From the NCBI GenBank assembly GCA_965208835.1, contig OZ242358.1, positions 4,352,001 through 4,416,000 of the forward strand: a stretch of DNA of 64,000 nucleotides. Reading direction: 5' to 3'. The notes below the pieces were generated by a model that was given only the letters and a program-made list of their open reading frames with translations, made no database searches and had not been told where the DNA came from. The position numbers were made by a program, and so were the translations under genes. This DNA comes from Candidatus Latescibacterota bacterium. GTDB taxonomy: Bacteria > Latescibacterota > UBA2968 > GCA-2709665. Below are positions 1-64,000 of the stretch, piece by piece; the stretch's first letter is position 1, and the number at the start of each line of letters is the position of its first letter.

Positions 1-1
1 T

Positions 2-2374
2 CTACAACCCGTAACCTCCCCGGCGGTGTTCGACTTTTATCTGCGGAAATTCCTTGATGTAGAGCTTGAAATGAAAGCCCTTGTTGAATCCGGTGGGATA
101 CCAGCTGAACGTGGCCCGCCAGCAGTGAAGTTCCCTGTAAACGTAAAGCGTCTGGGAAACAAGCTCGGTGTCTATCAGATCGAAGTTGACGGAATAATTA
201 AAGCGCCAGGCGCGCGTTGGATTCAATGCCAGGTCCGCCTTCACCCACGAGCGCTTCGATGATCCGAAACCCGCGGCGAAAGACTCCCGATAGCTGAAAT
301 AATGTCCCACGTTGAAATGCCACGGCTGCGTTGTGTCTCCGAAGTCACGGTAAATGTCGTCTTCAAAGTTAAACCCTGTTCCCGACATGGGAAGCATGGA
401 TCTGTCGTATCGCGTTGGATCCGACTCCCGATCGGTTCGCCCGCTGAAGCGAAGGCTGGTGTTGACGCTGAGGCTGCGGAGTCGCGGGTGATACAGGTAT
501 AGACGTCCCGATGCGTCGTAGAACGTGTGCGACATATTGAGACGAACGTCGATCCGCCGGACCGGCTTTATCGAGGCGGAGGTCCGCAGGTCGCGCCATC
601 GTCGCTGCGGGTTGGCGTCGAAGTCGTATCCACTGGAGAAACTGGCCGTTGCGAAAGTGGATCGCCGTACTTTGCCGTCCACCTCGGTCTTGATTTCAAC
701 GGAATTGTTGAGCCGCATGTTGAGGGTGCGCCTGGGGTCATTCCAGTCACGACGCCCGTGGAAGCCCAGGGTCGCGCCATCGACCCGTGCGGTATGGTAG
801 TACCTGAAGTTGATCTGGGGCTGAAACCGGTGGCGGATACCTCTCAGCCGTCCGATTTGAGGCTTGAAGATACCATAGAGCGAGGTGCCGGCGGCGAGGC
901 TGGCGTTGTAGGACTCCCTGCGCGTCCGTGTATCCGCGCTGGGGCGCGAGGAGGTCTGACTGACGCTGAGTCGGTGGGTGAGATCCAGCCAGCCGAAGGG
1001 TTTGTGCTGGCTGTTGACCCCCAGCCGGGAGTTCAGCGACAGATTGTGCGTGTTGTCGGCCCGGTCCTCGTTGCGCGTGAAGGCGTTCGTCAGGCCGCCG
1101 GAAACGTCGTAATAGAAGGCGTGGTACCAGAGGGCGTCCCGGGTTGATACGGGCTGACCGAAAATGCGCCGCCTGCCTTGTCGGAAAGAGAGACGTGGGA
1201 AACCCTGAAACCGGTTCTGGTTTTGATCCAGATCCCGGTAGTAATTGAGGTTGATATCCATGCTTCGCCTGGCTTCCGTCCAGCGCTTGTCCATGGAGAA
1301 AGACGATCGGAGCTGCCGGTTCAGGTACATGTAGAGGTTGCTGGAATTGTGAAGGTCGAAGTTGGAGCTGTTCGTGAAGTCCCCCCGCGCCCTCATGTTG
1401 AGGGTCGGGTTCAGCCGGTGCTGATGGTGGAAGTTCAAACGCCAGTCTCGGCGGGAATCACCCGAGGGCTGCCGCCCGCGTTCAAAGGACAGGTTCATAT
1501 ATCCGCTGAGTCGTCTTCGCACCGCGTAGTCGATACCCGCGTCAACGAGAAAACCGTTGCGTTCCCGAAGAGCCGTCTTCAACGTGGCGTCCCAGTAGTC
1601 GTTGGGTGCCCAATAATACCCGATATTGCTGACGTTGACGCCATCACGGCTGTTGCTGCCGATCCGGGGTGTCAGTATGCCGGAGCGCCTGCCCTGCGTC
1701 AGCGGAAACACGTAGAACGGAAGCCACAACACCGGGACTGGACCCAGGCGAAACGTAACGGAGCGGGCGATGGCCTTGTCATCCTGAATCACCTTCAGGT
1801 CGCGGCACAGAAAGTCGTAATGGGTATGGTCCCTGTCGCACGAGGACATGGATATCGTACGGGCGTGAAGTTCCCGCTGCCGATCCAGGAGGATCTGGTC
1901 GCCCCTGTAATAACGCCTCCCGTGACGCGCACGGCCGCCCTTCACGCGGCCGCGACCGGTTTCCAGGTTGTAGACCATCGACGAGCCGGTGAATCGCTCG
2001 CTGCCCCGGACAAACTCGGGCATTCCAACGGTCTTGCTCCCGGTGGAATCCGGCAGCGCCTCGGCCTCCAGGCGCTTTGCCTCCCGATGGAGGACAACAC
2101 GTCCAGCGCGCAGTTCCACGACCTTGTATTTCAGGATGACGTTTCCCGTGAAGACGACGCGGCCCGCCGCGATGTCGTCCTCGACCCGGTCGGCCGAATA
2201 TTCATAGATCAGGGAGTCCGGCGCCGACGTCTCACGGCGTACGGTATGCGGACCGGGCTCCATTTGCGCAAAGGCCGCATTGACCGGAAGCAGCAACAGG
2301 AAAACAGGCGGGCCGCAGATGCGGCGGAAAGCCTTCCAGATCGCAGTCGCCTGCTTTGGCTTTGGCGAGTTCAT
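2..2374 (-). CDS. lptD: LPS-assembly protein LptD-like outer-membrane beta-barrel
   Basis: Signal peptide, OstA-like N-terminus (YSADRVE, FTGNV), motif SSCD..HY..C, GPVPVLWLPF..P..GRRSGIL.P, long beta-strand C-terminus. Start moved to MNSPKPK (2374); upstream alternatives exist. Confidence 0.75.
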   Translation of the reverse strand: MNSPKPKQATAIWKAFRRICGPPVFLLLLPVNAAFAQMEPGPHTVRRETSAPDSLIYEYSADRVEDDIAAGRVVFTGNVILKYKVVELRAGRVVLHREAKRLEAEALPDSTGSKTVGMPEFVRGSERFTGSSMVYNLETGRGRVKGGRARHGRRYYRGDQILLDRQRELHARTISMSSCDRDHTHYDFLCRDLKVIQDDKAIARSVTFRLGPVPVLWLPFYVFPLTQGRRSGILTPRIGSNSRDGVNVSNIGYYWAPNDYWDATLKTALRERNGFLVDAGIDYAVRRRLSGYMNLSFERGRQPSGDSRRDWRLNFHHQHRLNPTLNMRARGDFTNSSNFDLHNSSNLYMYLNRQLRSSFSMDKRWTEARRSMDINLNYYRDLDQNQNRFQGFPRLSFRQGRRRIFGQPVSTRDALWYHAFYYDVSGGLTNAFTRNEDRADNTHNLSLNSRLGVNSQHKPFGWLDLTHRLSVSQTSSRPSADTRTRRESYNASLAAGTSLYGIFKPQIGRLRGIRHRFQPQINFRYYHTARVDGATLGFHGRRDWNDPRRTLNMRLNNSVEIKTEVDGKVRRSTFATASFSSGYDFDANPQRRWRDLRTSASIKPVRRIDVRLNMSHTFYDASGRLYLYHPRLRSLSVNTSLRFSGRTDRESDPTRYDRSMLPMSGTGFNFEDDIYRDFGDTTQPWHFNVGHYFSYRESFAAGFGSSKRSWVKADLALNPTRAWRFNYSVNFDLIDTELVSQTLYVYRELHCWRATFSWYPTGFNKGFHFKLYIKEFPQIKVEHRRGGYGL

Positions 2375-2669
2375 ATTCTGGCGCCGCCGTCTGTTTCCAG
2401 GCATGGACGCAAGATATGGCACAGAAAACAGCAACCCCGAATCGACCGCAGGAACGACGGACGTTCGGTTTCCCGCCGCGAAGGACTGGCCCCGTAAATT
2501 CGATTCAAGCCGCGCCTCACCGGCACGCTCCCCCGTTTTGCAAAAGACATTTGAAGTTGACTTTTCGGCATATTTCGCGTTATTTTAGGCGTTGTGCCTG
2601 CAGCGCTGCGGGAGTCGCATCCGATCTGCAGGTAAAAGGCGCGTGAACTTTCAACTCATTTCGATTATT

Positions 2670-2755
2670 GCGGAAGTGGTGGAATTGGCAGACACGTCAG
2701 ATTTAGGATCTGGTGGGCATTGCCCGTGGGGGTTCGAGTCCCCCCTTCCGCACCA
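2670..2755 (+). tRNA. tRNA-Leu (anticodon TAG)
   Basis: GCGGAAG acceptor stem pairs with CTTCCGC, D-loop TGG, anticodon arm TCAGA-TTTAGGA-TCTGG, long variable arm, GGTTCGAGTCC T-arm, encoded CCA. Confidence 0.97.
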
Positions 2756-3071
2756 ACGTTGAAGCCGGACGGCGGGCTACGAAAATTCGGGCCGCGCGCT
2801 GCTGTGTTTCTGGCGCACGGCTTTTGTCTTGTACAGAAAACAGACAGCGCTGCCAGCCTCGTGTCCTGTCCCGAAAATACTTCACCATTCTGGGGGCCCC
2901 TCATCCCGTCTCGCGTTGTTATTTACATTGAGCCTGTTGAACGATGCGAGCCGAGCGACTCGACGGTCGAATGCTGGCAACCCGTTTCCGGGACAGACCG
3001 CAAATGAATATTCCGTTTTTCGGATAGTGAGTCAAGCCGAATTCTGAAAACTTCAACCCCATGGAGGGACG

Positions 3072-4352
3072 ATGGAACAGCTTGCGTTCCTGACCGAGGA
3101 GATTGTCCGGGAGATCCGGCGCCGGTTCGGCACGCCTGTTTTCGTTTATGACCAGGAGACGTTGGAGGCCCGCGCCAGAGAGGTCCTGGACTTTCCGAAC
3201 GCGTACGGATTGACCGCCAGATACGCGATGAAGGCCTTACCAACGGCGGCGGTCTTGAGAATCCTGAACCGGGCCGGGCTGCACATTGATGCCAGCAGCG
3301 GATACGAAGTGGAGCGCGCCATAGTGGCCGGCGTATCTCCGGATCAAATTCAGCTCACGGCTCAGCGTACGCCACGAAATCTGGAAAGCCTGGTAAAACA
3401 GGGTGTGAAATTCAATGCCTGTTCGTTGCAGCAGCTGAGGCACTACGGAGAACTGTTTCCGGGCCGCACGGTAACCGTACGAATCAACCCCGGTCTTGGT
3501 TCGGGGCACAGCAAGCGGACCAATGTGGGTGGCCCATCCGCCAGTTTCGGGATCTGGCATGAATATCTCGACGAGGTGCTGGCCATTGCCAGCACGTGCA
3601 ACCTGAAGATTTCGAGTATGCATACCCACATCGGTTCGGGTAGCGATCCCGAGGTCTGGGAACACTGCGCGATGATTTCCCTTCGAATCGCTGCCCAACT
3701 GCCGGAAGTGGAGGTGCTAAGCCTTGGAGGCGGATTCAAGGTAGGGCGGATGCCCGGGGAGGCGTCTACCGACCTGAAGCGGATCGGAATGCACGTTATA
3801 GAAGCGTTCCGGGCTTTTCGGAACGAGCAGGGGCGGGGACTTCGGCTGGAGGTCGAACCGGGCACCTTTCTGGTGGCCAATGCGGGAGCTCTGATCTGTT
3901 CGGTTATCGATTGTGCCGATACCGGCAAGAACGGGTACGACTTCCTTAAAGTAGACGCGGGAATGACCGAGCTGTTGCGCATCAGCCTTTACGGTGCGCA
4001 GCACCCCATCGTGACCGTGCCCGCACAGCCGGAGACGCGCCATCTGAAGGAATATCTGATTGCCGGCCACTGCTGTGAGAGCGGGGACGTGCTGACACCG
4101 GCGCCAGGAGATCCGGATGGACTGCAGCCCCGGTTTCTTGGCGAGGCGAGGGAGGGCGACCTGCTGGCGGTGGGCGGGTCAGGCGCGTACTGTTCCGGCA
4201 TGGCGTCCAAGAACTATAATTCATTCCCGGAGGCCGCCGAGGTGCTGAAGGCACCGGACGGCACGCTGCATCTGATCAGAAAACGGCAGACACTGGACCA
4301 GATTACGGTAAACGAAGTGATGCCGGGATTCCTGGAAGCCGAGCCAGGCTAG
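3072..4352 (+). CDS. lysA: Diaminopimelate decarboxylase
   Basis: GTPVFVYD, YAMKA (PLP lysine), DASSGYE, HTHIGS, LGGG, EPG, GHCCESGD, GAY motifs; RBS GGAGG. Confidence 0.92.
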   Translation: MEQLAFLTEEIVREIRRRFGTPVFVYDQETLEARAREVLDFPNAYGLTARYAMKALPTAAVLRILNRAGLHIDASSGYEVERAIVAGVSPDQIQLTAQRTPRNLESLVKQGVKFNACSLQQLRHYGELFPGRTVTVRINPGLGSGHSKRTNVGGPSASFGIWHEYLDEVLAIASTCNLKISSMHTHIGSGSDPEVWEHCAMISLRIAAQLPEVEVLSLGGGFKVGRMPGEASTDLKRIGMHVIEAFRAFRNEQGRGLRLEVEPGTFLVANAGALICSVIDCADTGKNGYDFLKVDAGMTELLRISLYGAQHPIVTVPAQPETRHLKEYLIAGHCCESGDVLTPAPGDPDGLQPRFLGEAREGDLLAVGGSGAYCSGMASKNYNSFPEAAEVLKAPDGTLHLIRKRQTLDQITVNEVMPGFLEAEPG

Positions 4353-4536
4353 CCGAAAATTACGTATCTGGGCTGCTTGATGTTGTCGTACAGTCAGATT
4401 CATACCCCGGATATTTCTCATCGATCAGCCGGCGAGACATCCTGTATCGCCGGCTGTATTTATGCCCGCCAATTCCCGGACGCCAACGCAGGCGCTCCAG
4501 CGCCGGACGGTTGGCGCCCGGCGTCTGCGAAACGCA

Positions 4537-6396
4537 TTATTCGGCAACCCGGTAGCTGTAAAGGTGGGACCCGCTGCCAAAGTAGATTCGGCCGTCCAGG
4601 ATGTCACCTCCCGGTCCGACGGGTACGGGCGATTCAGCCAGCATCCGTATTTCGTGTGTATCGGGTTCCACGATGGCGACACCCCTCGTGAAGAGGATGA
4701 AAATAGCGCCGTCAGGCGCGGTAACAAAAACCCTTGGGCCCTGCTGCGACGTCGTGGGCCCGAACTCGGACTCGAGTTCGCGCTGGTGAATCACCTTTCT
4801 GTCTACGGGATCGAAGACGAAAAAGCGCCTGCGGTCCGCGATGCCGTAGACCGTGCCGCTCGGCCCCGAGTACATATCCGTATACCCCTGAACCCCTCGG
4901 AAGACCGCCTCGTGCCAATCGAGCTGCCGTGTTTCCATGTCCATAATATAGAGTTCAGCTTCGTCGGCTTTCTGTTCACCACCCGTACCGGCGCTGGTCG
5001 TGGTGCCCCCCAAGAGCTTGTCTCCGGCGAGGGGAACCAGGCTCATGGTGGATTGGTCGGGCAGGATATCTGTATGTTCGAGCAGCGCGTGCTCACGGGT
5101 CTGTCTGTCCCAGAACAGCAGGCCGCCGCCGGTTAGCCCGTAACCAGGAGTACCGGCCAGCACCAGGGTTCTTCCGTTCGGATGCGCAAGCAGCATGTGA
5201 GGGCGGTTGATGACCTCGTGGCACTCGTATAGCAATTCCGGGTTGCAGCCAGCCTTGTCCCGCTCGGTGTGTACCCATGGCTCGGCCGGATCCCATTCCT
5301 CCAGCAGACCGTGCGTATATGCGCCGATAAAGAACATGTCGCCTTCTCTGGCGACGGTATTCCACTGCCCCAGCGCCGGACGGTTGATCCAACTGTCGGT
5401 CTCCGGATTGAAGCTGAAAAAGTGCATGGGGAACGCGGTGCCTCCGCAGATGGTGTTGTCCGGAGCCGTGGCCACGCCCATGATGTGGGCGCCTTCGCTG
5501 GTGTAGTCGAACGAGACTTCGCGGGTCTCGCCGGTACCGGGGTCTTCAACGGCAAGGGTACGCTCGACCAGGCTGCAAGCGACCATTCGTTTACCGTCGG
5601 GAAAATCGGCGTGGAACAGACCCTGGCTGCCGGCAATGATCGGTTTTTCACGTCTGTTGTCAATCCTGCCGATATCCGTACGTGTACCGCGGTAAAGTTC
5701 CATCCATCCATCCTCGGAACCACCGCTGGTATGCCCGTAAACCCTCCCGTTCAGGTCACGGTACACGGCTGCGTGGGCCTGGGTTCGTTCGCGTTCTGCA
5801 AGAAGCGGTTCCGCCCTTCCCGTTTCCGGATCAAGTGAAATTATCTGACTGGCCGTGCTGCCGATGCCGAAGAAAACCCACCCGGTTTCGTCAGCGGCGA
5901 TCGCCCGTGGGTATTGACGCCAGTTCTGGTCGTAGAGGTTTCCGTAGTCGCGGAATTCGCCGGTACGGGGGTTATATGATGCCACCGCGCTGTTCGGATA
6001 CGTTCCCGACCAGATGCGGCCGTCGTCGTCCTCGGTCATGCTCATGGCCATCTGCGGCACGGTCTTGTGGAAGAAGGTGAACGCGCGCTTCTCGGGGTCG
6101 AATTCGACAAAGTGGCTGTTGAAGTGCGTGTAATACCTGTTGCGGCTGGACAGGATGGCGGCGAACGGACCGTCGCCGCCCGGCGGATAAGGCATTGGGA
6201 ATTCGTCGGCCTCACCGGTTTCCGCGTCGATCATCAGTAACGCATATCCGCCCCGGTTGTCGTAAAGCCAGATCAGGACAACGTTGCGACCCTCGGCGTC
6301 CACGGTAACGGCCGTGCCGCGATGGTTGCTGACGGGCGTGGCGACACCGTGATGGTAAAAACCGTTTCCCATTGCTTCGGTACTGGAACCAGACAT
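4537..6396 (-). CDS. Hypothetical beta-propeller repeat protein
   Basis: 619 aa, repeated (F/Y)DP.TG and G.IY.GT blade-like motifs; RBS GGAGG. Confidence 0.6.
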   Translation of the reverse strand: MSGSSTEAMGNGFYHHGVATPVSNHRGTAVTVDAEGRNVVLIWLYDNRGGYALLMIDAETGEADEFPMPYPPGGDGPFAAILSSRNRYYTHFNSHFVEFDPEKRAFTFFHKTVPQMAMSMTEDDDGRIWSGTYPNSAVASYNPRTGEFRDYGNLYDQNWRQYPRAIAADETGWVFFGIGSTASQIISLDPETGRAEPLLAERERTQAHAAVYRDLNGRVYGHTSGGSEDGWMELYRGTRTDIGRIDNRREKPIIAGSQGLFHADFPDGKRMVACSLVERTLAVEDPGTGETREVSFDYTSEGAHIMGVATAPDNTICGGTAFPMHFFSFNPETDSWINRPALGQWNTVAREGDMFFIGAYTHGLLEEWDPAEPWVHTERDKAGCNPELLYECHEVINRPHMLLAHPNGRTLVLAGTPGYGLTGGGLLFWDRQTREHALLEHTDILPDQSTMSLVPLAGDKLLGGTTTSAGTGGEQKADEAELYIMDMETRQLDWHEAVFRGVQGYTDMYSGPSGTVYGIADRRRFFVFDPVDRKVIHQRELESEFGPTTSQQGPRVFVTAPDGAIFILFTRGVAIVEPDTHEIRMLAESPVPVGPGGDILDGRIYFGSGSHLYSYRVAE

Positions 6397-6614
6397 GGGA
6401 TTGCCTCCGTTGAATTCCGTGAAGGATTCGGGAGCGGTTGGACCGGGCAGGCAGGATTGTTCGATGCGACCGAATATAACAACCCGATTGGGGGAGAAAA
6501 ACCGGTTTTTGACGTCCTTTCGCGACGTCCTGGTCGGAGGGCCGGGTGCGAGCTTCCTATTTGAGATCTGGAAATCCGCGGGTCGGAACGGGAGACGCCG
6601 GAGATGACGGACCC

Positions 6615-8069
6615 TTAGGTACTGTGGGTCGGCAGGTATTCCGCAGGGACTATGGTCCCGGGGGAAGCGGTGACGCGGGCAATGGGCCGGATCTGTGCAA
6701 GCGCGAGCGTAAGCGCAGCTTCCGGATCGACCGCGGCAAGGAGCCCGCAGGCGAATAGAACGTGTTCTCGATCCAGCATCAATCGCGGCTTTCCGGGATT
6801 CAGCGAGAATGGATCAGCGGAATCCGCGAGGGCCATCTCGAGGATTTCTTCCGGCTGTTCCGACACGGTCAGTGCGCCTCCCGTTCCCACGACGGCGTTG
6901 ACGTCGGACAGGTCTTTGCCGCGCTGTACGACGACCGGCCCGCTAACTGTTCGGACGGCTTCGACCGTACCCGTATGCCGGGCAACGGCGACGCGTACCG
7001 CGGCGCGGGCAAGGGCGTGGTCGACCTTTCTGCCTTCGTTATCGACCTGCAACCGCGAAGCGCGCCCGTCAACGTCGCGGACGATTGATTCAACCCGGAC
7101 GGCAGTCAGCCCGGCGTCGGAGGCGACCGCCTCCAGACCCGCGGCGTCCAATACCGATTTCGCATTGCGTCGCATTCCCAGGTCCCCCTCGACCGTGCAC
7201 TTGGCGCGGGGTTCGGGCAAGGGGTCGGCCGAAACGCTGCCCAGGGTAGATTCGCCTGTGCAAATGGAGTGGACATCGGTCGTCGCGCCGCCCACGTCAA
7301 CCGCCACCAGCGTTCCTACCCCCGGTCGTCGGCCGTCACCGTCCGCCAAAAGCCGCGCACCGTCCAGGACGGCGGCAGGCGTGGGCATCAGAACCAGATC
7401 GAACATCCCGCTGGCGCGATCGATCCCCTTTACCTGGACGATTCGATCGATGAAGATGCGCCGGATCTCATCCCGGGCCGGTTCGACGTTCAGCACGCAG
7501 TATGACGGCATTACGTTTTCGGTGACCACAACGGGTATTCCGGCGTCCGTGAGTACGTCGCCTATCGCGGCGGAAGCGGAACGGTTACCCGCGACCACGA
7601 CCGGACAGCGAATCGGAATATCTGACAGTGTCCGCGCGTTTGCAATGATTGCCTCGCTGTTGCCGTCGTCCGTACCGCCCGTAAGCAGGATGATATCCGG
7701 ATCGTGGCGCGCGATCCGATCGGCGTCTGCGCGGGTCAGTTCACACGCAAATGTGTCGACCAACTTGGCCCCCGCGCCCAGTGCCGTCCGGCGGGCCGCC
7801 TCGGCGGTCAATTCGCGAACCAGGCCGATGGCAACCAGGCGGAGGCCGCCGGCAGCGCTGCTGCAGGCCAATCTATAGCGGAAACGCGTCTGGTCGCCCA
7901 GACGACGGTGCAGAACGTCCAGTGCTTCGGCATATCCCAGCCCGACGTCGGTCTCAACCGAGGAAGGCGCCTGGCTGGCCGCGAGAAGCCGACCCCGGGT
8001 GAGGTCGACGGCCCTCAGCTTCGTAAAGGTACTTCCGAAATCGATAAGCAGTGCAACGGGCCCGCTCAT
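6615..8069 (-). CDS. glmL: Glutamate mutase accessory/reactivase protein GlmL (MutL family)
   Basis: LIDFGSTFTK, ACSSAAGGL, LLTGGTDDGN, MPTPAAV, VDVGGATTDVHS, TVEGDLGMR; ATG overlaps the stop of the upstream S subunit. Confidence 0.9.
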   Translation of the reverse strand: MSGPVALLIDFGSTFTKLRAVDLTRGRLLAASQAPSSVETDVGLGYAEALDVLHRRLGDQTRFRYRLACSSAAGGLRLVAIGLVRELTAEAARRTALGAGAKLVDTFACELTRADADRIARHDPDIILLTGGTDDGNSEAIIANARTLSDIPIRCPVVVAGNRSASAAIGDVLTDAGIPVVVTENVMPSYCVLNVEPARDEIRRIFIDRIVQVKGIDRASGMFDLVLMPTPAAVLDGARLLADGDGRRPGVGTLVAVDVGGATTDVHSICTGESTLGSVSADPLPEPRAKCTVEGDLGMRRNAKSVLDAAGLEAVASDAGLTAVRVESIVRDVDGRASRLQVDNEGRKVDHALARAAVRVAVARHTGTVEAVRTVSGPVVVQRGKDLSDVNAVVGTGGALTVSEQPEEILEMALADSADPFSLNPGKPRLMLDREHVLFACGLLAAVDPEAALTLALAQIRPIARVTASPGTIVPAEYLPTHST

Positions 8070-8527
8070 GGATGGTCCCGGGGAATTCCGCCGGCACGCG
8101 CCAGGAAGTCGCACTCGAGCGCGGAGGCGATATCGTTCGCACCTGTACCTGAAGGAAAGGCCCTGTCGAATCCCATCGTCAGAAATCGCTTTTCCTCGGC
8201 GCGCCAGTCATCTGCGCAATCGTCCGGAATACCGATGAAATAGGCCAGGATCTCTCCGATACCCGCTTCAACGCAGATCTCGCGAAAGCCGCGGCACTCA
8301 GGTTCTCCGTGTCCGTGCAGAGAGTAAACCAGGATACCGTCGGCATTGGTTTCCACAGCCGCGTTGACGAAATCAGCGGGCGGAGAAAAGGCGGAAAGCG
8401 GCACGACATTGTATCCCGCCGCTTCCAGGGCATGACCCGGAATCCGTGCGCCGGCCGCGTGACGGTCCGATCCAATCACCGCGACAATCAATGTCTTCGA
8501 TACAATGGTGTGCATCGCACGCTTCAA
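8066..8527 (-). CDS. mamA: Glutamate (methylaspartate) mutase S subunit, B12-binding, divergent
   Basis: VIGSDRHAAG (DxHxxG), AAVETNAD, SLHGHG, MGFDRAFP; adjacent to glmL. Confidence 0.8.
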   Translation of the reverse strand: MKRAMHTIVSKTLIVAVIGSDRHAAGARIPGHALEAAGYNVVPLSAFSPPADFVNAAVETNADGILVYSLHGHGEPECRGFREICVEAGIGEILAYFIGIPDDCADDWRAEEKRFLTMGFDRAFPSGTGANDIASALECDFLARAGGIPRDHP

Positions 8528-8568
8528 GTCGTCCTTCTGCGCGGTGGATCAGCCCGCAGCCAGGCACC

Positions 8569-9765
8569 TCATTCATACGGTCGCGCCCATCGACGCACGA
8601 TGCGGCTCAGGTGTCCGAGGCGGACCCGCCCTACCTGGGGGTATACGGGAAGGAACAGGAGCTGCGACCGAAGCGCCATTGCAGATGTTGGCGCCTGGTC
8701 CGGCAGATTCCGGTCCGGATCGACCACGCATAGCGACGGTGGCCACAGATGTGCGTCGAGGCCGGCATCCCAGAGCCGCCGGCACAGATCCGCGGCGTTG
8801 CCGACCCTGACGGCGAAGAGCCAGTAAGAGTGTTTCGCGCGCCGGCCCGGGTAGGAGAGGTCCGATACGCTGCGATGGAATGCCATGGCTTCCTGCCGGC
8901 AGCCCCTGGGCTTGAGGGCATTTGAATGCAAGCGCCTGGACAACAGACGCAAGAGGGCGCCGCAGGGTTGACGGCGGATCTTCCTGAGCAGTTCCATTCC
9001 CCTGAACCCGCGTGTAGCGCGGTATCCCACGGCATCGTGCGATCTGCCCAACAGGCGGCACGCGGCGCAGAGAAGGGTATACGGCCCCGGCCTGTTGAGC
9101 AGGAGAACGACGCCGTATTTTACCAGGCGCAGGAAGAACCACCCCTTGCTCTGCACCGGATAACTGCATTGCTGCCGTCTGACTTTGTCACGAAGGACGG
9201 GATCGCCCACGAAGAGAAGGCCGCCGCCCAACGCGGTATAGTACTTGATCGGCCCGAAACTGAACATGCGCACGTCGCTGTCAGGATGACCCGTGAAGCC
9301 GTCACCCCAATACGCCTGGGCGCAGTCTTCAAACAGCACCAGGCCGTGCATTCTGGCGAAACGAACAAGGGAATCCATTGGGATGCGGGCGCCGAACAAA
9401 TGAGTCGCCAGCAGCGCGACGGTTCCCGGCGTCAGCCCGCTGCGGAGGCTTTCCGGATCGGGCTCGAGCGTCCGTGGATCCAGATCGACCGGAACGGGCA
9501 CGAGTCCGTGGCTACGGATGATTTCGAGTATATCGGGAATGGTGATGGCGGACACCAGGATTTGTGAACCGCGGGGAAACCCGGCTGCCTGGAGACAGGC
9601 ATCGAAGCCGCTGCGAAGGGAAAGAAAAAAGAGGGCTTCGTCGGGGTCGCCCGTGGTTTCCCGGCACGCGGCATGGCTTTTCGCTCGCCTGTCGCCCGAG
9701 AGGCACTGGCTCATGCCGAAAAGGAGGTCGCGCCAGCCGATATCGAGTCTCTTGCGAGGAATCAT
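8569..9765 (-). CDS. DegT/DnrJ/EryC1/StrS-family PLP-dependent aminotransferase
   Basis: THLFG, FEDCAQA, FSFGPIK (Schiff-base Lys), ALGGG; start moved to MIPRKRLDI. Confidence 0.85.
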   Translation of the reverse strand: MIPRKRLDIGWRDLLFGMSQCLSGDRRAKSHAACRETTGDPDEALFFLSLRSGFDACLQAAGFPRGSQILVSAITIPDILEIIRSHGLVPVPVDLDPRTLEPDPESLRSGLTPGTVALLATHLFGARIPMDSLVRFARMHGLVLFEDCAQAYWGDGFTGHPDSDVRMFSFGPIKYYTALGGGLLFVGDPVLRDKVRRQQCSYPVQSKGWFFLRLVKYGVVLLLNRPGPYTLLCAACRLLGRSHDAVGYRATRGFRGMELLRKIRRQPCGALLRLLSRRLHSNALKPRGCRQEAMAFHRSVSDLSYPGRRAKHSYWLFAVRVGNAADLCRRLWDAGLDAHLWPPSLCVVDPDRNLPDQAPTSAMALRSQLLFLPVYPQVGRVRLGHLSRIVRRWARPYE

Positions 9766-10121
9766 CTCAGATTCGCTCGTTTGCCGGCGCGCGCAGGCAG
9801 GATGAAACGATATGGAGGAACTGATTTCGCATGGGGCGAGCGTACTGTCGGATCGGATCTGACCTTCCGGGCTCCAAGTATTGTATTTCCCCAACGTCAG
9901 TGAATCAATATCGCAATTCCCTCCATAATACCCATTTGCCGTTGCATCCTGCAACACATTCGTTGACTTCGAAATTACGATGCTGGAATACGGAAAGATG
10001 CCGACAGCGACGCGAAGGGATTGATGGGTAGCGAACAACATATCTCCTCAGCCGTCATCTCTTCTACGGTGCAGAATCGTATACGATGGCTCTGGTGGGA
10101 ACTCTCGTTCAATTTTCGCCA

Positions 10122-10976
10122 TCAGGCTGGCTCCTCTTCAGCCGGCGTCGCGGCTTGCTCGGGACCGGCCGGGGGTTCGAGCGGTGTCCCTTCGCGCTTT
10201 GCCATCTGATGAAACCATCGCAGCCCGATGACGGCCAGTGCGATACCGCTCGCAAACAGCCACCACGGAAGAAACTCCACAACTCCCCAATCCTCGATAG
10301 GACGGAATAGCTCCATACGCACCGAAATCAACGACAGAAAATTGTTCAGCGCGTGACCGAACAACGCGGGCAGCAACGAACCTGTCTGTACGACCCACCA
10401 GGCAAGAACAAGCCCCAGTATCAGGGCTCCCGTGAATTGCCAGGGATTCATATGCAATACGCCGAACAGCACCGCAGACCACACAATGGCACGCCACCGG
10501 GTACCGTGACCTAACAACCCGCCCAGAATAACGCCTCTGCAGAGGACCTCCTCAGTCAGTGGCGCTTGAATCGCGAGAACATAAAACGCGAGACCAAGAG
10601 GTGTTTTGCTCCCCATTAGATCGAGGAATATGTCGAGGTATACTTTGGGAACTGGAATCAGATATTGGACGAAGGTTGTAACGTTGGATATGACAATGCC
10701 GAATCCCAGGATCGAGACAGTAAGTGGGAGGTATATTCTCCACGGCACTGTCCTTAAAAGCAGGACGTCTGACCAGGGCCGACCGGATCGACGCTGTGCA
10801 TATAACACAAGGAGAGCGAAAATGGGGAGGCTTAGAATCCATCCCAGGTATTCGAAGATTCGTGTTTCATTGTCCGAGGCGGCGCCGAGGAAATGAAGCA
10901 CCATTCCCAATATGCCGGTTGCGACCACAAACAAGAAAATCAGCCAGACGGACTGCTTCAGATTCGGATACGCCAT
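10122..10976 (-). CDS. CPBP (Abi/CAAX) intramembrane metalloprotease, paralog 1
   Basis: EEVLCRG, FGVLH, HALNN motifs; polytopic; starts MAYPNLKQ. Confidence 0.9.
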   Translation of the reverse strand: MAYPNLKQSVWLIFLFVVATGILGMVLHFLGAASDNETRIFEYLGWILSLPIFALLVLYAQRRSGRPWSDVLLLRTVPWRIYLPLTVSILGFGIVISNVTTFVQYLIPVPKVYLDIFLDLMGSKTPLGLAFYVLAIQAPLTEEVLCRGVILGGLLGHGTRWRAIVWSAVLFGVLHMNPWQFTGALILGLVLAWWVVQTGSLLPALFGHALNNFLSLISVRMELFRPIEDWGVVEFLPWWLFASGIALAVIGLRWFHQMAKREGTPLEPPAGPEQAATPAEEEPA

Positions 10977-11060
10977 GTATTCTCTCCGATCTGTACCGGG
11001 GGATACCTGCAACTCGAATGATCCTGATCCACGGCGAGTGTCGCCCCGCGTGTAGCGCCG

Positions 11061-11915
11061 TCAGACAGATTTCTCGGCCGCCGCCGTTACGACCGGTTCC
11101 GGTTCAGCCGGTGGATCCAGCGGTGTCCCTTCACGTTTTGCGATCTGATTGAACCACCACAATCCGATTATGGCCAGGACGATGCCACACGCGTTCAGCC
11201 ACCACGGAAAGGACACCAGGTTATTGAAATCATCCATCGGCCCGAATATCTCGTATCGCGCAATCGTCAATGCCAGGAAATTGTTGATCGCGTGCCCCGC
11301 GATGGCGGGCAACAGGGAACCCGTTTGAATCACCCAGAACGCAAACACAGACCCCAATACAAACGCAGCCGGAAATTGCCACGGGTTCAGATGGAATAGA
11401 GCGAAAAGCAGTGCGGACCAAAAAACGGCGAGGCTTCGGCGCTGGTTGGCCAACAGCCCAATCAGAATGACGCCCCTGAACAACACTTCTTCGATAAGTG
11501 GAGGCTGGACCGCCAGGTTATAAAAGGCGAAAGCGTAAGGCGTTTCCTTCCAAACCAGATCCCGGAATATCTCCATCATCCATTCAGGCATTGGAATCAG
11601 GTAATGTACACCGCGTTCCAAAATGGATATGGTGATCGACAAACCAACAGTGGCCACCGTAAGCGACGGGTAGAGTTTCCACGGTACCGTATTAAAGAGA
11701 AGGATGTCGGACCAGAGCCGGTCAGCTCGGCGCCGGGCGTAAACAATCACGAGAACGAAACTGACCAATATCGTTAGGGTCTGCACGTACGAATTGGACG
11801 CTAGATCATAGTCGAGTAATGTGCCCGAAATGGCAAGGAGCACCAACAATCCGAACAGGATCAGCAGTAATAGGGCCACCAGCCAGACGGATTGCTTCAA
11901 ATTCGGATACGCCAT
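11061..11915 (-). CDS. CPBP (Abi/CAAX) intramembrane metalloprotease, paralog 2
   Basis: EEVLFRG, FALFH, HAINN; starts MAYPNLKQ after RBS GGGAGG. Confidence 0.9.
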   Translation of the reverse strand: MAYPNLKQSVWLVALLLLILFGLLVLLAISGTLLDYDLASNSYVQTLTILVSFVLVIVYARRRADRLWSDILLFNTVPWKLYPSLTVATVGLSITISILERGVHYLIPMPEWMMEIFRDLVWKETPYAFAFYNLAVQPPLIEEVLFRGVILIGLLANQRRSLAVFWSALLFALFHLNPWQFPAAFVLGSVFAFWVIQTGSLLPAIAGHAINNFLALTIARYEIFGPMDDFNNLVSFPWWLNACGIVLAIIGLWWFNQIAKREGTPLDPPAEPEPVVTAAAEKSV

Positions 11916-12071
11916 GTAATCCCTCCCTTTTGGGCGATCTGATGAACGTGGATCCAACGACCGTGCATAGAAGCACTGACGGTGGAAGTCCGTGCGTTTG
12001 CGGCTCTGACGAACGCCATGCAGCAGTCGCATTCGATGTACTGTAAAAGTGTCGAGCAGTCCTTTTCGAAC

Positions 12072-12087
12072 TGCAAAATGCAAGCCA
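12072..12087 (-). promoter_or_regulatory. Putative sigma-54 (-24/-12) promoter for CPBP paralogs 2 and 1
   Basis: Minus strand TGGCTTGCATTTTGCA (GG-N10-GC); AT-rich IHF-like tract CATCAAGTTATT just upstream. Confidence 0.6.
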
Positions 12088-12280
12088 GATTTGAACAAGC
12101 GAATAACTTGATGTATATAAAGTATTTATTAAAGATGGTGCGGCACTTTGAAGAGAAGCGGATGTGTAGCGATATGCGTCTCGACGCTTCAAGGAAGATG
12201 CCGGTACGCCGGCGCGGACGAGAGATGAAACCCGTGTCTGCGGGCTTTTTTTGGTAGCTGGAACGCGCGCGTTAAAATGC

Positions 12281-12314
12281 GATGCATTTTGCATCGAATG
12301 GCGCATTCTGCAAC
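12281..12314. promoter_or_regulatory. Paired 15-bp dyads, candidate enhancer-binding-protein sites
   Basis: GATGCATTTTGCATC (12281-12295) and GGCGCATTCTGCAAC (12300-12314), about 200 bp upstream of the sigma-54 site. Confidence 0.5.
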
Positions 12315-12426
12315 CCCTGGCGCCGGCCGAATGACCGAGGCGTCGCGCGCCGAAGACAAATACCTGACACGGCGATGAATAGCGCTGACACGTGATGGAT
12401 TTTGGTGCGGACCAACAGGGTAGACC

Positions 12427-12642
12427 AAAAAAAATCCCGCTCCATCCCCCGCTTAATCCGTGATGAGCTACTTAGCGGCACCCCGGTTAAAGGGTGCCGG
12501 GCAGAGTCACCACTCACGCAGCTTTGAGGATGCGGGAAGGTCCTACGTATTCGCCGAGGACATGGGAGCTACCCTTGTCCCTTTGTGTCGGCTGTTTTAT
12601 TCGGTAGGCTACCCGACATACGGGTACTGCCCGAGTGGTGAC
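12427..12642 (-). ncRNA. Unidentified structured RNA candidate
   Basis: Begins at the predicted +1 with GTCACCACTC, which pairs perfectly with GAGTGGTGAC (12515-12506); GGGCAG/CTGCCC crossing pair; several internal hairpins; ends at a U8 tract. Confidence 0.5.
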
Positions 12643-12648
12643 AACCGG

Positions 12649-12677
12649 AATATAGTTTCCGCTCTTGTGAATGACAA
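12649..12677 (-). promoter_or_regulatory. Sigma-70-type promoter of the structured RNA candidate
   Basis: TTGTCA-17 nt-TATATT on the minus strand. Confidence 0.6.
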
Positions 12678-12864
12678 GGGCTAATTTGCTTTTCTACAGT
12701 AACGGGTCCATCTGAGAGCGGCGAGGATGCGTACGTCGCTCACGTCGAAATACGGTATCAACGTCCTGATGCAACCAAGCCACATCAGGAGAATTGTGTT
12801 CACGCCTCGACGACTGAACTGTCTTCATTGGCGAAGGAACCCGCCACTGTGCCACGCCTCGTAT

Positions 12865-13350
12865 CTACTCCCGGCTCTCCTTCACGGATTCCCAGATCGG
12901 GTAATGAACTTCCGCCCGTTGAAACTCTCTCTGCAGCCACTGGCTGAATAAAATGTCGCGAATTTCGTTTGAAACGCGTTCGTCAAGGATTGCCGGAAAG
13001 TTCCGTTGCAGCATATACAACGCGAAACCGCCCGGCGCTTTCTCCGGTCCGAATAACTCACCTGGAGAGCCGGCAAACAGGCGGGCGGCAATGCCTTTGG
13101 GTAACTGTTCTCGCCGCACCCTGCCCAGATACCCGCCGGCAAGGCGGGTGCGCTCATCCTGTGAGAACTCCCGTGCCATTGCGCAAAAGTCGCCACCTTC
13201 CTCAATTGCCTGAAGTCCGATCTCATCGATCACGCCCCTGTCACTATGGAATATCCAGTTCACCTCCGCCTCGTCGAAATCCAGCGTGTGCTGCGCGAAG
13301 TACGGTTCGATCCTTCCGTCCACGACTTTGTCGGACAACGCACGCTCCAA
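12865..13350 (-). pseudogene. 5'-truncated PpiC/parvulin-type peptidyl-prolyl isomerase, of the type linked to peptide T1SS clusters
   Basis: GGDFCAMAREFSQD..T..AGGYLG.V.R..LP rotamase motif; in-frame stop five codons upstream of the TTG, no RBS, abuts the island edge. Confidence 0.7.
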
Positions 13351-13644
13351 CCGTTTCGCCCGTGTTCACGGACATCAAGCGATTACACAATGAGGTTGCG
13401 GTGACGACTGCGTGGCATGGTTCTCCCGTTTACTAACTGATGCGAGAACCGTGTACATCGAAATTGGGAGATTCTTATACGATTAATGGACACATTTCGG
13501 AGATAATTCAAGTGTTGGCGACCGCCTGAATTATTGTTATTTTGACTAAGATTCCGACCCAGAAACCGCTTCTAGATTGCCTTGTGGATGACTCTAACGA
13601 GAGAATCTCATTTCCGAGGAATTGAAAAACGGAGAGCTATCCAG

Positions 13645-16569
13645 ATGCCTCGTAACGACGAACCAACCATTAATCGAGCATTGGCCGAAGTATTGCGCGG
13701 AAGGAACGCACGTTGGCAAAACACTGGAGAGTTACTAGGTGCTGAGCAACTAGACATTCTATGCGAGGGCGGCAAACCAGATATCTTTGTGGATGACCCA
13801 TGCGGTGCCGCCGTCATCATCGAAACCGAGTTTTTTCCGGGTAATCAGGTCGAATTTGAAGCCCGCAGCCGTCTCGGAAACACTACCCAAAATACGGGAA
13901 AGACGATTGAACAGACAATTGCAGTTCGTGTACCGGACAGTCTAAGGGAGGTTAACCAATCTAAACTTAACGAAGCTATCGAGGCATCGACTCTTGAGTA
14001 TTGTCTGTATTCTCTGCGATTGTCATCGGGCGGCATTGATAGGTGGCCACCATCGGGTTGGTTAAGTGGTAATGTAGACGACCTCGCACAACTGGCTGAA
14101 ATTGCAGCGGTATCGGAGCGTGCAGTGACAACCAGTCTAGAGACTCTCGAACAGGGGATCCGAACTTGCGCCGGACGCTTTGAACAAGGGACCAGTGATC
14201 GACTTCAAGTAAGACAGCGGATCGCGCAATACCTACATCAATCAGAAGGTGAGCAGACTTGGCGGATGGCGATGGCAATTGTGACAAACGCTATAACGTT
14301 TCATACCACAATCGCTGGTACACACGGCGTGAAGACTGTGGACGAACTGCGTCTGTCAGACGGTAACTTGCCAAAAGCGACCGTACTTAGAGAATGGGAA
14401 CGGATCCTTCATGAGATTAATTATTGGCCTATATTCCACATTGCCAGGCAAGTTATGTTGGTCGTACCAAATGGTCTGGCATCCGAGATTCTCGACGAGT
14501 TGGCCGAAGTTTCCAGTAAACTTGCCGCCACCGGGATCACCCGTTCGCACGATCTATCGGGTCGGACTTTTCAGAGGCTGATTGCCGACCGTAAATTCCT
14601 AGCGACATTCTATACACTACCTGTTTCGGCAACGCTTCTAGCTGAACTTGCCATTGCAAGAATCAACATTGATTGGTCTAAAGCTATAGACATATGCCGC
14701 CTTCGAATTGGTGATTTAGCATCAGGTACCGGCACGCTCCTCGCGGCAGCGTACCACAGCGTTCTTGCTCGCTATCGCCGCCGAGGTGGGGACGACAGCA
14801 CGTTACATACAAAGATGATGGAGAATTGTCTTGTTGCGGCCGATATTATGCCGGCTGCTACTCACCTTACGACGTCGATGCTTTCGTCCGTACATCCAAC
14901 ACGTACGTTTCGGCGGACCAAAGTTCATACTCTTCCGTATGGAAAAGCGACCGAGAATCCGATTCTCCCGATCTCCCTAGGTTCACTTGATTTCTGCCTT
15001 GCCGCGGCTGGTAGAGACCTATTTGGGACACGAATCGTCGTCGCGAGTGGCAAGGGCGAAGACGAAGACTTGGAGAGTCGTGATACGGAAAATGGCGAAT
15101 TCACTCTTGCCCATAAATCGCTTGACCTGGTCATAATGAATCCCCCTTTCACAAGGCCAACTAATCATGAGCTATCGAATGTCCCGGTACCGTCGTTCGC
15201 AGGATTTGCAACCACTCATGACGAGCAACGCGCGATGTCAAAGCAACTTGGACGCATGAAACGAAAATTCGAACACGATGCCGCAGGTAATGGCAACGCA
15301 GGCTTATCCTCGAATTTCCTGGACCTCGCGCACCTGAAGTGCCGCGCAGGGGGGATACTGGCGCTCGTAATGCCTCTTTCTTTGTTAAAGGGAGATTCAT
15401 GGGCTGCGGGTCGTGGTCTGCTAGCAAGATGGTATCGTGACATAACGTTGGTTACCATCGCCGCGGCGAAGAGTAATGAAAAGTCGTTTTCAGCGGATAC
15501 GGGTATGGGCGAGGTACTGGTGATTGCACGCAAGAGCCATGCCCTAAACGCAAGACCAAGCGGAACGAAGGCGTTGTTTGTGACGTTACACAGAAGGCCA
15601 ACTGCGACAGCAGAAGCAATGGAGATCGCCCGCCACGTGCATCGGGAGTACGAAACGCGATCAAGCTCTACTCGAATCTTTGTTGGTGATCAAGTTGTCG
15701 GTACGACGTTCCGAACTGAAATGCGAAACGGAGGCTGCGGTGGTGTACGTGATCTAGAACTTGCAGAGATCGCCATAGCTCTCGTGTCCGGTAAATTAAG
15801 GTTACCAACTGTTAATTTGCCACTTAAAATGTCGACTATTCCCCTTGGTCAATTAGGATCTCGAGGTCTAGTCCATCGTGACATTAATGGCATCAACAGC
15901 GATAGATCTTTTCGAGGTCCATTTGAGATTTATCCCGCATCGCACCAACCCACTTATCCAGCATTGTGGCGCCATAACGCCGCGCGAGAAAGACAGGTGC
16001 TTCTGTTTCCTGATTCTGAAGGGCACATCAGGCCCGGAATGGAAGGCAAAGCCGCTGAGGTATGGGGTACTGCCAGTCGACTCCACTTCAATCTAGATTT
16101 TCGCCTTAATTCGCAGAGCTTAGCCGCAGCTGTAACCGAAAACAGGACAATTGGTGGAACGGCATGGCCAAATTTCCGAGCTAAGAATCTGGATCATGAG
16201 TCGGCAATCGTCCTCTGGTCAAATACGACATTGGGTCTGTTCTTGTTTTGGTGGAACGCTAACCGACAACAGGCCGGCCGAGCTAGATTGACCATTACGC
16301 AACTGCCGTCGCTATTGGTTTTGGACGCAAGGCAACTTTCGTCGACTCAGATCGCCACATCGGATTCACTGTTCGACGAGTTTGCGAATCTAATGCTCCT
16401 GCCTGCAAATGAAGCATTCTGCGACGAAGCGCGGATTGCACTTGATGAGAAATTCCTTGTCCAAGTATTGGGGTTGCCTCACTCGATACTTGAGCCGTTG
16501 GGAGTTCTACGAGACAAATGGTGCGCCGAACCGTCGGTGCATGGTGGCAAGAGTACGAAGATTTCGTGA
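13645..16569 (+). CDS. Type IIG-like fused restriction endonuclease/N6-adenine methyltransferase
   Basis: N-terminal KPDIFV..VIIETEF (PD-(D/E)xK-like), FYT, DLASGTGTLL (motif I), VIMNPPF (motif IV), C-terminal specificity region; RBS GGAGAG before ATG 13645. Confidence 0.8.
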   Translation: MPRNDEPTINRALAEVLRGRNARWQNTGELLGAEQLDILCEGGKPDIFVDDPCGAAVIIETEFFPGNQVEFEARSRLGNTTQNTGKTIEQTIAVRVPDSLREVNQSKLNEAIEASTLEYCLYSLRLSSGGIDRWPPSGWLSGNVDDLAQLAEIAAVSERAVTTSLETLEQGIRTCAGRFEQGTSDRLQVRQRIAQYLHQSEGEQTWRMAMAIVTNAITFHTTIAGTHGVKTVDELRLSDGNLPKATVLREWERILHEINYWPIFHIARQVMLVVPNGLASEILDELAEVSSKLAATGITRSHDLSGRTFQRLIADRKFLATFYTLPVSATLLAELAIARINIDWSKAIDICRLRIGDLASGTGTLLAAAYHSVLARYRRRGGDDSTLHTKMMENCLVAADIMPAATHLTTSMLSSVHPTRTFRRTKVHTLPYGKATENPILPISLGSLDFCLAAAGRDLFGTRIVVASGKGEDEDLESRDTENGEFTLAHKSLDLVIMNPPFTRPTNHELSNVPVPSFAGFATTHDEQRAMSKQLGRMKRKFEHDAAGNGNAGLSSNFLDLAHLKCRAGGILALVMPLSLLKGDSWAAGRGLLARWYRDITLVTIAAAKSNEKSFSADTGMGEVLVIARKSHALNARPSGTKALFVTLHRRPTATAEAMEIARHVHREYETRSSSTRIFVGDQVVGTTFRTEMRNGGCGGVRDLELAEIAIALVSGKLRLPTVNLPLKMSTIPLGQLGSRGLVHRDINGINSDRSFRGPFEIYPASHQPTYPALWRHNAARERQVLLFPDSEGHIRPGMEGKAAEVWGTASRLHFNLDFRLNSQSLAAAVTENRTIGGTAWPNFRAKNLDHESAIVLWSNTTLGLFLFWWNANRQQAGRARLTITQLPSLLVLDARQLSSTQIATSDSLFDEFANLMLLPANEAFCDEARIALDEKFLVQVLGLPHSILEPLGVLRDKWCAEPSVHGGKSTKIS

Positions 16570-16724
16570 TTGGTTACGAGTTCATTCCTGTTCAACGTTG
16601 GCAACCCTACTGATCAAATCCACACATATGTGTTTTTAAATCATAGTTCACCATCCAGAAAATTCCGTTGGCAAAAAAGTTCAAGTTGATATACTGAGCG
16701 CCTTTATTTTGCAAGGAGATAAAC

Positions 16725-19700
16725 TTGGATTTTCCTGACAATTTGATCGAGACGATAAGTTCCGGGAACTGCGTACTCTTCTTGGGCGCTGGAGCTGCAC
16801 GTGAAGCCGGTGCCCCCGTCGGCAATGAACTTGCGACACTACTGGCAGACAGATTCGAAAAGCACGATATCTCTACACATAATTTGCGAGAATTCGTAGA
16901 TGTATTAGAAACGACTTCCGGAGTTGATAGACAGGAAATCGACAAAGCAATTGTAGAAACACTTCAAAAAACATCACCGTCAAATGCCCATCTTTTTCTA
17001 CCGGGTTTTGTTTGGCAAGCAATTTTCACCACTAACTATGATCGATTAATCGAAATTGCTTACGACATTTATCGAACTTCGCGAGGTGAGCCACCCTTAC
17101 AAAGGTGCAATGTCGTAAATGGTCTCCAAGATCAAGTGCGGTTAGACAATCGTTCGTCCGTCAACCTGTACAAATTGCACGGCTGCATTTCGTCAATAGG
17201 ACAAGGCAATCCATTGGTTTTGTCTTCGAGAGATTATAGGAATACTCGCAAGAAACGTCAGCGGATGTTGCGGACATTGAAAATGTTAGCGGTAGAACAT
17301 TCTATTCTGTTCATCGGCTATTCGTTCGCGGATCAATACTTGAGTGAGTTGTTGGATGACATTCAGCAAGAATCTCCGTATCATCACCACCGAACGATGT
17401 TTCTTGTAATTCCCGAATTAACGGCGAGTTATGAAGAGTATTTCCAATCCCGGAACTTTAAACACCTGTCTGGAACATTTGGTCAATTTTGCGAAAGTCT
17501 TTCGGAGCTTGTCGAGACGGAGGCCAGAAAAAAAGCACTTACTTCGAGGATTTCTTCTGTACAGACTGTTGGAGATCGCTCAGCTTCAATTCCTACGAGT
17601 CTTAGAGTATCTTTAGACTCGCAATTGGAGATATTCCGACCCGAAGGCAGCTTTAATAGGAACCCAAAGAGATTCCTATCAGGTTTTCCACCATCCCTAG
17701 ATGACTTGAAGAGTCGGAATGATGTAACACGTGATCAACAATTCGAGCTGACCGAAAGTGTCCGAAAGGCACTGCGTACGGAGGCCTACCTTAGGCCAAT
17801 AGTGATGGTACTTGGAGCGGGCGGCGCTGGGAAGAGCACTCTTGCTGCAAGAGTTGCTTACGATATCGCAGATCAGCGGCTGGCGATTTCATGTCGGCTG
17901 AAGAATCCAGAGCAATGGAATATCGATGAAATTGTAAACTTTGCGGACAGGATTCAAGCACCGGTGCTCTTCGTTTTTGATGGAATTGAAGTGCGAAGTT
18001 GGCTTCGAGCGACAAAGGATCTTCGTCAAGCATTGACAGTCGCACGCGTAAACGCCACACTGTTGCTATCATGCCAAAAGGCAGTTTGGAACGAATGCAA
18101 AGCTAAGATGGGCAGCCAAGATATCGAGGTGTTTGATCTCCAGGATCGCCTCTCGGAAATTGAGGCCGCTAGCTTGATAGAAAAATTGACCGAAGCGAAA
18201 CTGTTGACCACGGACGCGAAGATACGCCAGCGGGAAGTCTCGAATATTGTAAATGAATGCGACGGTCATCTAGTGGCGGCGCTACTGCAAATCGTGCAAA
18301 GCGGCAAATTCAAGGCTATTGTACTCGGTGAATACGGGAATTTGTCGCATAGAGCCCAAAAGGCATATCAATTTGTCGCTCTACTACACCAACATCGCAT
18401 TTCGATTCCGGATTATCTGCTCAATTCGGTTAGCACCAACAATTGGGATATTTTCGTTGATCAAGTTATTCGCGAAGAGTCTGAGCTTGTAATTATACAA
18501 GACCTTGACGCCACATCCGGCAGACTAAGGTTCCGGAGTAGGCATCCTTTGATCGCAAGGACGATAATCGACGCCACTGTGCCAAAATTTGAAGACAGAG
18601 TGAGGATGTATCGGCGGATTTTCGCGGAGTTAGCGGCGTCAGCTGAAGACCGATCATTTGTTCTTACACTATTGACGACCGAAAGCGTTAGACGAGAGAT
18701 TCGCGAGGAACAGTATTTGGAAGAATTCTTCGATCGTGCGTTGGATCTCTTTCCCGATGATCGGGCTCTAATTCTTCAATTTGGGCGCCACGAAAACAAC
18801 GCAGGGAACTACGAAAGAGCGAGGGAGATTTTGGAATGGGGGAAAAGCATCAACCCAAGAGACAGTCACATACTTCACCAACTTGGCGTCTGTGCTCAGC
18901 GCCGCGCGAGGCGCGTGAAAGAGAAAATCGACCCTCTATTACATGACTCGTTGATCCAGGAAGCCAGGTATTATTTCCGGCAGGTCCAAGAAATCGATCC
19001 AATTTCACAATACGGATACGTCTCGGAGGCTAGGTTGGCTATAAACCTCGCTAGAAATGAAAAAGATCAGGTCCAGAAATTCGCGCTGATTTCTGAAGCA
19101 GAATCGATCATTCGTAGTGGCCTACTTCTTGTAAGGGAAGACGACCACGACATTTTGAGAGGTTGCGAGGCAGAACTATCCGACGTGGCCGGAGATACCA
19201 GTGAAGTGCTCCATCGACTGTGCGCTTTGGACGAAAAAGAAACCTTAGGATACGGGTCCTTATATCATCTTTGGGCAGCTTGTCTTGTTCGTGTGGGAAA
19301 TGTTGACGAAGCAATTGAAGTGATCAAGCGTGGCGTTAAGGACTTCCCGGGCGACGAGATGCTAATTCAGTTGATGCTTCAGATTCTCGAAGGATTTCTA
19401 TTTCGGGCTCGCAGTCGGGATGTTGCTAGTGAGTTTATCGGATATCTCCAGCGAGAGACAGAGAACATGAATATATGGATAGTCTTCCTTAAAGGCGTAG
19501 TGGAACTCTACGACACTCAATATAGGTTAGCAATGGAGTCATTCATGGAAGTGCGTCGACGTATGAACTCTCGAGCGTCAACGCGAATTCGGGATTATCT
19601 TAGGGACGAGTCCGGACACGAAATACAAAAGAGGGGGATCATTGAAATTGGACGATATGGGCGACCTTGGATAAAGGATGTAGGCACTGGTATTAAGATG

Positions 19701-19820
19701 CCCGTCGACAATTCTCAATTCTGGGAAAGGTCCGGCAAACCTCGCGATTGCGTCTTTCTGATGGGATTATCCCTTATGGGTCCAAGAGCATCGATAATCG
19801 AGAAATATCAGAATGGCTAG
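16725..19820 (+). CDS. SIR2-STAND NTPase-TPR protein (Avs/AVAST type V-like)
   Basis: SIR2: FLGAGA, TTNYD, YKLHG, FIGYS; Walker A GAGGAGKS, Walker B VLFVFDG; SRHP winged-helix motif; TPR-like helices; RBS AAGGAG before TTG. Confidence 0.8.
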   Translation: MDFPDNLIETISSGNCVLFLGAGAAREAGAPVGNELATLLADRFEKHDISTHNLREFVDVLETTSGVDRQEIDKAIVETLQKTSPSNAHLFLPGFVWQAIFTTNYDRLIEIAYDIYRTSRGEPPLQRCNVVNGLQDQVRLDNRSSVNLYKLHGCISSIGQGNPLVLSSRDYRNTRKKRQRMLRTLKMLAVEHSILFIGYSFADQYLSELLDDIQQESPYHHHRTMFLVIPELTASYEEYFQSRNFKHLSGTFGQFCESLSELVETEARKKALTSRISSVQTVGDRSASIPTSLRVSLDSQLEIFRPEGSFNRNPKRFLSGFPPSLDDLKSRNDVTRDQQFELTESVRKALRTEAYLRPIVMVLGAGGAGKSTLAARVAYDIADQRLAISCRLKNPEQWNIDEIVNFADRIQAPVLFVFDGIEVRSWLRATKDLRQALTVARVNATLLLSCQKAVWNECKAKMGSQDIEVFDLQDRLSEIEAASLIEKLTEAKLLTTDAKIRQREVSNIVNECDGHLVAALLQIVQSGKFKAIVLGEYGNLSHRAQKAYQFVALLHQHRISIPDYLLNSVSTNNWDIFVDQVIREESELVIIQDLDATSGRLRFRSRHPLIARTIIDATVPKFEDRVRMYRRIFAELAASAEDRSFVLTLLTTESVRREIREEQYLEEFFDRALDLFPDDRALILQFGRHENNAGNYERAREILEWGKSINPRDSHILHQLGVCAQRRARRVKEKIDPLLHDSLIQEARYYFRQVQEIDPISQYGYVSEARLAINLARNEKDQVQKFALISEAESIIRSGLLLVREDDHDILRGCEAELSDVAGDTSEVLHRLCALDEKETLGYGSLYHLWAACLVRVGNVDEAIEVIKRGVKDFPGDEMLIQLMLQILEGFLFRARSRDVASEFIGYLQRETENMNIWIVFLKGVVELYDTQYRLAMESFMEVRRRMNSRASTRIRDYLRDESGHEIQKRGIIEIGRYGRPWIKDVGTGIKMPVDNSQFWERSGKPRDCVFLMGLSLMGPRASIIEKYQNG

Positions 19821-20956
19821 GCGATTGGTCTAATTCGATGGAATTATTCTGCGGAGATTGGATCCCGGGCTTTCCGGTTAGAAATATACATCGAGGTGCT
19901 TTGATGTATTGATTCGACCCAAGTTATACAATTACGTAAATCTCGTTGCCACATACGCGCATAGGAGAGTAACAATCATGCCGGCGGACCCGACACATCG
20001 GACAACGCATGAGAAGCATGAAAAACCTACCCCACAGTTGATGCAACTGCAGACCATGGAACGCTTGGAGCATCCGGAGCAAGACGATTCACAACTGAGT
20101 TCTGACCGACTGCCGAAATCGGATGCAAGCTCAAGCGGTTGAAACTCGGATGCTGACATTTCGCTGAACAGCCATCCAGATAGAATAACTGTGCAAGAGT
20201 GAGGAACTCGACGCGCAAATGAAGGCACTTGAATACAGATTCCGGGACTCCCCACTCAACATAGATCGTGTACACGAAATCGTACGGGTATGGCTCTCCA
20301 AAAGACACCCCATTCTAGCCCAACTTGAACGATAATGAAGTCGTAATACAAGAATTGCGGTATAGACTTTGTTCTCTTCAAGTGCAGATTGACAACTAGG
20401 AGGATCGACTAAAGGAAAAACAGGCATAATTTACTAAGATGAAAGATGAATGCCTGTTTCACGTTATTCAACGGCGGTTGCTCGGTCATCAGGAAGTTCG
20501 TGCGAGATTCGCCCCCCAAGTCCATTCTGCTACTTTGCACTTTGGATCGCAATCCCAATGCCCGATTGGATCATTATACCGAGCGGTTAACCGGTAACGC
20601 TTCGCACGTGCCGACAGACCGGGAACCGGCCTCTTGTTCCTGAAGGTCGCGTGTGAGACCGCCACAACCAAAGACCCTGAGTGTCCTTGCCTCCAACATC
20701 GGTTCTCCACCTCATCTTGTCCTTTCCGGCCAATATACGAAGATTAACTCAGTGTGGAAGTTGCCTTACTCTATATTCGCAGGTAGGTGGTTTGATACTA
20801 AAACCAACGACCCTAGTCGTTGCGCCAAAGGATCGCCTGTACTCTTCACAGTTCTTCCAAATCGATGCGTCGTAGTGCAAGGTCCGTACAGAATGTTACG
20901 GTTACAAATTGGTGTGTATTTCCTCAATTTCACGCATATCTTCCCGGGATTTCAAA

Positions 20957-22315
20957 ATGCGGGAACGTATTTGCTTATATAAACGCTTTGAAGGACGTTT
21001 ATCCGTTAATCCATCGATTACGTCCAACATAATTTCGTACCGCGGGAACCGCGATGCTCCTGGATTTCGATGGATGAAATACAAGGAGGGCTTCTCAACT
21101 AGCCTAGTCGAAAGCCTGATTGGAGAAATTCAGCCTTCATCGGTCTTGGACCCGTTTTCGGGCATAGGTACCACGCCACTTGTAGCGGCCGGAATGGGAC
21201 TGCGAGCTACTGGCATAGAGATCCTGCCTGTCGCAGTACTTGTGGGGCGGGCGATTGCGCTCGCTGCCAATGGATTGCGTCGCGATGCGTTTATAAAGGT
21301 CGCATCTGCCATGCTGAAGCACCTCAGGACCGAAAAACAAGCGGGGTCGGAACATGCCTTTCCCCATGTCGGCATTACGGAATATGCTTTTCCGTCAGAG
21401 ACAGAACTCGAACTTGCCAAAGCGCGTGAATTCATTAGTATCGTCGACGACCACAGTATACAAACTATGCTTAACCTCGCATGTATGAGTGTTTTGGAGT
21501 CTGTGAGCTACACAAGAAAAGACGGACAGTATCTGCGATGGTACAACCAATCACGTCGGAATGTGAAGACACGGGCAAAGAAGAGTTCGATCCCACGGTT
21601 CATAAACGCGCTCGATTTTCGCCTTTCCCAGATGGCAGAGGACATCATACCGTTGACTGTACGTTATGGGAGCGGTGAATCTAACCTGATTGCTGGGTCG
21701 ACTCTTGAGCACCTTCGGCGTATGCCTGAGGCTTCGTTTGACTTGGTAATCACATCTCCACCCTACCCAAACCGTTACGACTATACAAGGATTTATGCGC
21801 TGGAACTGGCTTGGCTCGGATATAATCAAGATGCAATCAAGTCCCTACGCCAAGAATTGTTGTCTGCCACAGTCGAGAACAGATCCAAGATAGATTGGCT
21901 GGTGAAAAATTACCGCCACGCATCACTTTTGCCATCGGCAATCCGAATGTATGAACAGCAAAGTGCAATGCACGAAGCGTTGAATATACTGCGGTCGTAC
22001 AGAAAAGAGTTAAGCAATCCAAATGTAATTCGTATGCTTGAAGGATACTTTATTGAGATGGCTATAGTAGTTGCCGAATTAGGACGAATTGTGAGTCCCG
22101 CAGGGAACGTAATTGTCGTAAGCGATAATGTTCAATACCATGGTGAAGAATTCCCAGTGGACTTCATCCTGTCCGACTTTGCAGAACAGTCGGGATTCGA
22201 ATGCAAACACATCTGGACGCTACCACGTGGAAAGGGTAACTCGAGCCAACAAATGGGCAGATTTGGACGCCGGGAGTTGCGAAAGTGTGTTTACTGGTGG
22301 TCAAGATTGAAATAA
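20957..22315 (+). CDS. N4-cytosine DNA methyltransferase, AvaI/BsoBI-like, no cognate REase adjacent
   Basis: W.KYKEGFS, LDPFSGIGTT, ITSPPY.NRYDYTR.YALEL, GKGNSSQQMG; start uncertain (20909-20957). Confidence 0.85.
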   Translation: MRERICLYKRFEGRLSVNPSITSNIISYRGNRDAPGFRWMKYKEGFSTSLVESLIGEIQPSSVLDPFSGIGTTPLVAAGMGLRATGIEILPVAVLVGRAIALAANGLRRDAFIKVASAMLKHLRTEKQAGSEHAFPHVGITEYAFPSETELELAKAREFISIVDDHSIQTMLNLACMSVLESVSYTRKDGQYLRWYNQSRRNVKTRAKKSSIPRFINALDFRLSQMAEDIIPLTVRYGSGESNLIAGSTLEHLRRMPEASFDLVITSPPYPNRYDYTRIYALELAWLGYNQDAIKSLRQELLSATVENRSKIDWLVKNYRHASLLPSAIRMYEQQSAMHEALNILRSYRKELSNPNVIRMLEGYFIEMAIVVAELGRIVSPAGNVIVVSDNVQYHGEEFPVDFILSDFAEQSGFECKHIWTLPRGKGNSSQQMGRFGRRELRKCVYWWSRLK

Positions 22316-22395
22316 GGTTTCTTGGATCACCAATTGAAAAACTCCGTGGCTCCAACTCGGCCACAAGAAGAGCTAATAAGCCGGTTACTGACAAC

Positions 22396-23499
22396 ATGTA
22401 CGGAACACAATCTCTGACGAAGGTCGTATACCTTTTGGGTGCGGGTGCATCCCACGCCTGCGTCTCGCACGTTGGTTGCCCACATGGAATATTAATGAAG
22501 CATCTCGGACAACCCTTAACGGAAAAACTGCGTACGTTGCTGCAAGATGGATATTTGGACGATGACAGCCTAAACAACCTAGTGAATTCAGTTATTGATG
22601 AGACAACAGACTTTGAGCAAGTAATTACGTTTTTGGGTGAGGCCCCTTCCGAAATCCATCGTAGATTCGCCAACGAGATGAAGAGTGCTTTTGAAGCTGT
22701 GCTTCGGAGTCAGCTGCAACGCATACGTACAGAAATCAAAGACGATCCCATTGAACTATATAAGGTGTTAATCGACTTGTACAATATTGAGGAATTTCCG
22801 GAAAAACTCGAAGGAATTATTACGATAAATTACGACGAATACATCGAAAAAGCTATTGAACAGGTTAGCACTTGTTCTATTGACTTCGGATTCCGTGTAC
22901 AACCATCCAATCCAAACACCCTTAAACTTAGGCTGCTGAAACTTCATGGTTCCTTTGGTTGGCAGGACACTTGGCCGACTGCACGAGGATGTGATGGCAA
23001 TTCAACCCTTTGGATTCCGCCTGGTATTCAGAAAGCAAAACAGGCATATCCATTCAATGTCTTGTGGGGGTTGGCTCGTGAGATGTTATCTTGCAATGTC
23101 TTGCGCATCATTGGATGTCGCTTGGGACCGAATGATTGGGATCTGATTTCATTGCTGTTCACAATGCGTCACGTCAATTACGAAGAACGTCCCAGGATCG
23201 AAGTCATTGATGCTCCATCTCATGTGGAAGATTTGAAGCAGACATATCCTTATCTAGAACTAAGGTCAATATTGGAAGTTGACCGAATCGGCAGTAAATT
23301 TGTCGCGGAGTTTACGGGAACCTCGCCTCGCAGATTTGACGAGCTCGACGAAGAAGAACGAGCCGAAGTAATAAGAGCAGCTGGAACCGACCGCAATTGG
23401 TTCGAACTTTGGTTGAAATTGCTAGCTGAGACACTTTACGTTGAACTTGGTTCTGTTTTAACTACAACGAAAACGGTCGAAGCGTTCTTGGAATCCTAG
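22396..23499 (+). CDS. Stand-alone SIR2-like protein
   Basis: VVYLLGAGAS, ITINYD, LLKLHGS, WIPPG..K, IIGC; start moved to MYGTQ. Confidence 0.8.
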   Translation: MYGTQSLTKVVYLLGAGASHACVSHVGCPHGILMKHLGQPLTEKLRTLLQDGYLDDDSLNNLVNSVIDETTDFEQVITFLGEAPSEIHRRFANEMKSAFEAVLRSQLQRIRTEIKDDPIELYKVLIDLYNIEEFPEKLEGIITINYDEYIEKAIEQVSTCSIDFGFRVQPSNPNTLKLRLLKLHGSFGWQDTWPTARGCDGNSTLWIPPGIQKAKQAYPFNVLWGLAREMLSCNVLRIIGCRLGPNDWDLISLLFTMRHVNYEERPRIEVIDAPSHVEDLKQTYPYLELRSILEVDRIGSKFVAEFTGTSPRRFDELDEEERAEVIRAAGTDRNWFELWLKLLAETLYVELGSVLTTTKTVEAFLES

Positions 23500-23514
23500 G
23501 AGGAGCGAGTAATT

Positions 23515-24678
23515 ATGGAAAAGGAAGTTATTTCTTGGTCAGTGAAGGAATTGAGGGGACAATTTAGCTTGATAAGCTTTCCAGAATACCAGCGAGAGCC
23601 TAATTTGTGGACACTTGTCGAAAAACAACGGCTAATCGACTCGATGATTAGACACTTTGACATTGCGTCTCTATATCTCTATCAGCATAACGATGGTGCT
23701 ATGGACTGTGTGGACGGGCGTCAAAGAATAGGGTCGATAATGTCGTTCTTGGGTGAGAACAACGCCAACAGTGACACCAACTTTCCGTTTCGGCCATTGA
23801 ACGAAATCCTTCAAGAAGAATGTCCACCGTACCAGTCGTTAGCAGGCAAGACATTTAACGAGATCGAACAGCTGCGGAAAACTCACGATGACCCTACGGC
23901 AGCAAAGTTCGTGGATACGTTCTTAGGTTATCCGCTAACCGTGATCATGTTGTCTGACAGCAAGGCTGGGGAAGAGTTCAATCTTCAATTTACCAGGTTG
24001 AACTTGGGGACAATAATCAACTCTGGTGAGAAACTCCATGCTATGGTTGGTGACCTCAGAGATGCCTGTTTCAACCGTCTTGGCAATCATCCCTTTCTCG
24101 AAGGCACGAACATACCAACACGACGTTTTGCGCGTGAGCAGGTGGCAGCACAGATTCTAGCTCAAGTTTTTTCGTTCAGTGCCAACGGAGTATATACGAG
24201 GATTAGGCATTTTGACCTTCAACGGATATTTAAGGAACATCGTAAGTTCACCGACGACCAAGAGGAATTGGTTGAACAAATACGCAAGCTTTTTGATCTC
24301 TTGCGTGAAGCCTTTATTGGAATCGAAACTCTTCGAAATCGAGCGATAACAGTTTCGACTGTTCTACTCGCATGGCAATCGAAATTGGATGGCTCAGGAC
24401 AAGCATCGCAACTCGCGGAATTCATTGACGAATTCGTACATCGACTCAATTGGCAAGTTAAGAAAGGGCTGGACCTAGACCGCGAATACCTCTACCTAAC
24501 GACGTTTCAACACAACATCACACAGGCTTCCTCTGAGAAGTCTTCGATTGAAGCACGCGCTAAGACGTTGCAAGAGGAATTCTTTCGATGGCGCTGTGAC
24601 GGCGAACTGAAAGGTGACAGTGATTGGAGATTAAAGAATCCAACTAGTGATCCGGGTAGAGAATCCCGTTCATCGTAG
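23515..24678 (+). CDS. DUF262 (ParB/Srx-like, GmrSD N-terminal) protein without an obvious HNH domain
   Basis: PEYQRE..W, LIDSM, VDGRQR, FTRLN.G motifs; RBS AGGAGG overlaps the SIR2 stop. Confidence 0.85.
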   Translation: MEKEVISWSVKELRGQFSLISFPEYQREPNLWTLVEKQRLIDSMIRHFDIASLYLYQHNDGAMDCVDGRQRIGSIMSFLGENNANSDTNFPFRPLNEILQEECPPYQSLAGKTFNEIEQLRKTHDDPTAAKFVDTFLGYPLTVIMLSDSKAGEEFNLQFTRLNLGTIINSGEKLHAMVGDLRDACFNRLGNHPFLEGTNIPTRRFAREQVAAQILAQVFSFSANGVYTRIRHFDLQRIFKEHRKFTDDQEELVEQIRKLFDLLREAFIGIETLRNRAITVSTVLLAWQSKLDGSGQASQLAEFIDEFVHRLNWQVKKGLDLDREYLYLTTFQHNITQASSEKSSIEARAKTLQEEFFRWRCDGELKGDSDWRLKNPTSDPGRESRSS

Positions 24679-24961
24679 AATGGAAGTTTAGCCGGATAAT
24701 TGGTGGTATTTGGAAGACCGGTAGCGTCTTGTGTTCGTTTATTGGCCGCATTCGGATGGTTGATTTCGGTCGTGGGAGGAGAATTTATGAGTTCTCGATT
24801 ACGGTTAAAGGTATTATAGAGAAGGGCAAGGATTATCAAAGATCCGTCGGTCCGCGATTCTCCCGCTCTGTTGACGATCCATGTATCTACCTTCAGCGGC
24901 ATTCGGGACCTCCTCAGTTTGTGTTTGTACGGCAATCCACCCTCTGCTCTGGCCCGTTACA

Positions 24962-25837
24962 TCAATTCTCAATGTCTTCACGCTTGTTGATGAGATACGC
25001 GGCAAAACACGCGCACGCTCCGAACATGAAGACGGCATCATTGATGTCTACTTCGGGAGCGCTTTCGGCAAGCAGCGCATGGCGGATGCCGCTTTCATCG
25101 TTTGTATACCCGTACAAATTGATGAAAGCCGCCTTCAAAGCTGGATGATTTAAGACACCAGCCGATTCGAGAGATTTTAGCGCTGGCCCAAGCGACTTGC
25201 CTGCTTTGGGGTCTATCGTCCGTGCCACGGATTCGACCGCGTGGATACATTCTCTAACTGTATCTGCAAATCGTCCCTCGTTGATAGCGGTAGCTGCAGC
25301 ACGCATATGGCTCCTTGCGCCTAATGGAGCCTTCTCTGCGATCGTTTCGATTGCCTTCTGCGTGGCTCTACCATATTCCTCACTGACGCGGGGTATGACT
25401 GTTGGTTTACCTCCGATTTCTTGGATAGCATAGGCGAGACGACCTTTTCGAAATGCATCTTCCAATACTTGACGAAGCATAGCGGAACAGTGTTTGTGAC
25501 TAACCATAAACTCGACTAACGTAAGGAGTTCGTGATATTTCCCTTCGAGAATTATATCTCTCAAATACCCACGGTGGCGAATAGGGGTATGTTGTATTTG
25601 GTCGTGGGGCCATTGATGAACCATGAAAAAGTAGCTACGAATAATCATAGAGATAGATGCGTCTTTGTAATAACGATCGTCATCAATCGCTTCATGACGA
25701 ATCGCCGTATCAACAACGAGCCAAACTATGTGTCTGAAATCCTTGGAAACATACCCCAATCGTATAATTCCAGGCAGTGGCGCAAGTCCCTCTCGCTGAG
25801 AGAATGTAAGCCTGCGCTTTTCCTCGCTCGGTTTCAT
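24962..25837 (-). CDS. AbiJ-type N-terminal domain plus HEPN-like protein
   Basis: TFSQREG N-terminus, IHAVES, LYGYTNDESGIRHAL C-terminal motif; RBS AAGGAG. Confidence 0.8.
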   Translation of the reverse strand: MKPSEEKRRLTFSQREGLAPLPGIIRLGYVSKDFRHIVWLVVDTAIRHEAIDDDRYYKDASISMIIRSYFFMVHQWPHDQIQHTPIRHRGYLRDIILEGKYHELLTLVEFMVSHKHCSAMLRQVLEDAFRKGRLAYAIQEIGGKPTVIPRVSEEYGRATQKAIETIAEKAPLGARSHMRAAATAINEGRFADTVRECIHAVESVARTIDPKAGKSLGPALKSLESAGVLNHPALKAAFINLYGYTNDESGIRHALLAESAPEVDINDAVFMFGACACFAAYLINKREDIEN

Positions 25838-26227
25838 CTCGTCGCTCCTTGAGCTTGTTTCTGAACAATCGGCATCGGCATTTCTCCCAATATAAGTTGA
25901 AAACGACTCAAGTCAAAATCTGGCAATCCAAGTTAGTCGGACATCTGATCACGCGTAGAACATCAAGCTGCAATTGTGGATTGTGGCTGAACTGCCTCGT
26001 CCGTCGGGTGACTTACGATTGAATCGTTCCCATTGGATCGTATGAGTTATGGACGACCGAAACAAGACACTAGCGGATTCGACAAGATTTGGGCTCTAAG
26101 GATGATTGTGACTACGCCTGATGCGAAGGTTATTCCATGTGAGTCGTCCCATTCCTGTTGCCGACCGGGCATATGACAATAGACTTGGAGCACGCAACCG
26201 CTGTGCACGCAGCGAAACGCACGCCTG

Positions 26228-27303
26228 TTAAGTTTCTTCGGACCCAAGCGTCTCCGCCGCTTCTGCCAATGCCGCCATCGATGTGCCGTCCCGCGACACA
26301 TTGCACATGTCCCGCAGCCTGTTCAGCCCGATGGGCATCTTGTAATACTTGCAGATCATTCCCAGACACGCCGCCCCGCAGTCGGACTGATCGTTTTGCT
26401 TCAGGAGCGGAAAACGAAACGACGTTGATGTCTTGTGTTGTTCATCAGATGTCCTTGCGATCGAGACATCTGATGGGACGCCGTCAGCCGCAACGGCGTT
26501 GTTCACTACCGCCGCTTCCGCGTGGACGTGACTTCCGCCCGATTGAATCTCGCGGGACTGAGACCTGTCCGATCCAGATTCCCGGTACAATTGCCGGGCT
26601 ATTTCCCTCAAGGGCGTAAATTCAGGAATTGAATGTTCCAGGCTTTCCAGGTCGGATTTATCCAGAAAATAGATCACGCAGTGGACCCGGCTGCGGATCG
26701 TCCGTGACTCACCACCCTTGGAATCCGTCTCTTCGAAAAAATCCCCGGCGTCCAGAGTATGCGAGCTGCCGTCCTAAAAAACACGTCCAACCTGCCTCCG
26801 CCCACTATGCAGAACCGGCCGAGCGAGCGACCGGGTTCGACAAGCGTCGTTCCTTCTGAAACCTCTTCGCGTTTAAAGCTCTGAAAAAGCTTTCCCATGT
26901 CCGCCCCGGAAACGGACCCCTTCAGAAACCTCGTGAAGTCCCGATACGCGATATTTGCGACCTGATCCTTCAGATAGGCTTCCAGCTCCGGCTCCGCCTT
27001 CAACACCTTGAAGAACCCTTCGCGCGACACCTTCAGCACAACGGAATCCTCCGCGGCTCGCACCGTCGCCCGATGTCCCTGCGCCGCCAATAGCGCACCC
27101 TCGCCGAAATGATCGCCGCAATAGAGAAATCCTACGGTCTCAGGTTGACCGTCCGCATTCGGCTTGATCACTCGCAGCCGGCCCGACTTTACCATGTGGA
27201 ACGCGTCGCCAGGCGCCCCTTGTTCAATTACGACCTCTCCGAAACGAAACCGAACGGATTCCGGCTGATTCGACAACTGAGAAAAGCGGGTGAAGACGTC
27301 CAT
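26228..27303 (-). pseudogene. Peptidase-containing ABC exporter (cNMP-cNMP-C39), frameshifted and 3'-truncated
   Basis: cNMP domain (GDHFGEGAL, RATVRA); frameshift next to the T6 run at 26776-26781, continuing DGSSHTLDAGDFFEE..VIYFLD; C39 motif QNDQSDCGAACL; similarity stops at AETLG with no membrane or ATPase domains. Confidence 0.85.
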
Positions 27304-27653
27304 TGTTGCTTTCCCGTGAATGGAAGGATTATCGGCGTGTCCGGATGCAGGTCGACGCCCGACTGGATGCGGTTCGTTTGTTATCAGGGATTCTTCCTGC
27401 CGGAGACCCAGAATTTTCCGGCTCCGAGGGGCAGCCCTCTACACGGTGCTCAGACTCCAATCAACATTACCGTTCCTGAAGTCCGTGGATTCTTGCCGGT
27501 ATATACCTTATTTAATATCTATATATACTATATATAATATTCTTATGCGCATTGTCGACCTATCGTGAGGCCTGAGGCCCCCTTACCGATGTGAGGAGAT
27601 TGGAGCCACGAGCAACCGATCAGACCCTACACTGCATCCAGCCGGGGTTCGGC

Positions 27654-28496
27654 TTATGGTTCCTGGTGCTCGGAAATGCGTTGGGTCTCTTTCGAAATCC
27701 GGCTAAACCACCACAGTCCAAGTGCTGTGAGCGCTATCCCTGATACACTCCACCACCAGGGATTGAATGCAACTTCGTTAATGTCTCCTGAAATGTCCAG
27801 ATGATGCGTGTAAAAATGCAGCATGGTCACAGCGATGAGGTTGTTCAGAGCGTGCCCGAACAACGCGGGCAACAGTGACCCGGTACGGATTACCCACCAG
27901 GCCAATACCAACCCGGATAGAATGATAGGCACAAGATGCCAGAGGTCCAGGTGCAACATACCGAAAAGAACTGCTGACCAGACAATTGCATGAATTCTTG
28001 TATAGTTCGCCAACAGGCCGCTCAGGATTATCCCCCTGAAAAGCAACTCTTCGCCCAATGGTGCGACTAAGACTGCCCCGAACAACGCAGACAAGAAGGA
28101 TGTTCTGCTCAAGATTCCCGAACGATAGACTTCCTGCATCCACTCCGGCATAGGTACGATGCCAATCACGACTTTCATCAATTCAGAATCAAGCATCCCC
28201 AGGCCCACTACTGAAATTGCAACGCAGGGCCATACCCGCAAATCGAAATCTCTGTTGAAGAGACGCCGAACGTAATCCCAATCCAGATCGGTTCGACGGT
28301 ACACGTAACCCAGAATTACGGCGAAGCTCACCAATGCCAGGGTTCCCAATGCGAAATCGTCCTCGAACTGCCATCCCGAAATCGCCGCAGCCAATGCCAG
28401 CACTACGAACGCGAGCATGAGCAGAAACAGTAACCAGATCGTCTGCTTCAAGTCCGGATATGCCTTAGAGATCTCGTCAGAATCTGTGGCCGTCAT
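27654..28496 (-). CDS. CPBP (Abi/CAAX) intramembrane metalloprotease, paralog 3
   Basis: AYPDLKQ N-terminal motif, EELLFRG, FGMLH, HALNN; start could be 28526. Confidence 0.9.
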   Translation of the reverse strand: MTATDSDEISKAYPDLKQTIWLLFLLMLAFVVLALAAAISGWQFEDDFALGTLALVSFAVILGYVYRRTDLDWDYVRRLFNRDFDLRVWPCVAISVVGLGMLDSELMKVVIGIVPMPEWMQEVYRSGILSRTSFLSALFGAVLVAPLGEELLFRGIILSGLLANYTRIHAIVWSAVLFGMLHLDLWHLVPIILSGLVLAWWVIRTGSLLPALFGHALNNLIAVTMLHFYTHHLDISGDINEVAFNPWWWSVSGIALTALGLWWFSRISKETQRISEHQEP

Positions 28497-28516
28497 AGAT
28501 CGATCGCAGTCTGCGT

Positions 28517-28849
28517 TTACTGGCATGATTCGTCCTGCTTTCTTTTCGTACCGTCAGGCCGTCTCAGTCCGTCGGTGACGTTAGAATCCTGGCCTGGTTC
28601 AACTCCGCCGGGACCCGACTCAAATAACCCGCGGACTGCGGTCACCATTCGCGCTGCAGCTACATAGAACTTTTTTCGGAAGACTATAAACGAGACTGCC
28701 TGAACAACCAGGACCGCCATCAGGATCGCAAGATCGAATTGAATGACGTATCTGAGAATCAGCAAAGCAGGCACAACGGAGAATAACACGTATAATACGG
28801 CCGCGAGAACCCAACCTCTCCACGTTCCCCCCGAGAGGACATCCTTCAT
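28517..28849 (-). CDS. Small membrane protein with two predicted TM helices, possible immunity factor
   Basis: 110 aa, two hydrophobic stretches, RBS GGAGG, sits between CPBP genes. Confidence 0.65.
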   Translation of the reverse strand: MKDVLSGGTWRGWVLAAVLYVLFSVVPALLILRYVIQFDLAILMAVLVVQAVSFIVFRKKFYVAAARMVTAVRGLFESGPGGVEPGQDSNVTDGLRRPDGTKRKQDESCQ

Positions 28850-28948
28850 CCAGAACCTCCAGTGTTGTGTCTATTGGTCTTTTCTATGAATCAATGGACG
28901 ATTGTCTGATTTGTTTGCGTCACAATCTAAGAACCCGGCGATCAGCGG

Positions 28949-29863
28949 TTAGCCGCCATCTCCTGGCGTATCACCCGTCTCAATCCTATTGGAGCTGGCT
29001 AATTGAGGTTTGTTCGATATCCGATGAAACCACCAGAGTCCAAACGCCGCCAATATAACGCCAGCGCCTGTCCACCACCATGGATTGAAAACCACGTCGT
29101 TCAGGTCCTCCGAGACCGCGACATAGGGAACGTCAACGCGCATAAACGTCGTGGATAGCAGATTGTTAAATGCATGTCCAACAACCGCAGGCCACAGAGA
29201 TCCCGTGCTTATCGTCCACCACGCAAACAAAATGCCATATATAAAGGCAGGCGAGAATTGCCATGGGTTCAGATGACTCACGCCAAACAGTATCGATGAC
29301 CAGATAATCGCACAAGTCCTGGAATGGTTCGACAACAGGCCAAACAAGATTATACCTCTAAAGAGAAGCTCTTCGACATACGGTGCGACAATGGCGGCGT
29401 GGAAAAGGGCTGACGGGAAGGAAGTTTCGCGCCCAACCGTTGATTTAATGAGTTCCTGGAATAATTCTGGCATAGGAATTACGGAAATTACAACTTTGTT
29501 CAATTCAAAGAGAACCAACGACGTTCCGCAAATCGACATTGCGACGCCGGTCCAGAGTTGCCAATCAGAACTTGCATTCCCTGGAAACAAGAGACTTGCC
29601 CACCGTCGATCCGTACGACGGGAAATGTACAATAATACTAGCAGATAAACTGCCAATTTGGTAATGCCCAGCAGGTAGTTGTTATGTTCAAGGGGTTGGC
29701 TACTGATGATACTTGCTACGTAAATGAGAATTCCGAATCCCGACTCCGTCAGGGTCAACAGTACAAGCAACCAAATGGCCTGCTTTAGGTTCGGATACGC
29801 CATTGAGCTCTCGCAAGATTTCCTATTCGGGTTTAACTGATCGCCGCCCGCGCGTTCAAACAT
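28949..29863 (-). CDS. CPBP (Abi/CAAX) intramembrane metalloprotease, paralog 4
   Basis: MAYPNLKQ, EELLFRG, FGVSH, HAFNN; RBS GGAGGTG. Confidence 0.9.
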   Translation of the reverse strand: MFERAGGDQLNPNRKSCESSMAYPNLKQAIWLLVLLTLTESGFGILIYVASIISSQPLEHNNYLLGITKLAVYLLVLLYISRRTDRRWASLLFPGNASSDWQLWTGVAMSICGTSLVLFELNKVVISVIPMPELFQELIKSTVGRETSFPSALFHAAIVAPYVEELLFRGIILFGLLSNHSRTCAIIWSSILFGVSHLNPWQFSPAFIYGILFAWWTISTGSLWPAVVGHAFNNLLSTTFMRVDVPYVAVSEDLNDVVFNPWWWTGAGVILAAFGLWWFHRISNKPQLASSNRIETGDTPGDGG

Positions 29864-29900
29864 GTCACCTCCCGGTTCCTTTCAATAGCGTCTGGCTGTC

Positions 29901-30521
29901 TCAATCTGGCGGGCATTGCCCTTCAGGCCAGACAAAGCAACCAGGTTCAGACGGGTGATCTTGAATCAAGGCATCCTTTCCATATCGGCGTAGCTTCAAG
30001 AAAATCATGATATCTCCAGAACACACAGAGACTGTCCCGCTGAAAAGCAACAGAGACCAGATGGCGGGATCCAACCAGAACAACAAACCGGCAGCCAGTG
30101 TCGTAACGATCAATGGAAAGATCAGGACGATTCGGTGAACGCGAATTGTCAGTGGCCTATCGTAGTGACAATAGAAAGCCGCAAATTTCCAATTAGCCCC
30201 GAATCGTATCGAATTGAATGGCACCTTGCCCCATTGCAACGCGGCAACGGCGTGCAATGCTTCGTGAACTGCAATCAGCAAGACAACACTTCCGATTAAC
30301 ATCCACCTTTCTACGTTTTCCAGACTGAACTGAATCTTCAATTGCGACAAATGTGCCCCCAAGAAGCAAAAATTGAACGCCAAAAAAAACAAGATGATTC
30401 CAAGAGTGATCGCATTGACCTTGCTCACACGGATTTCGATGACCTCCCGGCCCATCTCCTTGGACGGCTCTTGACCTGCGGAGCACATTTCATTTTCCGC
30501 CGACATCGGATTCTCCATCAT
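29901..30521 (-). CDS. DUF3267-like membrane zincin metallopeptidase
   Basis: VHEALH (HExxH), FG....AFYCH, SGD, IQDHPSEPG. Confidence 0.8.
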   Translation of the reverse strand: MMENPMSAENEMCSAGQEPSKEMGREVIEIRVSKVNAITLGIILFFLAFNFCFLGAHLSQLKIQFSLENVERWMLIGSVVLLIAVHEALHAVAALQWGKVPFNSIRFGANWKFAAFYCHYDRPLTIRVHRIVLIFPLIVTTLAAGLLFWLDPAIWSLLLFSGTVSVCSGDIMIFLKLRRYGKDALIQDHPSEPGCFVWPEGQCPPD

Positions 30522-30631
30522 TGTAAATTACACGAAACCGGACCGCCAGGCATTCGATCTGAGGTGTCCTCATCCTTCCTGCTTCGACAATCTAAGGAAA
30601 AGCCCCTCGAAAGCCCGCCTGGAAGTCCGTA

Positions 30632-30673
30632 GGTCCGGTTTCCACCGAACGTGCTTTCGGTGGAAACCAGACC
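30632..30673 (-). terminator. 18-bp hairpin downstream of the peptide array
   Basis: GGTCTGGTTTCCACCGAA / TTCGGTGGAAACCGGACC; fully paired with a U-G wobble only on the minus strand; no U-tail. Confidence 0.65.
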
Positions 30674-30715
30674 CGTCAACCTTGTGACTCTTAACTGCTC
30701 ATCTCTATCAACGAA

Positions 30716-31021
30716 TCAGACTGACAGATTCGACAGGCCGTCGGCCATGCCACTGGTCAGTTGATCGTAGGCATCCGAGACGAAATTTACCGCATCCTTA
30801 GCCCTATCGTAGTACCAAATGGCGGCTTCAACGACATCCTGAGGTCTTGTCACTGCTACGACCACGAGCCCTGCCACAATCCCTACGACGACGGGATGTC
30901 CTCCCGAGACTTGTGCCATCGTATGCTCACTCAGATCTTCCCGTCTTGCAGGCAACGCCTGACAGGAGATGAGCACGCTGTCTCTATCGGTCGCCGCCGG
31001 ATAAGCCAATGCTTGTGTCAT
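30716..31021 (-). CDS. Double-glycine leader precursor peptide P4 (41-aa leader, 60-aa core)
   Basis: CQALPARREDLSEHTMAQVSGG/HPVVVG..; RBS AGGAGG. Confidence 0.8.
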   Translation of the reverse strand: MTQALAYPAATDRDSVLISCQALPARREDLSEHTMAQVSGGHPVVVGIVAGLVVVAVTRPQDVVEAAIWYYDRAKDAVNFVSDAYDQLTSGMADGLSNLSV

Positions 31022-31240
31022 GATGTCCTCCTGGAGAGTTATTCCTATTTATCGTTTTTCAACCCAATGGCCTGAATCTCGTGTTACGGAGACGGTGCCT
31101 GTTTATGGAGGCTATTGGGTTCGAGAATCGTGCTTTGCTCTACGGTTTCGTAAGAGCTTCGTGACCATATCTGCGAAGTCGCCGGCATCGGCAGTCGAGA
31201 TCGAGAAACAGAACAGGTTACGTCCTGGGCGGCGTGACCA

Positions 31241-31441
31241 TCAGTCCGTTTCGTCGAAGTATTCGAAAATGGCTTCTGCAATTGCGCTCGCCATTGCCGT
31301 CAAATTAGTGCCCATCCCGATGGGTATGAACCCTCCCGATGTCGTCGCCATCTCATAACTGGCTAATGCGATTTCCCGTCCTGGGAGTTGCGCACAAGCC
31401 ACAGAACCGCGCACTGGCATTGATTGAATTCGATCGGTCAT
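31241..31441 (-). CDS. Double-glycine leader precursor peptide P3 (37-aa leader, 29-aa core)
   Basis: CAQLPGREIALASYEMATTSGG/FIPIG..; RBS AGGAGGTG. Confidence 0.8.
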   Translation of the reverse strand: MTDRIQSMPVRGSVACAQLPGREIALASYEMATTSGGFIPIGMGTNLTAMASAIAEAIFEYFDETD

Positions 31442-31578
31442 TTTGTCACCTCCTATCTTCACCCTTTCAGAAATTCGTAAGTATGCCCTGTGGACTTCGC
31501 TTGCAGATCATCAAAGACCACGCATTTGCAGCGGTGATCGCAAAGGGAATTTGCTTTGCGTCAGTTCAGGTTCCAAGG

Positions 31579-31782
31579 TCATTCCTCGTCGTCGAAGTAC
31601 TCGACAATGGCCTCAGCAATTATTTTGCTAACGTACAGGATCATGAAGGAAGGACCTGTGGGTAACATGAGACCTCCCGATGCATTCATCATCTCACGAC
31701 GTGCCAGGCCGATTTCCCGTCCTGGAAGTCGGGTGCAGGTCACGGCGCCGTGTACTGGCATCGATAGAACTCGATCAGTCAT
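31579..31782 (-). CDS. Double-glycine leader precursor peptide P2 (37-aa leader, 30-aa core)
   Basis: CTRLPGREIGLARREMMNASGG/LMLPT..; RBS AAGGAG; clear paralog of P3. Confidence 0.8.
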   Translation of the reverse strand: MTDRVLSMPVHGAVTCTRLPGREIGLARREMMNASGGLMLPTGPSFMILYVSKIIAEAIVEYFDDEE

Positions 31783-31860
31783 TTCGTCAACTCCTTTCTA
31801 CTCGACAATTTCGATGTACAGGTGAGTTTCGCAATATCTGGTCGGAATCCTCCCAAACGG

Positions 31861-32064
31861 TTACAGCGCCGGACCTGAAGCGTCCGCTTCCGGCGTGTTC
31901 GTGCCCAGGTCTATGCCGAACAGGTCCCTCAGGATGTCCCGCCAGCGTATGGCGCCACCGGAGACCTGCGCAGTCTGTCCTGTACTCAAGTCCTCCGTCC
32001 GGATGGGCAACCGAGACGGAATTCCGGACGTGTCTGCAAGGCGTGATGCAATGCGTCTTTTCAT
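31861..32064 (-). CDS. Double-glycine leader precursor peptide P1 (37-aa leader, 30-aa core)
   Basis: SRLPIRTEDLSTGQTAQVSGG/AIRWR..; RBS AAGGAGGTG. Confidence 0.8.
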   Translation of the reverse strand: MKRRIASRLADTSGIPSRLPIRTEDLSTGQTAQVSGGAIRWRDILRDLFGIDLGTNTPEADASGPAL

Positions 32065-32291
32065 GTCTATCACCTCCTTTCGTAAACATCCCGGCGACAA
32101 ACGAACGATGCCGTTTCCTGACAAGCCGTATGCCGCAGTGCGTCGCCGAAATATCTTGATTTACAAAGGGTTACGAGTGCCGTTTCGGGTTCCCGGCACA
32201 CCCCCTTTGGCGTTACTTCGGTTGCGAATCAACGGAAACATCCAGCTACGCGTCTTGCTTTCGTTCCGTGCCTCCGTCGACTGATTGGACT

Positions 32292-32307
32292 CGCAATGAT
32301 TGTGCCA
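32292..32307 (-). promoter_or_regulatory. Sigma-54 promoter of the peptide operon
   Basis: TGGCAC-AATCA-TTGCG, matching TGGCAC-N5-TTGC, about 230 nt upstream of P1. Confidence 0.75.
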
Positions 32308-32406
32308 CTCGCGATGTCCCGGGACCTAACTGTCTGGTATGCAAGAGAGAAAAAACCGCCGGCCTTTCAGCAGGCCGGCGGTCGACGCCCAGATCGTGAA
32401 CAATGT

Positions 32407-32452
32407 GTTCCATTTTGCGGCACCCGGATGAAACCTTGTTGCATTTCGCGCC
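32407..32452. promoter_or_regulatory. Paired 15-bp dyads, candidate enhancer-binding-protein sites
   Basis: GTTCCATTTTGCGGC (32407-32421) and GTTGCATTTCGCGCC (32438-32452); resemble the dyads at 12281-12314. Confidence 0.5.
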
Positions 32453-32478
32453 GCTCAAAACCTGACTGGAGAAGAGTC

Positions 32479-32699
32479 GTCACCACACAAAAAAACACCG
32501 GTGACAAAGCCACCGGTGTTAGACGCACTATGGACCCGCGGAGGGGTGATTTCAGCCTGCGTTGGGCGGGCAGTCGTCAGATTCCCTGGAAGTCAATGTA
32601 ATACGCCGCCAGGACAACCTGCCACTTGAGCCTTACCGTTACTGTTGCCGAGGTGGGGAGATGTCGTTAAACTTGGTGAGAGGTCCGCTGCTCACGCCT
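32479..32699. ncRNA. Structured non-coding element, IS200/IS605-end or HEARO/omegaRNA-like; no transposase or nuclease
   Basis: Hairpin AACACCGGTG-ACAAAGC-CACCGGTGTT with a T7 tail on the minus strand, then about 180 nt of nested pairings (GGACC/GGTCC, GGCAG/CTGCC, CCTGG/CCAGG). Confidence 0.5.
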
Positions 32700-32778
32700 A
32701 ATGAGTCTCTTCGGACGCAGGGGTTCTCTGGCCCATCCCCAAACGCATCCGTTCAATACCCGCATCCCATCGAATTCC

Positions 32779-33222
32779 ATGCGTATATTCGGAAAATTGC
32801 TGTCTCCGACATTCGGCAAATTCGCGCTCACGGGCCTGGGCGGCGTGGTTGTGAATCTCGGATCGTTTCAGCTGATGCTGACGCTCGGCGTACATGCGCT
32901 GCTGGCGTCGCCCGTTGCGATCGAGTTGTCGATCATCTCCAATTTTCTGCTCAACAACTATTGGACCTTCCGCAAACGCTCTATGTCCGGAAAGAGGCGG
33001 ATTCGGGGGTTGAAGTATCATCTTGTATCGCTCGCGACGCTGATGCTGAGCTACGGCACGTTTGTTCTGCTATCCGTGCTTTTTGCGGATGTGCCGCTGG
33101 TGATCCTGCAGGGGTGCGCGATCGCCCCTGCCGGCGTGCTGAATTATTCCGTCAACTCGCTCTGGACATTTCGCGAGGCGACTCCCAGTGCCGCGGATGA
33201 CGTTCAGGACGGCACCGGATGA
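32779..33222 (+). CDS. GtrA-family membrane protein
   Basis: KFALTG..GVVVNLG, SNFLLNNYWTF, LNYSVNSLWTF; start uncertain. Confidence 0.85.
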   Translation: MRIFGKLLSPTFGKFALTGLGGVVVNLGSFQLMLTLGVHALLASPVAIELSIISNFLLNNYWTFRKRSMSGKRRIRGLKYHLVSLATLMLSYGTFVLLSVLFADVPLVILQGCAIAPAGVLNYSVNSLWTFREATPSAADDVQDGTG

Positions 33223-35267
33223 TGCGCGCGCACGCCAAGGGTGAACCGATTGAGCCGATTCGCGACGGCGCGGCTCTGGTTGCTTCTATCCTGGCGCCAT
33301 TCGTCCTCTACGTGCTGACGATGCCGCGCACCGTCGTGTTGGAGGACGACGGGTTGTTTCTGATGGCCGGCGCGCACCTTGGTGTCGCCCATCCGCCGGG
33401 ATACCCTCTCTATACGCTGATCGTCTACCTCTTCACGCTGTTGCCTTTTGGCAGCGTCGCCTTCCTCGGCCACCTGTCCAGTGCGACACTGGGCGCACTC
33501 GCGTGCGGTTGCGTCCACATTTGCGGCCGTCTGATCGGCGCTTCGCCCATTCCCGCCCTGACAGCCTCCCTCCTGTTCGCCGCCTCGGAACATCTCTGGT
33601 CTCAAGCAATTGTTACCGAGGTCTACACGCTCAATGCGCTGTTTTTCTTCGGCATTTACGCGCTACTCCTGTATGGCGTCCGACACCCTCACCGCACCGG
33701 CATCTGGATCGCCGCCGCTGCGGCCTACGGACTGAGCCTGGCCAATCACGTGCCGCTCACGGTGCTGTCAGCCCCTGGACTCGCGGCACTGACCTATACC
33801 GTTCGGCGGAATCTATACAGAAAGCTTCCGCTGCTCCTCGCCGTTCTCGCGTGCGGCGCAGTATTGCCCTATGTCTGGATGGTCTGGCGTACTCACCAGG
33901 ACGTCCTGATCAATTTCTACGGCTCGATCGGTTCCCTGAAGGAATTCTGGTTCTACTTCAGCCGACTGGGGTATATCGAAGTCGATTTCAGCCCCAGCGC
34001 GGGATGGCACGACCGGTTCAAGTTCATGCAGTGGCTTGGCAAGGAGTTGCTTTGGCAATTGACGCTGCCCGGATTCGCGATATCGGTCCTCGGTTTGGTC
34101 GCTCTGTTTCGGCGGAAGCAGGTCGCAGTTGCAAAGTCGGGGTTGCTGGTATTCCTGGCGAGTAGCATTGTGTTGATCGTCCTGTTGCGCTTCGACTTCG
34201 ACGAGTTTCAGGTCGGAGTGTTTCGTCCCTATTCGCTCTTGTGTTACGGGATCCAGGCAATATGGCTGGGCATTGGGTTGCAGGCTTTCTGTACCAGGCT
34301 GGCAGGAACTTTCCTTTCAACAACAACCCATGAACCGAGAATCAGGACCGGTATCGCAACGCTGACCGGCGTCGCGCTGGTCTGGTGGTCTGTCCATTCC
34401 GACTTGCACGTCAACGACAGGTCCGACAGCGACTTCGCGGAACGCTACGCTGAAATGGTGTTCGATTTCCTGCCGGAAAACGCGGTCCTGTTCGTATTCG
34501 GTGATCCTTCGGGCCCAACCGGCTACTTTCATTATGTCGAAAACCGCCGTCCGGATGTCTCGGTGTACAATTCGCAGGGACTCGTATACGGCACACGCCT
34601 CTTCAGCCCGTTCACTTCCGCCCGGAAGCGGAAGTTGATCCTGGAAGAATTCGTCGACTCAACCGGGCGGGCCGTCTTTTCTCCACTTGATGTCGACATC
34701 TATCCCGACCGCCAGAAGTGGATTTATGGATTCATCATGCAGACCGCCAAAGGCGGCAAGCCCGGGACCTTAAAGCTGAAACCACATCCTCGAGGCGAAG
34801 CGTTCTTCGTACAACTCATCCAAGGCAAGCCCATCGACCGCTGGGAACGCGTCCGGCGAAACGAACTGCTGTTCCAATACGGTCAATACCTGGGACTGAT
34901 CGATTTCTCCCGCCACCCGTTACGCCATCACGTGAAGGAACTGCTCCGACTTGCACACGGAAGTTACGCAAGCCTGCTCGGCATGGCCACCGTCGTACTG
35001 GACAACGGGAACGCCTCCAACTGGGAACAGGTCTCGGGGTGGCTGGCCACGGCGGAGACGCTGAAGCACGAGGCGCTGAAGAAGAAAACCCTCTCTGAAC
35101 TATATTACCACAAGGGCAGGCTGCTTCATAAGCAGGGCCGGACGAACGCCGCCGTCGAATCCTTCAGAAAGTCATGGGACATATATCCTCATCCCGGGAA
35201 CAAGGCCCTGGAAGCTATCAATCAATACAGAATCGACTTGAATCGGGTCAAACAACCGCGACCCTAG
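33219..35267 (+). CDS. DUF2723/TMEM260-like GT-C glycosyltransferase with C-terminal TPR
   Basis: EDDG.F, GVAHPPGYPLY, WSQA..TEVY.LN, RPDV; many TM helices. Confidence 0.85.
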   Translation: MMRAHAKGEPIEPIRDGAALVASILAPFVLYVLTMPRTVVLEDDGLFLMAGAHLGVAHPPGYPLYTLIVYLFTLLPFGSVAFLGHLSSATLGALACGCVHICGRLIGASPIPALTASLLFAASEHLWSQAIVTEVYTLNALFFFGIYALLLYGVRHPHRTGIWIAAAAAYGLSLANHVPLTVLSAPGLAALTYTVRRNLYRKLPLLLAVLACGAVLPYVWMVWRTHQDVLINFYGSIGSLKEFWFYFSRLGYIEVDFSPSAGWHDRFKFMQWLGKELLWQLTLPGFAISVLGLVALFRRKQVAVAKSGLLVFLASSIVLIVLLRFDFDEFQVGVFRPYSLLCYGIQAIWLGIGLQAFCTRLAGTFLSTTTHEPRIRTGIATLTGVALVWWSVHSDLHVNDRSDSDFAERYAEMVFDFLPENAVLFVFGDPSGPTGYFHYVENRRPDVSVYNSQGLVYGTRLFSPFTSARKRKLILEEFVDSTGRAVFSPLDVDIYPDRQKWIYGFIMQTAKGGKPGTLKLKPHPRGEAFFVQLIQGKPIDRWERVRRNELLFQYGQYLGLIDFSRHPLRHHVKELLRLAHGSYASLLGMATVVLDNGNASNWEQVSGWLATAETLKHEALKKKTLSELYYHKGRLLHKQGRTNAAVESFRKSWDIYPHPGNKALEAINQYRIDLNRVKQPRP

Positions 35268-35651
35268 GGTCGCGAATCCCCGCATCCAATGCCCCCGATT
35301 ATCGCCACACCTGTTGCCCCGACTCGACGATTGTCCAAGCTTCGCTACGAACTGCACGCGCGGGAATCTGCCGATCTGAGGACGATTCCACGCGGCAAGC
35401 GACGGGCATCTGCCAAATCCGGAAAGAAGACTTTCTGGCTGCGGACCGCAAAACCGCGCGCGCTCGTGGATTGCACTTCCCGAGGCGACCGTTGTCACTA
35501 CAACGGAGGCAGAGACGGTAGGGAGCGGCATTGGATCGGAAAGGGCGTATTGCCGGGCGATACGCCGGGGGCTCGAGAGGTGAGAAATGCGATTGGCAGG
35601 ACACCCGGTTCGAACGACAACTCGATCGTATAACTGGACGAACGAGATATG

Positions 35652-36068
35652 TCACCCGTCGTGAATTCCTTCCAACTCGGGCAGGAGCCGGACGCTTTCC
35701 TGCTCATTGGGGTCGGTGCGGGCGATGACGGCGATGCAGGGTTCGGTGTCGCTGGCGTTGTACGGAAGGTGGGGCACGCCGGGCGGAATGTAGACGAAAT
35801 CGCCGCTGTCGACGCGCACGTGCTCCTCCAGATTCTCACCGTACCACAATCCGGACTTGCCGCTGATGACGTAGACGGCGCTCTCGTGGCCATCGTGCAT
35901 GTGGGGTTTGGAACGACCTCCGGGAGGGATCGACAGCAGGTGCATGCTGAGTCCACGGGAGCCGGTGTTTTCGGCCGTGACACCCTTACGGTAGGTAAAG
36001 GCCTGCTTCCCGGTGAAGACGTCCTGCGAGCGAATCAGCTTGCAAGTCTGAGCAGTCCGCGACGGCAT
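35652..36068 (-). CDS. Cupin domain protein
   Basis: IPPGGRSKPHMHDGHE..YVISG, GDFVYIPPGVPH.P.N. Confidence 0.88.
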   Translation of the reverse strand: MPSRTAQTCKLIRSQDVFTGKQAFTYRKGVTAENTGSRGLSMHLLSIPPGGRSKPHMHDGHESAVYVISGKSGLWYGENLEEHVRVDSGDFVYIPPGVPHLPYNASDTEPCIAVIARTDPNEQESVRLLPELEGIHDG

Positions 36069-36125
36069 AATTCATCTCTCGGATTTTACGACATTGTTGA
36101 TTGATTGCCTGCGTGGTTTGCGTTT

Positions 36126-36902
36126 TCACCCGTGTTGCGTCTTCACGGCTCGACAACAGAAAACCGGCCAATAGAACTCGAAATCGTCGTCACCCGAACG
36201 ACGAATCCCGAACTCGCTTCTGACCTCCCGCGGCGCGTCGGCGAAGTCCCGGTACAATCCCTCCACTGCCTCCGCCGGCGTCCCTGACCTCTCAACCCAA
36301 TCCGACAACGTCATTTCAACCCGCGTGTCCGCCGTATGGGTTATTTCGAATCCGGTACCGCCCAGGTCCCTGCGCCACTCCTTCGGCGTAGGCGCCGACA
36401 GATGCGTCGGGTCCCGTTCCACTTCCACGCGATGATGCCACGCCGCGACCTCCGGATCTTCCGACGTCGTCGTGTCGCACAGAAGAAAGACGCCCCCCGG
36501 TCTCAACACGCGGTGGACTTCCGAAAGAAACCTGCCGATATCCTGAAAATGGTGAGGCGCCGTCCTGCAGGTGACCAGGTCGATCGATGCGTCAGGATAT
36601 GAAACATCGCATGCATCGACAATCTCGAAGCGTACGTTCGCAATGCCTCGCTCATCGGCGATTCTGCGGGCCTGATCCAGCATCCCCTGCGCGATGTCCG
36701 AAGCCACGATTGTGTCGCAGCAACCGGCAACCGCGAATGCCGTGAAGCCCGGACCCGTGGCAATATCCAGACCCAGGGTGTAGCGTTCGAGAGACGCCCA
36801 TGCGGCGAGGATGCGCAGACTTTCGCCTGATGAATGTGCCTCGCTCACGGCATATTGGGCCGCTTGGCGATTGAACTGCTCCCCGGCTGAATTCAATTTC
36901 AT
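36126..36902 (-). CDS. Class I SAM-dependent methyltransferase
   Basis: LDIATGPG, DLVTCR.APHHF, RVLRPGG. Confidence 0.88.
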   Translation of the reverse strand: MKLNSAGEQFNRQAAQYAVSEAHSSGESLRILAAWASLERYTLGLDIATGPGFTAFAVAGCCDTIVASDIAQGMLDQARRIADERGIANVRFEIVDACDVSYPDASIDLVTCRTAPHHFQDIGRFLSEVHRVLRPGGVFLLCDTTTSEDPEVAAWHHRVEVERDPTHLSAPTPKEWRRDLGGTGFEITHTADTRVEMTLSDWVERSGTPAEAVEGLYRDFADAPREVRSEFGIRRSGDDDFEFYWPVFCCRAVKTQHG

Positions 36903-37001
36903 TCCCGCAGTTCTACCTTCTTACTCAAGTCAAACGTCGATAATCCGTCACCGTCGCCACTGCGCTGCCGGCTTCCCGCCAGGGCAAAGCGAAACGACGC
37001 G

Positions 37002-37739
37002 CTACCGAACGGGATCGGAGTACCACCCGGCCCAGGCCCGTTTCCATCGCCGGAACAACGCGATAACTAACGGGTTCGTCCAGACAATGATCTTCCAGAC
37101 CGGCCACCTGTCGAAGCGCCGGCTGGAAGGCCGTACACGTGGTTCACGAATAAATCTGACTGTCCGGCCCGTTGATTTTGCCAGCCCTTTCAGCTTCCAG
37201 TAGAAGTCGACGTCCTCACCCATCCACACGCTCTCATCATAGCCGCCCGTCTGCTCGAAGATGCACCTGCGACAGAATTGCGCAGCCCCTTGAACCATCC
37301 CGGTGGTGCGACCAAAGATCCGCCAGGCGCCAAGATAGAGCCGAACCGCGAGGCGTCGAGGTCGAAAGTCTACGTCCACGCCGCCTCCGATGCACTCTGG
37401 ATCGCCCATCGCCAGCCGTATCGTTTGCAGAAGATCGTGAGGAACGCTGACGTCCGCGTCGATAAAGACCAGCACATCCCCGGCGGCGTGACGCGCACCC
37501 CTGTTGCGCGCGCGGGAGATGCCTTGCACCGGCTCGAAAACAACCGTCGCCCCGCTGGCACGTGCGATAGCGTCGGTTCCATCCACGCTGCTGTTGTCAA
37601 CGACGATCGTCTCGACGTCCGCGTTCGACCCCGCGGTCAGCAGCTCCGCCGAGGCACGGATCGAGTCCAGGGTGGCGGCGAGATACGCCTCCTCATTGAA
37701 AGCAGGGATAATAACGGTGAGCCGGGGACAGGAATCCAT
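37002..37739 (-). CDS. Glycosyltransferase family 2
   Basis: VIIPAFNEE, VVDNSS.DGT, ARNRGA, FIDAD, GED. Confidence 0.88.
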   Translation of the reverse strand: MDSCPRLTVIIPAFNEEAYLAATLDSIRASAELLTAGSNADVETIVVDNSSVDGTDAIARASGATVVFEPVQGISRARNRGARHAAGDVLVFIDADVSVPHDLLQTIRLAMGDPECIGGGVDVDFRPRRLAVRLYLGAWRIFGRTTGMVQGAAQFCRRCIFEQTGGYDESVWMGEDVDFYWKLKGLAKSTGRTVRFIREPRVRPSSRRFDRWPVWKIIVWTNPLVIALFRRWKRAWAGWYSDPVR

Positions 37740-37784
37740 CGCTACGTTTTCAACCAAATCCCGCGCAGGCAAGCCTGTATCCTC

Positions 37785-38921
37785 TCACGACGTGCCCAGG
37801 ACCTCACGCAGGCGCTCGCCGACGACCTTCAGGTCCTCGTCCGTCAGGGTCGGCACCGACACGTGGAGCGCATCCGCGGAATCCCCCAGCACGATGCTCG
37901 GCCGGCCCTCCTTCAGCTCAGCCAGGACCTGTGACAATGATTTTTGAAGGGCCCTCTCGTCGATCCGGATCAGCAGCCCGCTGCCGAGTCCGCGTTTTTC
38001 CGTCACGTGTTCCACCCCGATGTGAGGAACGCCATTCAATGAGCGGAACAGTTCGTCGGCCTTGCGCCGGTGATCGGCGAAGCGCGCATCGTGGTCCATT
38101 CCAAACCATTCCTTCAACGCGGCAGTCACGGCGACAACTTCCTGGCGGTCCACCTTCAGCGGGCGGCCCACGGTTCGCCGCTCCTCGGTCTCGAATCCTA
38201 TGAAACCCTGCACGAAAGCCGCGTCCACCAGGTCTTTCCTTCCACACATGATCCCGGTGGAGTTGCACGCGCCGAAGTATTTCGCGCCGTATCCCACCAC
38301 GTCCGCGCCCATCCGGGGGTACCGGCACATGACGTCCAGCGGGAATACCTGCGAGGCCGCATCCACAATTACCGCAACGCCGCGGTCCCTCGCGATGGCT
38401 ATGGCGTCTTCCAGCGGGACCACGCCCGGCCCCCCGCCAGGGGCGACGTAGAGCAGGCCTGCCGTGCGATCGGTCATCGCGGCCCGCAACTGGCTCTCCG
38501 TCGTACCGTCCCCGTCACCAACCTCCACCAGCTTTCCGCCGTAAATCGTCACGCAGCGTTCGTATTTGTACCGCTGCCCGGACTGAATCAGAAACTCGTC
38601 GCGCATCCCCGTCGTGTCGGGCAGCCTCTCCATCCTGCCGCGGTCGTTTCCCGTCATGCATGCGGCCGATCCCAGCGCCAGCACGGACGCGCATCCGGGC
38701 GTCACCAGCGCCGCTTCCGCACCCAGCATCCCCGCAATCACTTCGCCCGACCCCTTCAGCAACTCCTTCATATCCACAAAGTACCGGTTCGCATCCTGCA
38801 TCGCCCGGAGCACACCGGGAGAGAGACGCGAACCGCCCAGCACAGTCTGGCTACCCATACCGTTGATCACGGGGTTCACGCCCAGGTCTTCGTAGATCCG
38901 GAGTCCACTCTCGCTGTCCAT
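37785..38921 (-). CDS. SelA/DgaE-like PLP-dependent enzyme (short form, probably not true SelA)
   Basis: LGVNPVINGMG..TVLGGS, IVDAAS, YGAKYFG, GRPLKV; RBS GAGGTG. Confidence 0.8.
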   Translation of the reverse strand: MDSESGLRIYEDLGVNPVINGMGSQTVLGGSRLSPGVLRAMQDANRYFVDMKELLKGSGEVIAGMLGAEAALVTPGCASVLALGSAACMTGNDRGRMERLPDTTGMRDEFLIQSGQRYKYERCVTIYGGKLVEVGDGDGTTESQLRAAMTDRTAGLLYVAPGGGPGVVPLEDAIAIARDRGVAVIVDAASQVFPLDVMCRYPRMGADVVGYGAKYFGACNSTGIMCGRKDLVDAAFVQGFIGFETEERRTVGRPLKVDRQEVVAVTAALKEWFGMDHDARFADHRRKADELFRSLNGVPHIGVEHVTEKRGLGSGLLIRIDERALQKSLSQVLAELKEGRPSIVLGDSADALHVSVPTLTDEDLKVVGERLREVLGTS

Positions 38922-39052
38922 ACGCACCTCATAAAAGGGAAATGATCCGGGCGGCATCTGACATTCCTGCGGCTCACAACGCCGCTGACGACGCCGACAA
39001 GATAGCCCTCATGAATATGCCGATCAACGCCTTTTTGTACTTATGCGAAAAG

Positions 39053-39078
39053 AACAGGGCGACCACAAGGGTCGCCCA
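39053..39078 (-). repeat. REP-like palindrome, copy 1, probable terminator
   Basis: AACAGGGCGACCACAAGGGTCGCCCA, identical to 41395-41420; T-rich tail on the minus strand. Confidence 0.7.
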
Positions 39079-39212
39079 TGCAAAAGACACAAATCGTCGG
39101 GACGGGTCTGCAATGCCGGACTGCCGATTCAGTAGATTCAACAGTCAGTTTCAGTAAAACCCGTCTTGCCTGTAATTTCCCGCGGTCACGAATCGACCGG
39201 TTGACGTCGAGG

Positions 39213-41270
39213 TCATTCAATCGCCCTGCCGAATCCTGGAACGCCGGATTCGAATAGATACGCGACTTTCGCGAACACGGCTCGATTACCCGGCCTGCCA
39301 TCCACGAATACGAAGTAAAAGTGGCTTTCAGGAGTGAATTCGTAATCGAAAATGGCATTGAAACTAAGGGAATTTTCATCCCGCAACCGTTCCTCAATGC
39401 GTTCAATATAGATGCGCCAGCCGACCCTTCGAGTCAGTTGGTAGTTGCCGCGCAACCGGAATACAATCGTGTTGCGAATCGCGTCCCATGAAAGATAGCC
39501 GAGATCGACATCCACAGTCGTTCTTTCCAATAGGTTGAGACCTGCGGAGAAACTCGAATATCGGCTGATTTCGCCTCGACGAAACCCGATTCGACCAAAT
39601 GTGCTCAGGTGCCAACGCTGCGCCGTATAATTCAACTCTGAGCCAAGAAACCTGGTGTCGAAGAGTTCACCGACTTCGCGAAGGGCGCCGAATCCACCGA
39701 ACGTCGCGAAGTCAATCCGGCCGATTTCGACATTGAACCTGAACTCGTTACGCCGTTCCCTCAACAGCTTGTCTGCATCGGTTTGATATGCGTGGTACAT
39801 CTCAGCCGTCAATGACCGCACGAGACTCGTCTCCGAAAACCCGTAACTGTATCTTGTGCGTACACGTTTGCGATGGAATGCGTCATCTTCAAGTCCGATC
39901 TCGTTGGGACGAAAGCCGTCCTGGATTTCTTCAACCCCGATTTGGGCCATCCAACCTTCATGGACCCACGTCAGTGCCTGGTGGTACGCGCTATGGGTTT
40001 GACCACCAACGGAATTCACGGCAAATTGGGACGTTGCAGTCAAGTCTCGACCAAATCCAAATCGACCGTTGAGAGACAAAAGCAACACGTCTCTGTCTTC
40101 CTGGTGTTTCTGCACTCCCATGAACCCGACGACCGTACGTTCGCCAATGTCGTAGTTGGCACGACCGGCCAGGAGATTCGCCTGCTTTTTGTTATCCCCA
40201 TCGTATCGGTCTATCATCTTTCCGTAAGTGTTGATCACGGCGAAATTCGCTGCGCGCAATCTGCCGGCTACTTTCGTCCCTATGTCGATTTCCTGAACGC
40301 GGCGCGTATAATACAGGTTCAGGGGCAACTTGAACAGTTCGGCGCCCTCCCGGTAAAATGGCCTGCGTTCCGGCAGTGACAGCTCCCTGTCGCTAACTAT
40401 GTTGATTCGGGTCGGGTCACTTTCCAACTGAGAAAAGTCGGGGTTGAACGTCACATTCGAAGTGAGGTGTGTCGAGACCGGTACAATAAAGTCCAGGCCA
40501 CCGTCGAAATCATCCTGACCGTCATCTATCGCACGATAAGTGGCGTAGGGTAGAATGCCGATTTTCGGTTCAATGCCGATCTTTCCAAGATTCAATCCGG
40601 TCAGATCACCGAACTCGGACACACGACCGAAAAATGCGGAAGGCGCCCAGGAATAGGATTGACCGCTAATCGGATGCGTCCTCCAGAAGTTGATTCCCCA
40701 CGTCGCATTGTGCGGGTCAAACCGGAGCACTCGAAACGGGATCGAGAATTCGGCGGTCCATCCGTTGCGGTGTTTTCTTACCTTCGATTCCCAAACGGCA
40801 TCCCAACTCAGGTCGAAGACACTCTCATTGCTTATCCGTTCGTCCATCTGCGTGCCAAGTGTGTTTGTCGCGAAAACGTAACAATTGCGCCGGTCTCGAT
40901 AGGTATCCAGCATCACTTCCACGCAGTCATTATGCCAGATACGAGAATCACGTCGGGTCATTGTTTCCCGCAGATTCGCCATATCCGGTTCTTCACAGTA
41001 TATGCCGATATAGAGCGCCTCTTCGTCGTACAATATCCTGACTTCAGTTTTCAGACGCGACGGGTGAATACTTCCCTCCTTTATACGGAAGAAACCGGTC
41101 GCAATGCGTGCTTGCTGCCATACGGCGTCGGAAAGCTCGCCATCTATAACCGGTGCGGTTTTCACCCTGACCGCCTGGGCGACCCGGGTCCGGTGCTGAT
41201 CATCGGCGCCCAATGACACCGGCATCAGCAACGTCACAACGACGCCGCAAATGTGTAATCGCTTTTTCAT
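39213..41270 (-). CDS. CBM9-like sugar-binding domain plus DUF5916 beta-barrel protein
   Basis: Signal peptide MKKRL.., APVIDGELSD.VW, WTAEFSIPF, NPDFSQLESD, PERRPF..EG. Confidence 0.85.
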   Translation of the reverse strand: MKKRLHICGVVVTLLMPVSLGADDQHRTRVAQAVRVKTAPVIDGELSDAVWQQARIATGFFRIKEGSIHPSRLKTEVRILYDEEALYIGIYCEEPDMANLRETMTRRDSRIWHNDCVEVMLDTYRDRRNCYVFATNTLGTQMDERISNESVFDLSWDAVWESKVRKHRNGWTAEFSIPFRVLRFDPHNATWGINFWRTHPISGQSYSWAPSAFFGRVSEFGDLTGLNLGKIGIEPKIGILPYATYRAIDDGQDDFDGGLDFIVPVSTHLTSNVTFNPDFSQLESDPTRINIVSDRELSLPERRPFYREGAELFKLPLNLYYTRRVQEIDIGTKVAGRLRAANFAVINTYGKMIDRYDGDNKKQANLLAGRANYDIGERTVVGFMGVQKHQEDRDVLLLSLNGRFGFGRDLTATSQFAVNSVGGQTHSAYHQALTWVHEGWMAQIGVEEIQDGFRPNEIGLEDDAFHRKRVRTRYSYGFSETSLVRSLTAEMYHAYQTDADKLLRERRNEFRFNVEIGRIDFATFGGFGALREVGELFDTRFLGSELNYTAQRWHLSTFGRIGFRRGEISRYSSFSAGLNLLERTTVDVDLGYLSWDAIRNTIVFRLRGNYQLTRRVGWRIYIERIEERLRDENSLSFNAIFDYEFTPESHFYFVFVDGRPGNRAVFAKVAYLFESGVPGFGRAIE

Positions 41271-41394
41271 CGTGAGATACGGTTCAATCGCATTATCCTC
41301 CAAGTGGACGACTGTAAGGGTTTCTATCGGCCGATCCTCCGCACTTACACCCATCAGGATGCACTCCGGTAGGCCCGTCAAAACACAGAAAAAA

Positions 41395-41420
41395 AACAGG
41401 GCGACCACAAGGGTCGCCCA
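41395..41420 (-). repeat. REP-like palindrome, copy 2, probable terminator
   Basis: Same 26-mer as 39053-39078, followed by a T8 run on the minus strand, 30 nt after the AttH-like stop. Confidence 0.7.
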
Positions 41421-41449
41421 AACGCCAGAATGATATCTTTTCCGGATCG

Positions 41450-42607
41450 CTACAACCGCGGCCGGCTGCCCGTCCCGTACCCCACGAGTTCCACGTATCC
41501 CTGCCCAATCCGCTTCCCGTCACGGCCGGTGATTTCCACCGCGCCCTCCCAGTAGAACATCGACCTGATCAACGCGCTATGGTTTTCCTGGTCCGCCATC
41601 ACGGGCCGGATCGACATCCGCAGGTTCTCGGCGGGCAGCGCGACCTCCCAGCGCGAGGGGTAGACCGCATCCGTTTCCGGACTTTCCCAGGTCTCCGTCG
41701 CTCGAATGGAAAACGCTTCGGGCGCCAGATACCTGGCCTGCCCCGACGCCGAGACTATTGTACCGCCCGCGTAATCCGCGGCGCCGGTGGTATCCCGCAG
41801 CACGTACATCATCACCTCGCGGCCGTCGTCCAGCTGCAGGCTGAACCAGTCCCACCCCACCTGATGGGCTTCCAGCTGGTTCGACCCGAACTCCTTGTCC
41901 ATCCAGCTCCGACCCGTTACCGCCAGCCGCTCGCCGCCCAGCCTGATCTCGCCCGTTGTGGCAAGCCGGGTAAAGCTGTAATACTGGCTGGCCGCGGCCT
42001 CGGCATTGCCTTTTCTGCTGAATCCGTTCGGCCCCTGGAAGATCATCTCTTTTTCGGGCCGGGTCGAAAGCGAGAAAGCCATAGGCTGCCGGCTGTCGGT
42101 CATCGCGAAATCGAAACCGGATCCGTTCCACCTCAACGTCCATAGCGCGTCGGTACCCGCCGGCGCCCGGCTCCATGCGATCAGCGTGTCCGGATACTGG
42201 CCAAACCCACCGAGCAGGGGCGTGATCCGGTAGATTACCTCGCTGAAGTGATGGCGTCGCGACTCGAGATCGCCGATGGCCGCGTGGCCCATGATCACAT
42301 TGCCGGCCGCCCATTCCGAGGCCAGCGAGGGACGCTGCGGCAACATTCCAACCCTGAAGAAGGTGAACTGGTACCCGAAGCGGCGCCCGTCCTCCGATGT
42401 CAGATGCCCCGTAAAATACCACCATTCCGTCTTGTACCCGTCACGCGCCCAGTGGTCGCGCGGGAAGGCCCACGGATAGTCCGGACGGGCGGCCTTCCAC
42501 TCCCCGGAGTGGACCGCGGGGGCGGTCGCAAGCAGGCAAAAAGCGAGCGCAACCCGCAATCTCTCAAGCCAGTAGCGGGCGCGCTCCGTTTTCAGGATCG
42601 ATTTCAC
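41450..42607 (-). CDS. AttH/CrtC-like lipocalin-fold secreted protein
   Basis: FPRDH, EWWYFTG, SQYYS, WMDKEF, GWDWFSLQL, YWEG, GYVEL.GY. Confidence 0.88.
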   Translation of the reverse strand: MKSILKTERARYWLERLRVALAFCLLATAPAVHSGEWKAARPDYPWAFPRDHWARDGYKTEWWYFTGHLTSEDGRRFGYQFTFFRVGMLPQRPSLASEWAAGNVIMGHAAIGDLESRRHHFSEVIYRITPLLGGFGQYPDTLIAWSRAPAGTDALWTLRWNGSGFDFAMTDSRQPMAFSLSTRPEKEMIFQGPNGFSRKGNAEAAASQYYSFTRLATTGEIRLGGERLAVTGRSWMDKEFGSNQLEAHQVGWDWFSLQLDDGREVMMYVLRDTTGAADYAGGTIVSASGQARYLAPEAFSIRATETWESPETDAVYPSRWEVALPAENLRMSIRPVMADQENHSALIRSMFYWEGAVEITGRDGKRIGQGYVELVGYGTGSRPRL

Positions 42608-42715
42608 GATTCGAGCGATTCGTCCTCCGGGGGTTCTTCGAGATTTGCCCTCACGACGACGTTGCCCGCGATAAAATCGTGGATAGCCGGGTTTTTAAAG
42701 ATTCCTGCAGTTTAC

Positions 42716-44173
42716 TCATTTGGATCCTCCTGGCACCAGACCACCGAAGCCTTCACGACCCTGCCGGAAGAGCTCCCGGACGTCTTCGCGCTGCCGGTCC
42801 GTGTTGTAACGGCCCCAGGTATCGATCCATTTCAGCGAGTCGTCTATACCGTTCAGGAAATATTGCGCGGATTCGTCTCGCTCGGCGGGGGGACGGCCGC
42901 ACGAGAAATAGACCGGGCTGCTGTGGGCGTAGATGGACTGGCCAAAGCTGTCGCGCCCGTCGCCCCAGAGCCGCGCGGCGATCCACCCGTCCCTGTCGAC
43001 GTCCACGCGATGGCGGACGGCTCCGGCGCGTTTACCTTCGGCATCGTTCTCCGCGTGGATGACGCGGCCATTCATCACAACTTCCACGCGATGGACCGGA
43101 TAGAAGGAACTGAAGCTGGCTTCGATATCGAGCGCGCCGCCGGAGGGCAGCCGGACCGTGGATCCCATCGGCTGATCGTTGACGGTCAGATCGACGGCGG
43201 GGCCGTTGGTGATGAAGGTGTTGCCCGCCTTCATACCGGCGATCCAGTTCTCGTAGGAAAACGCGTCGCTGGTGTTGACGTACACGCGGTTGTTTGAGCA
43301 GACGAACCAGTCCGTGCCGGTGGACGCGGGCAGGCGGATGCCGCAGTTGAGGAGCTTGTACCAGAGGTCGTATTCGGGGTCCATCCAGAAGGGATCGAAC
43401 AGGTTGAAGGCATCCAGTTTCCCGAGCACCGCAGCGACCGGCGCCTCCATGCCCCGGCCGTTGTGGCACCAGATGACGATACCGCCCTGGTCTCGCGCTT
43501 CGTCGCAGCAGAAGCAGAGGGGTGGATAGTCCGGGTCGAACTGGGCGGTAAGGATGTGGCCGCGGCTGACGGGCTGGACGATATTGCGGATGTTGAGAAA
43601 CATCACGTGTCCGTACCCGAAGCCCCAGGGCGAGTTCTCGCCGTAGTGGCGGTTCTCTTCGCCGATGTCCAGGACGTGATGCGCGGTGGTGAATTCGTTC
43701 ATCACGCCGATGGGATACTTGTTGCTGGCGTAGGGGAGTTGCCTCCTGTCCAGAACACTGACGACGGTCACGTTGTAGCCTTCGACGCTGGAGTCGATGG
43801 CCAGCCGGTCGTCCGGCCGCGATTCTTTTTCGTCGTAGTGGATGTGGGTGTTGCCAGGGTACCAGTTGTTCTCCTGCGGGAAATACCATCGGTTGAGGAC
43901 GATTTCGACGTCTCTCGCGCCGTGTTCGGGCATGTCGACGACCGTTCGCCGGGGCTCGTATTCCGTCCCTCGTTCCACCAGGACGTCGGTACGCCCGCGG
44001 CCCCCCCGGACCTCGAAATCCCCGTCGCAGAAGAAGAACGCCGTTCCCGGGCCCCGCTTCAGCACGGCCTCGGGAGGATGCGCAAAACGGCCGTCGGAGG
44101 TCAGCACGTGGACCTTGGCGTCGATCCGCTCGCCGGTCGCGCCGTCGATGATATGTCCTCTCAGGATGCCCAT
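42716..44173 (-). CDS. CehA/McbA-family (PHP-like) metallohydrolase
   Basis: WYPGNTHIH, GEE, GH, WCH, ASTGTD, G.TFITNGP, AHSSPVY. Confidence 0.8.
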   Translation of the reverse strand: MGILRGHIIDGATGERIDAKVHVLTSDGRFAHPPEAVLKRGPGTAFFFCDGDFEVRGGRGRTDVLVERGTEYEPRRTVVDMPEHGARDVEIVLNRWYFPQENNWYPGNTHIHYDEKESRPDDRLAIDSSVEGYNVTVVSVLDRRQLPYASNKYPIGVMNEFTTAHHVLDIGEENRHYGENSPWGFGYGHVMFLNIRNIVQPVSRGHILTAQFDPDYPPLCFCCDEARDQGGIVIWCHNGRGMEAPVAAVLGKLDAFNLFDPFWMDPEYDLWYKLLNCGIRLPASTGTDWFVCSNNRVYVNTSDAFSYENWIAGMKAGNTFITNGPAVDLTVNDQPMGSTVRLPSGGALDIEASFSSFYPVHRVEVVMNGRVIHAENDAEGKRAGAVRHRVDVDRDGWIAARLWGDGRDSFGQSIYAHSSPVYFSCGRPPAERDESAQYFLNGIDDSLKWIDTWGRYNTDRQREDVRELFRQGREGFGGLVPGGSK

Positions 44174-44389
44174 AAAGAACTCCGGGGTTGGAATTTCATA
44201 TCATAAAGGCGCCTATTGCCCTCATCGACCGAAGACGAATCCATGCAGGTTCACTTCACACAGCCGGCGTCGAACGGCACATGCGCCACCAGCGGGCGAC
44301 CGGCCGGTCGCCCCTGCAAATGCAATGAAGGTACAACGAGGCCAGGATGCCCTCGATCCGGGGGAAGAGGTCTCGTCTGTTGGCTTCCA

Positions 44390-45652
44390 TCAGCCTTCGT
44401 CCCCCGACGCCTCTCCCGTCGCTTCCTGGAATTCGGCGATCCATTTTTCGGCGTCTTCCCCGTTATAGGTTCCAATGACCGCGCCGCTGTGTTCCGGAAG
44501 CTCATAGGATGCCGTCTTGCCGACGTGTGGCGTCAACTTTTCACGCAGGGTGTTTGCCGTTTCGTGGTACATTCCGTCCAGAATGGATTCCATCTCCTCC
44601 AACGCCAATCCGCCGCTGAAAATCGCTCCGCTCAGGTCGGTCTCTTCGCCGACGGACTGCGTCACGCGCTCCGAGAATGAGTCCGGGTAATCCACGTGAC
44701 TCCTCACGCCCTGAAACTGCGCCTCGGTGAGGTCCGCACCCTGAAGATTCGCATCCACAATGAAGGCACCCTGAAGATGCGCGCGTCCCAGCGTTGTGCC
44801 GCGCAGCATCGAACGGGCGAGATCGGCGCCATGCAGATTTGCCCGGGAAAGGCTCGCGGCGTCGAGTCGCGCCCCCACCAGGTCCGCGCCCTGCAGCTTC
44901 GCCCATGAAAGGCCGGCCACCTGCAGGTGCGCCCACGACAGGTCCGCACCCTGGAGTTGCGCCCCCACCAGGTCCGCGCCCTGCAGATTCGCCTCAGCAA
45001 GATTGGCGCTGCACAGATACGCGGCACAGAGTGTCGCTCCGTTCAACCAGCTTCCCTGCAGGTCGATGCGAAGCCCTTTGCAGATCTCGCCAGGCGATGC
45101 GAACAGCAGGTTAAGCAGGCTCTGGACCTCATCTGAAGGTTTCGACCTGTGCCTCCTCCGGTACGTGTCCTGTTCCGTGGTGCGGCGGATATGAGAGCAG
45201 AGAATGTCCAACACTGGCTGTCGTAACGCTTCCGTATCCTGCGCGAGGTGGAAGAGTTCGTAGGCGCCGCCCAGGCGTACGGCTACTGACTCGTGCCCCA
45301 TGTGTTCGACGCCGTAATGCAGGCGTTGATGCCTCCGTCCCAGTTCGGCGCCGTGGCTCGCCCGTGCCTGCTCCGCAGTGGCCCTGGCCTGCTCTACCGC
45401 CGACTCGGCCTGTGCTCTTGCGACCGATTCCATTTCTCTGGCGCGTTTGTAGGACATCAGGGCGTTCAGCGCAACCAGGACACCGGCAGCGCCTATTCCC
45501 AGGAACTTAAACGTATCGGCTTTCTGGTCCATACCCAGAGCCGCGGACATGGAATATGCGGCCCCGGGTAAGAACAGGAAGCTCACGAATGCCCCCAACG
45601 CAAGCACGAGCAGGGCGATCAGAACGGTCTGCAGAACCAGGAAAAGATTCAT
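44390..45652 (-). CDS. Membrane-anchored pentapeptide-repeat protein
   Basis: Two N-terminal TM helices, VRLGGAYEL, DILCSHIR, tandem A(D/N)L..A.L.G repeats. Confidence 0.88.
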   Translation of the reverse strand: MNLFLVLQTVLIALLVLALGAFVSFLFLPGAAYSMSAALGMDQKADTFKFLGIGAAGVLVALNALMSYKRAREMESVARAQAESAVEQARATAEQARASHGAELGRRHQRLHYGVEHMGHESVAVRLGGAYELFHLAQDTEALRQPVLDILCSHIRRTTEQDTYRRRHRSKPSDEVQSLLNLLFASPGEICKGLRIDLQGSWLNGATLCAAYLCSANLAEANLQGADLVGAQLQGADLSWAHLQVAGLSWAKLQGADLVGARLDAASLSRANLHGADLARSMLRGTTLGRAHLQGAFIVDANLQGADLTEAQFQGVRSHVDYPDSFSERVTQSVGEETDLSGAIFSGGLALEEMESILDGMYHETANTLREKLTPHVGKTASYELPEHSGAVIGTYNGEDAEKWIAEFQEATGEASGDEG

Positions 45653-45816
45653 TGGGTCCTCCCTGTAAAGTGGCGGTATTCAGAATCGGGTTGAGATGTT
45701 GTCCCGCATCCCGGTCATGTCGGACGCGGAACCACGTGACAAATGCATCGCGGTCTCGGAAATATTCAGTCATATGCTGCCATTGGCAAACAGAATTCGC
45801 GGCACACCGCCCTGCC

Positions 45817-48348
45817 TCACACCATCAGATCGTCCCGGCCCAGTTCGGTTGCCGGGGTACGGCTGGCGCGCACTGCAGGGTAGAGACTGGCCAGAAAGGC
45901 CGCTCCGAGTATGGCTGCCACCTGCTGGAGAACGGGTCCCCAGGGCCAATAGACCTGTATGGTCCATCCGAAATACGCCCGGTTGATCTCGAAAACAAGC
46001 ACACCCGCGAGCAGCACGCCCCCCAGAAGTCCGAGCGCCAGGCCCAACAGTCCGAATCCCATGCCCTGGCCCAGAAACACCAGGAAGACCTGGCTGCGCT
46101 TCGCGCCGACCGCGCGATATAACGCCAACTCGGTTACCTGCTCCCGCACGAGTACCAGAAGCATCAGCATAATCCCGCAAACGGCAATCAGCAGGCTCAT
46201 ACCCTGCAGAATCCGGGTGACCAGAAACGTCTGGTCGAAAATCCGGAATACCTCGTCTCTCAGCCGGCGATTGCTGCGGATTTGCAGCGGCGCATCCGAA
46301 TACCGGGCTTTCAGGCCCTCTATGACCCTGTCCCCGTCCCAACCCGGCTTGAGGAATAGCGCCGCGCCGTTGACCGGACCGGGGCCGAAGGTGGTCTCCA
46401 GTGTTTTCAGGTCCATGACGACCGCGCCGCCGCCAGTATGGTAGTCGTAATACACACCTGCCACGGCAAACCGGACCTCCCCCTCCGGTCCGGAAACCGG
46501 GATTTGGTCACCAGCCCACGCATCGATCCCGCGCGCAAGCGTTTCTCCCACAAGAACCGCGGACTCCTCCCGCACTCGTCGGAACGCCCCATCCACGTTT
46601 CCGTCGAGCAGCGGAAAACGCACCTCGCCCCCTGGAAGCGCCATGTCAACCCCGGCCAGTCCAATCTGACGGTCGCCGGACCAGGCGGGGAAGCCGCGGA
46701 GGCGGTCCACCATCGCTACGCCCGGGTGACCCGCCAGAGAATCCACGAGTTCATCACTCAGTGTACCCTCGTTTCCGCGCCCCCGCCAGGAAGCGGGCGA
46801 AATATAAACGTCCGCGCGGACCGACGCGTTGACCCACACCTCCATCGTCCGCCGGAAACTTCCGATCATCAGCGTGATGCCCACCAGCATGCTGACGGCG
46901 ATGGCCAGAGACGCCACCGCGAACGACGTCGTCCGGATCCGGACGCCCAGCGCCCTCAGGCTGTACCCTGGCCCGAATCCCCTTACGCGCACCCGGCCGC
47001 AAACCTGGCTGATCGTAAACGGCGCGCACAGCGGCAGTCCGATGAGGAGCGCCACACACAGCACGAACCCCGCGTGTTTCCATTCCCGTCCCCATCCGAA
47101 GTACCACACGCCAGCCGACGCGAAAATACACATGCCCGCCGAAAAAAGGCGCAATACCAGCGACCCCGTATGCTCCTGAAGCGGCACTGACGAAAGCAGG
47201 GCACGTGTATCCCGTCGACTCATGTCCAGCGCGGGCGCCAGCGCGCCCGCCAGCGCGCCGCCCATCCCGATCGCCACGCCCAGCCCGTACAGCCACCCCG
47301 GCAGCGTCAGGGATGAGATTTCCTCCAGCAGGTAGAGATTGGTGAGCGTCGCGCTCACAAGCTCCATGTTCGCCTCGGCGGCCCAATACCCCAACGGCAG
47401 CCCGAGCAGCACCCCCACCGCCCCCAGAAGCGCCACCTCCCCCAGTATCAGCGCAAGGACCTGAACTCGTGTTGCGCCAAGAGAGCGCAGGAGTCCGAAC
47501 TCCGCCCGCCGCCGTATCAGCCCCGCCTGCGTGCTGCTGTACACCAGAAACAATCCAACGAACAGGCTGATCAGGCTCATCGCCGTGAGATTCAGCCTGA
47601 ACGCGGCAAGCAGTCCCTCAGCCTGCTCCGACCGCTGGCCGGGCGTCGCCACGCGCACCCCGGGTCCAAGCCTTTCCTGCAAACGCCTTCGGACGCTGGC
47701 GGCTTTGGCGCCCCGGGCCACCCGCACGTCTATCTGATGCAGCTCGCCCTTCCTCCCTGTCAGCGCCTGCGCCTGCGCGATATCCATCACCACCAGCTTC
47801 CGGCTGGCGACCGGGCTCAGCGCCTGGAAGTCCACCAGCGCCCCCACGCGCAGCCGCACCCTCCGCACCCCGCTGTGCACTTCGAACGTATCGCCCACGG
47901 CCCAGCCGAACCGCTTTGCCAGGTCCGGCGTTACCGCGCTCCAGCCGTCTCCCGCGAGCGCGGCCGGAAGATCGCCGGGGTCGCCCCGCCATGGGATCCG
48001 CATCGGCGTGAAAAAATCGACCCCCAGAACCTCGAGGTAAAACCGCTCCCGGCCCGCCAGCACCACGTCCGTGCGGTACAACGGCCACGCCGCCGCCACA
48101 CCCTCAACCGACAGCACTTCGGGGTACAAATATTCCGGAAACGCCGGCGTCTTTCCCAGCACGCTCAAGTCCGCCTCCCCGCTTACCGCCCGCACGGTCC
48201 CTTCGAACGCGGCCAGCGCATTGAAATTCACAATCTGAATGGAGAGCACCGAAGCAACGCCCAGCGCCACCCCGAATACGGTCAGGAAATAGAGGCTGCC
48301 CCCCGCACGAAGATGGGCGCCCAGCGATTTAGCGAAGTATCGGATCAA
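45817..48348 (-). CDS. FtsX/MacB-like ABC transporter permease (AttF/G-like)
   Basis: Duplicated FtsX halves (LLRSLGAT, LYRAVGAK), VMDIAQAQ, AFRLNL.AMSL. Confidence 0.88.
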   Translation of the reverse strand: MIRYFAKSLGAHLRAGGSLYFLTVFGVALGVASVLSIQIVNFNALAAFEGTVRAVSGEADLSVLGKTPAFPEYLYPEVLSVEGVAAAWPLYRTDVVLAGRERFYLEVLGVDFFTPMRIPWRGDPGDLPAALAGDGWSAVTPDLAKRFGWAVGDTFEVHSGVRRVRLRVGALVDFQALSPVASRKLVVMDIAQAQALTGRKGELHQIDVRVARGAKAASVRRRLQERLGPGVRVATPGQRSEQAEGLLAAFRLNLTAMSLISLFVGLFLVYSSTQAGLIRRRAEFGLLRSLGATRVQVLALILGEVALLGAVGVLLGLPLGYWAAEANMELVSATLTNLYLLEEISSLTLPGWLYGLGVAIGMGGALAGALAPALDMSRRDTRALLSSVPLQEHTGSLVLRLFSAGMCIFASAGVWYFGWGREWKHAGFVLCVALLIGLPLCAPFTISQVCGRVRVRGFGPGYSLRALGVRIRTTSFAVASLAIAVSMLVGITLMIGSFRRTMEVWVNASVRADVYISPASWRGRGNEGTLSDELVDSLAGHPGVAMVDRLRGFPAWSGDRQIGLAGVDMALPGGEVRFPLLDGNVDGAFRRVREESAVLVGETLARGIDAWAGDQIPVSGPEGEVRFAVAGVYYDYHTGGGAVVMDLKTLETTFGPGPVNGAALFLKPGWDGDRVIEGLKARYSDAPLQIRSNRRLRDEVFRIFDQTFLVTRILQGMSLLIAVCGIMLMLLVLVREQVTELALYRAVGAKRSQVFLVFLGQGMGFGLLGLALGLLGGVLLAGVLVFEINRAYFGWTIQVYWPWGPVLQQVAAILGAAFLASLYPAVRASRTPATELGRDDLMV

Positions 48349-48408
48349 CGGAACGGCCCTGATCTGCCAAAAACAGTCAATATACGATGCGTTCGGCGCC
48401 CCGGGCGG

Positions 48409-49125
48409 TTACGCGGGGGCGTGCGGCGGGGACGGTAGGCTCAGCTCTCCGCTGTGCAGTTCCCAGACCTCGTCGGCCAACGCGGCGAATTCCCGGCTGT
48501 GGGTCACGTAGACCAGCGTCGCGCCCTCGTTTTCAACCAGGTCCATCATCATATTCATCACCCGCCGCCCGTTCTCGTCGTCCAGGTTGCCCGTGGGTTC
48601 ATCCGCCAGCAGCAATCCGGGCCGGCGCAACAGCGCCCGGCAGATGGCCACCCGCTGCTGCTCGCCCCCCGACAGCTTCTGCACCGGGTCACCGGCGCGG
48701 TCGGCCAGATCCACGCGCTCCAGCAGTTCCAGCACCCGAGGGCGGTACAACCCCGTCTTCTCCCCGGCGATCATCGCCGGCAGCGCGACGTTATCCGCCA
48801 CCGGCAGGTGCGGCATCAAATAGAAGAACTGAAAGATGAGCCCGATCTCGTCCCGGCGCAGCTTCGTTCGCGTATCTTCCGACAGCGTACTCAGGTCCCG
48901 TTGGCCGACTCTCACGACCCCTTCAGTTGGGACGTCGATACCGGCCGCCAGGTGCAACATGGTGGACTTCCCGCTCCCGCTCCGTCCCACAACCGCCACC
49001 CTCCGGCCCGGCTCCACGACAAACGAAACGCCGCGAAGCGCATATCGCAATCCGACGCCTGCATCGTAGGCCTTCGAAACGGCTTCAAACGAGAGCGCGT
49101 TTGCTATTTCGATTTTACCGTTCAT
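48409..49125 (-). CDS. ABC transporter ATP-binding protein (LolD/AttE-like)
   Basis: GRSGSGKS, LSGGEQQR, LLLADEPTGNLD, VTH. Confidence 0.92.
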   Translation of the reverse strand: MNGKIEIANALSFEAVSKAYDAGVGLRYALRGVSFVVEPGRRVAVVGRSGSGKSTMLHLAAGIDVPTEGVVRVGQRDLSTLSEDTRTKLRRDEIGLIFQFFYLMPHLPVADNVALPAMIAGEKTGLYRPRVLELLERVDLADRAGDPVQKLSGGEQQRVAICRALLRRPGLLLADEPTGNLDDENGRRVMNMMMDLVENEGATLVYVTHSREFAALADEVWELHSGELSLPSPPHAPA

Positions 49126-49272
49126 CAGGGCCGTATCGGGGAAGAACGCGAGGTGTCGCGGGTACACGACACTGGAGCGTGCAGATGGATTGCGTTTGCG
49201 ATCGCGGTTGTTTTCGCGTATCTATTTCAGCACAGATCGTAATGCTAATCTTCCTCCGGGGGCGTCCCTTCG

Positions 49273-50328
49273 ATGTCGTTCATCAGAAAGAAACATACGC
49301 TCACAAGCCTGGCGCGGACCTGCGGGTGAGCGGCCAAAATCAGTCCGGTCGGACTGAAGAAACTCCTGGACGGCCTGCCTCAAAACACCGACCCGAATCT
49401 GATGGTGGGATTTCAGTCCAGCGACGACGCCGGTGTCTACCGGATGGACGACGAGACTGCCCTGGTACTCACGGCGGATTTCATCACGCCTCCGGTCGAC
49501 GACCCGTACGTTTTCGGACAGATCGGCGCGGCCAACGCCCTCAGCGACGTCTACGCCATGGGCGGACGGCCCATCGCGTGCCTGAACCTGATCGGATTTC
49601 CATCCCGGCGGCTCGGGCCGGAGGTCCTGGAGGGCATCGTCGAGGGCGCCCTGAGCAAGATTACGGAAGCGGGCGCTGTACTGGCGGGCGGGCACACGAC
49701 CGACGACGAGGAACCCAAGTTCGGCCTGTCTGTGACCGGTGTCGTGCACCCTGAAGAATACTGGCACAACGCCGGGGCCCGTCCGGACGACCTGCTCATC
49801 CTGACCAAGCCCATAGGCAGCGGCGTGCTGTTTAACGCCAACCTAAAGGGATGGGTTTCGGACGCGGCGCTCAAGGATTGCCTGGACACCACGTCGGCCC
49901 TCAACAAAACCTCGGTTGACGTGATGGCGGGGTTTGACATTCACGCGGCGACAGACGTCACCGGCTTCGGCCTGGCCGGCCACGCCCTCGAAATCGCGAG
50001 GGGTTCCGGGCTCACCCTGGAGATCTCGGCGGCAGACGTCCCGGTGATGCCGGAAGCCCTGGAAATGTACGAGAAGGGCGTTGGCACCGGCGCCAACGCC
50101 GCCAACCGGGAACTCATCCGTGACGCGACCCGGTTTGACGCGGCCCTGCCTGAACGGCACGACGAGATATTCGTCGATCCCCAGACCAGCGGCGGTTTAC
50201 TGGTCTCGGTTTCTCCCGACCAGGGACGAAACCTCCTGACTGCCCTGCACGACGCCGGAGAGCGTTGGGCACGTATCATCGGTTCCGCAAAGCCGCTCGA
50301 CGGGAGCGCGCAGATCATCTTTGCCTAA
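49273..50328 (+). CDS. selD: Selenide, water dikinase (selenophosphate synthetase), selenocysteine-containing
   Basis: MSFIRKKHTLTSLARTCG-UGA-AAKISP is in frame with the 49402 ORF; DDAGVY, ANALSDVYAMGG, TDVTGFGL.GH, DPQTSGGLL. Confidence 0.93.
49340..49357 (+). promoter_or_regulatory. Bacterial SECIS hairpin
   Basis: TCAGTCC-GGTC-GGACTGA begins 11 nt after the UGA at 49327-49329; G at the start of the apical loop. Confidence 0.8.
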
Positions 50329-50491
50329 CAGTCCGCTGATAAAGTCGCTCTGCAGGCAAGGCCGAGCCATTGTGGCCGAAGACAAGGCGCGCGACCGAGT
50401 CCCATCTTGCGATTCGGCGAGGGAGCGCAACGCAGTATTTCGACCGCAAGGGCCGGCCGTAGCCCGGATGGACTTTATCAACGGGCTGCTA
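50326..50491. mobile_element. MITE-like element, 166 bp
   Basis: Ends TAACAGTCCGCTGATAAAGTC and GACTTTATCAACGGGCTGCTA are inverted repeats (18/21), bounded by TA. Confidence 0.7.
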
Positions 50492-50551
50492 AGTGTTCTG
50501 TCCCAAAAAAATCTCACCATTCAGGCAACCTGTTTCCGGGACAGAACACTA
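50492..50551. repeat. Second miniature inverted-repeat element, 60 bp
   Basis: AGTGTTCTGTCCC (50492-50504) / GGGACAGAACACT (50538-50550), perfect 13-bp IR. Confidence 0.6.
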
Positions 50552-51568
50552 GCGGCCGACCGCGCTTTCCGCCACGCTAAGCCCGGGACACCGCGTCAGC
50601 ACCATCTCTCCCACCCTGCCCACCGCCTGCTTCACCCCCCAGGTGGGCCGCGGCTGTCCGATCGGAGACAGCTTGATCAACACCCTGTTTCCGGGACGCG
50701 CCAGCACCAAGACGCCGAAGTGCTGTGAAAATGCGCCCTCTTTGACCAGCGCCTCCACCAGACAGTCCCCGTTCCTGTCGGTGTAGAGGGCCGCCAGTTT
50801 GATCACCACCGTGACCCCGCGATGTTCCGTCTGCCACGAACAGGCTTCAAAATCCGCCGGCAACCGGTCACGATCGTACTTGCCCTTAAGCAGCATATTC
50901 GGCATCGGTCCAACCTTTTCAACGGCTCTTGCCTTGGCGCCGCCTGCTTTTCGCCGCCAGACGAAATAACGGACGGACGCCCCTGCATCCAGGGCCTTTC
51001 GTTCATACTTGGTGGGCTTCCTACCGTGTATCCTGCACACCGACGGCGTCTGGAAGCCGGATCGCAGAAGCGGTTGCGATCCCAGAATTTCCGAAATCCA
51101 CGACGCGTATCCACCGTGGTCCGTCGCCACGGTTACCGTGCCGCCGGGCGCCAGCCGTTCCGCGAGCACCTGGATGAATCCCGGCTGGATCAGGCGCCTG
51201 CCGTGATGCCGCTCCTTGGGCCAGGGATCCGGGAAGTTAATATAAACCTGCGCGAGGCTTTCCGCCGAAAAGAGACGTTCCAGCACAAAATCCGCCCCTC
51301 CATGGACCACACGCACATTCTCCGGCCCGCCCCGATCCAACCGCCTGAACAACCGCTGAACCGACACCCACGATCGTTCGATTCCTATGAAATCCATCTC
51401 AGGATACGCACGGGCCCGGTCCACCAGAAACTCGCCGGTGCCGAAGCCGACTTCCACGACCAGCGGGCCCGAACGGCCGAAGACCTTCCCCCAGTCAACC
51501 GGCCAGTCCACCCTTGTCCAGGATACCGTGTAATTCAGGATGGCTTCGCTAAGCGGCCTGGCAGCCAT
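50549..51568 (-). CDS. trmB: tRNA (guanine-N7)-methyltransferase with C-terminal extension
   Basis: VEVGFGTGEF, GIE, INFPDPWPKERH..RRL, VATD...Y, TKYERK. Confidence 0.92.
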   Translation of the reverse strand: MAARPLSEAILNYTVSWTRVDWPVDWGKVFGRSGPLVVEVGFGTGEFLVDRARAYPEMDFIGIERSWVSVQRLFRRLDRGGPENVRVVHGGADFVLERLFSAESLAQVYINFPDPWPKERHHGRRLIQPGFIQVLAERLAPGGTVTVATDHGGYASWISEILGSQPLLRSGFQTPSVCRIHGRKPTKYERKALDAGASVRYFVWRRKAGGAKARAVEKVGPMPNMLLKGKYDRDRLPADFEACSWQTEHRGVTVVIKLAALYTDRNGDCLVEALVKEGAFSQHFGVLVLARPGNRVLIKLSPIGQPRPTWGVKQAVGRVGEMVLTRCPGLSVAESAVGR

Positions 51569-51604
51569 GACACCGCTCCATGGGGAACAAACACACTGTC
51601 GAAT

Positions 51605-52351
51605 TCATCCTCGCCGGCGGCGCCAGGCAGCCAATTCTTCTCTCAGAGGCGCCCAATACCGACGGTCCAGCTTACGTTCGCAATCTTCTTCGTGGCGCAA
51701 CTGAATGTCGACGTCCGTACGACGTCCTTCCAAAACACATCCTAAGAGCGGTCGGCAATCCACCATATCACGGGCTAAATCAGGATATTTGCTCACAATC
51801 TCCTGAAGGATGTCCAGCGTCCTGCATTCTGCGAGCCAGAAACGCACGTCATCTTCAGTTGCCTCGGTATGACGCTGAAAGTAGTCGGCCTCGATCAGGC
51901 GGCGGATCATTGGCCAGTCTTTGTCACGCTGCGTTTTTTTTGCGCGAACCAGATCCTCCAACGCCATCACCGGTACGGTACAAACCCCGGGAAGTACAAT
52001 CTCCATACGACGATTCCACAACACGTCGAAGTTCGCCAAGCCTCTGAGTTTACCCATTACATCGATTCGAAGACCTTCGACACCAGGAGCGCCACACCTG
52101 AAGTGGCAGGCATGTCCCCGTACGAGCACTTCCCGGCTTAATTCAGGCACGTACGTTGTTTCGGCCTGCAGGTGATCAAGAACAGCCTTCAGGTGATTCA
52201 GATTATCTGCCGATGCCAGTATCGCCAGATCGATGTCTCGACTGAACTCCGCCGCTCCGTAGAGGATACAGGCTTGACCGCCCATCAGCAACGCTCGGAC
52301 TCTGGAACCGAATATCGTGGAAAGGGCTTTGGGTATCGGGCTCAGGTTCAA
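51605..52351 (-). CDS. Nucleotidyltransferase-fold protein, putative toxin-antitoxin component
   Basis: LLMGGQA..LYG...FSRDIDL, RIDVM, LV.AKKTQRDKD; TTG start after RBS GGAGGTG. Confidence 0.7.
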   Translation of the reverse strand: MNLSPIPKALSTIFGSRVRALLMGGQACILYGAAEFSRDIDLAILASADNLNHLKAVLDHLQAETTYVPELSREVLVRGHACHFRCGAPGVEGLRIDVMGKLRGLANFDVLWNRRMEIVLPGVCTVPVMALEDLVRAKKTQRDKDWPMIRRLIEADYFQRHTEATEDDVRFWLAECRTLDILQEIVSKYPDLARDMVDCRPLLGCVLEGRRTDVDIQLRHEEDCERKLDRRYWAPLREELAAWRRRRG

Positions 52352-52454
52352 AGTCACCTCCAAAGAGCAGGAATGTCTCCCACAGTTTCTGCGACTCAAC
52401 GAAACGCTCCGCGGGAGAACGAGCGTACCAATCCCTGACTTCACCTTCGTACAT
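52203..52454 (-). CDS. Small protein overlapping the nucleotidyltransferase gene, putative partner
   Basis: 83 aa, WY..SPAERF.ES.KLW..F...GG..EPEPD.QSPF; overlaps the next gene by 149 nt. Confidence 0.55.
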   Translation of the reverse strand: MYEGEVRDWYARSPAERFVESQKLWETFLLFGGDFEPEPDTQSPFHDIRFQSPSVADGRSSLYPLRSGGVQSRHRSGDTGIGR

Positions 52455-52865
52455 GGCGTCGTGTTCCTGAGATTATCAGTTGGAACAGATTGCGTTAATT
52501 ACAACAAGGGGCGTTCCGGATTACCACACCCGGGAGCGGAATCGCCGCCCCGTTGAATTTAGGGGATATGACAACCCGAATCAAGAGGCGCGTTCCGCCG
52601 ATGCCGACGCCGCGAAAAATCATTGACATCGGAATTCTCGCGTTGCATGTTTTGTCCGACGTGAGCGTTCTGGATAGAAGATGAATAAAATCAATTAGAT
52701 AGGGAATTCATTAAGTTCCACTGACGCCTGTCGCCGGCGAGTCCGGATGGCCGTTCGCAATGGCAGGCGGCCCGCTCACGGGGATACGATCGTCGAGCGC
52801 TGGCGACGGTCCGGATCGCCGCCGCGGATTTCGAAGGGCGAAGATTTTCCAGGGGAGGTATTGCG

Positions 52866-53504
52866 ATGAGGGTATTGATTTTGTCGGGTGAGAATCACGG
52901 CTTCGATCAGAGCGCCGGAATGATCCATGGGTTTCTGGACGCCCAGCCCGAACTGTCGGCGGAACTGTGTACGGACAAGGACCTGCTGACGAGCGGGATG
53001 GATCAATATGACGTCTGCGTGTTCGGAACGGGGTTCACGCGCACCGTCAAGCGGGAGGACGGTTCGATTGCCCGCGAATCGGACCTGACGCCCGCCCAGG
53101 AGGACGGCCTCTTCGGGTTTGTCGCCGGCGGCAAGGGACTCGTGGGGATTCACGGAACGGGATGGTGGATCGGCGGGCGGGCGGCGGATCTGCTGGGCGG
53201 GCATGCCAATTGGCATCCGCCCGGGTTGACGTTTACCGTACGGGTGGATGACGCGGACCATCCCGTGATGGAGGGCATCGAAGATTTCGAGGTGGACGAC
53301 GAGATTTACATTTCGGCGTACGAACCTCAGCTGCGAATTCTCGCGTCCGCGCAATGGCATGGCGGGACATTTCCCGTCGCGTGGGTGAAAGCGTACGGAT
53401 CGGGTCGGGTCTTCTACACGGCGCTCGGCCACGGCCCGGGGACGTTCGCGAGGCCTCCGGTACAGGCCATGCTTTGCCAGGGCGTGCGCTGGGCCGCAGG
53501 TTGA
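52866..53504 (+). CDS. ThuA-like (class I glutamine amidotransferase fold) protein
   Basis: LILSG..H, GKGLVGIH, HPVMEG, DE.Y, GRVFYTALGH. Confidence 0.88.
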   Translation: MRVLILSGENHGFDQSAGMIHGFLDAQPELSAELCTDKDLLTSGMDQYDVCVFGTGFTRTVKREDGSIARESDLTPAQEDGLFGFVAGGKGLVGIHGTGWWIGGRAADLLGGHANWHPPGLTFTVRVDDADHPVMEGIEDFEVDDEIYISAYEPQLRILASAQWHGGTFPVAWVKAYGSGRVFYTALGHGPGTFARPPVQAMLCQGVRWAAG

Positions 53505-53585
53505 ACGGCAGACGGCGCGGAGCCGGACTTAGACAATCGAAGACACCGTTGACGACACAGAGTGTCGGGGCAAGGAGGGACCGAG

Positions 53586-54371
53586 ATGCTGGAGTTGAAT
53601 CTGTCGGGCAAGGTGGCTCTGGTGACAGGGGCCAGTGAGGGCATCGGAAAAGGGATCGCCCTGAAGTTGGCCGGAGAGGGATGCCGGGTTGCGATGTGCG
53701 CGCGGCGTCAGGACGTTCTGGCGGATGCGGCGGAGGCCATCAGGTCGGAATCCGGCGCCGAAATACTCGCGGTGGCTGCGGATGTCGCGCTTGCCGCGGA
53801 TGTGGAACGGTTCGTAAATGACGCCGTGTCAGAATTCGGTGGTATCGATATCCTGGTCAACAACGCGGGACGTTCGGAAGGCCATCACTTCGAGGATACA
53901 ACCGAGTCGGTCTGGCATGGAGACTTCGATTTAAAGTTCTGGGCCGCGGTACGCAGTTCCCGGCTGGCCGTTCCGCAAATGAAGGCGCGCGGCGGGGGCA
54001 GCATCGTGAATATTACGCATCCGGGGGGCAAGGCGCCGGGACCGGGCTCCGTGCCCACGTCGGTGAGCCGCGCGGCGGGAATCGCATTGAGCAAGGCCAT
54101 GTCCAAGGACCTGGCACAGCATCGGATTCGCGTGAATACCGTGTGCCTGACGAATATCAAATCCGCGCAGGGCGTGCGGGCGTGGCGGGCGTCCGGCAGC
54201 GACATGGATTTCGATGCCTGGTGTGAAGAAGCCGGAAAAGACGTACCGCTGGGGAGGATGGGCGAACCCGGAGAGGTGGCCGATCTGGTCGCGTTTCTGG
54301 TGTCCGAAAGGGGCGCCTTCATGACCGGCGCCGCGATCAACTTCGATGGCGGGTCGGGTGAGACTGTCTAA
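53586..54371 (+). CDS. SDR-family oxidoreductase
   Basis: VTGASEGIG, DILVNNAG, IRVN, PLGR.G.P.EVA, DGG. Confidence 0.9.
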   Translation: MLELNLSGKVALVTGASEGIGKGIALKLAGEGCRVAMCARRQDVLADAAEAIRSESGAEILAVAADVALAADVERFVNDAVSEFGGIDILVNNAGRSEGHHFEDTTESVWHGDFDLKFWAAVRSSRLAVPQMKARGGGSIVNITHPGGKAPGPGSVPTSVSRAAGIALSKAMSKDLAQHRIRVNTVCLTNIKSAQGVRAWRASGSDMDFDAWCEEAGKDVPLGRMGEPGEVADLVAFLVSERGAFMTGAAINFDGGSGETV

Positions 54372-54616
54372 ACCGGACTATATCGCCAGTTGATGCTCCG
54401 CCGGGAGCCGACGATCCGCGGCTGTGAACGCGCATTCCAGTTGGTCGTGATCCAGACTGTAAGACAATTGCAAACGATCCCGGAAAAGACAAGGGGCGGT
54501 GCTGCATCCGAGCACATCGTCCCTTTTTTGTAAATTCGACGAAAGTCCCGACGTCCCCGCTTCATCTGTTCATCCCACTTCCTTTTCTCCCGCCACCGGA
54601 TCCGTCTGGATTCCCG

Positions 54617-54751
54617 CCTGCTCGACGCGACCCCATGAAGTACTGCCTCCATCTCCACGCTTTGGCTGATGTTCCAGCTTGCTTCGAACAGCCTGGACGG
54701 GCGCTCCCTCAGCGTCCTGTTTTCGGTTTCCTGCTCCTGTCTCGTCCGCAT
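54617..54751 (-). pseudogene. 5' remnant of a paralog of the hybrid sensor kinase
   Basis: MRTRQEQETENRTLRERPSRLFEASWNISQSVE matches [33 protein letters not shown] at 59915; similarity ends after about 45 codons. Confidence 0.8.
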
Positions 54752-54882
54752 TACCCCTCTCCCTGAACGCTGTGTCTACCCCAGGTAACGTCATTTCCGG
54801 TACCCTCTTCGTGCACGGTTCCGCAATCCTGCCGCGGGGGTCGGTTTTGGAATAAAAGGAAAAAACGCCGCAAAGCGGTCAA

Positions 54883-54947
54883 GACACCTAAAAAACACAC
54901 AAATAGCCCAACTCGACACAGCGACAACACATCTAATTTGCTATATT
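54883..54947 (+). promoter_or_regulatory. Four RACAC boxes (spacing 11/21/11) plus -10 TATATT, copy 1
   Basis: Boxes at 54883, 54894, 54915, 54926; -10 at 54942. Confidence 0.65.
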
Positions 54948-55200
54948 AGCCCCAAATAGTACATGGGAAAGCCGGCCGAATCGACGACCGACCTTGTGAC
55001 AGCCGAGGAAGGGGTGACAACGGGGACCTGCATAGTGACGGTAATCTGTGAGGGTGGACCGTAACCAGGGTGGTTATCCGGCTGAAACTGTGTCTACCCA
55101 CGCCACAAGCGCCCAGACCCTTTCGTGTCCAGGTAAGGGCCCTCAAAGCAAGCATTCGGTTGAATACAATCGATGTTACTTGTCGGGAGGGAAATTGAAA

Positions 55201-57257
55201 ATGAACAGGACAGCACGTCACTATGTCGCCCAGTTGCTGCTGCTGGCGATGTGTCATTTCGTAATATTCTGCATTTGTTATGTCGGCCACGCATCATCCC
55301 CTCCAGCCGGCAGCGTCCATTTCCCACTGCCTGTCGATCCCGAACAGCGGCAGTACGATGATCCCCGGCCCGCCGGAAAATTGGCGGCGGACCTTAACGT
55401 GGGTGAACCACGTACCGTAGGCAGTGGGAAATGGACGCTGCCGGGCGGATGATCTACTTCCTACCTAAGGACAAGCAAGCCCAGCCAGATGTAGACGCGA
55501 CGTTCGATACTTTGATGAAAGTCGTACAACAATCCTACGCCGAGCATATGGAATACCACGGATTCGGAAGGAAAACCTTCCGATTTGAAACCGGCGCCAA
55601 TGGAAAGGCCCTGGTACATCACGTGAAGGGGAAATTCAGCGATATGCACTACCATGCTGACGCGTTCCGCAAAGTCGAGGAAGAAGTGATTGGACGTTTT
55701 GATCTGGAACGAAACATCTACCTGGTATCCCTGGATGTAAGTAACAGCCAGGGGTGCGGATGGGGCTTACGTCATGGGCCCGAAAGTGGAATGGTAGTTA
55801 TACCCGTCACGTTTTTCAAGAATGAGCATGCCTGGAATTGTGGTAATGTTGCCCTTATTGCCCATGAACTAGGGCATGCTTTTGGGTTGTCGCACGATTC
55901 CTTCAGGAATGCCACTCGTAGCCCGTCGTCGTATCATACCGACTGGATGGTTGCATCTTTTGCCGCGGCCGAGTGGTTGGACGTCCACCGCTATTTCAAC
56001 GTCGGCCAGAGCTATCCTGAAAGAGATGAACCAACCACGATTAAGATGCTTCCACCGAGCGCCGTTCCGCCGAGGGCTATTCGGGTCCGTTTTGAGGTAT
56101 CCGATCCCGATGGACTCCATCAAGTGCAATTGTTCAACAGCACCGGCGAGGTCATTGATTTTCGAGGGGTTAAGGGCAAGAACGGTACGGTTGATTTTGT
56201 CACTCAAGAAGTGACCGAAGCCCCTGGCAATAAGGTGGAACTCCGTGTTATCGATGTATATGGCAACGTCGGGAGTAACCGCGATCCAATCGATATTCTG
56301 GCTCTGCTCACCCATGAAGGCGTGTCGATCCCCGATGAAAATTTGGCCGCGGTGGTGCGGCAAACTCTCGACTTGGCGCCGGGGGAAACCGTGACACAGC
56401 TAAGAATGTTGAGATTGAGGAGACTTGATGCCACCTCTCGTCAGATCACAGACCTTGCCGGGCTTGAACATGCGGTTAATCTCATAGACTTGGCTCTCGG
56501 CGACAATCAGGCGCGCGGCGTCACACCTTTAGCTGGATTGATCATCCTGAAAAAATTGGCCCTTTGGAACAACCGCATATCCGATATACGACCGCTGATG
56601 CGGATGAACTCTCTGGAACGATTGTGGTTGATCGGAAACTCGGTATCCGATCTCTCCCCTTGTGCGGGATTGACCGGTTTGAAGGTGATTCATCTCCGCG
56701 GGAATCCGATTGCGGATAAGAAGCCGCTATATGGATTACTGCGGCGGAATCCGTTCCTGGAAATTGATATTGAACTTGATATTCTAACACTGGAAATCAT
56801 CTCCGGCGACGGTCAGGAGGGGGTGCCCGGCGCCGCGCTCGCTGACTCTATGGTCGTTCAGGTACGGGATCAGTTGGGCGAGCCCCTGGGGGATGTTGTA
56901 GTGACCTTTACCGTCACTGCCGGCGGCGGGACGCTCTCGGATACCACCGTCACGACAGATGCCGATGGCCGCGCCAGTACCACACTGACTCTGGGCCGCA
57001 CTCCGGGGACCAACACCGTTGTTGTGACTTTAGCCAATCTCAAGCCTGTCATCTTTGCAGCCACCGTCAGGGTTCACGCCGACTTCAACGGCGACGGGGC
57101 GGTGGGCTTTCCAGACTTTCTGCAATTCGCGGCACACTTCGGACTAAGTCGCGGCGACGAAGGGTATAACGCGCGGTTCGACCTTGACGAGAACGGTGCC
57201 ATCGGGTTCAGTGACTTTGTGATCTTCGCCGGGGCGTTTGGCAAAAGCACCTCATGA
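55201..57257 (+). pseudogene. Secreted metzincin-LRR-Ig(Big_1)-EF-hand/dockerin-like protein, frameshifted by a 26-nt insertion
   Basis: Signal peptide; HELGHAFGLSH; internalin-like LRRs; ISGDGQ Ig domain; DFNGDGAVGFPDFLQFA. Removing 55419-55444 fuses the two ORFs. Confidence 0.8.
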
Positions 57258-57545
57258 ACCGGATGATCCTACCATGAAATCGCCCGTTCATTATGCTGTT
57301 TTGTTCGTGTCGCTCGGCCTCTTCGTCCGGACGCTCTCCGCGGGCTATGCATCTGCCACGGCCAGCAGGACCGTCTGCGGGTGGCGGGCGGGAGTTCAAG
57401 CGCAGTAAATCGACCTCGTCAAGAGCATCGGGCGATGGCAGCATCCATCGCCTCATTTGCTATTTTCCGACCAATCGCGTCTTCACTATCCCTGCTTACA
57501 ATATCACCTGGTCTCAATCTCCGAATGCTCAAGTCTTTCGTCCAC

Positions 57546-59915
57546 CTACTCGACTCGACCCAGGCGATAGCCGACGCCAGGTACATTGCATATGTACTGG
57601 GGGCCGTCCGCGCTGTCGCCCAATTTGCGGCGGAGGTTCTTGACGGCGGTGCGCAGCGGTTGCGTATTGGCAAAACGCTCGGTGCGCCAAACCCGCCTGA
57701 GCAGTTGTTTATGTGTCATTATGCTCCCGGCATTGATGGCGAGTTCAGCAAGCAGCCGGTATTCGATATCGGTTGCCGGCACCGGCCGTCCTGCAAGGGA
57801 CACTTTGCGCTTCACGAAGTCGATCTCCATTTCACCCATGGCGAAGGGCTCGGTTGGCAACGCCGTGCCGGGCGCCACCTGCTTGCGCAGGGCTGCCCGA
57901 ATTCTCGCCGCCAGTTCTGACGGCGAAAGTGGCTTGACCATATAGTCGTCGGCACCGGCGTCGAAAGCCCGTACGATCGCTTCCTCGTGCCCATAGGCCG
58001 AAATGAAAATGACCGGCACATCATACACTTCGAGTATGTCCTCCATCACGTGGACCCCATCGGTGCCCGCGAGCACGAGGTCCAACAATACCAGAGCGGG
58101 ACGGTACTCTTCCATGAGTTCCGGTACGTCATTGGGGTCGCTGGTTACAAATGGCGTGTATCCCGCATTCGAAAGGGCTTCCCGGATGACAAGCAACGTC
58201 CTGGGATCGTCGTCCACGACCAGGATTGGCGTCGGAAGCTGTACGTCGTGCTGACGGATGTCGTCTGTCTCTGTCGATCCTGCTTCCTCCGCGATGGGAA
58301 CGGTAAACGTGAACCGGGCGCCTTTGCCCAACCCTTCGCTTTCTGCACGTATGCGTCCGCCGTGTGCTTCAACGATGCCCTTGCATATGGCCAGCCCCCA
58401 GCCCGTACCTGCATCATCTCCGGAGAAATCCTCCACCTCAATGCGTGGAAACTTCCGGAACAGGTTTGGAAGGTGCTCTTCGGGCACACCCCGGCCCTTG
58501 TCCGAGACGGAAACCGCGACGTCGAGATCCTCTATCACGGCGGATACAAGTATCGGTGAATTCTCTGGCGAATTCTGGGCCGCGTTGACGAGTAGGTTTT
58601 CCAGCACCTGAACGATGCGTCTGATGTCCGCCATCACCCGAGGCAGCCCGGGCGCCATCTCAATTCGGATGTCGCTGGCAAGCCCACCCGTAAGAAGGGT
58701 GTTCCGGGCTTGATCCACCAGGTCCGCTATCGACGTGGATTCGGGATTGACCTGAAGCGTCCCCGTCGAGATCCGTGCAACGTCATGCAGGTCGGCGATC
58801 AGCGCGTTCATGCGTTCTGAGTGATCATTTATGATGCGGAAGAGCTGGACGATCTCAGCCACACTCAATGTGGAAGTATCCGCCAGGCCTGACGTGACAG
58901 ATCCCCTGATGGCGTTCAACGGCGCCCGCAGTTCGTGGCTGACCATGGCAAGAAACTCGGCGCGCAACCGTTCGACTTCCTCGAGATGCGTCATGTCCTG
59001 CAACGTCACGACAAAGGACTCGACGTCGCCGGCTCCGGAGCGAATGGGTGTGGCGTTGACCAGGGCGGTTACACTCCGTCCGTTCGGGACCTTGAAGACG
59101 ACCTCCTCCGCCCGCACCGTCTCACCGGTGCTGAGCGCCTGTGATAAAGAGAGCTTCTGAAGGGATACCTCCCGGCCGTCGGCTCTCCGGATCGTCATGA
59201 CTTCCAGGAGTTGCTCGGTTGTACCGTCCTCGTCGCGAAGGTCATCGAGGATTCGCGCCGCCTCGCGGTTGAAAAGCACCGGCTTTCCGGTTCTTGTATC
59301 GAAGACGGCGACACCCACCGGCGAGGTATTGATCAGGGCCTCCAGGTCAGCCCGTGTCCGCTTCTCGTCACGGTATCGACGGGCGTTTGCGATTACGAGC
59401 GCCGCCTGAGACGCAAACATCACCAGGGTCTCTTCGTCTTCCGCGTTGAACCTGCGGCCGCCTTCTTTTTCCGACACGAAAAAGGTACCGACGTTCTTCC
59501 CCTGGTGGCGAATCGGTGCGGCCATAAACGTCAGCACCCGGCTCATTGGCGCCGGGGGGTCGAACTTCGGAAGCCCAAGCGCACGCGTATGGGCGTGAAA
59601 GTCGTGCAGCCTCAGCGGCGCCTGAATACTGCTGAAATACTCGAAGAGACGGGCGCCGTCACCGAAGTTGAACAGTTTCCGGGTCTCTTCGGCCGTCATT
59701 CCTGAGGTAAGGTGGTCCTCCGCCTTCCCTTCGTCGTTCAGCAGCGTGATCAACCCGTATTTGGCGTCGGTCAGAAACCTGCCGCTATCCACGACCCCCT
59801 GCAGTACTTCGTCGAATTCCAGGCTCTCGTTGATGTGCCGGCTTGCTTCGTACATCCGGGACAGCCGCTCCCTCAGCGCGCTGTTCTCTGTTTCGTACAC
59901 CTGTCTCGTCCGCAT
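57546..59915 (-). CDS. Soluble hybrid kinase-regulator GAF-PAS-HisKA-HATPase-REC-OmpR wHTH
   Basis: [56 protein letters not shown]; no TM helix. Confidence 0.9.
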
Positions 59916-60045
59916 TGCGCATCTCCCTGAAGGCGCTGTCGGTGCCACACGATTATATTCTCGGTACCCTCTTCCTGCTCGATTCAGCAATCCTGCCGAA
60001 TTGTCAGTTTGGAATATAAGAAAAAAAGTGCCATTAAATGAAATG

Positions 60046-60110
60046 AACACAAAAAAAACACGCAAAAGGGACATATTGGCACAGCGTCGACACATCGATT
60101 TCGATAAATT
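60046..60110 (+). promoter_or_regulatory. Four RACAC-like boxes (spacing 11/21/11) plus -10 TAAATT, copy 2
   Basis: Boxes at 60046, 60057, 60078 (GGCAC), 60089; -10 at 60105. Confidence 0.65.
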
Positions 60111-60166
60111 GGACCGCTCCATCTATCCGCATTAACACTAACCTGCCGGAGCAAGGATCGCACTCT

Positions 60167-62140
60167 ATGACATCAATAGAGAAAGTTGAATTCATCGCCA
60201 TTCTCATCTTGCTGATATTGGTTGCATTCGTTCCGACTGGTTCGGTCGCGCAGGGAGATCGTACGACACGACAAGGGACCACCGTCGGTTCCAATGGGCA
60301 TGACGCGACGTATCTGCCGGATTTCGACGGCGACGAGACGGTCGGCTTTGGTGATTTTTTACAGTTCGCGGCGAAATTTGGACGAAGTGAAGGTGATGAC
60401 GGATATGAAGCCCGGTTCGATCTGAACGGCGACGGGGAAATTGGGTTTTCGGACTTTTTGATCTTTGCGCAGAGCTTCGGGAAGGACTTTTCATTCGGGA
60501 TGCTCCTGCCCTGGGACCTGTCCGGAATCGTGCCGATCGAATCGGTCCGGTCTACACCCGAAGGTACGCGTATTTACATGCGGACGGAGTTTGCCATCGG
60601 CGCATTCGTCGACCTGCAGATGGAGTTCATCCAGGTCGTGGATGATTTTCTGCCGCCCATGCCGGTCTATATGGTGAAAGCCTCCGATTCCTTGCTGGTG
60701 GCCGCGGGAGGCCTCGCCAGGGGCATGAGCGGTTCCCCCATTTTTTCGGCGCAGGGCGTCTGGGGCGCGATCGCTTACGGCTTTAACGCCCAGGACAGCC
60801 CGCCCTACTACTTTTTCGCCACTCCCATCGAATGGGTGATCGGCGACAGGGGAATGGTCCCATTGGCTAAGACCTCATCCGTCTGGGGTGGAAGCGGCAT
60901 CGTACCTCTTGATGTACCGATCGTCAGTACAGGTCTCAACCGCACCCGGTTAACCCCGCAAGGGCGTCCGTCGATCCTGAACGATGCGATCTCGGCCGGT
61001 TTGACCAAGGACCGCCAGACGAGTTTTGCGCCTGGCAGGCCGCTGGCGGTGGCTTTGCTGCTGGGCGAACTGACACTCGGCGGTCTCGGAACCATCTCCT
61101 TCGTTGACGGCGACCGGGTGTATGGTTTCGGACACTCAATGTTCAAAGCGGGACCGGTGGCGCTTCCGATTATCGAAGCAACGGCAGCCGGAGGGAACTC
61201 CAATTTGCAGGCGCCGTACAAATTCGCAACGCTGAATCCTACGGTACGGGGAACGCTTACCGAAGACCGTGTTCCGGCGGTCCGGGGCATTATGGATGAA
61301 GCGCCTGACCTGGCGCAGATCAAGAGTGTGTATTCGTTTCCGACGGCCGGAGAAGTTGAGCTCTTGCATATGATTCCCACAGTTGGCGTGAGTCCGGATA
61401 TGTCCATCGATCTGGTCGCGGGCGCGTTCTTCATACCGCTGTCCAACCGGATCGAACTGCAATCGGACCGCAGCATGCGCATTGCTGCGTATGTTTCTTT
61501 TGACGGCTCCGATTCCACGCTTTCACGTTCGCGACTCTACGCCTCGCCCGAAGGACGGCTCGGTTCGTTGATCCGGTTCGCGTTCGCCGACATTTCCTCG
61601 GCACTCTCAGCTCTGATGATAAGGGACGACTACGCATTACACGTGACCGATGCCTCCGTGCAAGTGGAAGTGATCGCAGAACCCCGTTTCGCCAGGGTCT
61701 TTGGAGTGTCCGCGGACACAGTCGCCAGCCCCGGCGACACGCTGGCCGTTACCGCTTTGTTACGGGTGGGACGCCGGATCGATCGGGAGGTCGAACTGGC
61801 GTTTGGGGTTCCCGAAGCGTTTCCGCCGGGCGTCTACCTGCTCGAGGCGGGTTCGGCCGCGGCGCTCGGGGACGCTGCAGGTGGACCCGGATTCGGCCGC
61901 CTGCGACGTGACGAGACACTCGAAGAAGCCTTTGAGAGGGTCAACAGCGAAGACGACAACGTGGTCTTGAAAGTCCGGCTGACGTTCGATATGCCGCTCG
62001 GATCGCCGGGGGGTCAGCGTCCCCCACCCGGCAAAGAGGGAGGCATCAGACCGTCCGTTTCAATCCGTAAGAATGTCGATCTGTTCCTGCAGGGTTCAGT
62101 GAGCAAGTCCATAAGGGTCGTCGTACCGGAAGGGCCGTGA
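60167..62140 (+). CDS. Secreted EF-hand/dockerin-like plus SpoIVB (S55) peptidase-like protein
   Basis: Signal peptide; DFDGDETVGFGDFLQFA..FDLNGDGEIGFSDF; GMSGSP, ATPIE, GT.S.VDG..VYGFGH. Confidence 0.8.
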   Translation: MTSIEKVEFIAILILLILVAFVPTGSVAQGDRTTRQGTTVGSNGHDATYLPDFDGDETVGFGDFLQFAAKFGRSEGDDGYEARFDLNGDGEIGFSDFLIFAQSFGKDFSFGMLLPWDLSGIVPIESVRSTPEGTRIYMRTEFAIGAFVDLQMEFIQVVDDFLPPMPVYMVKASDSLLVAAGGLARGMSGSPIFSAQGVWGAIAYGFNAQDSPPYYFFATPIEWVIGDRGMVPLAKTSSVWGGSGIVPLDVPIVSTGLNRTRLTPQGRPSILNDAISAGLTKDRQTSFAPGRPLAVALLLGELTLGGLGTISFVDGDRVYGFGHSMFKAGPVALPIIEATAAGGNSNLQAPYKFATLNPTVRGTLTEDRVPAVRGIMDEAPDLAQIKSVYSFPTAGEVELLHMIPTVGVSPDMSIDLVAGAFFIPLSNRIELQSDRSMRIAAYVSFDGSDSTLSRSRLYASPEGRLGSLIRFAFADISSALSALMIRDDYALHVTDASVQVEVIAEPRFARVFGVSADTVASPGDTLAVTALLRVGRRIDREVELAFGVPEAFPPGVYLLEAGSAAALGDAAGGPGFGRLRRDETLEEAFERVNSEDDNVVLKVRLTFDMPLGSPGGQRPPPGKEGGIRPSVSIRKNVDLFLQGSVSKSIRVVVPEGP

Positions 62141-62674
62141 CGTATCGAGCGGATCTGTACAGACATCCCCGTGTGTGAGGGCTTAGACCTTTTCAAGAGA
62201 AAAGATCGGTCTGCGCGGCGGCAACGGTTGTCCGGCCTGCATGCATTGAAGGAGTCAGGAAGTTGAAACCACCTCATCCTTCGTGATGGAATCCACGTAC
62301 GACACGTATGAATTCGCCTGTGACTCACCGCGATGGCGGCCGTACAGGCAAACCCAAGCAACGCTTGGCCCGGACGCCGAGAGTTTGACCGACACGAACG
62401 CGAGAATCACCGTCCGGACTGCCTCCGGCGCTTGTGGTAACTGATCACCTTTAGCCTTGCGGCGGCGGAAATCAGCGGTGAAACGCGTCTTCGCGCCTCT
62501 CAATCGTGGCCGCGGGTTCCCCGGAACCGACGCCAAATACTCCCCGAGACCGGAGGCGTCGCCCGGCCCCGCGGCCCGGTTGGCTTGCGGCCGCCCAACT
62601 GTCGCAGATTGCGACGGTTCTGTCCATTCGCACTAATCTACCGGCGCCGGTAGTCCCGATAAAGGAGAGAGTCC

Positions 62675-64000
62675 ATGCTGAATATCAGATATCCGGAACG
62701 CCGTTCTGTTAACCGCCGAATCGGTTTGGGGCGGGCCTCCTGCCTCGTGATGGTGTGCGTTGTCCAGATGCTTTGTCCTCCGCCGGTATCGGCCCAGGAA
62801 AGCTTCTCAGTGTCTGCGGACGTAGATAACGCGGCACAAGATCAGGGTTTCACGGCCATGGAGGCATCCCCGGAAGCGGCGGTTTCCATCCAGGTCTTCG
62901 CAACCAACGTCGGGCAAGCACAGGGCCTTTCGATTCGCATCGTCTACGACGGCGGCCAGGTCGTATACGACGGCGCCGAACCCGGCGACCTGTTTCCCGA
63001 TGCCCGGTTGGCTGAGCAGACCGGAACAAGCCCGACCTCTGTCACCCTGGAGATCACTTCGCAGGACGGGCGGGTTTCCGCTGCGGCCGGTCTTGCGGCA
63101 ACGGTCGGGTTTCGCACGACGGATGCGTTTACGGGCACCACCATCCGCATCGTCGAAGCAACGGTGGACCGCGGCGCGCAGCAGGAGACTTTGATGCCCG
63201 ATGTAGAGATCGCGCTGCATCCGCCCTCGGCGGGTCCATCCGCTGATTTCGACGGCAACGGAATCGTGGGTTTTCCCGATTTCGTGCTGTTCGTGTCGCA
63301 CTTCGGATCGACAGAGGGCGAAGCCGGGTATGACGCGGGATTCGATCTGGATGCCGATGGATCCGTGGGGTTTGCCGACTTTCTCGTATTTGCAGGCCAA
63401 TTCGGCCGAAGCGTACCGGCGCCGTCGCCGGACCGCGACGCGCTGGTCGCGTTGTACGACGCGACAGGCGGGTATAACTGGGCCACACAGACCAACTGGC
63501 TGACGGATAACCCAGTTTCCACGTGGCATGGCGTCACGGTGGCAGATGGTCGCGTCACGGGGTTAAGCCTGCCTCAAAACAACCTGACAGGCGCGATTCC
63601 TTCCGAATTGGGAAACCTCGCCAACCTGACCGCTCTGAATCTTCACCAGAACCGGTTGACGGGGGGGATCCCGTCCGTTCTGAGCAACCTGGTTAACTTG
63701 ACGGTTCTGAATCTTAACCAGAATCAGTTGACGGGGGGGATTCCGTCCGAATTGGGCAATCTGGTTAACCTTACGGATCTGAACCTTAACCAGAACCAAC
63801 TGACAGGTGGGATCCCGTCCAATCTGGGCAATCTGGTTAAGCTGATGGTTCTGAATTTTCACCAGAACATGTTGACGGGCGGGATCCCGGCCGAATTGGG
63901 CAACCTGGTTAACCTGACCGATCTGGGTCTTCACCAGAACCTGTTGAACGGGGGCATTCCGTCCGAATTGGGCAATCTGATTAACCTGACGGATCTGAAT
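62675..64000 (+). CDS. Secreted cohesin-like, EF-hand/dockerin-like, plant-type LRR protein (runs off the window; absent from the ORF track)
   Basis: RBS AAGGAG, MLNIRYP..; DFDGNGIVGFPDF; DRDALVALYDATGG.NW...W.GVT cap; 24-aa L.L..N.LTG.IPSELGNL repeats. Confidence 0.88.
   Translation, partial: MLNIRYPERRSVNRRIGLGRASCLVMVCVVQMLCPPPVSAQESFSVSADVDNAAQDQGFTAMEASPEAAVSIQVFATNVGQAQGLSIRIVYDGGQVVYDGAEPGDLFPDARLAEQTGTSPTSVTLEITSQDGRVSAAAGLAATVGFRTTDAFTGTTIRIVEATVDRGAQQETLMPDVEIALHPPSAGPSADFDGNGIVGFPDFVLFVSHFGSTEGEAGYDAGFDLDADGSVGFADFLVFAGQFGRSVPAPSPDRDALVALYDATGGYNWATQTNWLTDNPVSTWHGVTVADGRVTGLSLPQNNLTGAIPSELGNLANLTALNLHQNRLTGGIPSVLSNLVNLTVLNLNQNQLTGGIPSELGNLVNLTDLNLNQNQLTGGIPSNLGNLVKLMVLNFHQNMLTGGIPAELGNLVNLTDLGLHQNLLNGGIPSELGNLINLTDLN

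Follow-up and report, generated by a model that had tools for sequence, protein, structure and literature searches.

A family of predicted pseudoknotted leader RNAs in Candidatus Latescibacterota, apparently an extended variant of sRNA-Xcc1 and most likely a cis-acting switch

The plant-pathogen RNA sRNA-Xcc1 is poorly understood, and its role has been unclear since 2010. In Xanthomonas campestris, sRNA-Xcc1 gives a single Northern band of about 100 nt, and its mapped ends delimit 88 nt (PMC2996969). The integron cassette with the widest distribution in Xanthomonas carries it ahead of the toxin gene symE (bioRxiv 10.1101/2025.06.18.660453), an island of Xylella carries five tandem copies about 385 nt apart, and the Xylella homologues have been detected as RNAs (PMC12189769). 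We found no description of a long form or of a riboswitch role among the papers listed on sRNA-Xcc1 or on Latescibacter riboswitches. A 2011 paper by Chen et al. reportedly presents sRNA-Xcc1 in its title as a trans-acting sRNA.

Other described RNAs offer points of comparison. ZTP, preQ1-II/III and SAM-II are pseudoknot riboswitches with strand-displacement expression platforms. The C4 antisense RNA of phages P1/P7 (RF01695) has three related sites in its transcript: an antisense strand is preceded by one copy and followed by another, the latter close to the gene under control. The c-di-GMP-I (GEMM-I) riboswitch is found in many copies per genome, before diverse membrane, secreted and unknown-function genes.

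Here we analyze an RNA encoded in the window, by which we mean the whole 64,000-nt stretch of Candidatus Latescibacterota DNA under study. The flagged stretch encodes a genuine folded RNA that is strongly conserved and has a predicted promoter and a putative stop signal of its own. Comparison of sequences and covariance models indicates that its family is an extended variant of sRNA-Xcc1, and most likely a cis-acting switch.

The window RNA and its relation to sRNA-Xcc1

The window RNA is 216 nt long and runs along the minus strand from 12642 to 12427, so that position 1 is 12642 and position n lies at 12643-n. Its features are as follows.

12672..12677, minus strand: -35-like hexamer TTGTCA, read in the sequence, 17 nt from the -10
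12649..12654, minus strand: -10-like hexamer TATATT, 6 nt before RNA position 1
12627..12642, minus strand: P0 5' strand GUCACCACUCGGGCAG, positions 1-16, beginning at the predicted transcription start
12618..12626, minus strand: J, UACCCGUAU, positions 17-25, with a conserved CCCG and without a supported partner
12609..12617, minus strand: P1 5' strand GUCGGGUAG, positions 26-34
12542..12608, minus strand: P2 domain, positions 35-101, a branched hairpin of P2a, internal loop, P2b, P2c and P2d
within P2, minus strand: P2a, positions 35-39/97-101, followed by the internal loop GAAUAAAACA//GAAUAC
within P2, minus strand: P2b, positions 51-55/86-90
within P2, minus strand: P2c/d, positions 63-71/77-85, with loop UAGCU
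12522..12541, minus strand: J' with conserved CUUCCCGCAUC, positions 102-121, 5' strand of the putative long-range terminator stem
12506..12521, minus strand: P0 3' strand CUGCGUGAGUGGUGAC, positions 122-137, from covariation and mutual information (MI)
12496..12504, minus strand: P1 3' strand CUGCCCGGC, positions 139-147, one base after P0
12476..12498, minus strand: hairpin H3, GGCACCC...GGGUGCC, positions 145-167, three bases of which are common to the P1 3' strand
12460..12467, minus strand: degenerate third copy of the P0 5' strand, CUCAUCAC, positions 176-183
12435..12447, minus strand: putative terminator 3' strand GGAUGGAGCGGGA, positions 196-208, G-rich
12427..12434, minus strand: U8 tract, positions 209-216

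The promoter named in the initial annotation, TTGTCA-17-TATATT, is present in letters and spacing (12677-12649, minus strand), and a promoter scan of the minus strand from 11500 to 13600 picked out this site alone. It is predicted to be sigma-70-like. A TAnnnT motif begins 15 to 10 nt before the first P0 base in 87 of 101 family copies, and a TTGACA-like hexamer stands at the matching distance in 64 of the 101. The U8 end (12434-12427) was likewise read correctly; at least six U occupy this place in 13 of the 14 genus orthologues, the tract being degenerate in L162. The minimum free energy (MFE) of the whole RNA is -89.3 kcal/mol (z = -3.5), and none of 200 shuffled sequences folds as well. 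As the annotation had stated, there is no convincing ORF: those in the ORF list that overlap the RNA are short and have no Pfam family match.

In a search of the whole window with Rfam 15 at gathering thresholds, the sole match was a tRNA at 2670-2752. The statement that the RNA belongs to no known family therefore holds at Rfam thresholds, but below them a relative emerges: the sRNA-Xcc1 model (RF02221) matches 12488-12617 on the minus strand with 24.6 bits and E 0.12, short of its gathering score of 53. In the same genome, this model gives 26.1 bits at L149 and 35.5 bits at L150. It was also the only recurrent weak Rfam match in a test of 20 family loci at E up to 5, with nine matches in eight loci (26-36 bits). 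One Sphingomonadales locus found by the core pattern described below exceeds the RF02221 threshold (57.3 bits) and scores 52.5 bits with our own covariance model, R1; in that separate set of 20 pattern-matched loci, two more match RF02221 below threshold. No sequence or model match to any Rfam riboswitch was obtained for the window RNA or the 20 family loci.

The correspondence can be followed helix by helix. The closing helix of sRNA-Xcc1 (GgCcGGggG/CccCCgGcC) equals P1 of the window RNA; GUCGGGUAG/CUGCCCGGC followed by ACCC matches its closing helix of about 9 bp and CACCC tail, and the internal loop AAUACAAUA//GAAUAA corresponds to GAAUAAAACA//GAAUAC. Both RNAs lie ahead of a gene, which for sRNA-Xcc1 is symE. 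They differ in size, sRNA-Xcc1 being a compact RNA of about 88 nt whereas the window RNA has a core of 147 nt and is twice as long. Beyond sRNA-Xcc1, the window RNA has the 16-bp P0 crossing P1, a 32-nt branched insertion in P2, J' and an expression platform; where sRNA-Xcc1 has its short second hairpin, the window RNA has J' and the P0 3' strand instead. To judge from these likenesses, the core of the window RNA is a distant, extended relative of sRNA-Xcc1, and L150, a 114-nt copy at 35.5 bits, appears to bridge the short sRNA-Xcc1 form and the long form.

In Sphingomonadales short forms (L107, L126, L127 and L095), the segment that the Rfam model takes for a local hairpin forms about 16 bp with a strand lying upstream of the model (such as GCGCGUGGAUCACAGG). 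Because of this upstream pairing, the Rfam model of sRNA-Xcc1 may cover only part of the real structure.

Conserved helices and a revised pseudoknot

R1 was built from 34 copies and has 149 positions and 33 pairs. For the structure test, 101 distinct copies from the phylum were aligned to it. Standard pairs fill 94.2% of cells in these 101 copies, compared with 74.2% after shuffling, and none of 500 shuffles reached as high a value. Both sides change in 38 of 42 pairs, and sliding the partner strands cuts pairing to 32-42%. In a scan of MI with APC correction, the top 25 pairs all fall within the P0, P2 and P1 helices. Covariation among homologues, the check proposed in the initial annotation, thus supports all three helices on the 101 distinct copies.

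P0 is a 16-bp helix at the 5' terminus in which positions 1-16 pair with 122-137, with one G.G mismatch. Its first part had been recognized beforehand as a perfect complementarity between GUCACCACUC (1-10) and GAGUGGUGAC (128-137), which is confirmed. Both sides change in all 15 P0 pairs, 96-99% of cells are paired, and P0 pairs head the MI ranking. The next six nucleotides, GGGCAG, extend P0 by pairing with CUGCGU. They had been assigned instead to a pseudoknot with CUGCCC, which finds no backing in the alignment: 56.9% of cells are paired, compared with 55.9% after shuffling, and 48 of 500 shuffles do as well. That pairing would also be sterically impossible alongside P0, since a linker of 1 nt would have to span 16 bp.

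Covariation does support a pseudoknot, but its partner strands are GUCGGGUAG and CUGCCCGGC, which form P1. Even though P1 was deliberately left out of the alignment model, 97% of its cells pair. Pair 33:140 (AU 39, CG 21, UG 14, GC 11, GU 9, UA 3) ranks 8th by MI, and pair 34:139 is equally varied in kind (GC 46, AU 12, UG 7, UA 5, CG 3). Since the P1 3' strand begins one base past P0, a linker of 1 nt in most of the 101 copies, P0 and P1 cross, either as a pseudoknot or as a pair of alternatives. From helix geometry, end-to-end stacking of P0 and P1 would be impossible with a J of 9 nt.

P0 encloses a conserved core, namely P2 with its GAAUA//GAAUA internal loop together with the C-rich J and J'. 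In P2a, P2b, P2c and P2d, both sides change in every pair, and the bases of the P2 internal loop are invariant or nearly so in 34 copies. About 37 columns in loops and junctions are invariant, and they are conserved across phyla. Downstream of P1, H3 forms a perfect stem of at least 6 bp from exactly the same base in 57 of 101 copies; its arms covary, and the stem averages 5.2 bp compared with 1.5 bp in shuffles. Two further stems of the initial annotation, GGGACA.GGG/CCC.UGUCCU and GGCACCC/GGGUGCC, are present in the sequence. A third, UACCCG/CGGGUA, did not hold up: 64.0% of cells are paired versus 61.9% when shuffled, the CCC/GGG core alone is kept, and a slide of -1 does equally well. Similarly, a nested helix Px in the MFE fold (AUGUCGGG/CCCGCAU) shows no real covariation (79.4% paired versus 75.6% shuffled).

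Alternative folds, downstream genes and regulatory readings

The nearest genes downstream on the same strand encode two CPBP (Rce1-like) intramembrane proteases.

11061..11915, minus strand: first CPBP gene (Pfam PF02517, E 5e-19)
10122..11012, minus strand: second CPBP gene, in tandem (Pfam PF02517, E 1e-19)

The order PpiC-type isomerase gene, RNA, CPBP gene is kept in all 14 loci of the genus. From U8 to the CPBP start, the distance is about 510 nt in the window and 180 to 750 nt in the genus, and the spacer (11916-12426, minus strand) contains neither a convincing ORF nor a match to Pfam. Since it measures only about 180 nt in L153, L164 and L169, some of this spacer looks like a lineage-specific insertion. 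The promoter scan found no other promoter-like site between the RNA and CPBP. The first CPBP gene is likely the controlled gene. Divergently from the RNA locus, two large genes occupy 13582-19820 on the plus strand: the product of one has 995 aa, matches nothing in Pfam and contains an NPPF motif, typical of N6-adenine methyltransferases, and the other encodes a 1031-aa SIR2-like/STAND NTPase/TPR protein. They look like a defence-island pair.

How could the RNA act on the genes that follow it? A terminator scan found no simple local hairpin before U8. The only stems available at this place are long-range ones, formed with either J' or the P1 3' strand. The alternative pairing before the U tract noted in the initial annotation is indeed available: UCCCGCAUCC, in J', can pair with GGAU-GGA-GCGGGA (196-208), at -19.1 kcal/mol. 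When this stem between J' and the tail is forced, the RNA forms one long rod-like hairpin before U8 of -86.7 kcal/mol, nearly equal to the P0-closed fold at -89.3 kcal/mol (pseudoknot energy not included). In addition, the degenerate third copy of the P0 5' strand, CUCAUCAC, forms a duplex with the P0 3' strand of -13.6 kcal/mol, and exact third copies of a P0 strand of at least 6 nt were seen for some of the copies listed. The same long-range pairing is made with other letters in L232 (UUCCCGCAGU/ACUGCGGGAA-U6) and in L226 (CGCAGUAUCU/AGAUAACUGCG-U8). Within the genus, tail variation consists mostly of bulged bases at 200-202; L154 and L165 have one base change each in the tail stem, and L155 has two, which weaken it.

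Among the copies listed, a minority resemble the window RNA in having a U tract ahead of the gene. With a crude caller, a Shine-Dalgarno (SD) sequence and start codon were found within 140 nt in 62 of 101 copies and in none of the other 39. In these 62, J' pairs with the native start region at a mean of -14.7 kcal/mol, compared with -11.5 kcal/mol for 400 background start regions of the window's genome; 27% of the pairings fall within the best 5% of background and 13% within the best 1%. Examples of such translational versions are GAGAUGCGGG in L031 and GGAGAGAUGC in L029. Compensatory changes accompany the pairings of J' with the terminator and with the start in other copies. As a whole, the family signal for duplexes within the downstream 175 nt is modest, with a mean z of -0.75 for the P0 3' strand (18% below -2) and of -0.84 for J' (13% below -2).

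Given these features, we think it probable that the window RNA is a cis-acting two-state leader, that is, a riboswitch-like transcription attenuator governing read-through into the two CPBP genes. While the P0/P1 fold is intact, J' (CUUCCCGCAUC) and the P0 3' strand would be occupied, the G-rich strand before U8 would be left without a partner, and RNA polymerase would read through. If that fold is lost, the downstream CUCAUCAC would capture the P0 3' strand and J' would pair with GGAUGGAGCGGGA, giving the long rod hairpin before U8 at which transcription would stop. Such a leader would be a default-off attenuator, turned on by a stabilized P0/P1 fold. Candidates for the signal choosing between the folds include proteins, ions, second messengers and other small molecules; we regard a small-molecule ligand as a possible rather than a probable trigger. 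Characteristics of riboswitches are found here: a conserved structured domain with invariant unpaired bases lies in a 5' leader, and mutually exclusive folds overlap the conserved domain, with a partial family-wide signal. The logic would resemble that of the ZTP, preQ1-II/III and SAM-II riboswitches, in which a long-range pseudoknot closes the sensing fold and a segment freed on failure builds a terminator or masks the ribosome-binding site. Unlike those, the gene associations of the present family show no metabolic theme. Three related sites within one transcript also recall C4 antisense RNA; homology is not supported, with no RF01695 match at E up to 10 at the window RNA or at E up to 5 in the 20 loci.

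The suggestion of the initial annotation, a novel sRNA or riboswitch-like attenuator upstream of the CPBP pair, is thus partly supported, by covariation, by the conserved synteny in all 14 loci and by a putative terminator whose 3' strand pairs with J', although the RNA is not unrelated to known RNAs. Several observations weigh against the attenuator. The simple on/off scheme is incomplete, because the P0-closed MFE fold still pairs the P1 3' strand with the G-rich tail. In addition, about 510 nt separate the terminator from CPBP, a long distance for an attenuator, and the genes downstream are of very different kinds and suggest no ligand; the modest duplex z-scores, the 39 copies without a called start, the weakened stem in L155 and the degenerate U tract in L162 all count against it. 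So does the prototype, sRNA-Xcc1, reported as a discrete 88-nt RNA on Northern blots (PMC2996969).

This last point is shared by the main competing explanation, which we consider unlikely: a stand-alone, trans-acting small RNA, always terminated at U8, with the CPBP genes as mere neighbors. The discrete band of sRNA-Xcc1 and the detection of its Xylella homologues as RNAs (PMC2996969; PMC12189769) are in keeping with such an RNA, as is the U tract at the end of the window RNA and of 13 of 14 genus orthologues, with 180 to 750 nt still to go to the gene. Yet across the phylum, 89 of 101 copies are followed within 420 nt by an SD-preceded ORF on the same strand, 62 by the crude caller reach an SD and start codon within 140 nt, and a U tract ahead of the gene is the minority case among the copies listed. 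Moreover, J' complements the RNA's own start region or terminator, with compensatory changes, CPBP has no promoter-like site of its own after the RNA, and the most variable part of the family is the helix P0 rather than a single-stranded seed.

The products of the downstream genes bear on a further alternative. A signal-peptide-like or membrane-like start was found in 51 of the 89 products, compared with 15% of 6512 background ORFs under the same crude rule. Among the 59 of these 89 products that were searched against Pfam, after near-duplicates and doubtful short ORFs had been left out, 43 have no family at E 1e-5 or better. The 16 with a match comprise an OMP barrel, CPBP, LRR, three WD40, Sel1, dockerin, CsgG-like and SNase proteins, as well as MunI, HNH, two dynamin-like GTPases, a superinfection-immunity protein and DUF1232. 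A separate mixed set of 49 products includes ankyrin, LRR, GST, Rrf2, DDE transposase and HEPN-nucleotidyltransferase proteins, with 32 lacking a family. So mixed a cargo would fit a generic expression module, namely a constitutive 5' element without a sensor that protects the mRNA from 5'-end-dependent decay or fixes the level of termination or translation, its alternative folds being folding intermediates only. The start of P0 at the predicted first transcribed base in most copies agrees with this. We nevertheless judge it quite improbable: about 37 invariant loop and junction columns across phyla go far beyond the needs of a stabilizing hairpin, and each of the two folds is conserved, with little difference in energy between them. 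Many copies ahead of varied genes are equally a trait of the c-di-GMP-I (GEMM-I) riboswitch, from which the family differs in having no Rfam model match and an unrelated architecture.

We regard it as very improbable that the RNA merely marks the boundary of a mobile element or gene cassette, whether a MITE whose terminal inverted repeats would be P0 or an integron-like cassette signal. Multiple copies (up to 13 per genome, with four identical ones in one genome), a copy before a DDE transposase, tandem copies in Gluconacetobacter about as far apart as those of the Xylella array (PMC12189769) and sRNA-Xcc1 in integron cassettes (bioRxiv 10.1101/2025.06.18.660453) would suit it. However, copies within one genome have P0 strands of different sequence that remain complementary, contrary to what inverted repeats bound by a transposase would show; P0 does not include the promoter; the orientation toward the downstream gene is consistent; and gene order at the locus is shared by 14 species of the genus.

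Distribution and possible meaning of the family

The window RNA is not confined to this locus; it proves to be one member of a large multi-copy family. By BLAST, an orthologue of 85-94% identity occurs in 13 of 14 other species of the genus, a second copy of 78% identity lies in the window's genome, and weaker copies extend across the order and class. R1 matches in all 14 genomes of the genus and in 62 of 151 genomes sampled from the phylum. It finds 97 of 100 supplied loci, proteobacterial forms included, and gives no match at the remaining three (L082, L085 and L091). The window's genome has four R1 matches (152.5, 135.3, 50.2 and 47.7 bits). The two weaker copies are L150 (G000:C1:1108161-1108274, minus strand), the 114-nt short copy, which lies ahead of a secreted dockerin-like protein, and L151 (G000:C1:1493853-1493994, plus strand), in which P1 is degenerate.

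A 20-nt core pattern retrieves at least 120 loci from the species-representative genome collection. Among the matches listed, the records belong to Candidatus Latescibacterota, Gemmatimonadota, Acetobacteraceae (Gluconacetobacter, Komagataeibacter, Acetobacter), Caulobacteraceae/Brevundimonas, Sphingomonadales and Kaistia. Relatives of the family occur in Acetobacteraceae, Caulobacterales and Sphingomonadales. Matches in Chlamydiae (L040), Nocardia (L054) and Mycolicibacterium (L105), together with L065 and L076, were judged by eye to be chance or coding pattern matches and were rejected.

Overall, a large family of intricately folded leader RNAs is missing from Rfam. Its members are known from two or more bacterial groups that are only distantly related, and the genes behind them mostly code for exported proteins whose function is not known. 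If these RNAs sense a signal, the secreted and surface proteins they control in uncultured symbionts would make up a new regulon, and sRNA-Xcc1 would gain a testable function. Only tentatively do we suggest that the P0/P1 pseudoknot and the GAAUA//GAAUA loop might form the aptamer of a new, phylum-crossing riboswitch class for a widely used signal, perhaps a second messenger or else a molecule that stems from the host or the envelope. Were this true, the signal would switch on secreted ankyrin, LRR, WD40 and Sel1 proteins, membrane proteases and defence-type genes in marine or sponge-associated bacteria, and sRNA-Xcc1 of plant pathogens would not be an ordinary base-pairing sRNA but this sensor in trimmed form.

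Some individual copies have features of their own. Signal-peptide-bearing ankyrin, LRR, WD40 and Sel1 proteins lie downstream of L030, L074/L170, L179, L228, L189, L253 and others. Eukaryote-like repeat proteins are typical of sponge symbionts. Several DNA runs labeled as marine or sponge metagenome contain parts of the window, each in small shares; among the runs listed for 11900-12900, none is of RNA. In one genome, four identical RNA copies (L044, L120, L137 and L138, at G040:C1 positions 304990, 631102, 2368381 and 2611359) have identical flanks, and therefore leader and gene lie together inside a repeated element there. The transposase downstream of L034 is of the DDE_5 type. At three Gluconacetobacter loci (L033, L045 and L080), tandem RNA copies stand about 400 nt apart, a spacing that matches the five-copy sRNA-Xcc1 array of Xylella (PMC12189769), and behind each copy a conserved small protein is encoded, about 76-126 aa in length and without a Pfam family.

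Follow-up and report, generated by a model that had tools for sequence, protein, structure and literature searches.

The window analysed here, a stretch of 64,000 nucleotides from the genome of a Candidatus Latescibacterota bacterium, carries three consecutive genes for a DNA methyltransferase (MTase), a SIR2 protein and a DUF262 protein that, judging from their sequences, look like an undescribed anti-virus system. We somewhat favour the interpretation that the trio operates as one restriction-modification (RM)-like module devoid of a nuclease, in which the MTase would mark self DNA, the DUF262 protein would read methylation and SIR2 would deplete NAD+. The locus is organized as follows:

20957-22315, plus strand: MTase gene, ATG start, 452 aa (ORF listing and translation)
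22396-23499, plus strand: SIR2 gene, ATG start, 367 aa (ORF listing and translation)
23498-23503, plus strand: AGGAGG ribosome-binding site, 11 nt 5' of the DUF262 ATG (read from the sequence)
23515-24678, plus strand: DUF262 gene, ATG start, 387 aa (ORF listing and translation)

Both the ORFs and the underlying sequence bear out the organization put forward in the initial annotation, namely a gene trio spanning 20957-24678 with a gap of exactly 80 nt between MTase and SIR2 (22316-22395 by ORF coordinates) and a ribosome-binding site overlapping the SIR2 stop. The AGGAGG shares bases with the SIR2 stop codon TAG (23497-23499), which suggests that translation of DUF262 is coupled to that of SIR2. 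An alternative SIR2 start, GTG at 22285, would yield a 404-aa protein (database entry P0004) and a 31-nt overlap with the MTase gene; the 367-aa form is favoured because the N-termini of the homologues agree. The trio is embedded in a low-GC island, flanked by a SIR2-STAND-TPR gene and a PDC-S32 gene, and Pfam and PADLOC searches of the neighbouring ORFs identified several further defence genes in this island. The same searches found no restriction-endonuclease family in the neighbouring ORFs, in agreement with the earlier remark that the MTase is followed by the SIR2 gene and not by its endonuclease. A scan of positions 19700-25200 for promoters and terminators returned nothing that stood out from shuffled sequences (5 promoter-like elements versus 6.5 expected, 6 terminator-like elements versus 4.9 expected), and a repeat search for the island borders recovered only repeats of CAAX-protease paralogues and no insertion-site repeats.

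At the protein level, the MTase matches the Pfam family N6_N4_Mtase (2.8e-7) and, over its full length (residues 3-449), the PADLOC model MTase_II PDLC03224 (6e-109); matches in NCBIfam are all sub-threshold, and the AvaI/BsoBI-like affiliation given in the initial annotation (M.AvaI and M.BsoBI act on CYCGRG) is a putative one. Its motifs I and IV read DPFSGIGT and SPPY, at residues 65 and 267, respectively. The SPPY motif is the usual mark of N4-methylcytosine (m4C) formation, a rule that has exceptions, and on this basis the enzyme is predicted to be an N4-cytosine MTase, which fits the m4C label of the initial annotation. The SIR2 protein belongs to Pfam SIR2_2 (1.8e-7) and contains the motifs GAGAS (15-19), N145-Y-D and K182-L-H184-G-S. 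Residues N145, Y146, D147 and K182-S186 are invariant across 24 SIR2 homologues, so the KLHG motif pointed out initially is both present (K182-L-H184-G) and conserved. When the family profile was compared with the PDB, the NYD and HG motifs aligned with those of KomC (8zsf) and PsSIR2 (8w9l), in weak matches (E 1.5e-3 to 4e-3) of about 50-70 residues. The AF2 model (pLDDT 82) has the E. coli SIR2 of SIR2-HerA as its nearest fold, followed by DSR2. Intact catalytic motifs and a fold nearest to defence NADases lead us to predict that SIR2 is an NAD+-consuming effector.

The DUF262 protein matches Pfam GmrSD_N (2.2e-13) and, in agreement with the initial report that it has no HNH motif, shows no match to DUF1524/HNH or to any nuclease domain in Pfam. 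Its NTP-binding motifs YQR..W (25-32) and DGRQR (D67-R71), the latter already recognized at first inspection, are invariant or nearly so in the homologues. The PADLOC model of NsnA is matched with 6.2e-19 and 66 bits, residues 20-354 aligning with model positions 66-377 of 385, and that of PD-T4-2_A with 9.4e-10 through residues 22-167 only, that is, the DUF262 domain. An AF2 model (pLDDT 87) displays an all-helical C-terminal domain, and its nearest folds are BrxU (7p9k, the best), SspE and a chain of DndBCDE-DndI; TM values of 0.18-0.28 for BrxU and SspE are consistent with only part of the structure being held in common. The family profile found no match among PDB sequences. The protein, an NsnA/DndB-like combination of a ParB/DUF262 domain with a helical C-terminus, is predicted to be an NTP-dependent DNA sensor.

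In the mechanism that we propose, the MTase would produce m4C and mark host DNA at its target sites. The DUF262 protein, with a ParB-type NTPase and a helical DNA-binding domain, an arrangement also found in Menshen NsnA, in DndB and at the front of SspE and GmrSD, would bind DNA and read the presence of the mark. Encounter with unmarked DNA, be it phage or plasmid, would lead the sensor to activate the tightly co-translated SIR2, which would then hydrolyse NAD+ and stop the growth of the infected cell. The marker would be interchangeable, being provided either by an MTase within the operon or by one borrowed from a neighbouring XhoI-type RM system. A possible variant of this scheme resembles SspE, with self methylation licensing the sensor.

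A neighbourhood search for recurring SIR2-DUF262 pairs, as proposed in the initial annotation, was carried out on contigs from one genome per species and retrieved 28 loci with the SIR2 family of the window (the window being counted apart). The pair does recur, usually together with an MTase, and the eventuality that it might not be conserved as a unit was not borne out: a DUF262 gene lies directly 3' of SIR2 in 27 of the 28 loci, and the identities of both proteins to those of the window track each other closely (r = 0.98, n = 24 loci). In the remaining locus, L018, the contig ends inside SIR2. Since 27 of these 28 loci repeat the gene order, the arrangement of the trio goes beyond chance. 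The distance from the SIR2 stop to the DUF262 start ranges from -64 to +20 nt, with a median of 5 (24 loci, window included), and for at least 36 of the best 120 SIR2 matches the longest contig has, by eye, the same size as for a match among the best 120 for DUF262. The only fusion found (P0124, SIR2_2+GmrSD_N, 732 aa, one member on one contig) was considered as a Rosetta stone and set aside as weak evidence, given that it starts at SIR2 residue 34, with the first 33 missing, and that its junction resembles frameshift read-through. Prediction of a SIR2-DUF262 complex gave a score of 0.00 with the mark at 0.32, and counts neither for nor against binding.

The linkage to an MTase is recurrent as well. 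An N6_N4 MTase with SPPY lies beside or near the pair, at up to 5.3 kb, in 26 of the 28 loci: immediately upstream and co-directional in 15 loci and in the window, downstream in eight (four on the same strand and four on the opposite one), upstream on the opposite strand in one, and 2.4-5.3 kb away in two. The two loci without an MTase, L014 and L018, both have a contig end near the pair. In a control set of 32 loci carrying distant SIR2 genes (L029-L060), by comparison, a match to any of the three MTase classes was found in one and a DUF262 gene in none, and the suggestion that the MTase possibly marks self gains support from this difference. The three classes comprise class A (7 loci and the window), class B (15 loci) and an XhoI-type (4 loci). 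Homologues of the window MTase adjoin the pair with 38-64% identity in L001, L002, L004, L005 and L007, and with 31% in L027. SPPY is present in all 25 locus MTases examined as well as in that of the window; class A is only distantly homologous to class B (22-29% identity), so this uniformity may represent two or three independent events and not 26. In 22 of the 26 loci the MTase is an orphan with no recognisable endonuclease, while each of the four XhoI-type MTases is accompanied by a PF04555 XhoI endonuclease. No two of these four loci have the same gene arrangement, and on the SIR2 tree they sit at four separate positions, of which well-supported branches force at least three.

The alternative that SIR2 and DUF262 form a self-contained pair, responding in a Type IV-like manner to modified phage DNA or to another cue while the MTases are merely unrelated neighbours in defence islands, is regarded as unlikely. 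It draws on precedent, since according to the review PMC10952713 the characterised DUF262 proteins all read modified and not unmodified DNA. Type IV-like sensing of this kind is known from GmrSD, BrxU and probably Dazbog. The varying position and strand of the MTase, together with the additional defence genes in the island of the window, point in the same direction. Against it stand the contrast between related and control loci, the SPPY motif in every MTase examined and the fact that the XhoI-type is the only complete RM type found beside the pair, four times independently (at least three of them well supported). Moreover, a Type IV reader of methylcytosine placed beside a cytosine MTase would risk self-attack.

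Damaged loci speak to both sides of this question. L020 is nested among class-B loci; its class-B MTase is reduced to the first 33 codons, SIR2 and DUF262 are intact, and an XhoI-type SPPY MTase with its endonuclease lies 2.4 kb downstream. This configuration looks like a natural replacement of the MTase, which argues for a functional need of the enzyme and against an autonomous pair. An ORF of L020 (9784-11097, 437 aa) was considered as a hidden MTase and rejected, as it lacks SPPY and is matched by neither Pfam nor PADLOC. In L002, the MTase runs out of frame at about codons 35-60, where three stops occur, and the pair is intact; this locus, which may combine a broken MTase with an intact pair, is either a counter-example to the need for the MTase or a long-read assembly error; on account of this possible pairing a statistical test of co-decay was dropped. 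L003 and L005 each show damage to the MTase as well as to DUF262, but these loci, like every other damaged one, derive from MAG assemblies and the apparent co-decay could be correlated sequencing error.

A second alternative, which appears quite improbable, places the pair as a guard or back-up of methylation-based immunity that fires upon failure of methylation or its block by phage (anti-restriction proteins, breakdown of SAM), and not upon direct inspection of incoming DNA. Abortive NADase effectors, established for DSR, SIR2-HerA and Thoeris, are typical of second-line defences, and the repeated association with a complete XhoI-type RM system, which already has a nuclease, would suit this role. 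However, in the 22 loci with an orphan MTase there is no recognisable endonuclease to guard.

Under the preferred RM-like reading, a conserved sensor has to be reconciled with three MTase classes, and the two would fit only if the classes have a common site or if m4C itself, whatever its site, is what the sensor reads. Avoidance of the palindromes CTCGAG, CCCGGG and CYCGRG was evaluated against Markov expectation in the window and, by MTase class, in the loci; in these small samples there was no clear depletion and no sign of a common target site. CTCGAG gave observed/expected ratios of 0.99 (window), 0.81 (class A), 0.84 (class B) and 0.68 (XhoI group), and of 0.64 in controls. Methylation of CTCGAG itself varies among archaea, where it is reported as m4C, m6A or m5C (PMC11033074).

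The distribution of the family is patchy over seven phyla, with one archaeon among the members, and almost wholly confined to uncultured Chloroflexota, Actinomycetota and Acidobacteriota. This patchiness, the low-GC island around the window copy and the integrases or transposases adjoining L003, L009, L012, L013 and L016 could also be explained if the trio were mainly an addiction module that stabilizes mobile DNA through post-segregational killing, with loss of the MTase unleashing SIR2 and any anti-phage effect being secondary or absent. This seems very improbable in view of the location of most loci on large chromosomal contigs and of the finding that no SIR2 homologue was retrieved at E 1e-10 from 72,556 plasmid or 50,697 phage records; besides, an addiction function is compatible with a defence role and does not exclude it. 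Least probable of all is that SIR2 ADP-ribosylates or deacylates a target or that DUF262 is a DndB-like DNA-binding regulator of the MTase operon: low similarity to proven NADases in the PDB profile search and a DUF262 architecture equal to that of DndB and NsnA leave some room for it, but the fold of SIR2 is nearest to that of defence NADases, which use the same N and H residues that are invariant here, and a regulator would not need such strict coupling to SIR2.

Taken to its full extent, the preferred reading would make the trio the first RM-like immune system without a nuclease arm, in which a DUF262 NTPase reads m4C, possibly at CTCGAG-type sites, and fires a SIR2 NADase to cause abortive infection, with plug-in MTases of three classes of which the XhoI-type was captured at least three times; this complete version is put forward only tentatively. 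If the reading holds, epigenetic self-marking would be joined to abortive infection by NAD+ depletion. DUF262 sensors, so far tied to nucleases or RNases, would acquire a new output, and m4C, a mark with few assigned roles of this sort, a possible dedicated immune function. The interchangeable MTases would offer a natural test bed for the matching of sensor and mark. That the family has been overlooked may be due to its near confinement to uncultured members of the three phyla named above and to its absence from the collections of plasmids and phages that were screened.

With respect to known systems, the statement that no SIR2 plus DUF262 system had been described is upheld by full-text searches of the literature, in which none was found, and the trio does not map to any named system in PADLOC v2, where it obtains weak generic SIR2 matches (best 1e-6) and the match to NsnA (6e-19). 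PADLOC v2 and Pfam detected no NsnB, NsnC, HerA, TIR or DUF1524 partner among the trio and its neighbours. Menshen resembles the trio in its sensor, given that the DUF262 protein matches NsnA over nearly its whole length and both have the ParB-DUF262 plus helical DNA-binding ('ParBDB') architecture; according to PMC12065111, DNA is bound by the NsnA-C domain, and orphan methylases occur next to Menshen. However, the NsnA score is modest (66 bits), the partner here is SIR2, and neither the NsnB ATPase (ABC/AAA_15 with DUF3696) nor the NsnC nuclease was matched by Pfam or PADLOC in the window ORFs located at 13.5-26.6 kb or in the flanks of the 28 related loci.

SspABCD-SspE and Dnd-DndB provide the parallel of a host DNA mark that signifies self and of a DUF262 NTPase that reads it and controls an effector. 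Their mark is phosphorothioation laid down by a multi-gene pathway, whereas base methylation by a single MTase is predicted here, and, unlike SspE, the trio has no DUF1524 nickase domain and relies on a SIR2 protein of its own as the predicted effector. GmrSD and BrxU, the latter being the best structural match, have in common with the trio an N-terminal DUF262 domain with QR..W and DG(R/Q)QR, but the trio carries no HNH/DUF1524 nuclease and is linked to an MTase, a neighbour normally avoided by a modification-dependent enzyme. Although PADLOC v2 includes Dzb models, none matched any trio protein at E <= 0.1, which separates the trio from Dazbog (DzbAB), and PD-T4-2_B had no PADLOC match among the scanned proteins.

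On the effector side, the SIR2 fold and the N...H catalytic pair are held in common with SIR2-HerA (Nezha), DSR1/DSR2, Thoeris ThsA and Avs5, all of which differ in that the trio has no HerA, long C-terminal sensor region, SLOG, TIR or STAND domain and instead combines SIR2 with a DUF262 partner and a linked MTase. Despite the good fold match to SIR2-HerA, the neighbouring ORFs of the trio include no HerA/DUF87 gene. DSR1 and DSR2 have about 1000 aa or more, with an N-terminal SIR2 and a long sensor region, while the present protein has 367 aa and reaches 14 bits with NCBIfam Dsr2 against a cutoff of 1400. As for Thoeris, no SLOG or TIR occurs in the trio or its neighbours and the SIR2 protein (P0002) does not match the ThsA model.

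BREX, a nuclease-free methylation system, resembles the trio in its predicted self-protection by an MTase and differs from it in that no PglZ or other BREX genes occur among the neighbouring ORFs of the trio. The likeness to Type II RM systems lies in an MTase with motifs I and IV and a predicted self-protection, with the difference that no endonuclease family was found in the neighbours of the window trio and that elsewhere such an enzyme is limited to the four XhoI-type loci, which share or borrow the MTase of a complete XhoI-type system. The 'restriction' arm of the trio has no recognisable nuclease, and its predicted output is loss of NAD+ instead of DNA cleavage.

The three genes follow one another on the forward strand of the window:

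20957-22315, + strand: DNA methyltransferase of the N6_N4 family, 452 aa (Pfam 2.8e-7; PADLOC MTase_II model PDLC03224, 6e-109, full length)
22396-23499, + strand: SIR2 protein, 367 aa (Pfam SIR2_2, 1.8e-7)
23515-24678, + strand: DUF262 protein, 387 aa (Pfam GmrSD_N, 2.2e-13)

Open reading frames, translations and Pfam searches confirmed the layout described in the initial annotation, in which the SIR2 gene begins 80 nt after the methyltransferase gene, the AGGAGG serving the DUF262 gene shares bases with the SIR2 stop codon, and the DUF262 protein has no Pfam match to DUF1524/HNH. The methyltransferase carries its motifs in the order I to IV, with DPFSGIGT at residue 65 and SPPY at residue 267. 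Among amino-methyltransferases, SPPY is typically found in N4-cytosine enzymes and D/NPPY in adenine enzymes.

Relatives of the window SIR2 number 884 at E <= 1e-3 in a protein set clustered at 90%, and 95 representatives at E <= 1e-30 in a 50%-clustered set; the DUF262 protein has 804. The best 120 of the 884 SIR2 relatives are 51-66% identical to the query and about 360-370 aa long, and three of these 120 are named at source ('hypothetical protein'), the others being unnamed. Scanning a single genome for each species yielded 60 loci, of which L001-L028 contain real SIR2 relatives (26-64% identity) and L029-L060 (n = 32), with distant SIR2 genes only, served as controls. The proposed pairing of SIR2 with DUF262 was upheld by this neighbourhood comparison: 27 of the 28 loci have a DUF262 relative immediately 3' of SIR2, the remaining one (L018) ends inside SIR2, and a relative of the window DUF262 protein occurs in 0 of the 32 controls. 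In 24 loci including the window, the interval from SIR2 stop to DUF262 start ranges from -64 to +20 nt (median 5), and across 24 loci the identities of both proteins to those of the window co-vary with r = 0.98. Members of the family come from seven phyla (Chloroflexota 14, Actinomycetota 6, Acidobacteriota 3, Pseudomonadota 2, and Gemmatimonadota, Saccharimonadota and Halobacteria 1 each), and none occurs in the plasmid or phage collections searched; such a distribution would account for the failure of culture-based screens to notice the family. Seven DUF262 homologues (P0147, P0150, P0165, P0166, P0180, P0186 and P0243; 58-62% identity) measure 485-494 aa, about 100 aa longer than the usual 385, the extra stretch being perhaps a mis-called start reaching into SIR2, perhaps an added domain.

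At the protein level, the motifs N145-Y-D and K182-L-H184-G-S never vary among 24 SIR2 homologues, and GAGAS hardly does; N145 and H184 are presumably the catalytic residues. The family profile lines up the NYD and HG motifs with those of KomC and of the SIR2 of a SIR2-HerA system, and the AF2 model (pLDDT 82) has as its nearest fold the E. coli SIR2 of SIR2-HerA (E 1e-8), followed by DSR2. Across 30 DUF262 homologues, Y25-Q-R..W32 and D67-G-R-Q-R71 show little or no variation, and the C-terminal part holds the invariant residues R204, R231, D234, S281, Q337, E341 and R348. The DUF262 model (pLDDT 87) combines a ParB-like N-terminal domain with an all-helical C-terminal half; its best fold matches are BrxU, SspE and a DndBCDE-DndI chain, with low TM, as expected from an overlap that is only partial. 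The PADLOC NsnA model covers nearly the whole protein. The Menshen study describes this architecture as ParB-DUF262 plus a DNA-binding 'ParBDB' domain common to DndB, GmrSD and SspE, and suggests that orphan methylases near Menshen might point to unmodified DNA as the target of the DUF262 domain (PMC12065111).

Of the 28 loci, 26 contain an N6_N4 methyltransferase according to Pfam (103 flanking ORFs and 19 further proteins) and tblastn; in the other two, L014 and L018, the contig breaks off inside the pair or no more than 0.5 kb from it. Among the controls, any of three methyltransferase queries found a match in 1 of 32 loci (L045). The gene lies directly upstream on the same strand in 15 loci, as in the window, downstream on the same strand in 4, downstream on the opposite strand in 4, upstream on the opposite strand in 1, and 2.4-5.3 kb away in 2 (L011 and L020). 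Judged by gene neighbourhood, the methyltransferase belongs with the SIR2-DUF262 pair; that the pair is an independent, Type IV-like unit is unlikely. SPPY is present in all 25 locus methyltransferases examined and in that of the window, the one of L003, in pieces, having been left out. The enzymes fall into three groups:

Methyltransferase groups beside the pair
Class A: window and 7 loci (L001-L005, L007, L027)
Class B: 15 loci (L006, L009-L013, L016, L017, L019, L021-L026; representative gene L022:5656-6927), 22-29% identical to class A
XhoI-type: 4 loci (L008, L015, L020, L028; representative gene L028:9821-10849), short, motif IV before motif I

On the SIR2 tree (27 rows, quick IQ-TREE), the methyltransferase classes require 7 changes against a minimum of 2, with a mean of 10.5 when shuffled and a value as low in 1 of 200 shuffles. 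The strong conservation of the predicted sensor across these classes suggests that all of them write one common mark, or that N4-methylcytosine is read as such. Individual loci show further genes. At L011:1722-6841, five + strand genes separate the class-B methyltransferase (361-1677) from SIR2 (start 7001). One encodes a helicase-like protein of SF1 (AAA_11/AAA_12; 5127-6452) and three encode proteins without Pfam match; the stretch is perhaps an inserted system, perhaps a longer form of the module. At L027:9098-11839 (- strand; Saccharimonadota), two cytosine methylases stand beside the pair: a class-A-like enzyme with SPPY and, following it, a C5 cytosine methyltransferase (PF00145, 6e-55). 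At L010:11171-13726 (- strand), the gene just past the downstream methyltransferase encodes 851 aa and weakly matches ATPases of the HerA/DUF87 and TraG/TrwB-like kinds.

Next to each of the four short methyltransferases lies an endonuclease of the XhoI family (PF04555, E 1e-56 to 5e-95), which makes four complete restriction-modification systems. No two of these loci agree in gene order and strand; on the SIR2 tree they occupy four separate places, at least three of them forced by well-supported branches. The most telling locus, L020, nests among the class-B loci L022, L024 and L025; upstream of its intact SIR2 and DUF262 genes persists a class-B remnant consisting of the first 33 codons only, 88% identical to the gene of L022, and its XhoI-type system, an SPPY methyltransferase with an endonuclease, is found 2.4 kb downstream. 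Complete restriction-modification systems of other types were not seen beside the pair in the 28 loci. This repeated capture of a single type argues that the pair would need a particular DNA mark; a pair that stands guard over methylation itself is a slightly weaker candidate than the independent pair. The initial annotation called the window methyltransferase AvaI/BsoBI-like. The AvaI site CYCGRG includes CTCGAG, the sequence with which Pfam describes the XhoI family; if that label is right, the methyltransferase classes could share one site.

Five loci, all from MAG assemblies in which the damage may be sequencing error, hold broken genes:

L003: methyltransferase in three pieces; DUF262 frameshifted
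L005: methyltransferase frameshifted; DUF262 with a stop at codon 252
L009: methyltransferase intact; DUF262 split by insertions, IS1595 transposase beside it
L026: methyltransferase intact; SIR2 frameshifted
L002: methyltransferase with an out-of-frame stretch and three stops near codons 35-60; SIR2 and DUF262 intact

L002 counts against a simple pattern in which loss of the methyltransferase is lethal. Mobile elements also accompany the module: phage-type integrases (L003:3889-4440, L012:4360-5163, L013:6115-7433), a DDE_3 transposase (L003:9913-11025) and an rve integrase fragment (L016:10683-11000) abut it, and the IS1595 transposase lies between SIR2 and DUF262 (L009:8204-9136).

In the window, GC content dips to 0.45-0.53 over about 10-32 kb, the trio included, against about 0.6 elsewhere, and the surroundings are a defence island. 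Pfam and PADLOC found no restriction endonuclease, HerA, TIR, NsnB or NsnC gene among the ORFs neighbouring the trio. Its neighbours are:

13582-16569, + strand, upstream: 995-aa ORF, no Pfam match; nearest to N6_Mtase/Eco57I-like clusters (language-model search, score 0.99), weak PADLOC MTase_II matches at residues 554-617
16725-19820, + strand, upstream: SIR2-nSTAND5-TPR protein, 1031 aa, SIR2 part Avs5/ThsA-like
24962-25837, - strand, downstream, convergent with the DUF262 gene: 291-aa gene, PADLOC candidate system PDC-S32 (2.2e-47, full length), Pfam AbiJ_NTD4 below cutoff
24729-25148, + strand, overlapping the preceding gene: ORF without matches

The first two form a second methylase-beside-SIR2 pairing in the same island (13582-19820, + strand). 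Four CAAX/Rce1-like protease paralogues (10122-11012, 11061-12098, 27654-28526 and 28949-29863), with repeated DNA segments in common (repeat families D1, D2 and D4), flank the defence genes on both sides, and the genes between them encode a 149-aa fragment (start of a C39 peptidase domain only), a cNMP-binding protein and a zincin-like protein of DUF3267. Together, 10122-12098 and 26228-30521 look like a bacteriocin-type export/immunity cluster that received the island. A 133-nt direct repeat (family D3; 74% identity, 341 nt apart; 31326-31799) sits among small + strand ORFs without Pfam match (31020-32159).

The most likely scheme, drawn from gene content, motif integrity and comparative pattern, is that the methyltransferase would place a mark on host DNA, that the DUF262 protein would bind DNA and use NTP to tell marked from unmarked DNA, and that SIR2, under its control, would consume NAD+ and arrest the infected cell. 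An addiction module is an improbable reading of the trio, and a SIR2 with a role other than NADase, or a regulatory role for DUF262, is the least probable of the alternatives.

No described SIR2 plus DUF262 system was known to the initial annotation; none emerged from PADLOC v2, in which no model exceeds 26 bits for the window SIR2, nor was a description found in full-text literature searches. The pertinent passage of a 2023 review names as DUF262 systems only GmrSD, BrxU, SspE, Menshen, Dazbog and PD-T4-2 (PMC10952713). Like Ssp/Dnd, restriction-modification and BREX, the trio is predicted to be modification-keyed, and like DSR, SIR2-HerA and Thoeris it carries SIR2 as its predicted effector. 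Since the defining partner of each was sought and not found, the trio belongs to none of these; by analogy, it would be a modification-keyed system joined to a SIR2 effector.

What the first reader, a model, noticed from the sequence alone, without database searches (positions are those of the whole stretch)
30716..32064. Array of four double-glycine peptides with an LPxR leader signature and anionic cores
Seen: four small ORFs with strong RBSs whose leaders align without gaps over the last 19 residues before the SGG cut: LPxR at -19 to -16, L at -12, M/T at -7, and Cys at -22 in three. Cores are AIRWRDILRDLFGIDLGTNTPEADASGPAL, LMLPTGPSFMILYVSKIIAEAIVEYFDDEE, FIPIGMGTNLTAMASAIAEAIFEYFDETD and a 60-aa core containing VEAAIWYYD. 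All lack Cys and are net acidic; P2 and P3 share IAEAI.EYFD, echoed in P4. Known: L(-12), hydrophobic(-7) and GG is the C39 cleavage consensus, and typical class II bacteriocins are cationic. No radical SAM, YcaO or Lan enzyme is in the window. Inference: an undescribed family of unmodified anionic membrane-active or signalling peptides, co-encoded with DUF3267, CPBPs, a cNMP-bearing C39 exporter and a PPIase that might act on the leader proline.
Basis: partly seen in the sequence, partly recalled or inferred. Interest (0 to 1): 0.85.

Follow-up and report, generated by a model that had tools for sequence, protein, structure and literature searches.

The report
Gemmatimonadota double-glycine peptide arsenal, exporter lost
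Four real small genes encode secreted-peptide precursors of an unnamed leader family found in one group of marine and sponge-associated bacteria, most likely microcin-like weapons with their protection genes, but in this genome a defence island has deleted their export pump.

Summary
Four minus-strand ORFs (P1-P4) have AGGAGG-type ribosome sites and 37- or 41-residue leaders sharing LPxR, L(-12), SGG.

The leader family is real but narrow:
- It was found in 41 of 61 related genomes.
- It gave 56 hits among 1.84 billion representatives, 4 of them repeat artefacts.
- 0 of 36 members reach a Pfam or NCBIfam cut-off.
- In 38 of those 41 genomes a C39 peptidase match lies within about 7 kb.

Relatives carry one conserved operon: peptides, then variable DUF3267 and CPBP membrane proteases, then a 1011-aa cNMP-C39-ABC exporter, HlyD, and a PpiC-type PPIase.

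In this window a 12,881-bp defence island (13361-26241) replaced two-thirds of the exporter, all of HlyD and the PPIase N-terminus. The exporter remnant is also frameshifted.

Best reading (0.6): a class II microcin-like multi-peptide locus with an extended leader and cognate immunity or processing proteases, orphaned here. P4 plus DUF3267 resembles the TMcin precursor-protease pair but fails its disulfide/β-hairpin criterion.

Anionic cores are normal for Gram-negative microcins. Activity, cleavage and expression are untested.

New variant of a known kind; interest moderate.

The parts
31861..32064 (-). P1: precursor with a type II leader (MKRRI..SGIPSRLPIRTEDL..QVSGG) and core family A (AIRWRDILRDLFGIDLGTN...)
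   Evidence: ORF and ribosome site. The leader HMM scores E 5e-21. Family A peptides occur in 8 of 8 same-genus loci held, counting this window.
31579..31782 (-). P2: precursor with a type I leader (MTDRV..C.RLPGRE..LARREMMNASGG) and core family B (..LPTGPSFM...IAEAIVEYFDDEE)
   Evidence: dN/dS against the ortholog in L036 is 0.21.
31241..31441 (-). P3: precursor with a type I leader and core family B
   Evidence: Homologs are 98%, 80%, 68%, 67% and 58% identical. dN/dS is 0.84.
30716..31021 (-). P4: precursor with a 41-aa type III leader; the core starts with a hydrophobic helix (HPVVVGIVAGLVVVAVT) followed by a conserved W-Y-x-D-R ... MADGLSNL tail
   Evidence: A hydrophobic segment was found by Kyte-Doolittle scan. 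The AF2 model is all-helical but of low confidence (pLDDT 55).
30631..30674 (-). 19-bp perfect hairpin just after the P4 stop codon, before DUF3267
   Evidence: Folded in a 101-nt stretch: MFE -43.8 kcal/mol, z -5.16, 0 of 200 shuffles as stable. It is kept in 5 aligned loci, and 9 of 33 pairs show changes on both sides. No U-tract follows it.
29901..30521 (-). DUF3267 (PF11667) four-helix membrane protein with HEALH: a candidate S2P-clan intramembrane metalloprotease paired with P4
   Evidence: Pfam E 5.8e-15. H86, E87, H90, P136 and D170 are invariant in 21 sequences. The AF2 model has pLDDT 85.7. The four best VIA rows are S2P proteases with Z 6.1-7.0. This gene lies directly downstream of a P4-type gene in 5 of 5 loci.
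28949..29863 (-). CPBP/Rce1-like intramembrane protease A
   Evidence: Pfam PF02517, E 9.3e-21. The EELLFR, FGVSH and HAFNN motifs are present.
28517..28849 (-). 110-aa protein with two hydrophobic segments. It matches the N-terminal extension of 270-297-aa DUF3267 proteins in relatives, so it is probably a truncated remnant or a stand-alone form.
   Evidence: In run X8 a contig carries 1256 letters in place of the 83 between window 28515 and 28599.
27654..28526 (-). CPBP/Rce1-like intramembrane protease B
   Evidence: Pfam E 3.1e-20. Motifs are intact.
26242..27303 (-). Remnant (first ~343-354 residues) of the cNMP-C39-ABC exporter. It is frameshifted near 26775 and cut off inside the C39 domain.
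   Evidence: Pfam finds cNMP_binding, and Peptidase_C39 covering only profile positions 2-58 of 133. It is 71-78% identical to residues 1-343 of the 1011-aa exporters of relatives. Contigs of run X5 carry an extra C behind 26775.
13361..26241 (.). 12,881-bp low-GC defence island that replaced 3,720 bp (exporter C-terminal part, HlyD, PPIase N-terminus)
   Evidence: A 44,307-nt contig of run X8 joins window 13360 to 26242 with 3,720 other letters between. GC is 0.477 against 0.595 for the genome. PADLOC and Pfam find ThsA-like SIR2-STAND, MTase_II, SIR2, NsnA/GmrSD-like and PDC-S32/AbiJ-like genes. No flanking repeats were found.
12865..13360 (-). Remnant of the PpiC-type PPIase (corresponds to residues ~106-272 of the orthologs)
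   Evidence: Pfam Rotamase, E 2.3e-10. tblastn gives 71-86% identity to the C-terminal 154-166 residues of the orthologs.
11061..12098 (-). CPBP/Rce1-like protease C (the true start is probably near 11915)
   Evidence: Pfam E 5.3e-19. Motifs are intact. It is syntenic with L031 19068-19895.
10122..11012 (-). CPBP/Rce1-like protease D
   Evidence: Pfam E 1.2e-19. The first motif reads EEVLCR.

Best explanation
P1-P4 are translated precursors of a lineage-restricted family of double-glycine peptides. Each has a bipartite leader of 37 or 41 residues. The last about 12 residues fit the classical C39 recognition pattern: L(-12), E/Q(-8), M/T(-7), a small or hydrophobic residue at -4, then GG. The N-terminal half (M-T-D/E-R-I..S.P....V.C..LP.R) is specific to the family.

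In intact loci of relatives, a cNMP-domain-bearing peptidase-ABC transporter (PCAT) with a HlyD-type membrane-fusion protein would cut at GG and export the cores across both membranes, as in class II microcin secretion. A PpiC-type PPIase is a conserved third component. The variable DUF3267 (S2P-like) and CPBP (Abi-like) membrane proteases next to individual peptide genes act as cognate immunity and/or maturation factors. P4, whose core begins with a transmembrane helix, forms a fixed pair with DUF3267.

The most likely role is interbacterial antagonism: a multi-microcin arsenal. P1-type peptides might instead be signals.

In this genome the dedicated exporter, HlyD and PPIase were deleted by a defence-island insertion. 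The array is therefore orphaned. It may be silent, kept mainly for its immunity genes, or exported by the paralogous intact PCAT at about 1.58 Mb.

Shown: the genes, the family, the synteny and the deletion. Inferred: cleavage, export, antibacterial activity, immunity, and cross-export.
For: - The genes and their ribosome sites are real.
- The leader has a fixed length and conserved pattern in 36 non-redundant leaders: M1, L19 and G36 are invariant, P20 and G37 are in at least 90%.
- The family is present in 41 of 61 related genomes. That includes 14 of 14 in the same genus and 21 of 21 in a genus of a second family.
- In 38 of these 41 genomes a Peptidase_C39 match lies within about 7.1 kb on the same contig. 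G000's own match is the remnant. G023 has only distant matches, and G036 and G050 (82% and 89% complete) have none.
- The order exporter, HlyD, PPIase holds in 16 of 16 loci where at least 3 kb downstream of the exporter is held.
- The loci are built as modules: P4-type followed by DUF3267 in 5 of 5; Gly-rich hydrophobic cargo followed by a small two-helix protein; A-type plus poly-Cys peptide followed by CPBP, three times in L043.
- Modules are swapped between strains: a contig at least 90% alike carries different sequence at 28515/28599 and at 29884/31188. Peptide sets differ among same-genus genomes.
- The locus GC is 0.52 against 0.595 for the genome.
- Cargo types elsewhere in the family look like microcins: Gly/Ala-rich hydrophobic peptides and TM-helix peptides.
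- Pooled pN/pS is 0.47.
- From the literature, passages read: the five-part class II microcin layout, adjacent membrane immunity proteins and neutral or anionic charge (PMC10233263); DUF3267 (TmcP) removes a bacteriocin leader inside the membrane (PMC13712780); a CAAX/CPBP protease is discussed as possible bacteriocin self-immunity (PMC8692603).
- The deletion is shown.
Against: - No activity, cleavage or expression data exist, and no run on record as RNA holds the locus.
- P1-P3 cores have no hydrophobic segment in the 19-residue Kyte-Doolittle scan; a laxer 15-residue scan flags residues 46-60 of P2. Their helical amphipathicity does not clearly exceed shuffles. A membrane-active mode is therefore unproven.
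- Many relatives' cores are extremely acidic, down to -13. No validated microcin was compared with them here.
- dN/dS of P3 is 0.84.
- All DUF3267 and CPBP copies keep catalytic residues. This fits processing at least as well as passive immunity.
- No outer-membrane receptor, TolC gene or regulator was sought.
- In this genome the export genes are gone, so whatever the family does, this copy may do nothing.
Confidence: 0.6

Rival explanations
1. The peptides are membrane-processed RiPP-like products, not unmodified peptides. DUF3267 and the CPBP proteases would be maturation enzymes that trim or further process the peptides in the membrane, as in TMcin biosynthesis or MroQ-type pheromone processing. 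This applies above all to P4, which would insert into the producer's membrane before release. The reading overlaps with the best explanation and differs only in the role of the proteases.
For: - DUF3267 (TmcP) is an experimentally shown leader-removing S2P-clan protease for a TM-helix bacteriocin (PMC13712780, passages read).
- The P4 core begins with a hydrophobic helix and is followed by DUF3267 in 5 of 5 loci.
- HExxH, the distal Asp and a Pro are invariant in 21 sequences.
- The best structural rows are SpoIVFB, RseP and mjS2P, with Z 6.1-7.0.
- Four of four CPBPs keep their catalytic motifs.
- The N-terminal two-helix module occurs both fused to DUF3267 and separate from it. This echoes the TmcE/TmcP split proposed in that paper.
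Against: - P4 has the same GG site as the other three peptides, which the PCAT would cut, so a second leader protease seems unnecessary.
- P4 lacks the two conserved Cys of TMcin, and the low-confidence model is all-helical.
- P1-P3 have no long (19-residue) hydrophobic segment for an intramembrane protease to act on; only a 15-residue stretch of P2 is flagged.
- CPBP/Abi proteins in bacteriocin loci have been linked to immunity (Kjos et al. 2010, seen only as a reference in PMC8692603).
Confidence: 0.2
2. The peptides are signalling (quorum or host-directed) peptides, not toxins. A nucleotide second messenger would gate their release through the transporter's cNMP domains, as proposed for HetC in Nostoc.
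For: - The transporter has the HetC architecture: cNMP, C39, ABC.
- HetC's cNMP domain binds ppGpp and its substrate is thought to be a regulatory peptide (PMC10986499, passages read).
- P1-type peptides are the most conserved, are first in the array, and are present in 8 of 8 same-genus loci.
- Carriers occur in runs labelled sponge or marine metagenome. Of these only X8 was laid on the locus, where a long contig bridges it. The named relatives are MAGs.
- Hyper-acidic cores are unlike classical pore-formers.
Against: - No histidine kinase, response regulator or Rgg/PlcR-type receptor was seen among the locus genes annotated.
- There are several divergent peptides per locus, each with its own membrane-protein partner.
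- Strain-level module swapping and low GC are typical of antagonism loci.
- The exporter has been lost in this genome without loss of the peptides.
Confidence: 0.15
3. The ORFs are not expressed genes, that is chance frames or decayed relics.
For: - The cognate exporter is deleted and its remnant is frameshifted.
- dN/dS of P3 is 0.84.
Against: - All four frames are intact and have ribosome sites.
- 61 distinct family members keep their frame and leader length.
- 81 protein clusters match in the 5.8-billion-sequence set.
- Pooled pN/pS is 0.47.
- A homolog 98% identical to P3 exists elsewhere.
Confidence: 0.04

Closest known systems
Class II microcins of Gram-negative bacteria (MccV type: pre-microcin, immunity protein, PCAT CvaB, MFP CvaA, TolC)
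   Same: [quoted passage not shown]
- Membrane-protein genes adjacent to the peptide genes.
- A C39-ABC exporter followed by a HlyD-type MFP in the intact loci.
- Neutral to anionic, hydrophobic-rich cores.
- Several peptides per locus.
(review PMC10233263.)
   Different: - The leader is 37-41 residues with a conserved family-specific N-terminal half, against 15-18 residues (PMC12219008, passage read).
- The exporter carries N-terminal cNMP domains.
- A PpiC-type PPIase is a fixed third operon member.
- The adjacent membrane proteins are catalytically intact DUF3267 and CPBP proteases rather than small immunity proteins of no known family.
- The host is a Gemmatimonadota-type lineage.
- No activity has been shown.
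TMcin system of Gram-positive bacteria (TmcA precursor, TmcP = DUF3267 protease, TmcE escort, TmcBC, TmcD)
   Same: - A precursor whose mature part begins with a transmembrane helix (P4) is encoded next to a four-helix DUF3267 protease with HExxH and a distal Asp.
- The leader is about 41-45 residues.
- A two-helix module occurs either fused to the protease or separate from it.
(PMC13712780 and PMC12328743, passages read.)
   Different: - P4 has no pair of conserved cysteines.
- No β-hairpin is predicted: the model is all-helical but of low confidence.
- P4 has a canonical GG site and a PCAT-type exporter rather than TmcBC.
- No DsbA-like gene was seen among the locus genes annotated.
- TMcins were reported only from Bacillota and Actinomycetota.
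HetC of Nostoc PCC 7120 (cNMP-C39-ABC PCAT)
   Same: The domain order is the same: cNMP-binding, Peptidase_C39, ABC membrane, ABC ATPase.
   Different: - HetC has no neighbouring MFP and no identified substrate (PMC10986499).
- Here the substrates are obvious and adjacent, and HlyD follows the exporter.
- Ligand binding was not tested.
Nif11 / NHLP leader peptide families with NHLM-type exporters (TIGR03798, TIGR03793, TIGR03796). The Nif11 and NHLP model numbers and their role are recalled from memory.
   Same: - A long conserved leader ending in GG drives many unrelated cores.
- The exporter remnant's best NCBIfam row is TIGR03796, the NHLP-family bacteriocin export ABC (E 3.5e-13, far below its cut-off).
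- The cNMP fragment weakly hits TIGR03896, a bacteriocin-type transport-associated protein.
   Different: - No member matches a Nif11 or NHLP leader model: 0 of 36 at E <= 0.1.
- The leader is half as long.
- No tailoring enzymes are adjacent.
Abi/CPBP proteins of Gram-positive class II bacteriocin loci (pln, skk, blp)
   Same: Several CPBP genes lie within a double-glycine peptide locus, with conserved EExxxR, FxxxH and HxxxN motifs.
   Different: - Their role here is untested.
- The immunity role rests on Kjos et al. 2010, which was seen only as a reference in PMC8692603 and is otherwise recalled.

Membership tests
Double-glycine leader peptides / PCAT substrates | N-terminal leader ending in GG (or GA/GS), with hydrophobic residues at -4, -7 and -12 and often E at -8 | tested here: met
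   The four window peptides and 36 non-redundant leaders were aligned. L(-12) is invariant in the window four. P2 and P3 have E(-8)M(-7), P1 has Q(-8)T(-7) and P4 has T(-8)M(-7). Position -4 is V, A or T, followed by SGG.
Double-glycine leader peptides / PCAT substrates | A C39 peptidase-ABC transporter is encoded nearby | tested here: met
   38 of 41 genomes with a leader match have a Peptidase_C39 match within about 7.1 kb. In the window itself only a truncated, frameshifted remnant remains.
Double-glycine leader peptides / PCAT substrates | Cleavage after GG concomitant with export | not testable with these tools
   This needs an in vitro C39 assay or N-terminal sequencing of the secreted peptide.
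Class II microcins | A membrane-fusion protein (HlyD/CvaA type) next to the PCAT | tested here: met
   HlyD_3 matches with E 8.3e-15 in the relative L036. The order exporter, HlyD, PPIase holds in 16 of 16 loci with enough downstream DNA. These genes are deleted in the window.
Class II microcins | Short 15-18-residue signal sequence | tested here: not met
   The leaders are 37 or 41 residues. The 15-18-residue figure comes from PMC12219008.
Class II microcins | Antibacterial activity and a cognate immunity protein | not testable with these tools
   Only adjacency of membrane-protein genes is shown.
Curated leader or bacteriocin models (Pfam-A, NCBIfam release 20, including Bacteriocin_IIc, TIGR03949, Nif11, NHLP) | Score at or above the curated cut-off | tested here: not met
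   0 of 36 members reach a cut-off. TIGR03949 is touched by 3 of 36, best E 0.0074, 15.3 bits for P3 against a cut-off of 21.5.
TMcin (TmcA) | The mature peptide starts with a transmembrane helix | tested here: met
   For P4 only: a hydrophobic segment at residues about 40-60 directly after GG, and a helix at 43-58 in the AF2 model of pLDDT 55.
TMcin (TmcA) | Two universally conserved cysteines forming a disulfide that pins a C-terminal two-stranded β-sheet | tested here: not met
   The P4 core has no Cys, and 13 aligned P4-type sequences show no conserved Cys pair in the core. The model is helical at 60-99, with low confidence.
TMcin (TmcA) | An adjacent DUF3267 (TmcP) protease | tested here: met
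   PF11667 matches with E 5.8e-15. It lies directly downstream of a P4-type gene in 5 of 5 loci.
S2P-clan intramembrane metalloproteases (for the DUF3267 gene) | HExxH plus a distal Asp in a membrane helical core, with an S2P-like fold | tested here: met
   H86, E87, H90, D170 and P136 are invariant in 21 of 21 sequences. Foldseek gave no match at E <= 0.001. The VIA second look puts SpoIVFB, RseP and mjS2P in ranks 1-4 with Z 7.0-6.1; the best row has rmsd 2.8 over 106 residues. These Z values are middling, so the fold evidence is moderate.
HetC-type cNMP-PCAT | An N-terminal cyclic-nucleotide-binding domain fused to C39-ABC | tested here: met
   The 1011-aa protein of L036 has cNMP_binding at 17-102, Peptidase_C39 at 298-424, ABC_membrane and ABC_tran. 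The window holds only the remnant.
Enzyme-tailored RiPPs (radical SAM, YcaO, LanC types) | A tailoring enzyme in the cluster | tested here: not met
   No Radical_SAM match lies in the window range. There is no YcaO match in the genome. LanC gave no match, but its control search rang nowhere, so that part is inconclusive.

The most novel reading that the evidence does not exclude
The 37-residue leader may be a two-part address. The C-terminal helix would be read by the C39 domain. The family-specific N-terminal half (invariant Leu-Pro, a frequent Cys three residues before it) would be read by the transporter's cNMP domains or by the operon's apparently cytoplasmic parvulin. Release of a whole repertoire of hyper-acidic peptides would then be gated by a nucleotide second messenger. 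The cores would not be pore-formers but a new class of secreted anionic effectors, for example cation-binding, anti-cationic-peptide or host-directed factors in sponge symbionts. The S2P-like and CPBP proteases would handle the membrane-inserted members of the repertoire.
Probability: 0.12. Interest if true: 0.8.

Novelty: new variant of a known kind. Interest (0 to 1): 0.55.

Why it matters
- It would be a microcin-like peptide system in Gemmatimonadota-type bacteria. No held paper joins 'Gemmatimonadota' with 'double-glycine'.
- It supplies an HMM-ready leader family (alignments A2 and A3) for mining small ORFs that are all labelled hypothetical.
- It gives cNMP-bearing PCATs, whose best-studied member HetC has no known substrate, a set of obvious native substrates. 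Nucleotide gating of peptide export therefore becomes testable in vitro.
- It places a TM-helix peptide plus DUF3267 protease pair outside the Gram-positive phyla where TMcins were described.
- For this particular genome it is also a clean example of a defence island displacing a competition system.

Tried and rejected
- **Complex prediction, DUF3267 (A5) with P4 (A4):** score 0.31 against a mark of 0.32, so no verdict either way.
- **RNA evidence:** no RNA holder is listed among 20 runs. All laid runs were contigs, so nothing can be said on expression.
- **Foldseek against PDB with the DUF3267 model:** no match at E <= 0.001; 3b4r came at rank 11 with TMq 0.37.
- **L010 (a record titled Burkholderiales MAG, 40% identity over 42 residues):** rejected as a chance hit, because the match lies in a frame overlapping a 450-aa ORF on the opposite strand.
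- **Repeat proteins:** P0119, P0120, P0126 and P0131 among the 56 representative hits are repeat proteins with several matched stretches. They were dropped as false positives.
- **Amphipathic-helix claim:** not significant against shuffles.
- **Other family members in G000:** none beyond the four. The next best ORF scores E 0.046, and three weak hits at E > 0.2 appear.
- **Leader-family peptide beside the intact second exporter (L030):** none found. Only a peptide with a different GG leader is there.
- **Flanking repeats or an integrase at the island borders:** no repeats found. No integrase was looked for beyond Pfam and PADLOC scans of six island ORFs.
- **Taxon names for 10 distant members:** none are on record. 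The P0117 locus scan found nothing.
- **Protein atlas for P4:** the best clusters score 0.87 (hypothetical) and 0.84 ('Bacteriocin'). All are under 0.9, so they are leads only.
- **Supplementary files of the papers:** not consulted. Supplementary leader alignments of PMC12219008 and PMC3140520 might hold similar leaders.
Full report
**1. The observation**

- P1, 31861-32064
- P2, 31579-31782
- P3, 31241-31441
- P4, 30716-31021

Each start codon follows an AGGAGG-like ribosome site. The alignment (A1) confirms LPxR at -19 to -16, L at -12, M or T at -7, SGG at the end, and Cys at -22 in three of the four. The cores are as quoted. They lack Cys and carry net charges of -2, -5, -5 and -4.

The last twelve leader residues fit the classical C39 recognition pattern, for example L-A-R-R-E-M-M-N-A-S-G-G in P2. 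The pattern itself I recall from Havarstein et al. 1995, which I saw only in reference lists.

**2. It is a real, narrow, unnamed family**

*Within the genome.* A profile of the four peptides finds only these four at a significant E-value in the complete 5.18-Mb genome.

*Among relatives.* The profile finds matches in 41 of 61 related genomes:
- 14 of 14 in the same genus
- 21 of 21 in a genus of a second family
- none in 8 genomes of two further families of the class

Many matches cover only profile positions 1-41. The leader is therefore conserved while the cores change.

*Diversity of the peptides.* From the fetched loci I extracted 61 distinct peptides. Their leaders are 37 residues (types I and II) or 41 residues (type III, as in P4). 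The cores fall into at least six families.

*In the large collections.*
- Against 5.8 billion proteins, an alignment of 36 members (A3) finds 81 clusters. All are unnamed or 'hypothetical protein', from records titled Gemmatimonadota or Candidatus Latescibacteria MAGs, and none has a Pfam domain.
- Against 1.84 billion representatives, a leader-only profile (A2) finds 56 proteins at E <= 0.001.
- Four of these 56 are repeat-protein artefacts. The rest carry the leader at their N-terminus in front of very diverse cargo.

*Against curated models.* None of the 36 members reaches a Pfam or NCBIfam cut-off. Three weakly touch TIGR03949, a class IIb bacteriocin model.

*In print.* No held paper contains both 'Gemmatimonadota' and 'double-glycine'.

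**3. Context in relatives**

*Proximity to C39.* A Peptidase_C39 search of the same 61 genomes, compared place by place, gives this result for the 41 genomes with a leader match:
- 38 have a C39 match, usually in an open frame of about 1000-1040 aa, within about 7.1 kb on the same contig.
- G023 has only distant matches.
- G036 and G050 (82% and 89% complete) have none.

*The conserved operon.* Synteny by tblastn and Pfam give this order in the same genus:
- the peptide genes
- a variable set of DUF3267 and CPBP genes
- a 1011-aa exporter (cNMP_binding, Peptidase_C39, ABC_membrane, ABC_tran)
- a 466-aa HlyD-family protein
- a 272-aa PpiC-type PPIase
- further CPBP genes

The order exporter, HlyD, PPIase holds in 16 of 16 loci where enough downstream DNA is held. 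L008 was dropped from that count as a duplicate of L036. L009, L045 and L046 end too close to the exporter to judge. L043 and L044 hold no exporter.

*The PPIase.* The PPIase orthologs show no N-terminal hydrophobic segment in a Kyte-Doolittle scan. They may therefore be cytoplasmic.

**4. Modules**

The loci are built from peptide-plus-membrane-protein units:
- A P4-type gene (TM helix plus a W-Y-x-D-R tail) is directly followed by DUF3267 in 5 of 5 loci: the window, L032, L034, L036 and L045.
- Gly/Ala-rich hydrophobic cargo is followed by a small two-helix protein related to the window's 110-aa ORF.
- In L043 an A-type peptide, a TM peptide with a poly-Cys tail and a CPBP gene recur three times.

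*DUF3267.*
- The copies keep H86, E87, H90, P136 and D170 (A5, 21 of 21 sequences).
- The AF2 model of the window's copy is confident (pLDDT 85.7).
- Foldseek found nothing significant.
- In the VIA second look the four best rows are all site-2 proteases: SpoIVFB Z 7.0, RseP Z 6.7, SpoIVFB variant Z 6.5, mjS2P Z 6.1.
- This agrees with the 2026 mBio paper showing that the DUF3267 protein TmcP is an S2P-clan protease. It removes the leader of the TM-helix bacteriocin TMcin inside the membrane (PMC13712780; outline, introduction and passages read).

*CPBP.* All four CPBP genes of the window keep the EExxxR, FxxxH and HxxxN motifs.

**5. What happened in this window**

*Where homology breaks.* Homology to the exporter stops at about residue 343-354. 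It resumes at residue about 106 of the PPIase.

*Direct evidence for the replacement.* A 44,307-nt contig of run X8, at least 90% alike, joins window position 13360 to 26242 and carries 3,720 other letters in between. That length equals the missing exporter part plus HlyD plus the PPIase N-terminus.

*The inserted island.* The 12,881 bp now in their place have GC 0.477, against 0.595 for the genome. They encode:
- a ThsA-like SIR2-STAND-TPR protein
- a type II methyltransferase
- a second SIR2 protein
- a GmrSD/NsnA-like protein
- an AbiJ-like PDC-S32 protein
- a 995-aa protein of no known family

*Further decay.* The exporter remnant is also frameshifted. Contigs of run X5 have one more C behind 26775.

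The peptide, DUF3267 and CPBP genes are intact.

*A second system.* A paralogous intact system (TPR protein, CPBP, 1021-aa exporter, HlyD, PPIase) lies at about 1.58 Mb of the same genome. Its exporter is 59% identical to the cluster-type exporters. Beside it sits a peptide with a different canonical GG leader. [quoted passage not shown] That remains pure inference.

**6. Most likely function**

The layout matches the five-part class II microcin scheme apart from TolC, which I did not look for. That scheme comprises a pre-peptide with a GG signal, an adjacent membrane immunity protein, a PCAT and an MFP. The same review notes that most microcins are neutral or anionic (PMC10233263).

Points in favour of an antagonism arsenal:
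- several divergent peptides per locus, each with its own membrane partner
- different peptide sets in genomes of one genus
- swapped modules in a near-identical strain, at 28515/28599 and 29884/31188
- spacers that are more conserved (91-94%) than the P2 gene (71%)
- locus GC of 0.52
- microcin-like Gly/Ala-rich and TM-helix cargo elsewhere in the family

Selection on the four genes is moderate. dN/dS is 0.51, 0.21, 0.84 and 0.45, and pooled pN/pS is 0.47.

I therefore put 0.6 on a microcin-like multi-peptide locus with cognate immunity and/or processing proteases. The rivals are:
- 0.2 on the variant in which DUF3267 and CPBP are maturation enzymes (TMcin-like, above all for P4)
- 0.15 on signalling peptides gated through the cNMP domains, by analogy with HetC, whose cNMP domain binds ppGpp and whose substrate is unknown (PMC10986499)
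- 0.04 on non-expression

Nothing here shows cleavage, export, activity or expression.

**7. Against and open**

- P1-P3 cores have no hydrophobic segment in the 19-residue scan, and a laxer 15-residue scan flags only residues 46-60 of P2. Their helical moments do not clearly exceed shuffles.
- Relatives' cores reach a net charge of -13.
- The P4 model is of low confidence (pLDDT 55; helices 26-39, 43-58 and 60-99).
- P4 fails the TMcin criterion of two conserved cysteines pinning a β-hairpin (PMC12328743).
- The role of the invariant Leu-Pro and of the frequent Cys in the leader is unknown. The leader helix in the low-confidence model begins right after the Pro.
- A conserved 19-bp hairpin follows the P4 stop codon. 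It may set the ratio of peptide to downstream transcripts, but that is a guess.

**8. Novelty**

The kind is known: double-glycine peptides exported by a PCAT and an MFP. Several features together are not described in the sources I could search:
- the long two-part leader family
- its restriction to one order, in genomes labelled Gemmatimonadota or Latescibacterota
- the fixed triad of cNMP-PCAT, HlyD and parvulin
- the catalytically intact DUF3267 and CPBP partners
- the strongly acidic cargo

Supplementary files of the microcin and cyanobacterial mining papers were not available and might hold similar leaders. I rate the finding a new variant of a known kind. Interest is moderate (0.55) and is lowered for this particular window because the export machinery is gone.

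Noticed in passing
window 13361-26241: A 12.9-kb low-GC defence island. It holds a ThsA-like SIR2-STAND-TPR gene (16725-19820), a type II methyltransferase (20909-22315), a SIR2 gene (22285-23499), a GmrSD/NsnA-like gene (23515-24678), an AbiJ-like PDC-S32 gene (24962-25837, minus strand) and a 995-aa ORF (13582-16569) with no Pfam family. It is inserted with a deletion of 3.7 kb, and no flanking repeats were found.
   Followed up: partly
L030 (G000:C1:1570000-1589999), 5768-13824 minus strand: A second, intact paralogous system in the same genome: a TPR protein, a CPBP, a 1021-aa cNMP-C39-ABC exporter, HlyD and a PPIase. Its exporter is 69% identical to the exporters of two other genera of the family.
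   Followed up: partly
L030 14796-15242 minus strand: A 148-aa ORF with a different canonical double-glycine leader (..VLDRTELQRVWGG) and a Gly/Ser/Pro-rich cargo, beside the second exporter. It is a likely substrate of that system.
   Followed up: no
L031 10781-11047; L033 10955-11239; L035 8734-9081; L043 11188-11577 and 13051-13416: Family members with a type III-like leader, one TM helix and a C-terminal run of cysteines (CCCKK, CCSCCCCKR, CCCCCCCDD, CRCCCCDD). This is an unusual cargo of unknown meaning.
   Followed up: no
L044 10674-11114; L045 9668-10087; L046 10667-11056; L047 10611-10997: Family members whose leader ends in ..EEMAGIDG rather than SGG. They are followed by LWDWGDF and a long Gly/Ala-rich hydrophobic cargo resembling Gly-rich microcins. 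The cut site is unclear.
   Followed up: no
L037-L042 and L047 peptides (for example L037 10349-10567): In the second family's genus the main cargo is CILPGED...EDIIDDI.D.VSEWW.SW. It has a variable number of acidic D/E-x-[IV]-x-D repeats and net charge of -7 to -13. A Cys is the first residue after GG.
   Followed up: no
window 30631-30674 minus strand: A perfect 19-bp hairpin after the P4 stop codon (z -5.16). It is conserved, with compensatory changes, in relatives, and no U-tract follows it.
   Followed up: partly
window 32354-32383 and 32494-32520 minus strand: Two strong terminator-like hairpins with T-runs lie upstream of P1, so the array starts its own transcription unit. No sigma-70-like promoter was detected between them and P1.
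   Followed up: no
window 31442-31578 and 31022-31240 compared with L036: The intergenic spacers P2-P3 and P3-P4 are 91-94% identical to the relative, while the P2 gene is only 71% identical. This mosaic pattern suggests gene-sized recombination.
   Followed up: no
L050 (match 10001-10123) and one search place G027:C1:2405584: A divergent leader-family member lies about 4 kb from a further PCAT in a genome that has four C39 matches. Record titles call such genomes Candidatus Latescibacterota, whereas same-genus relatives of the window are titled Gemmatimonadota, although the genome tool places both in one order.
   Followed up: no
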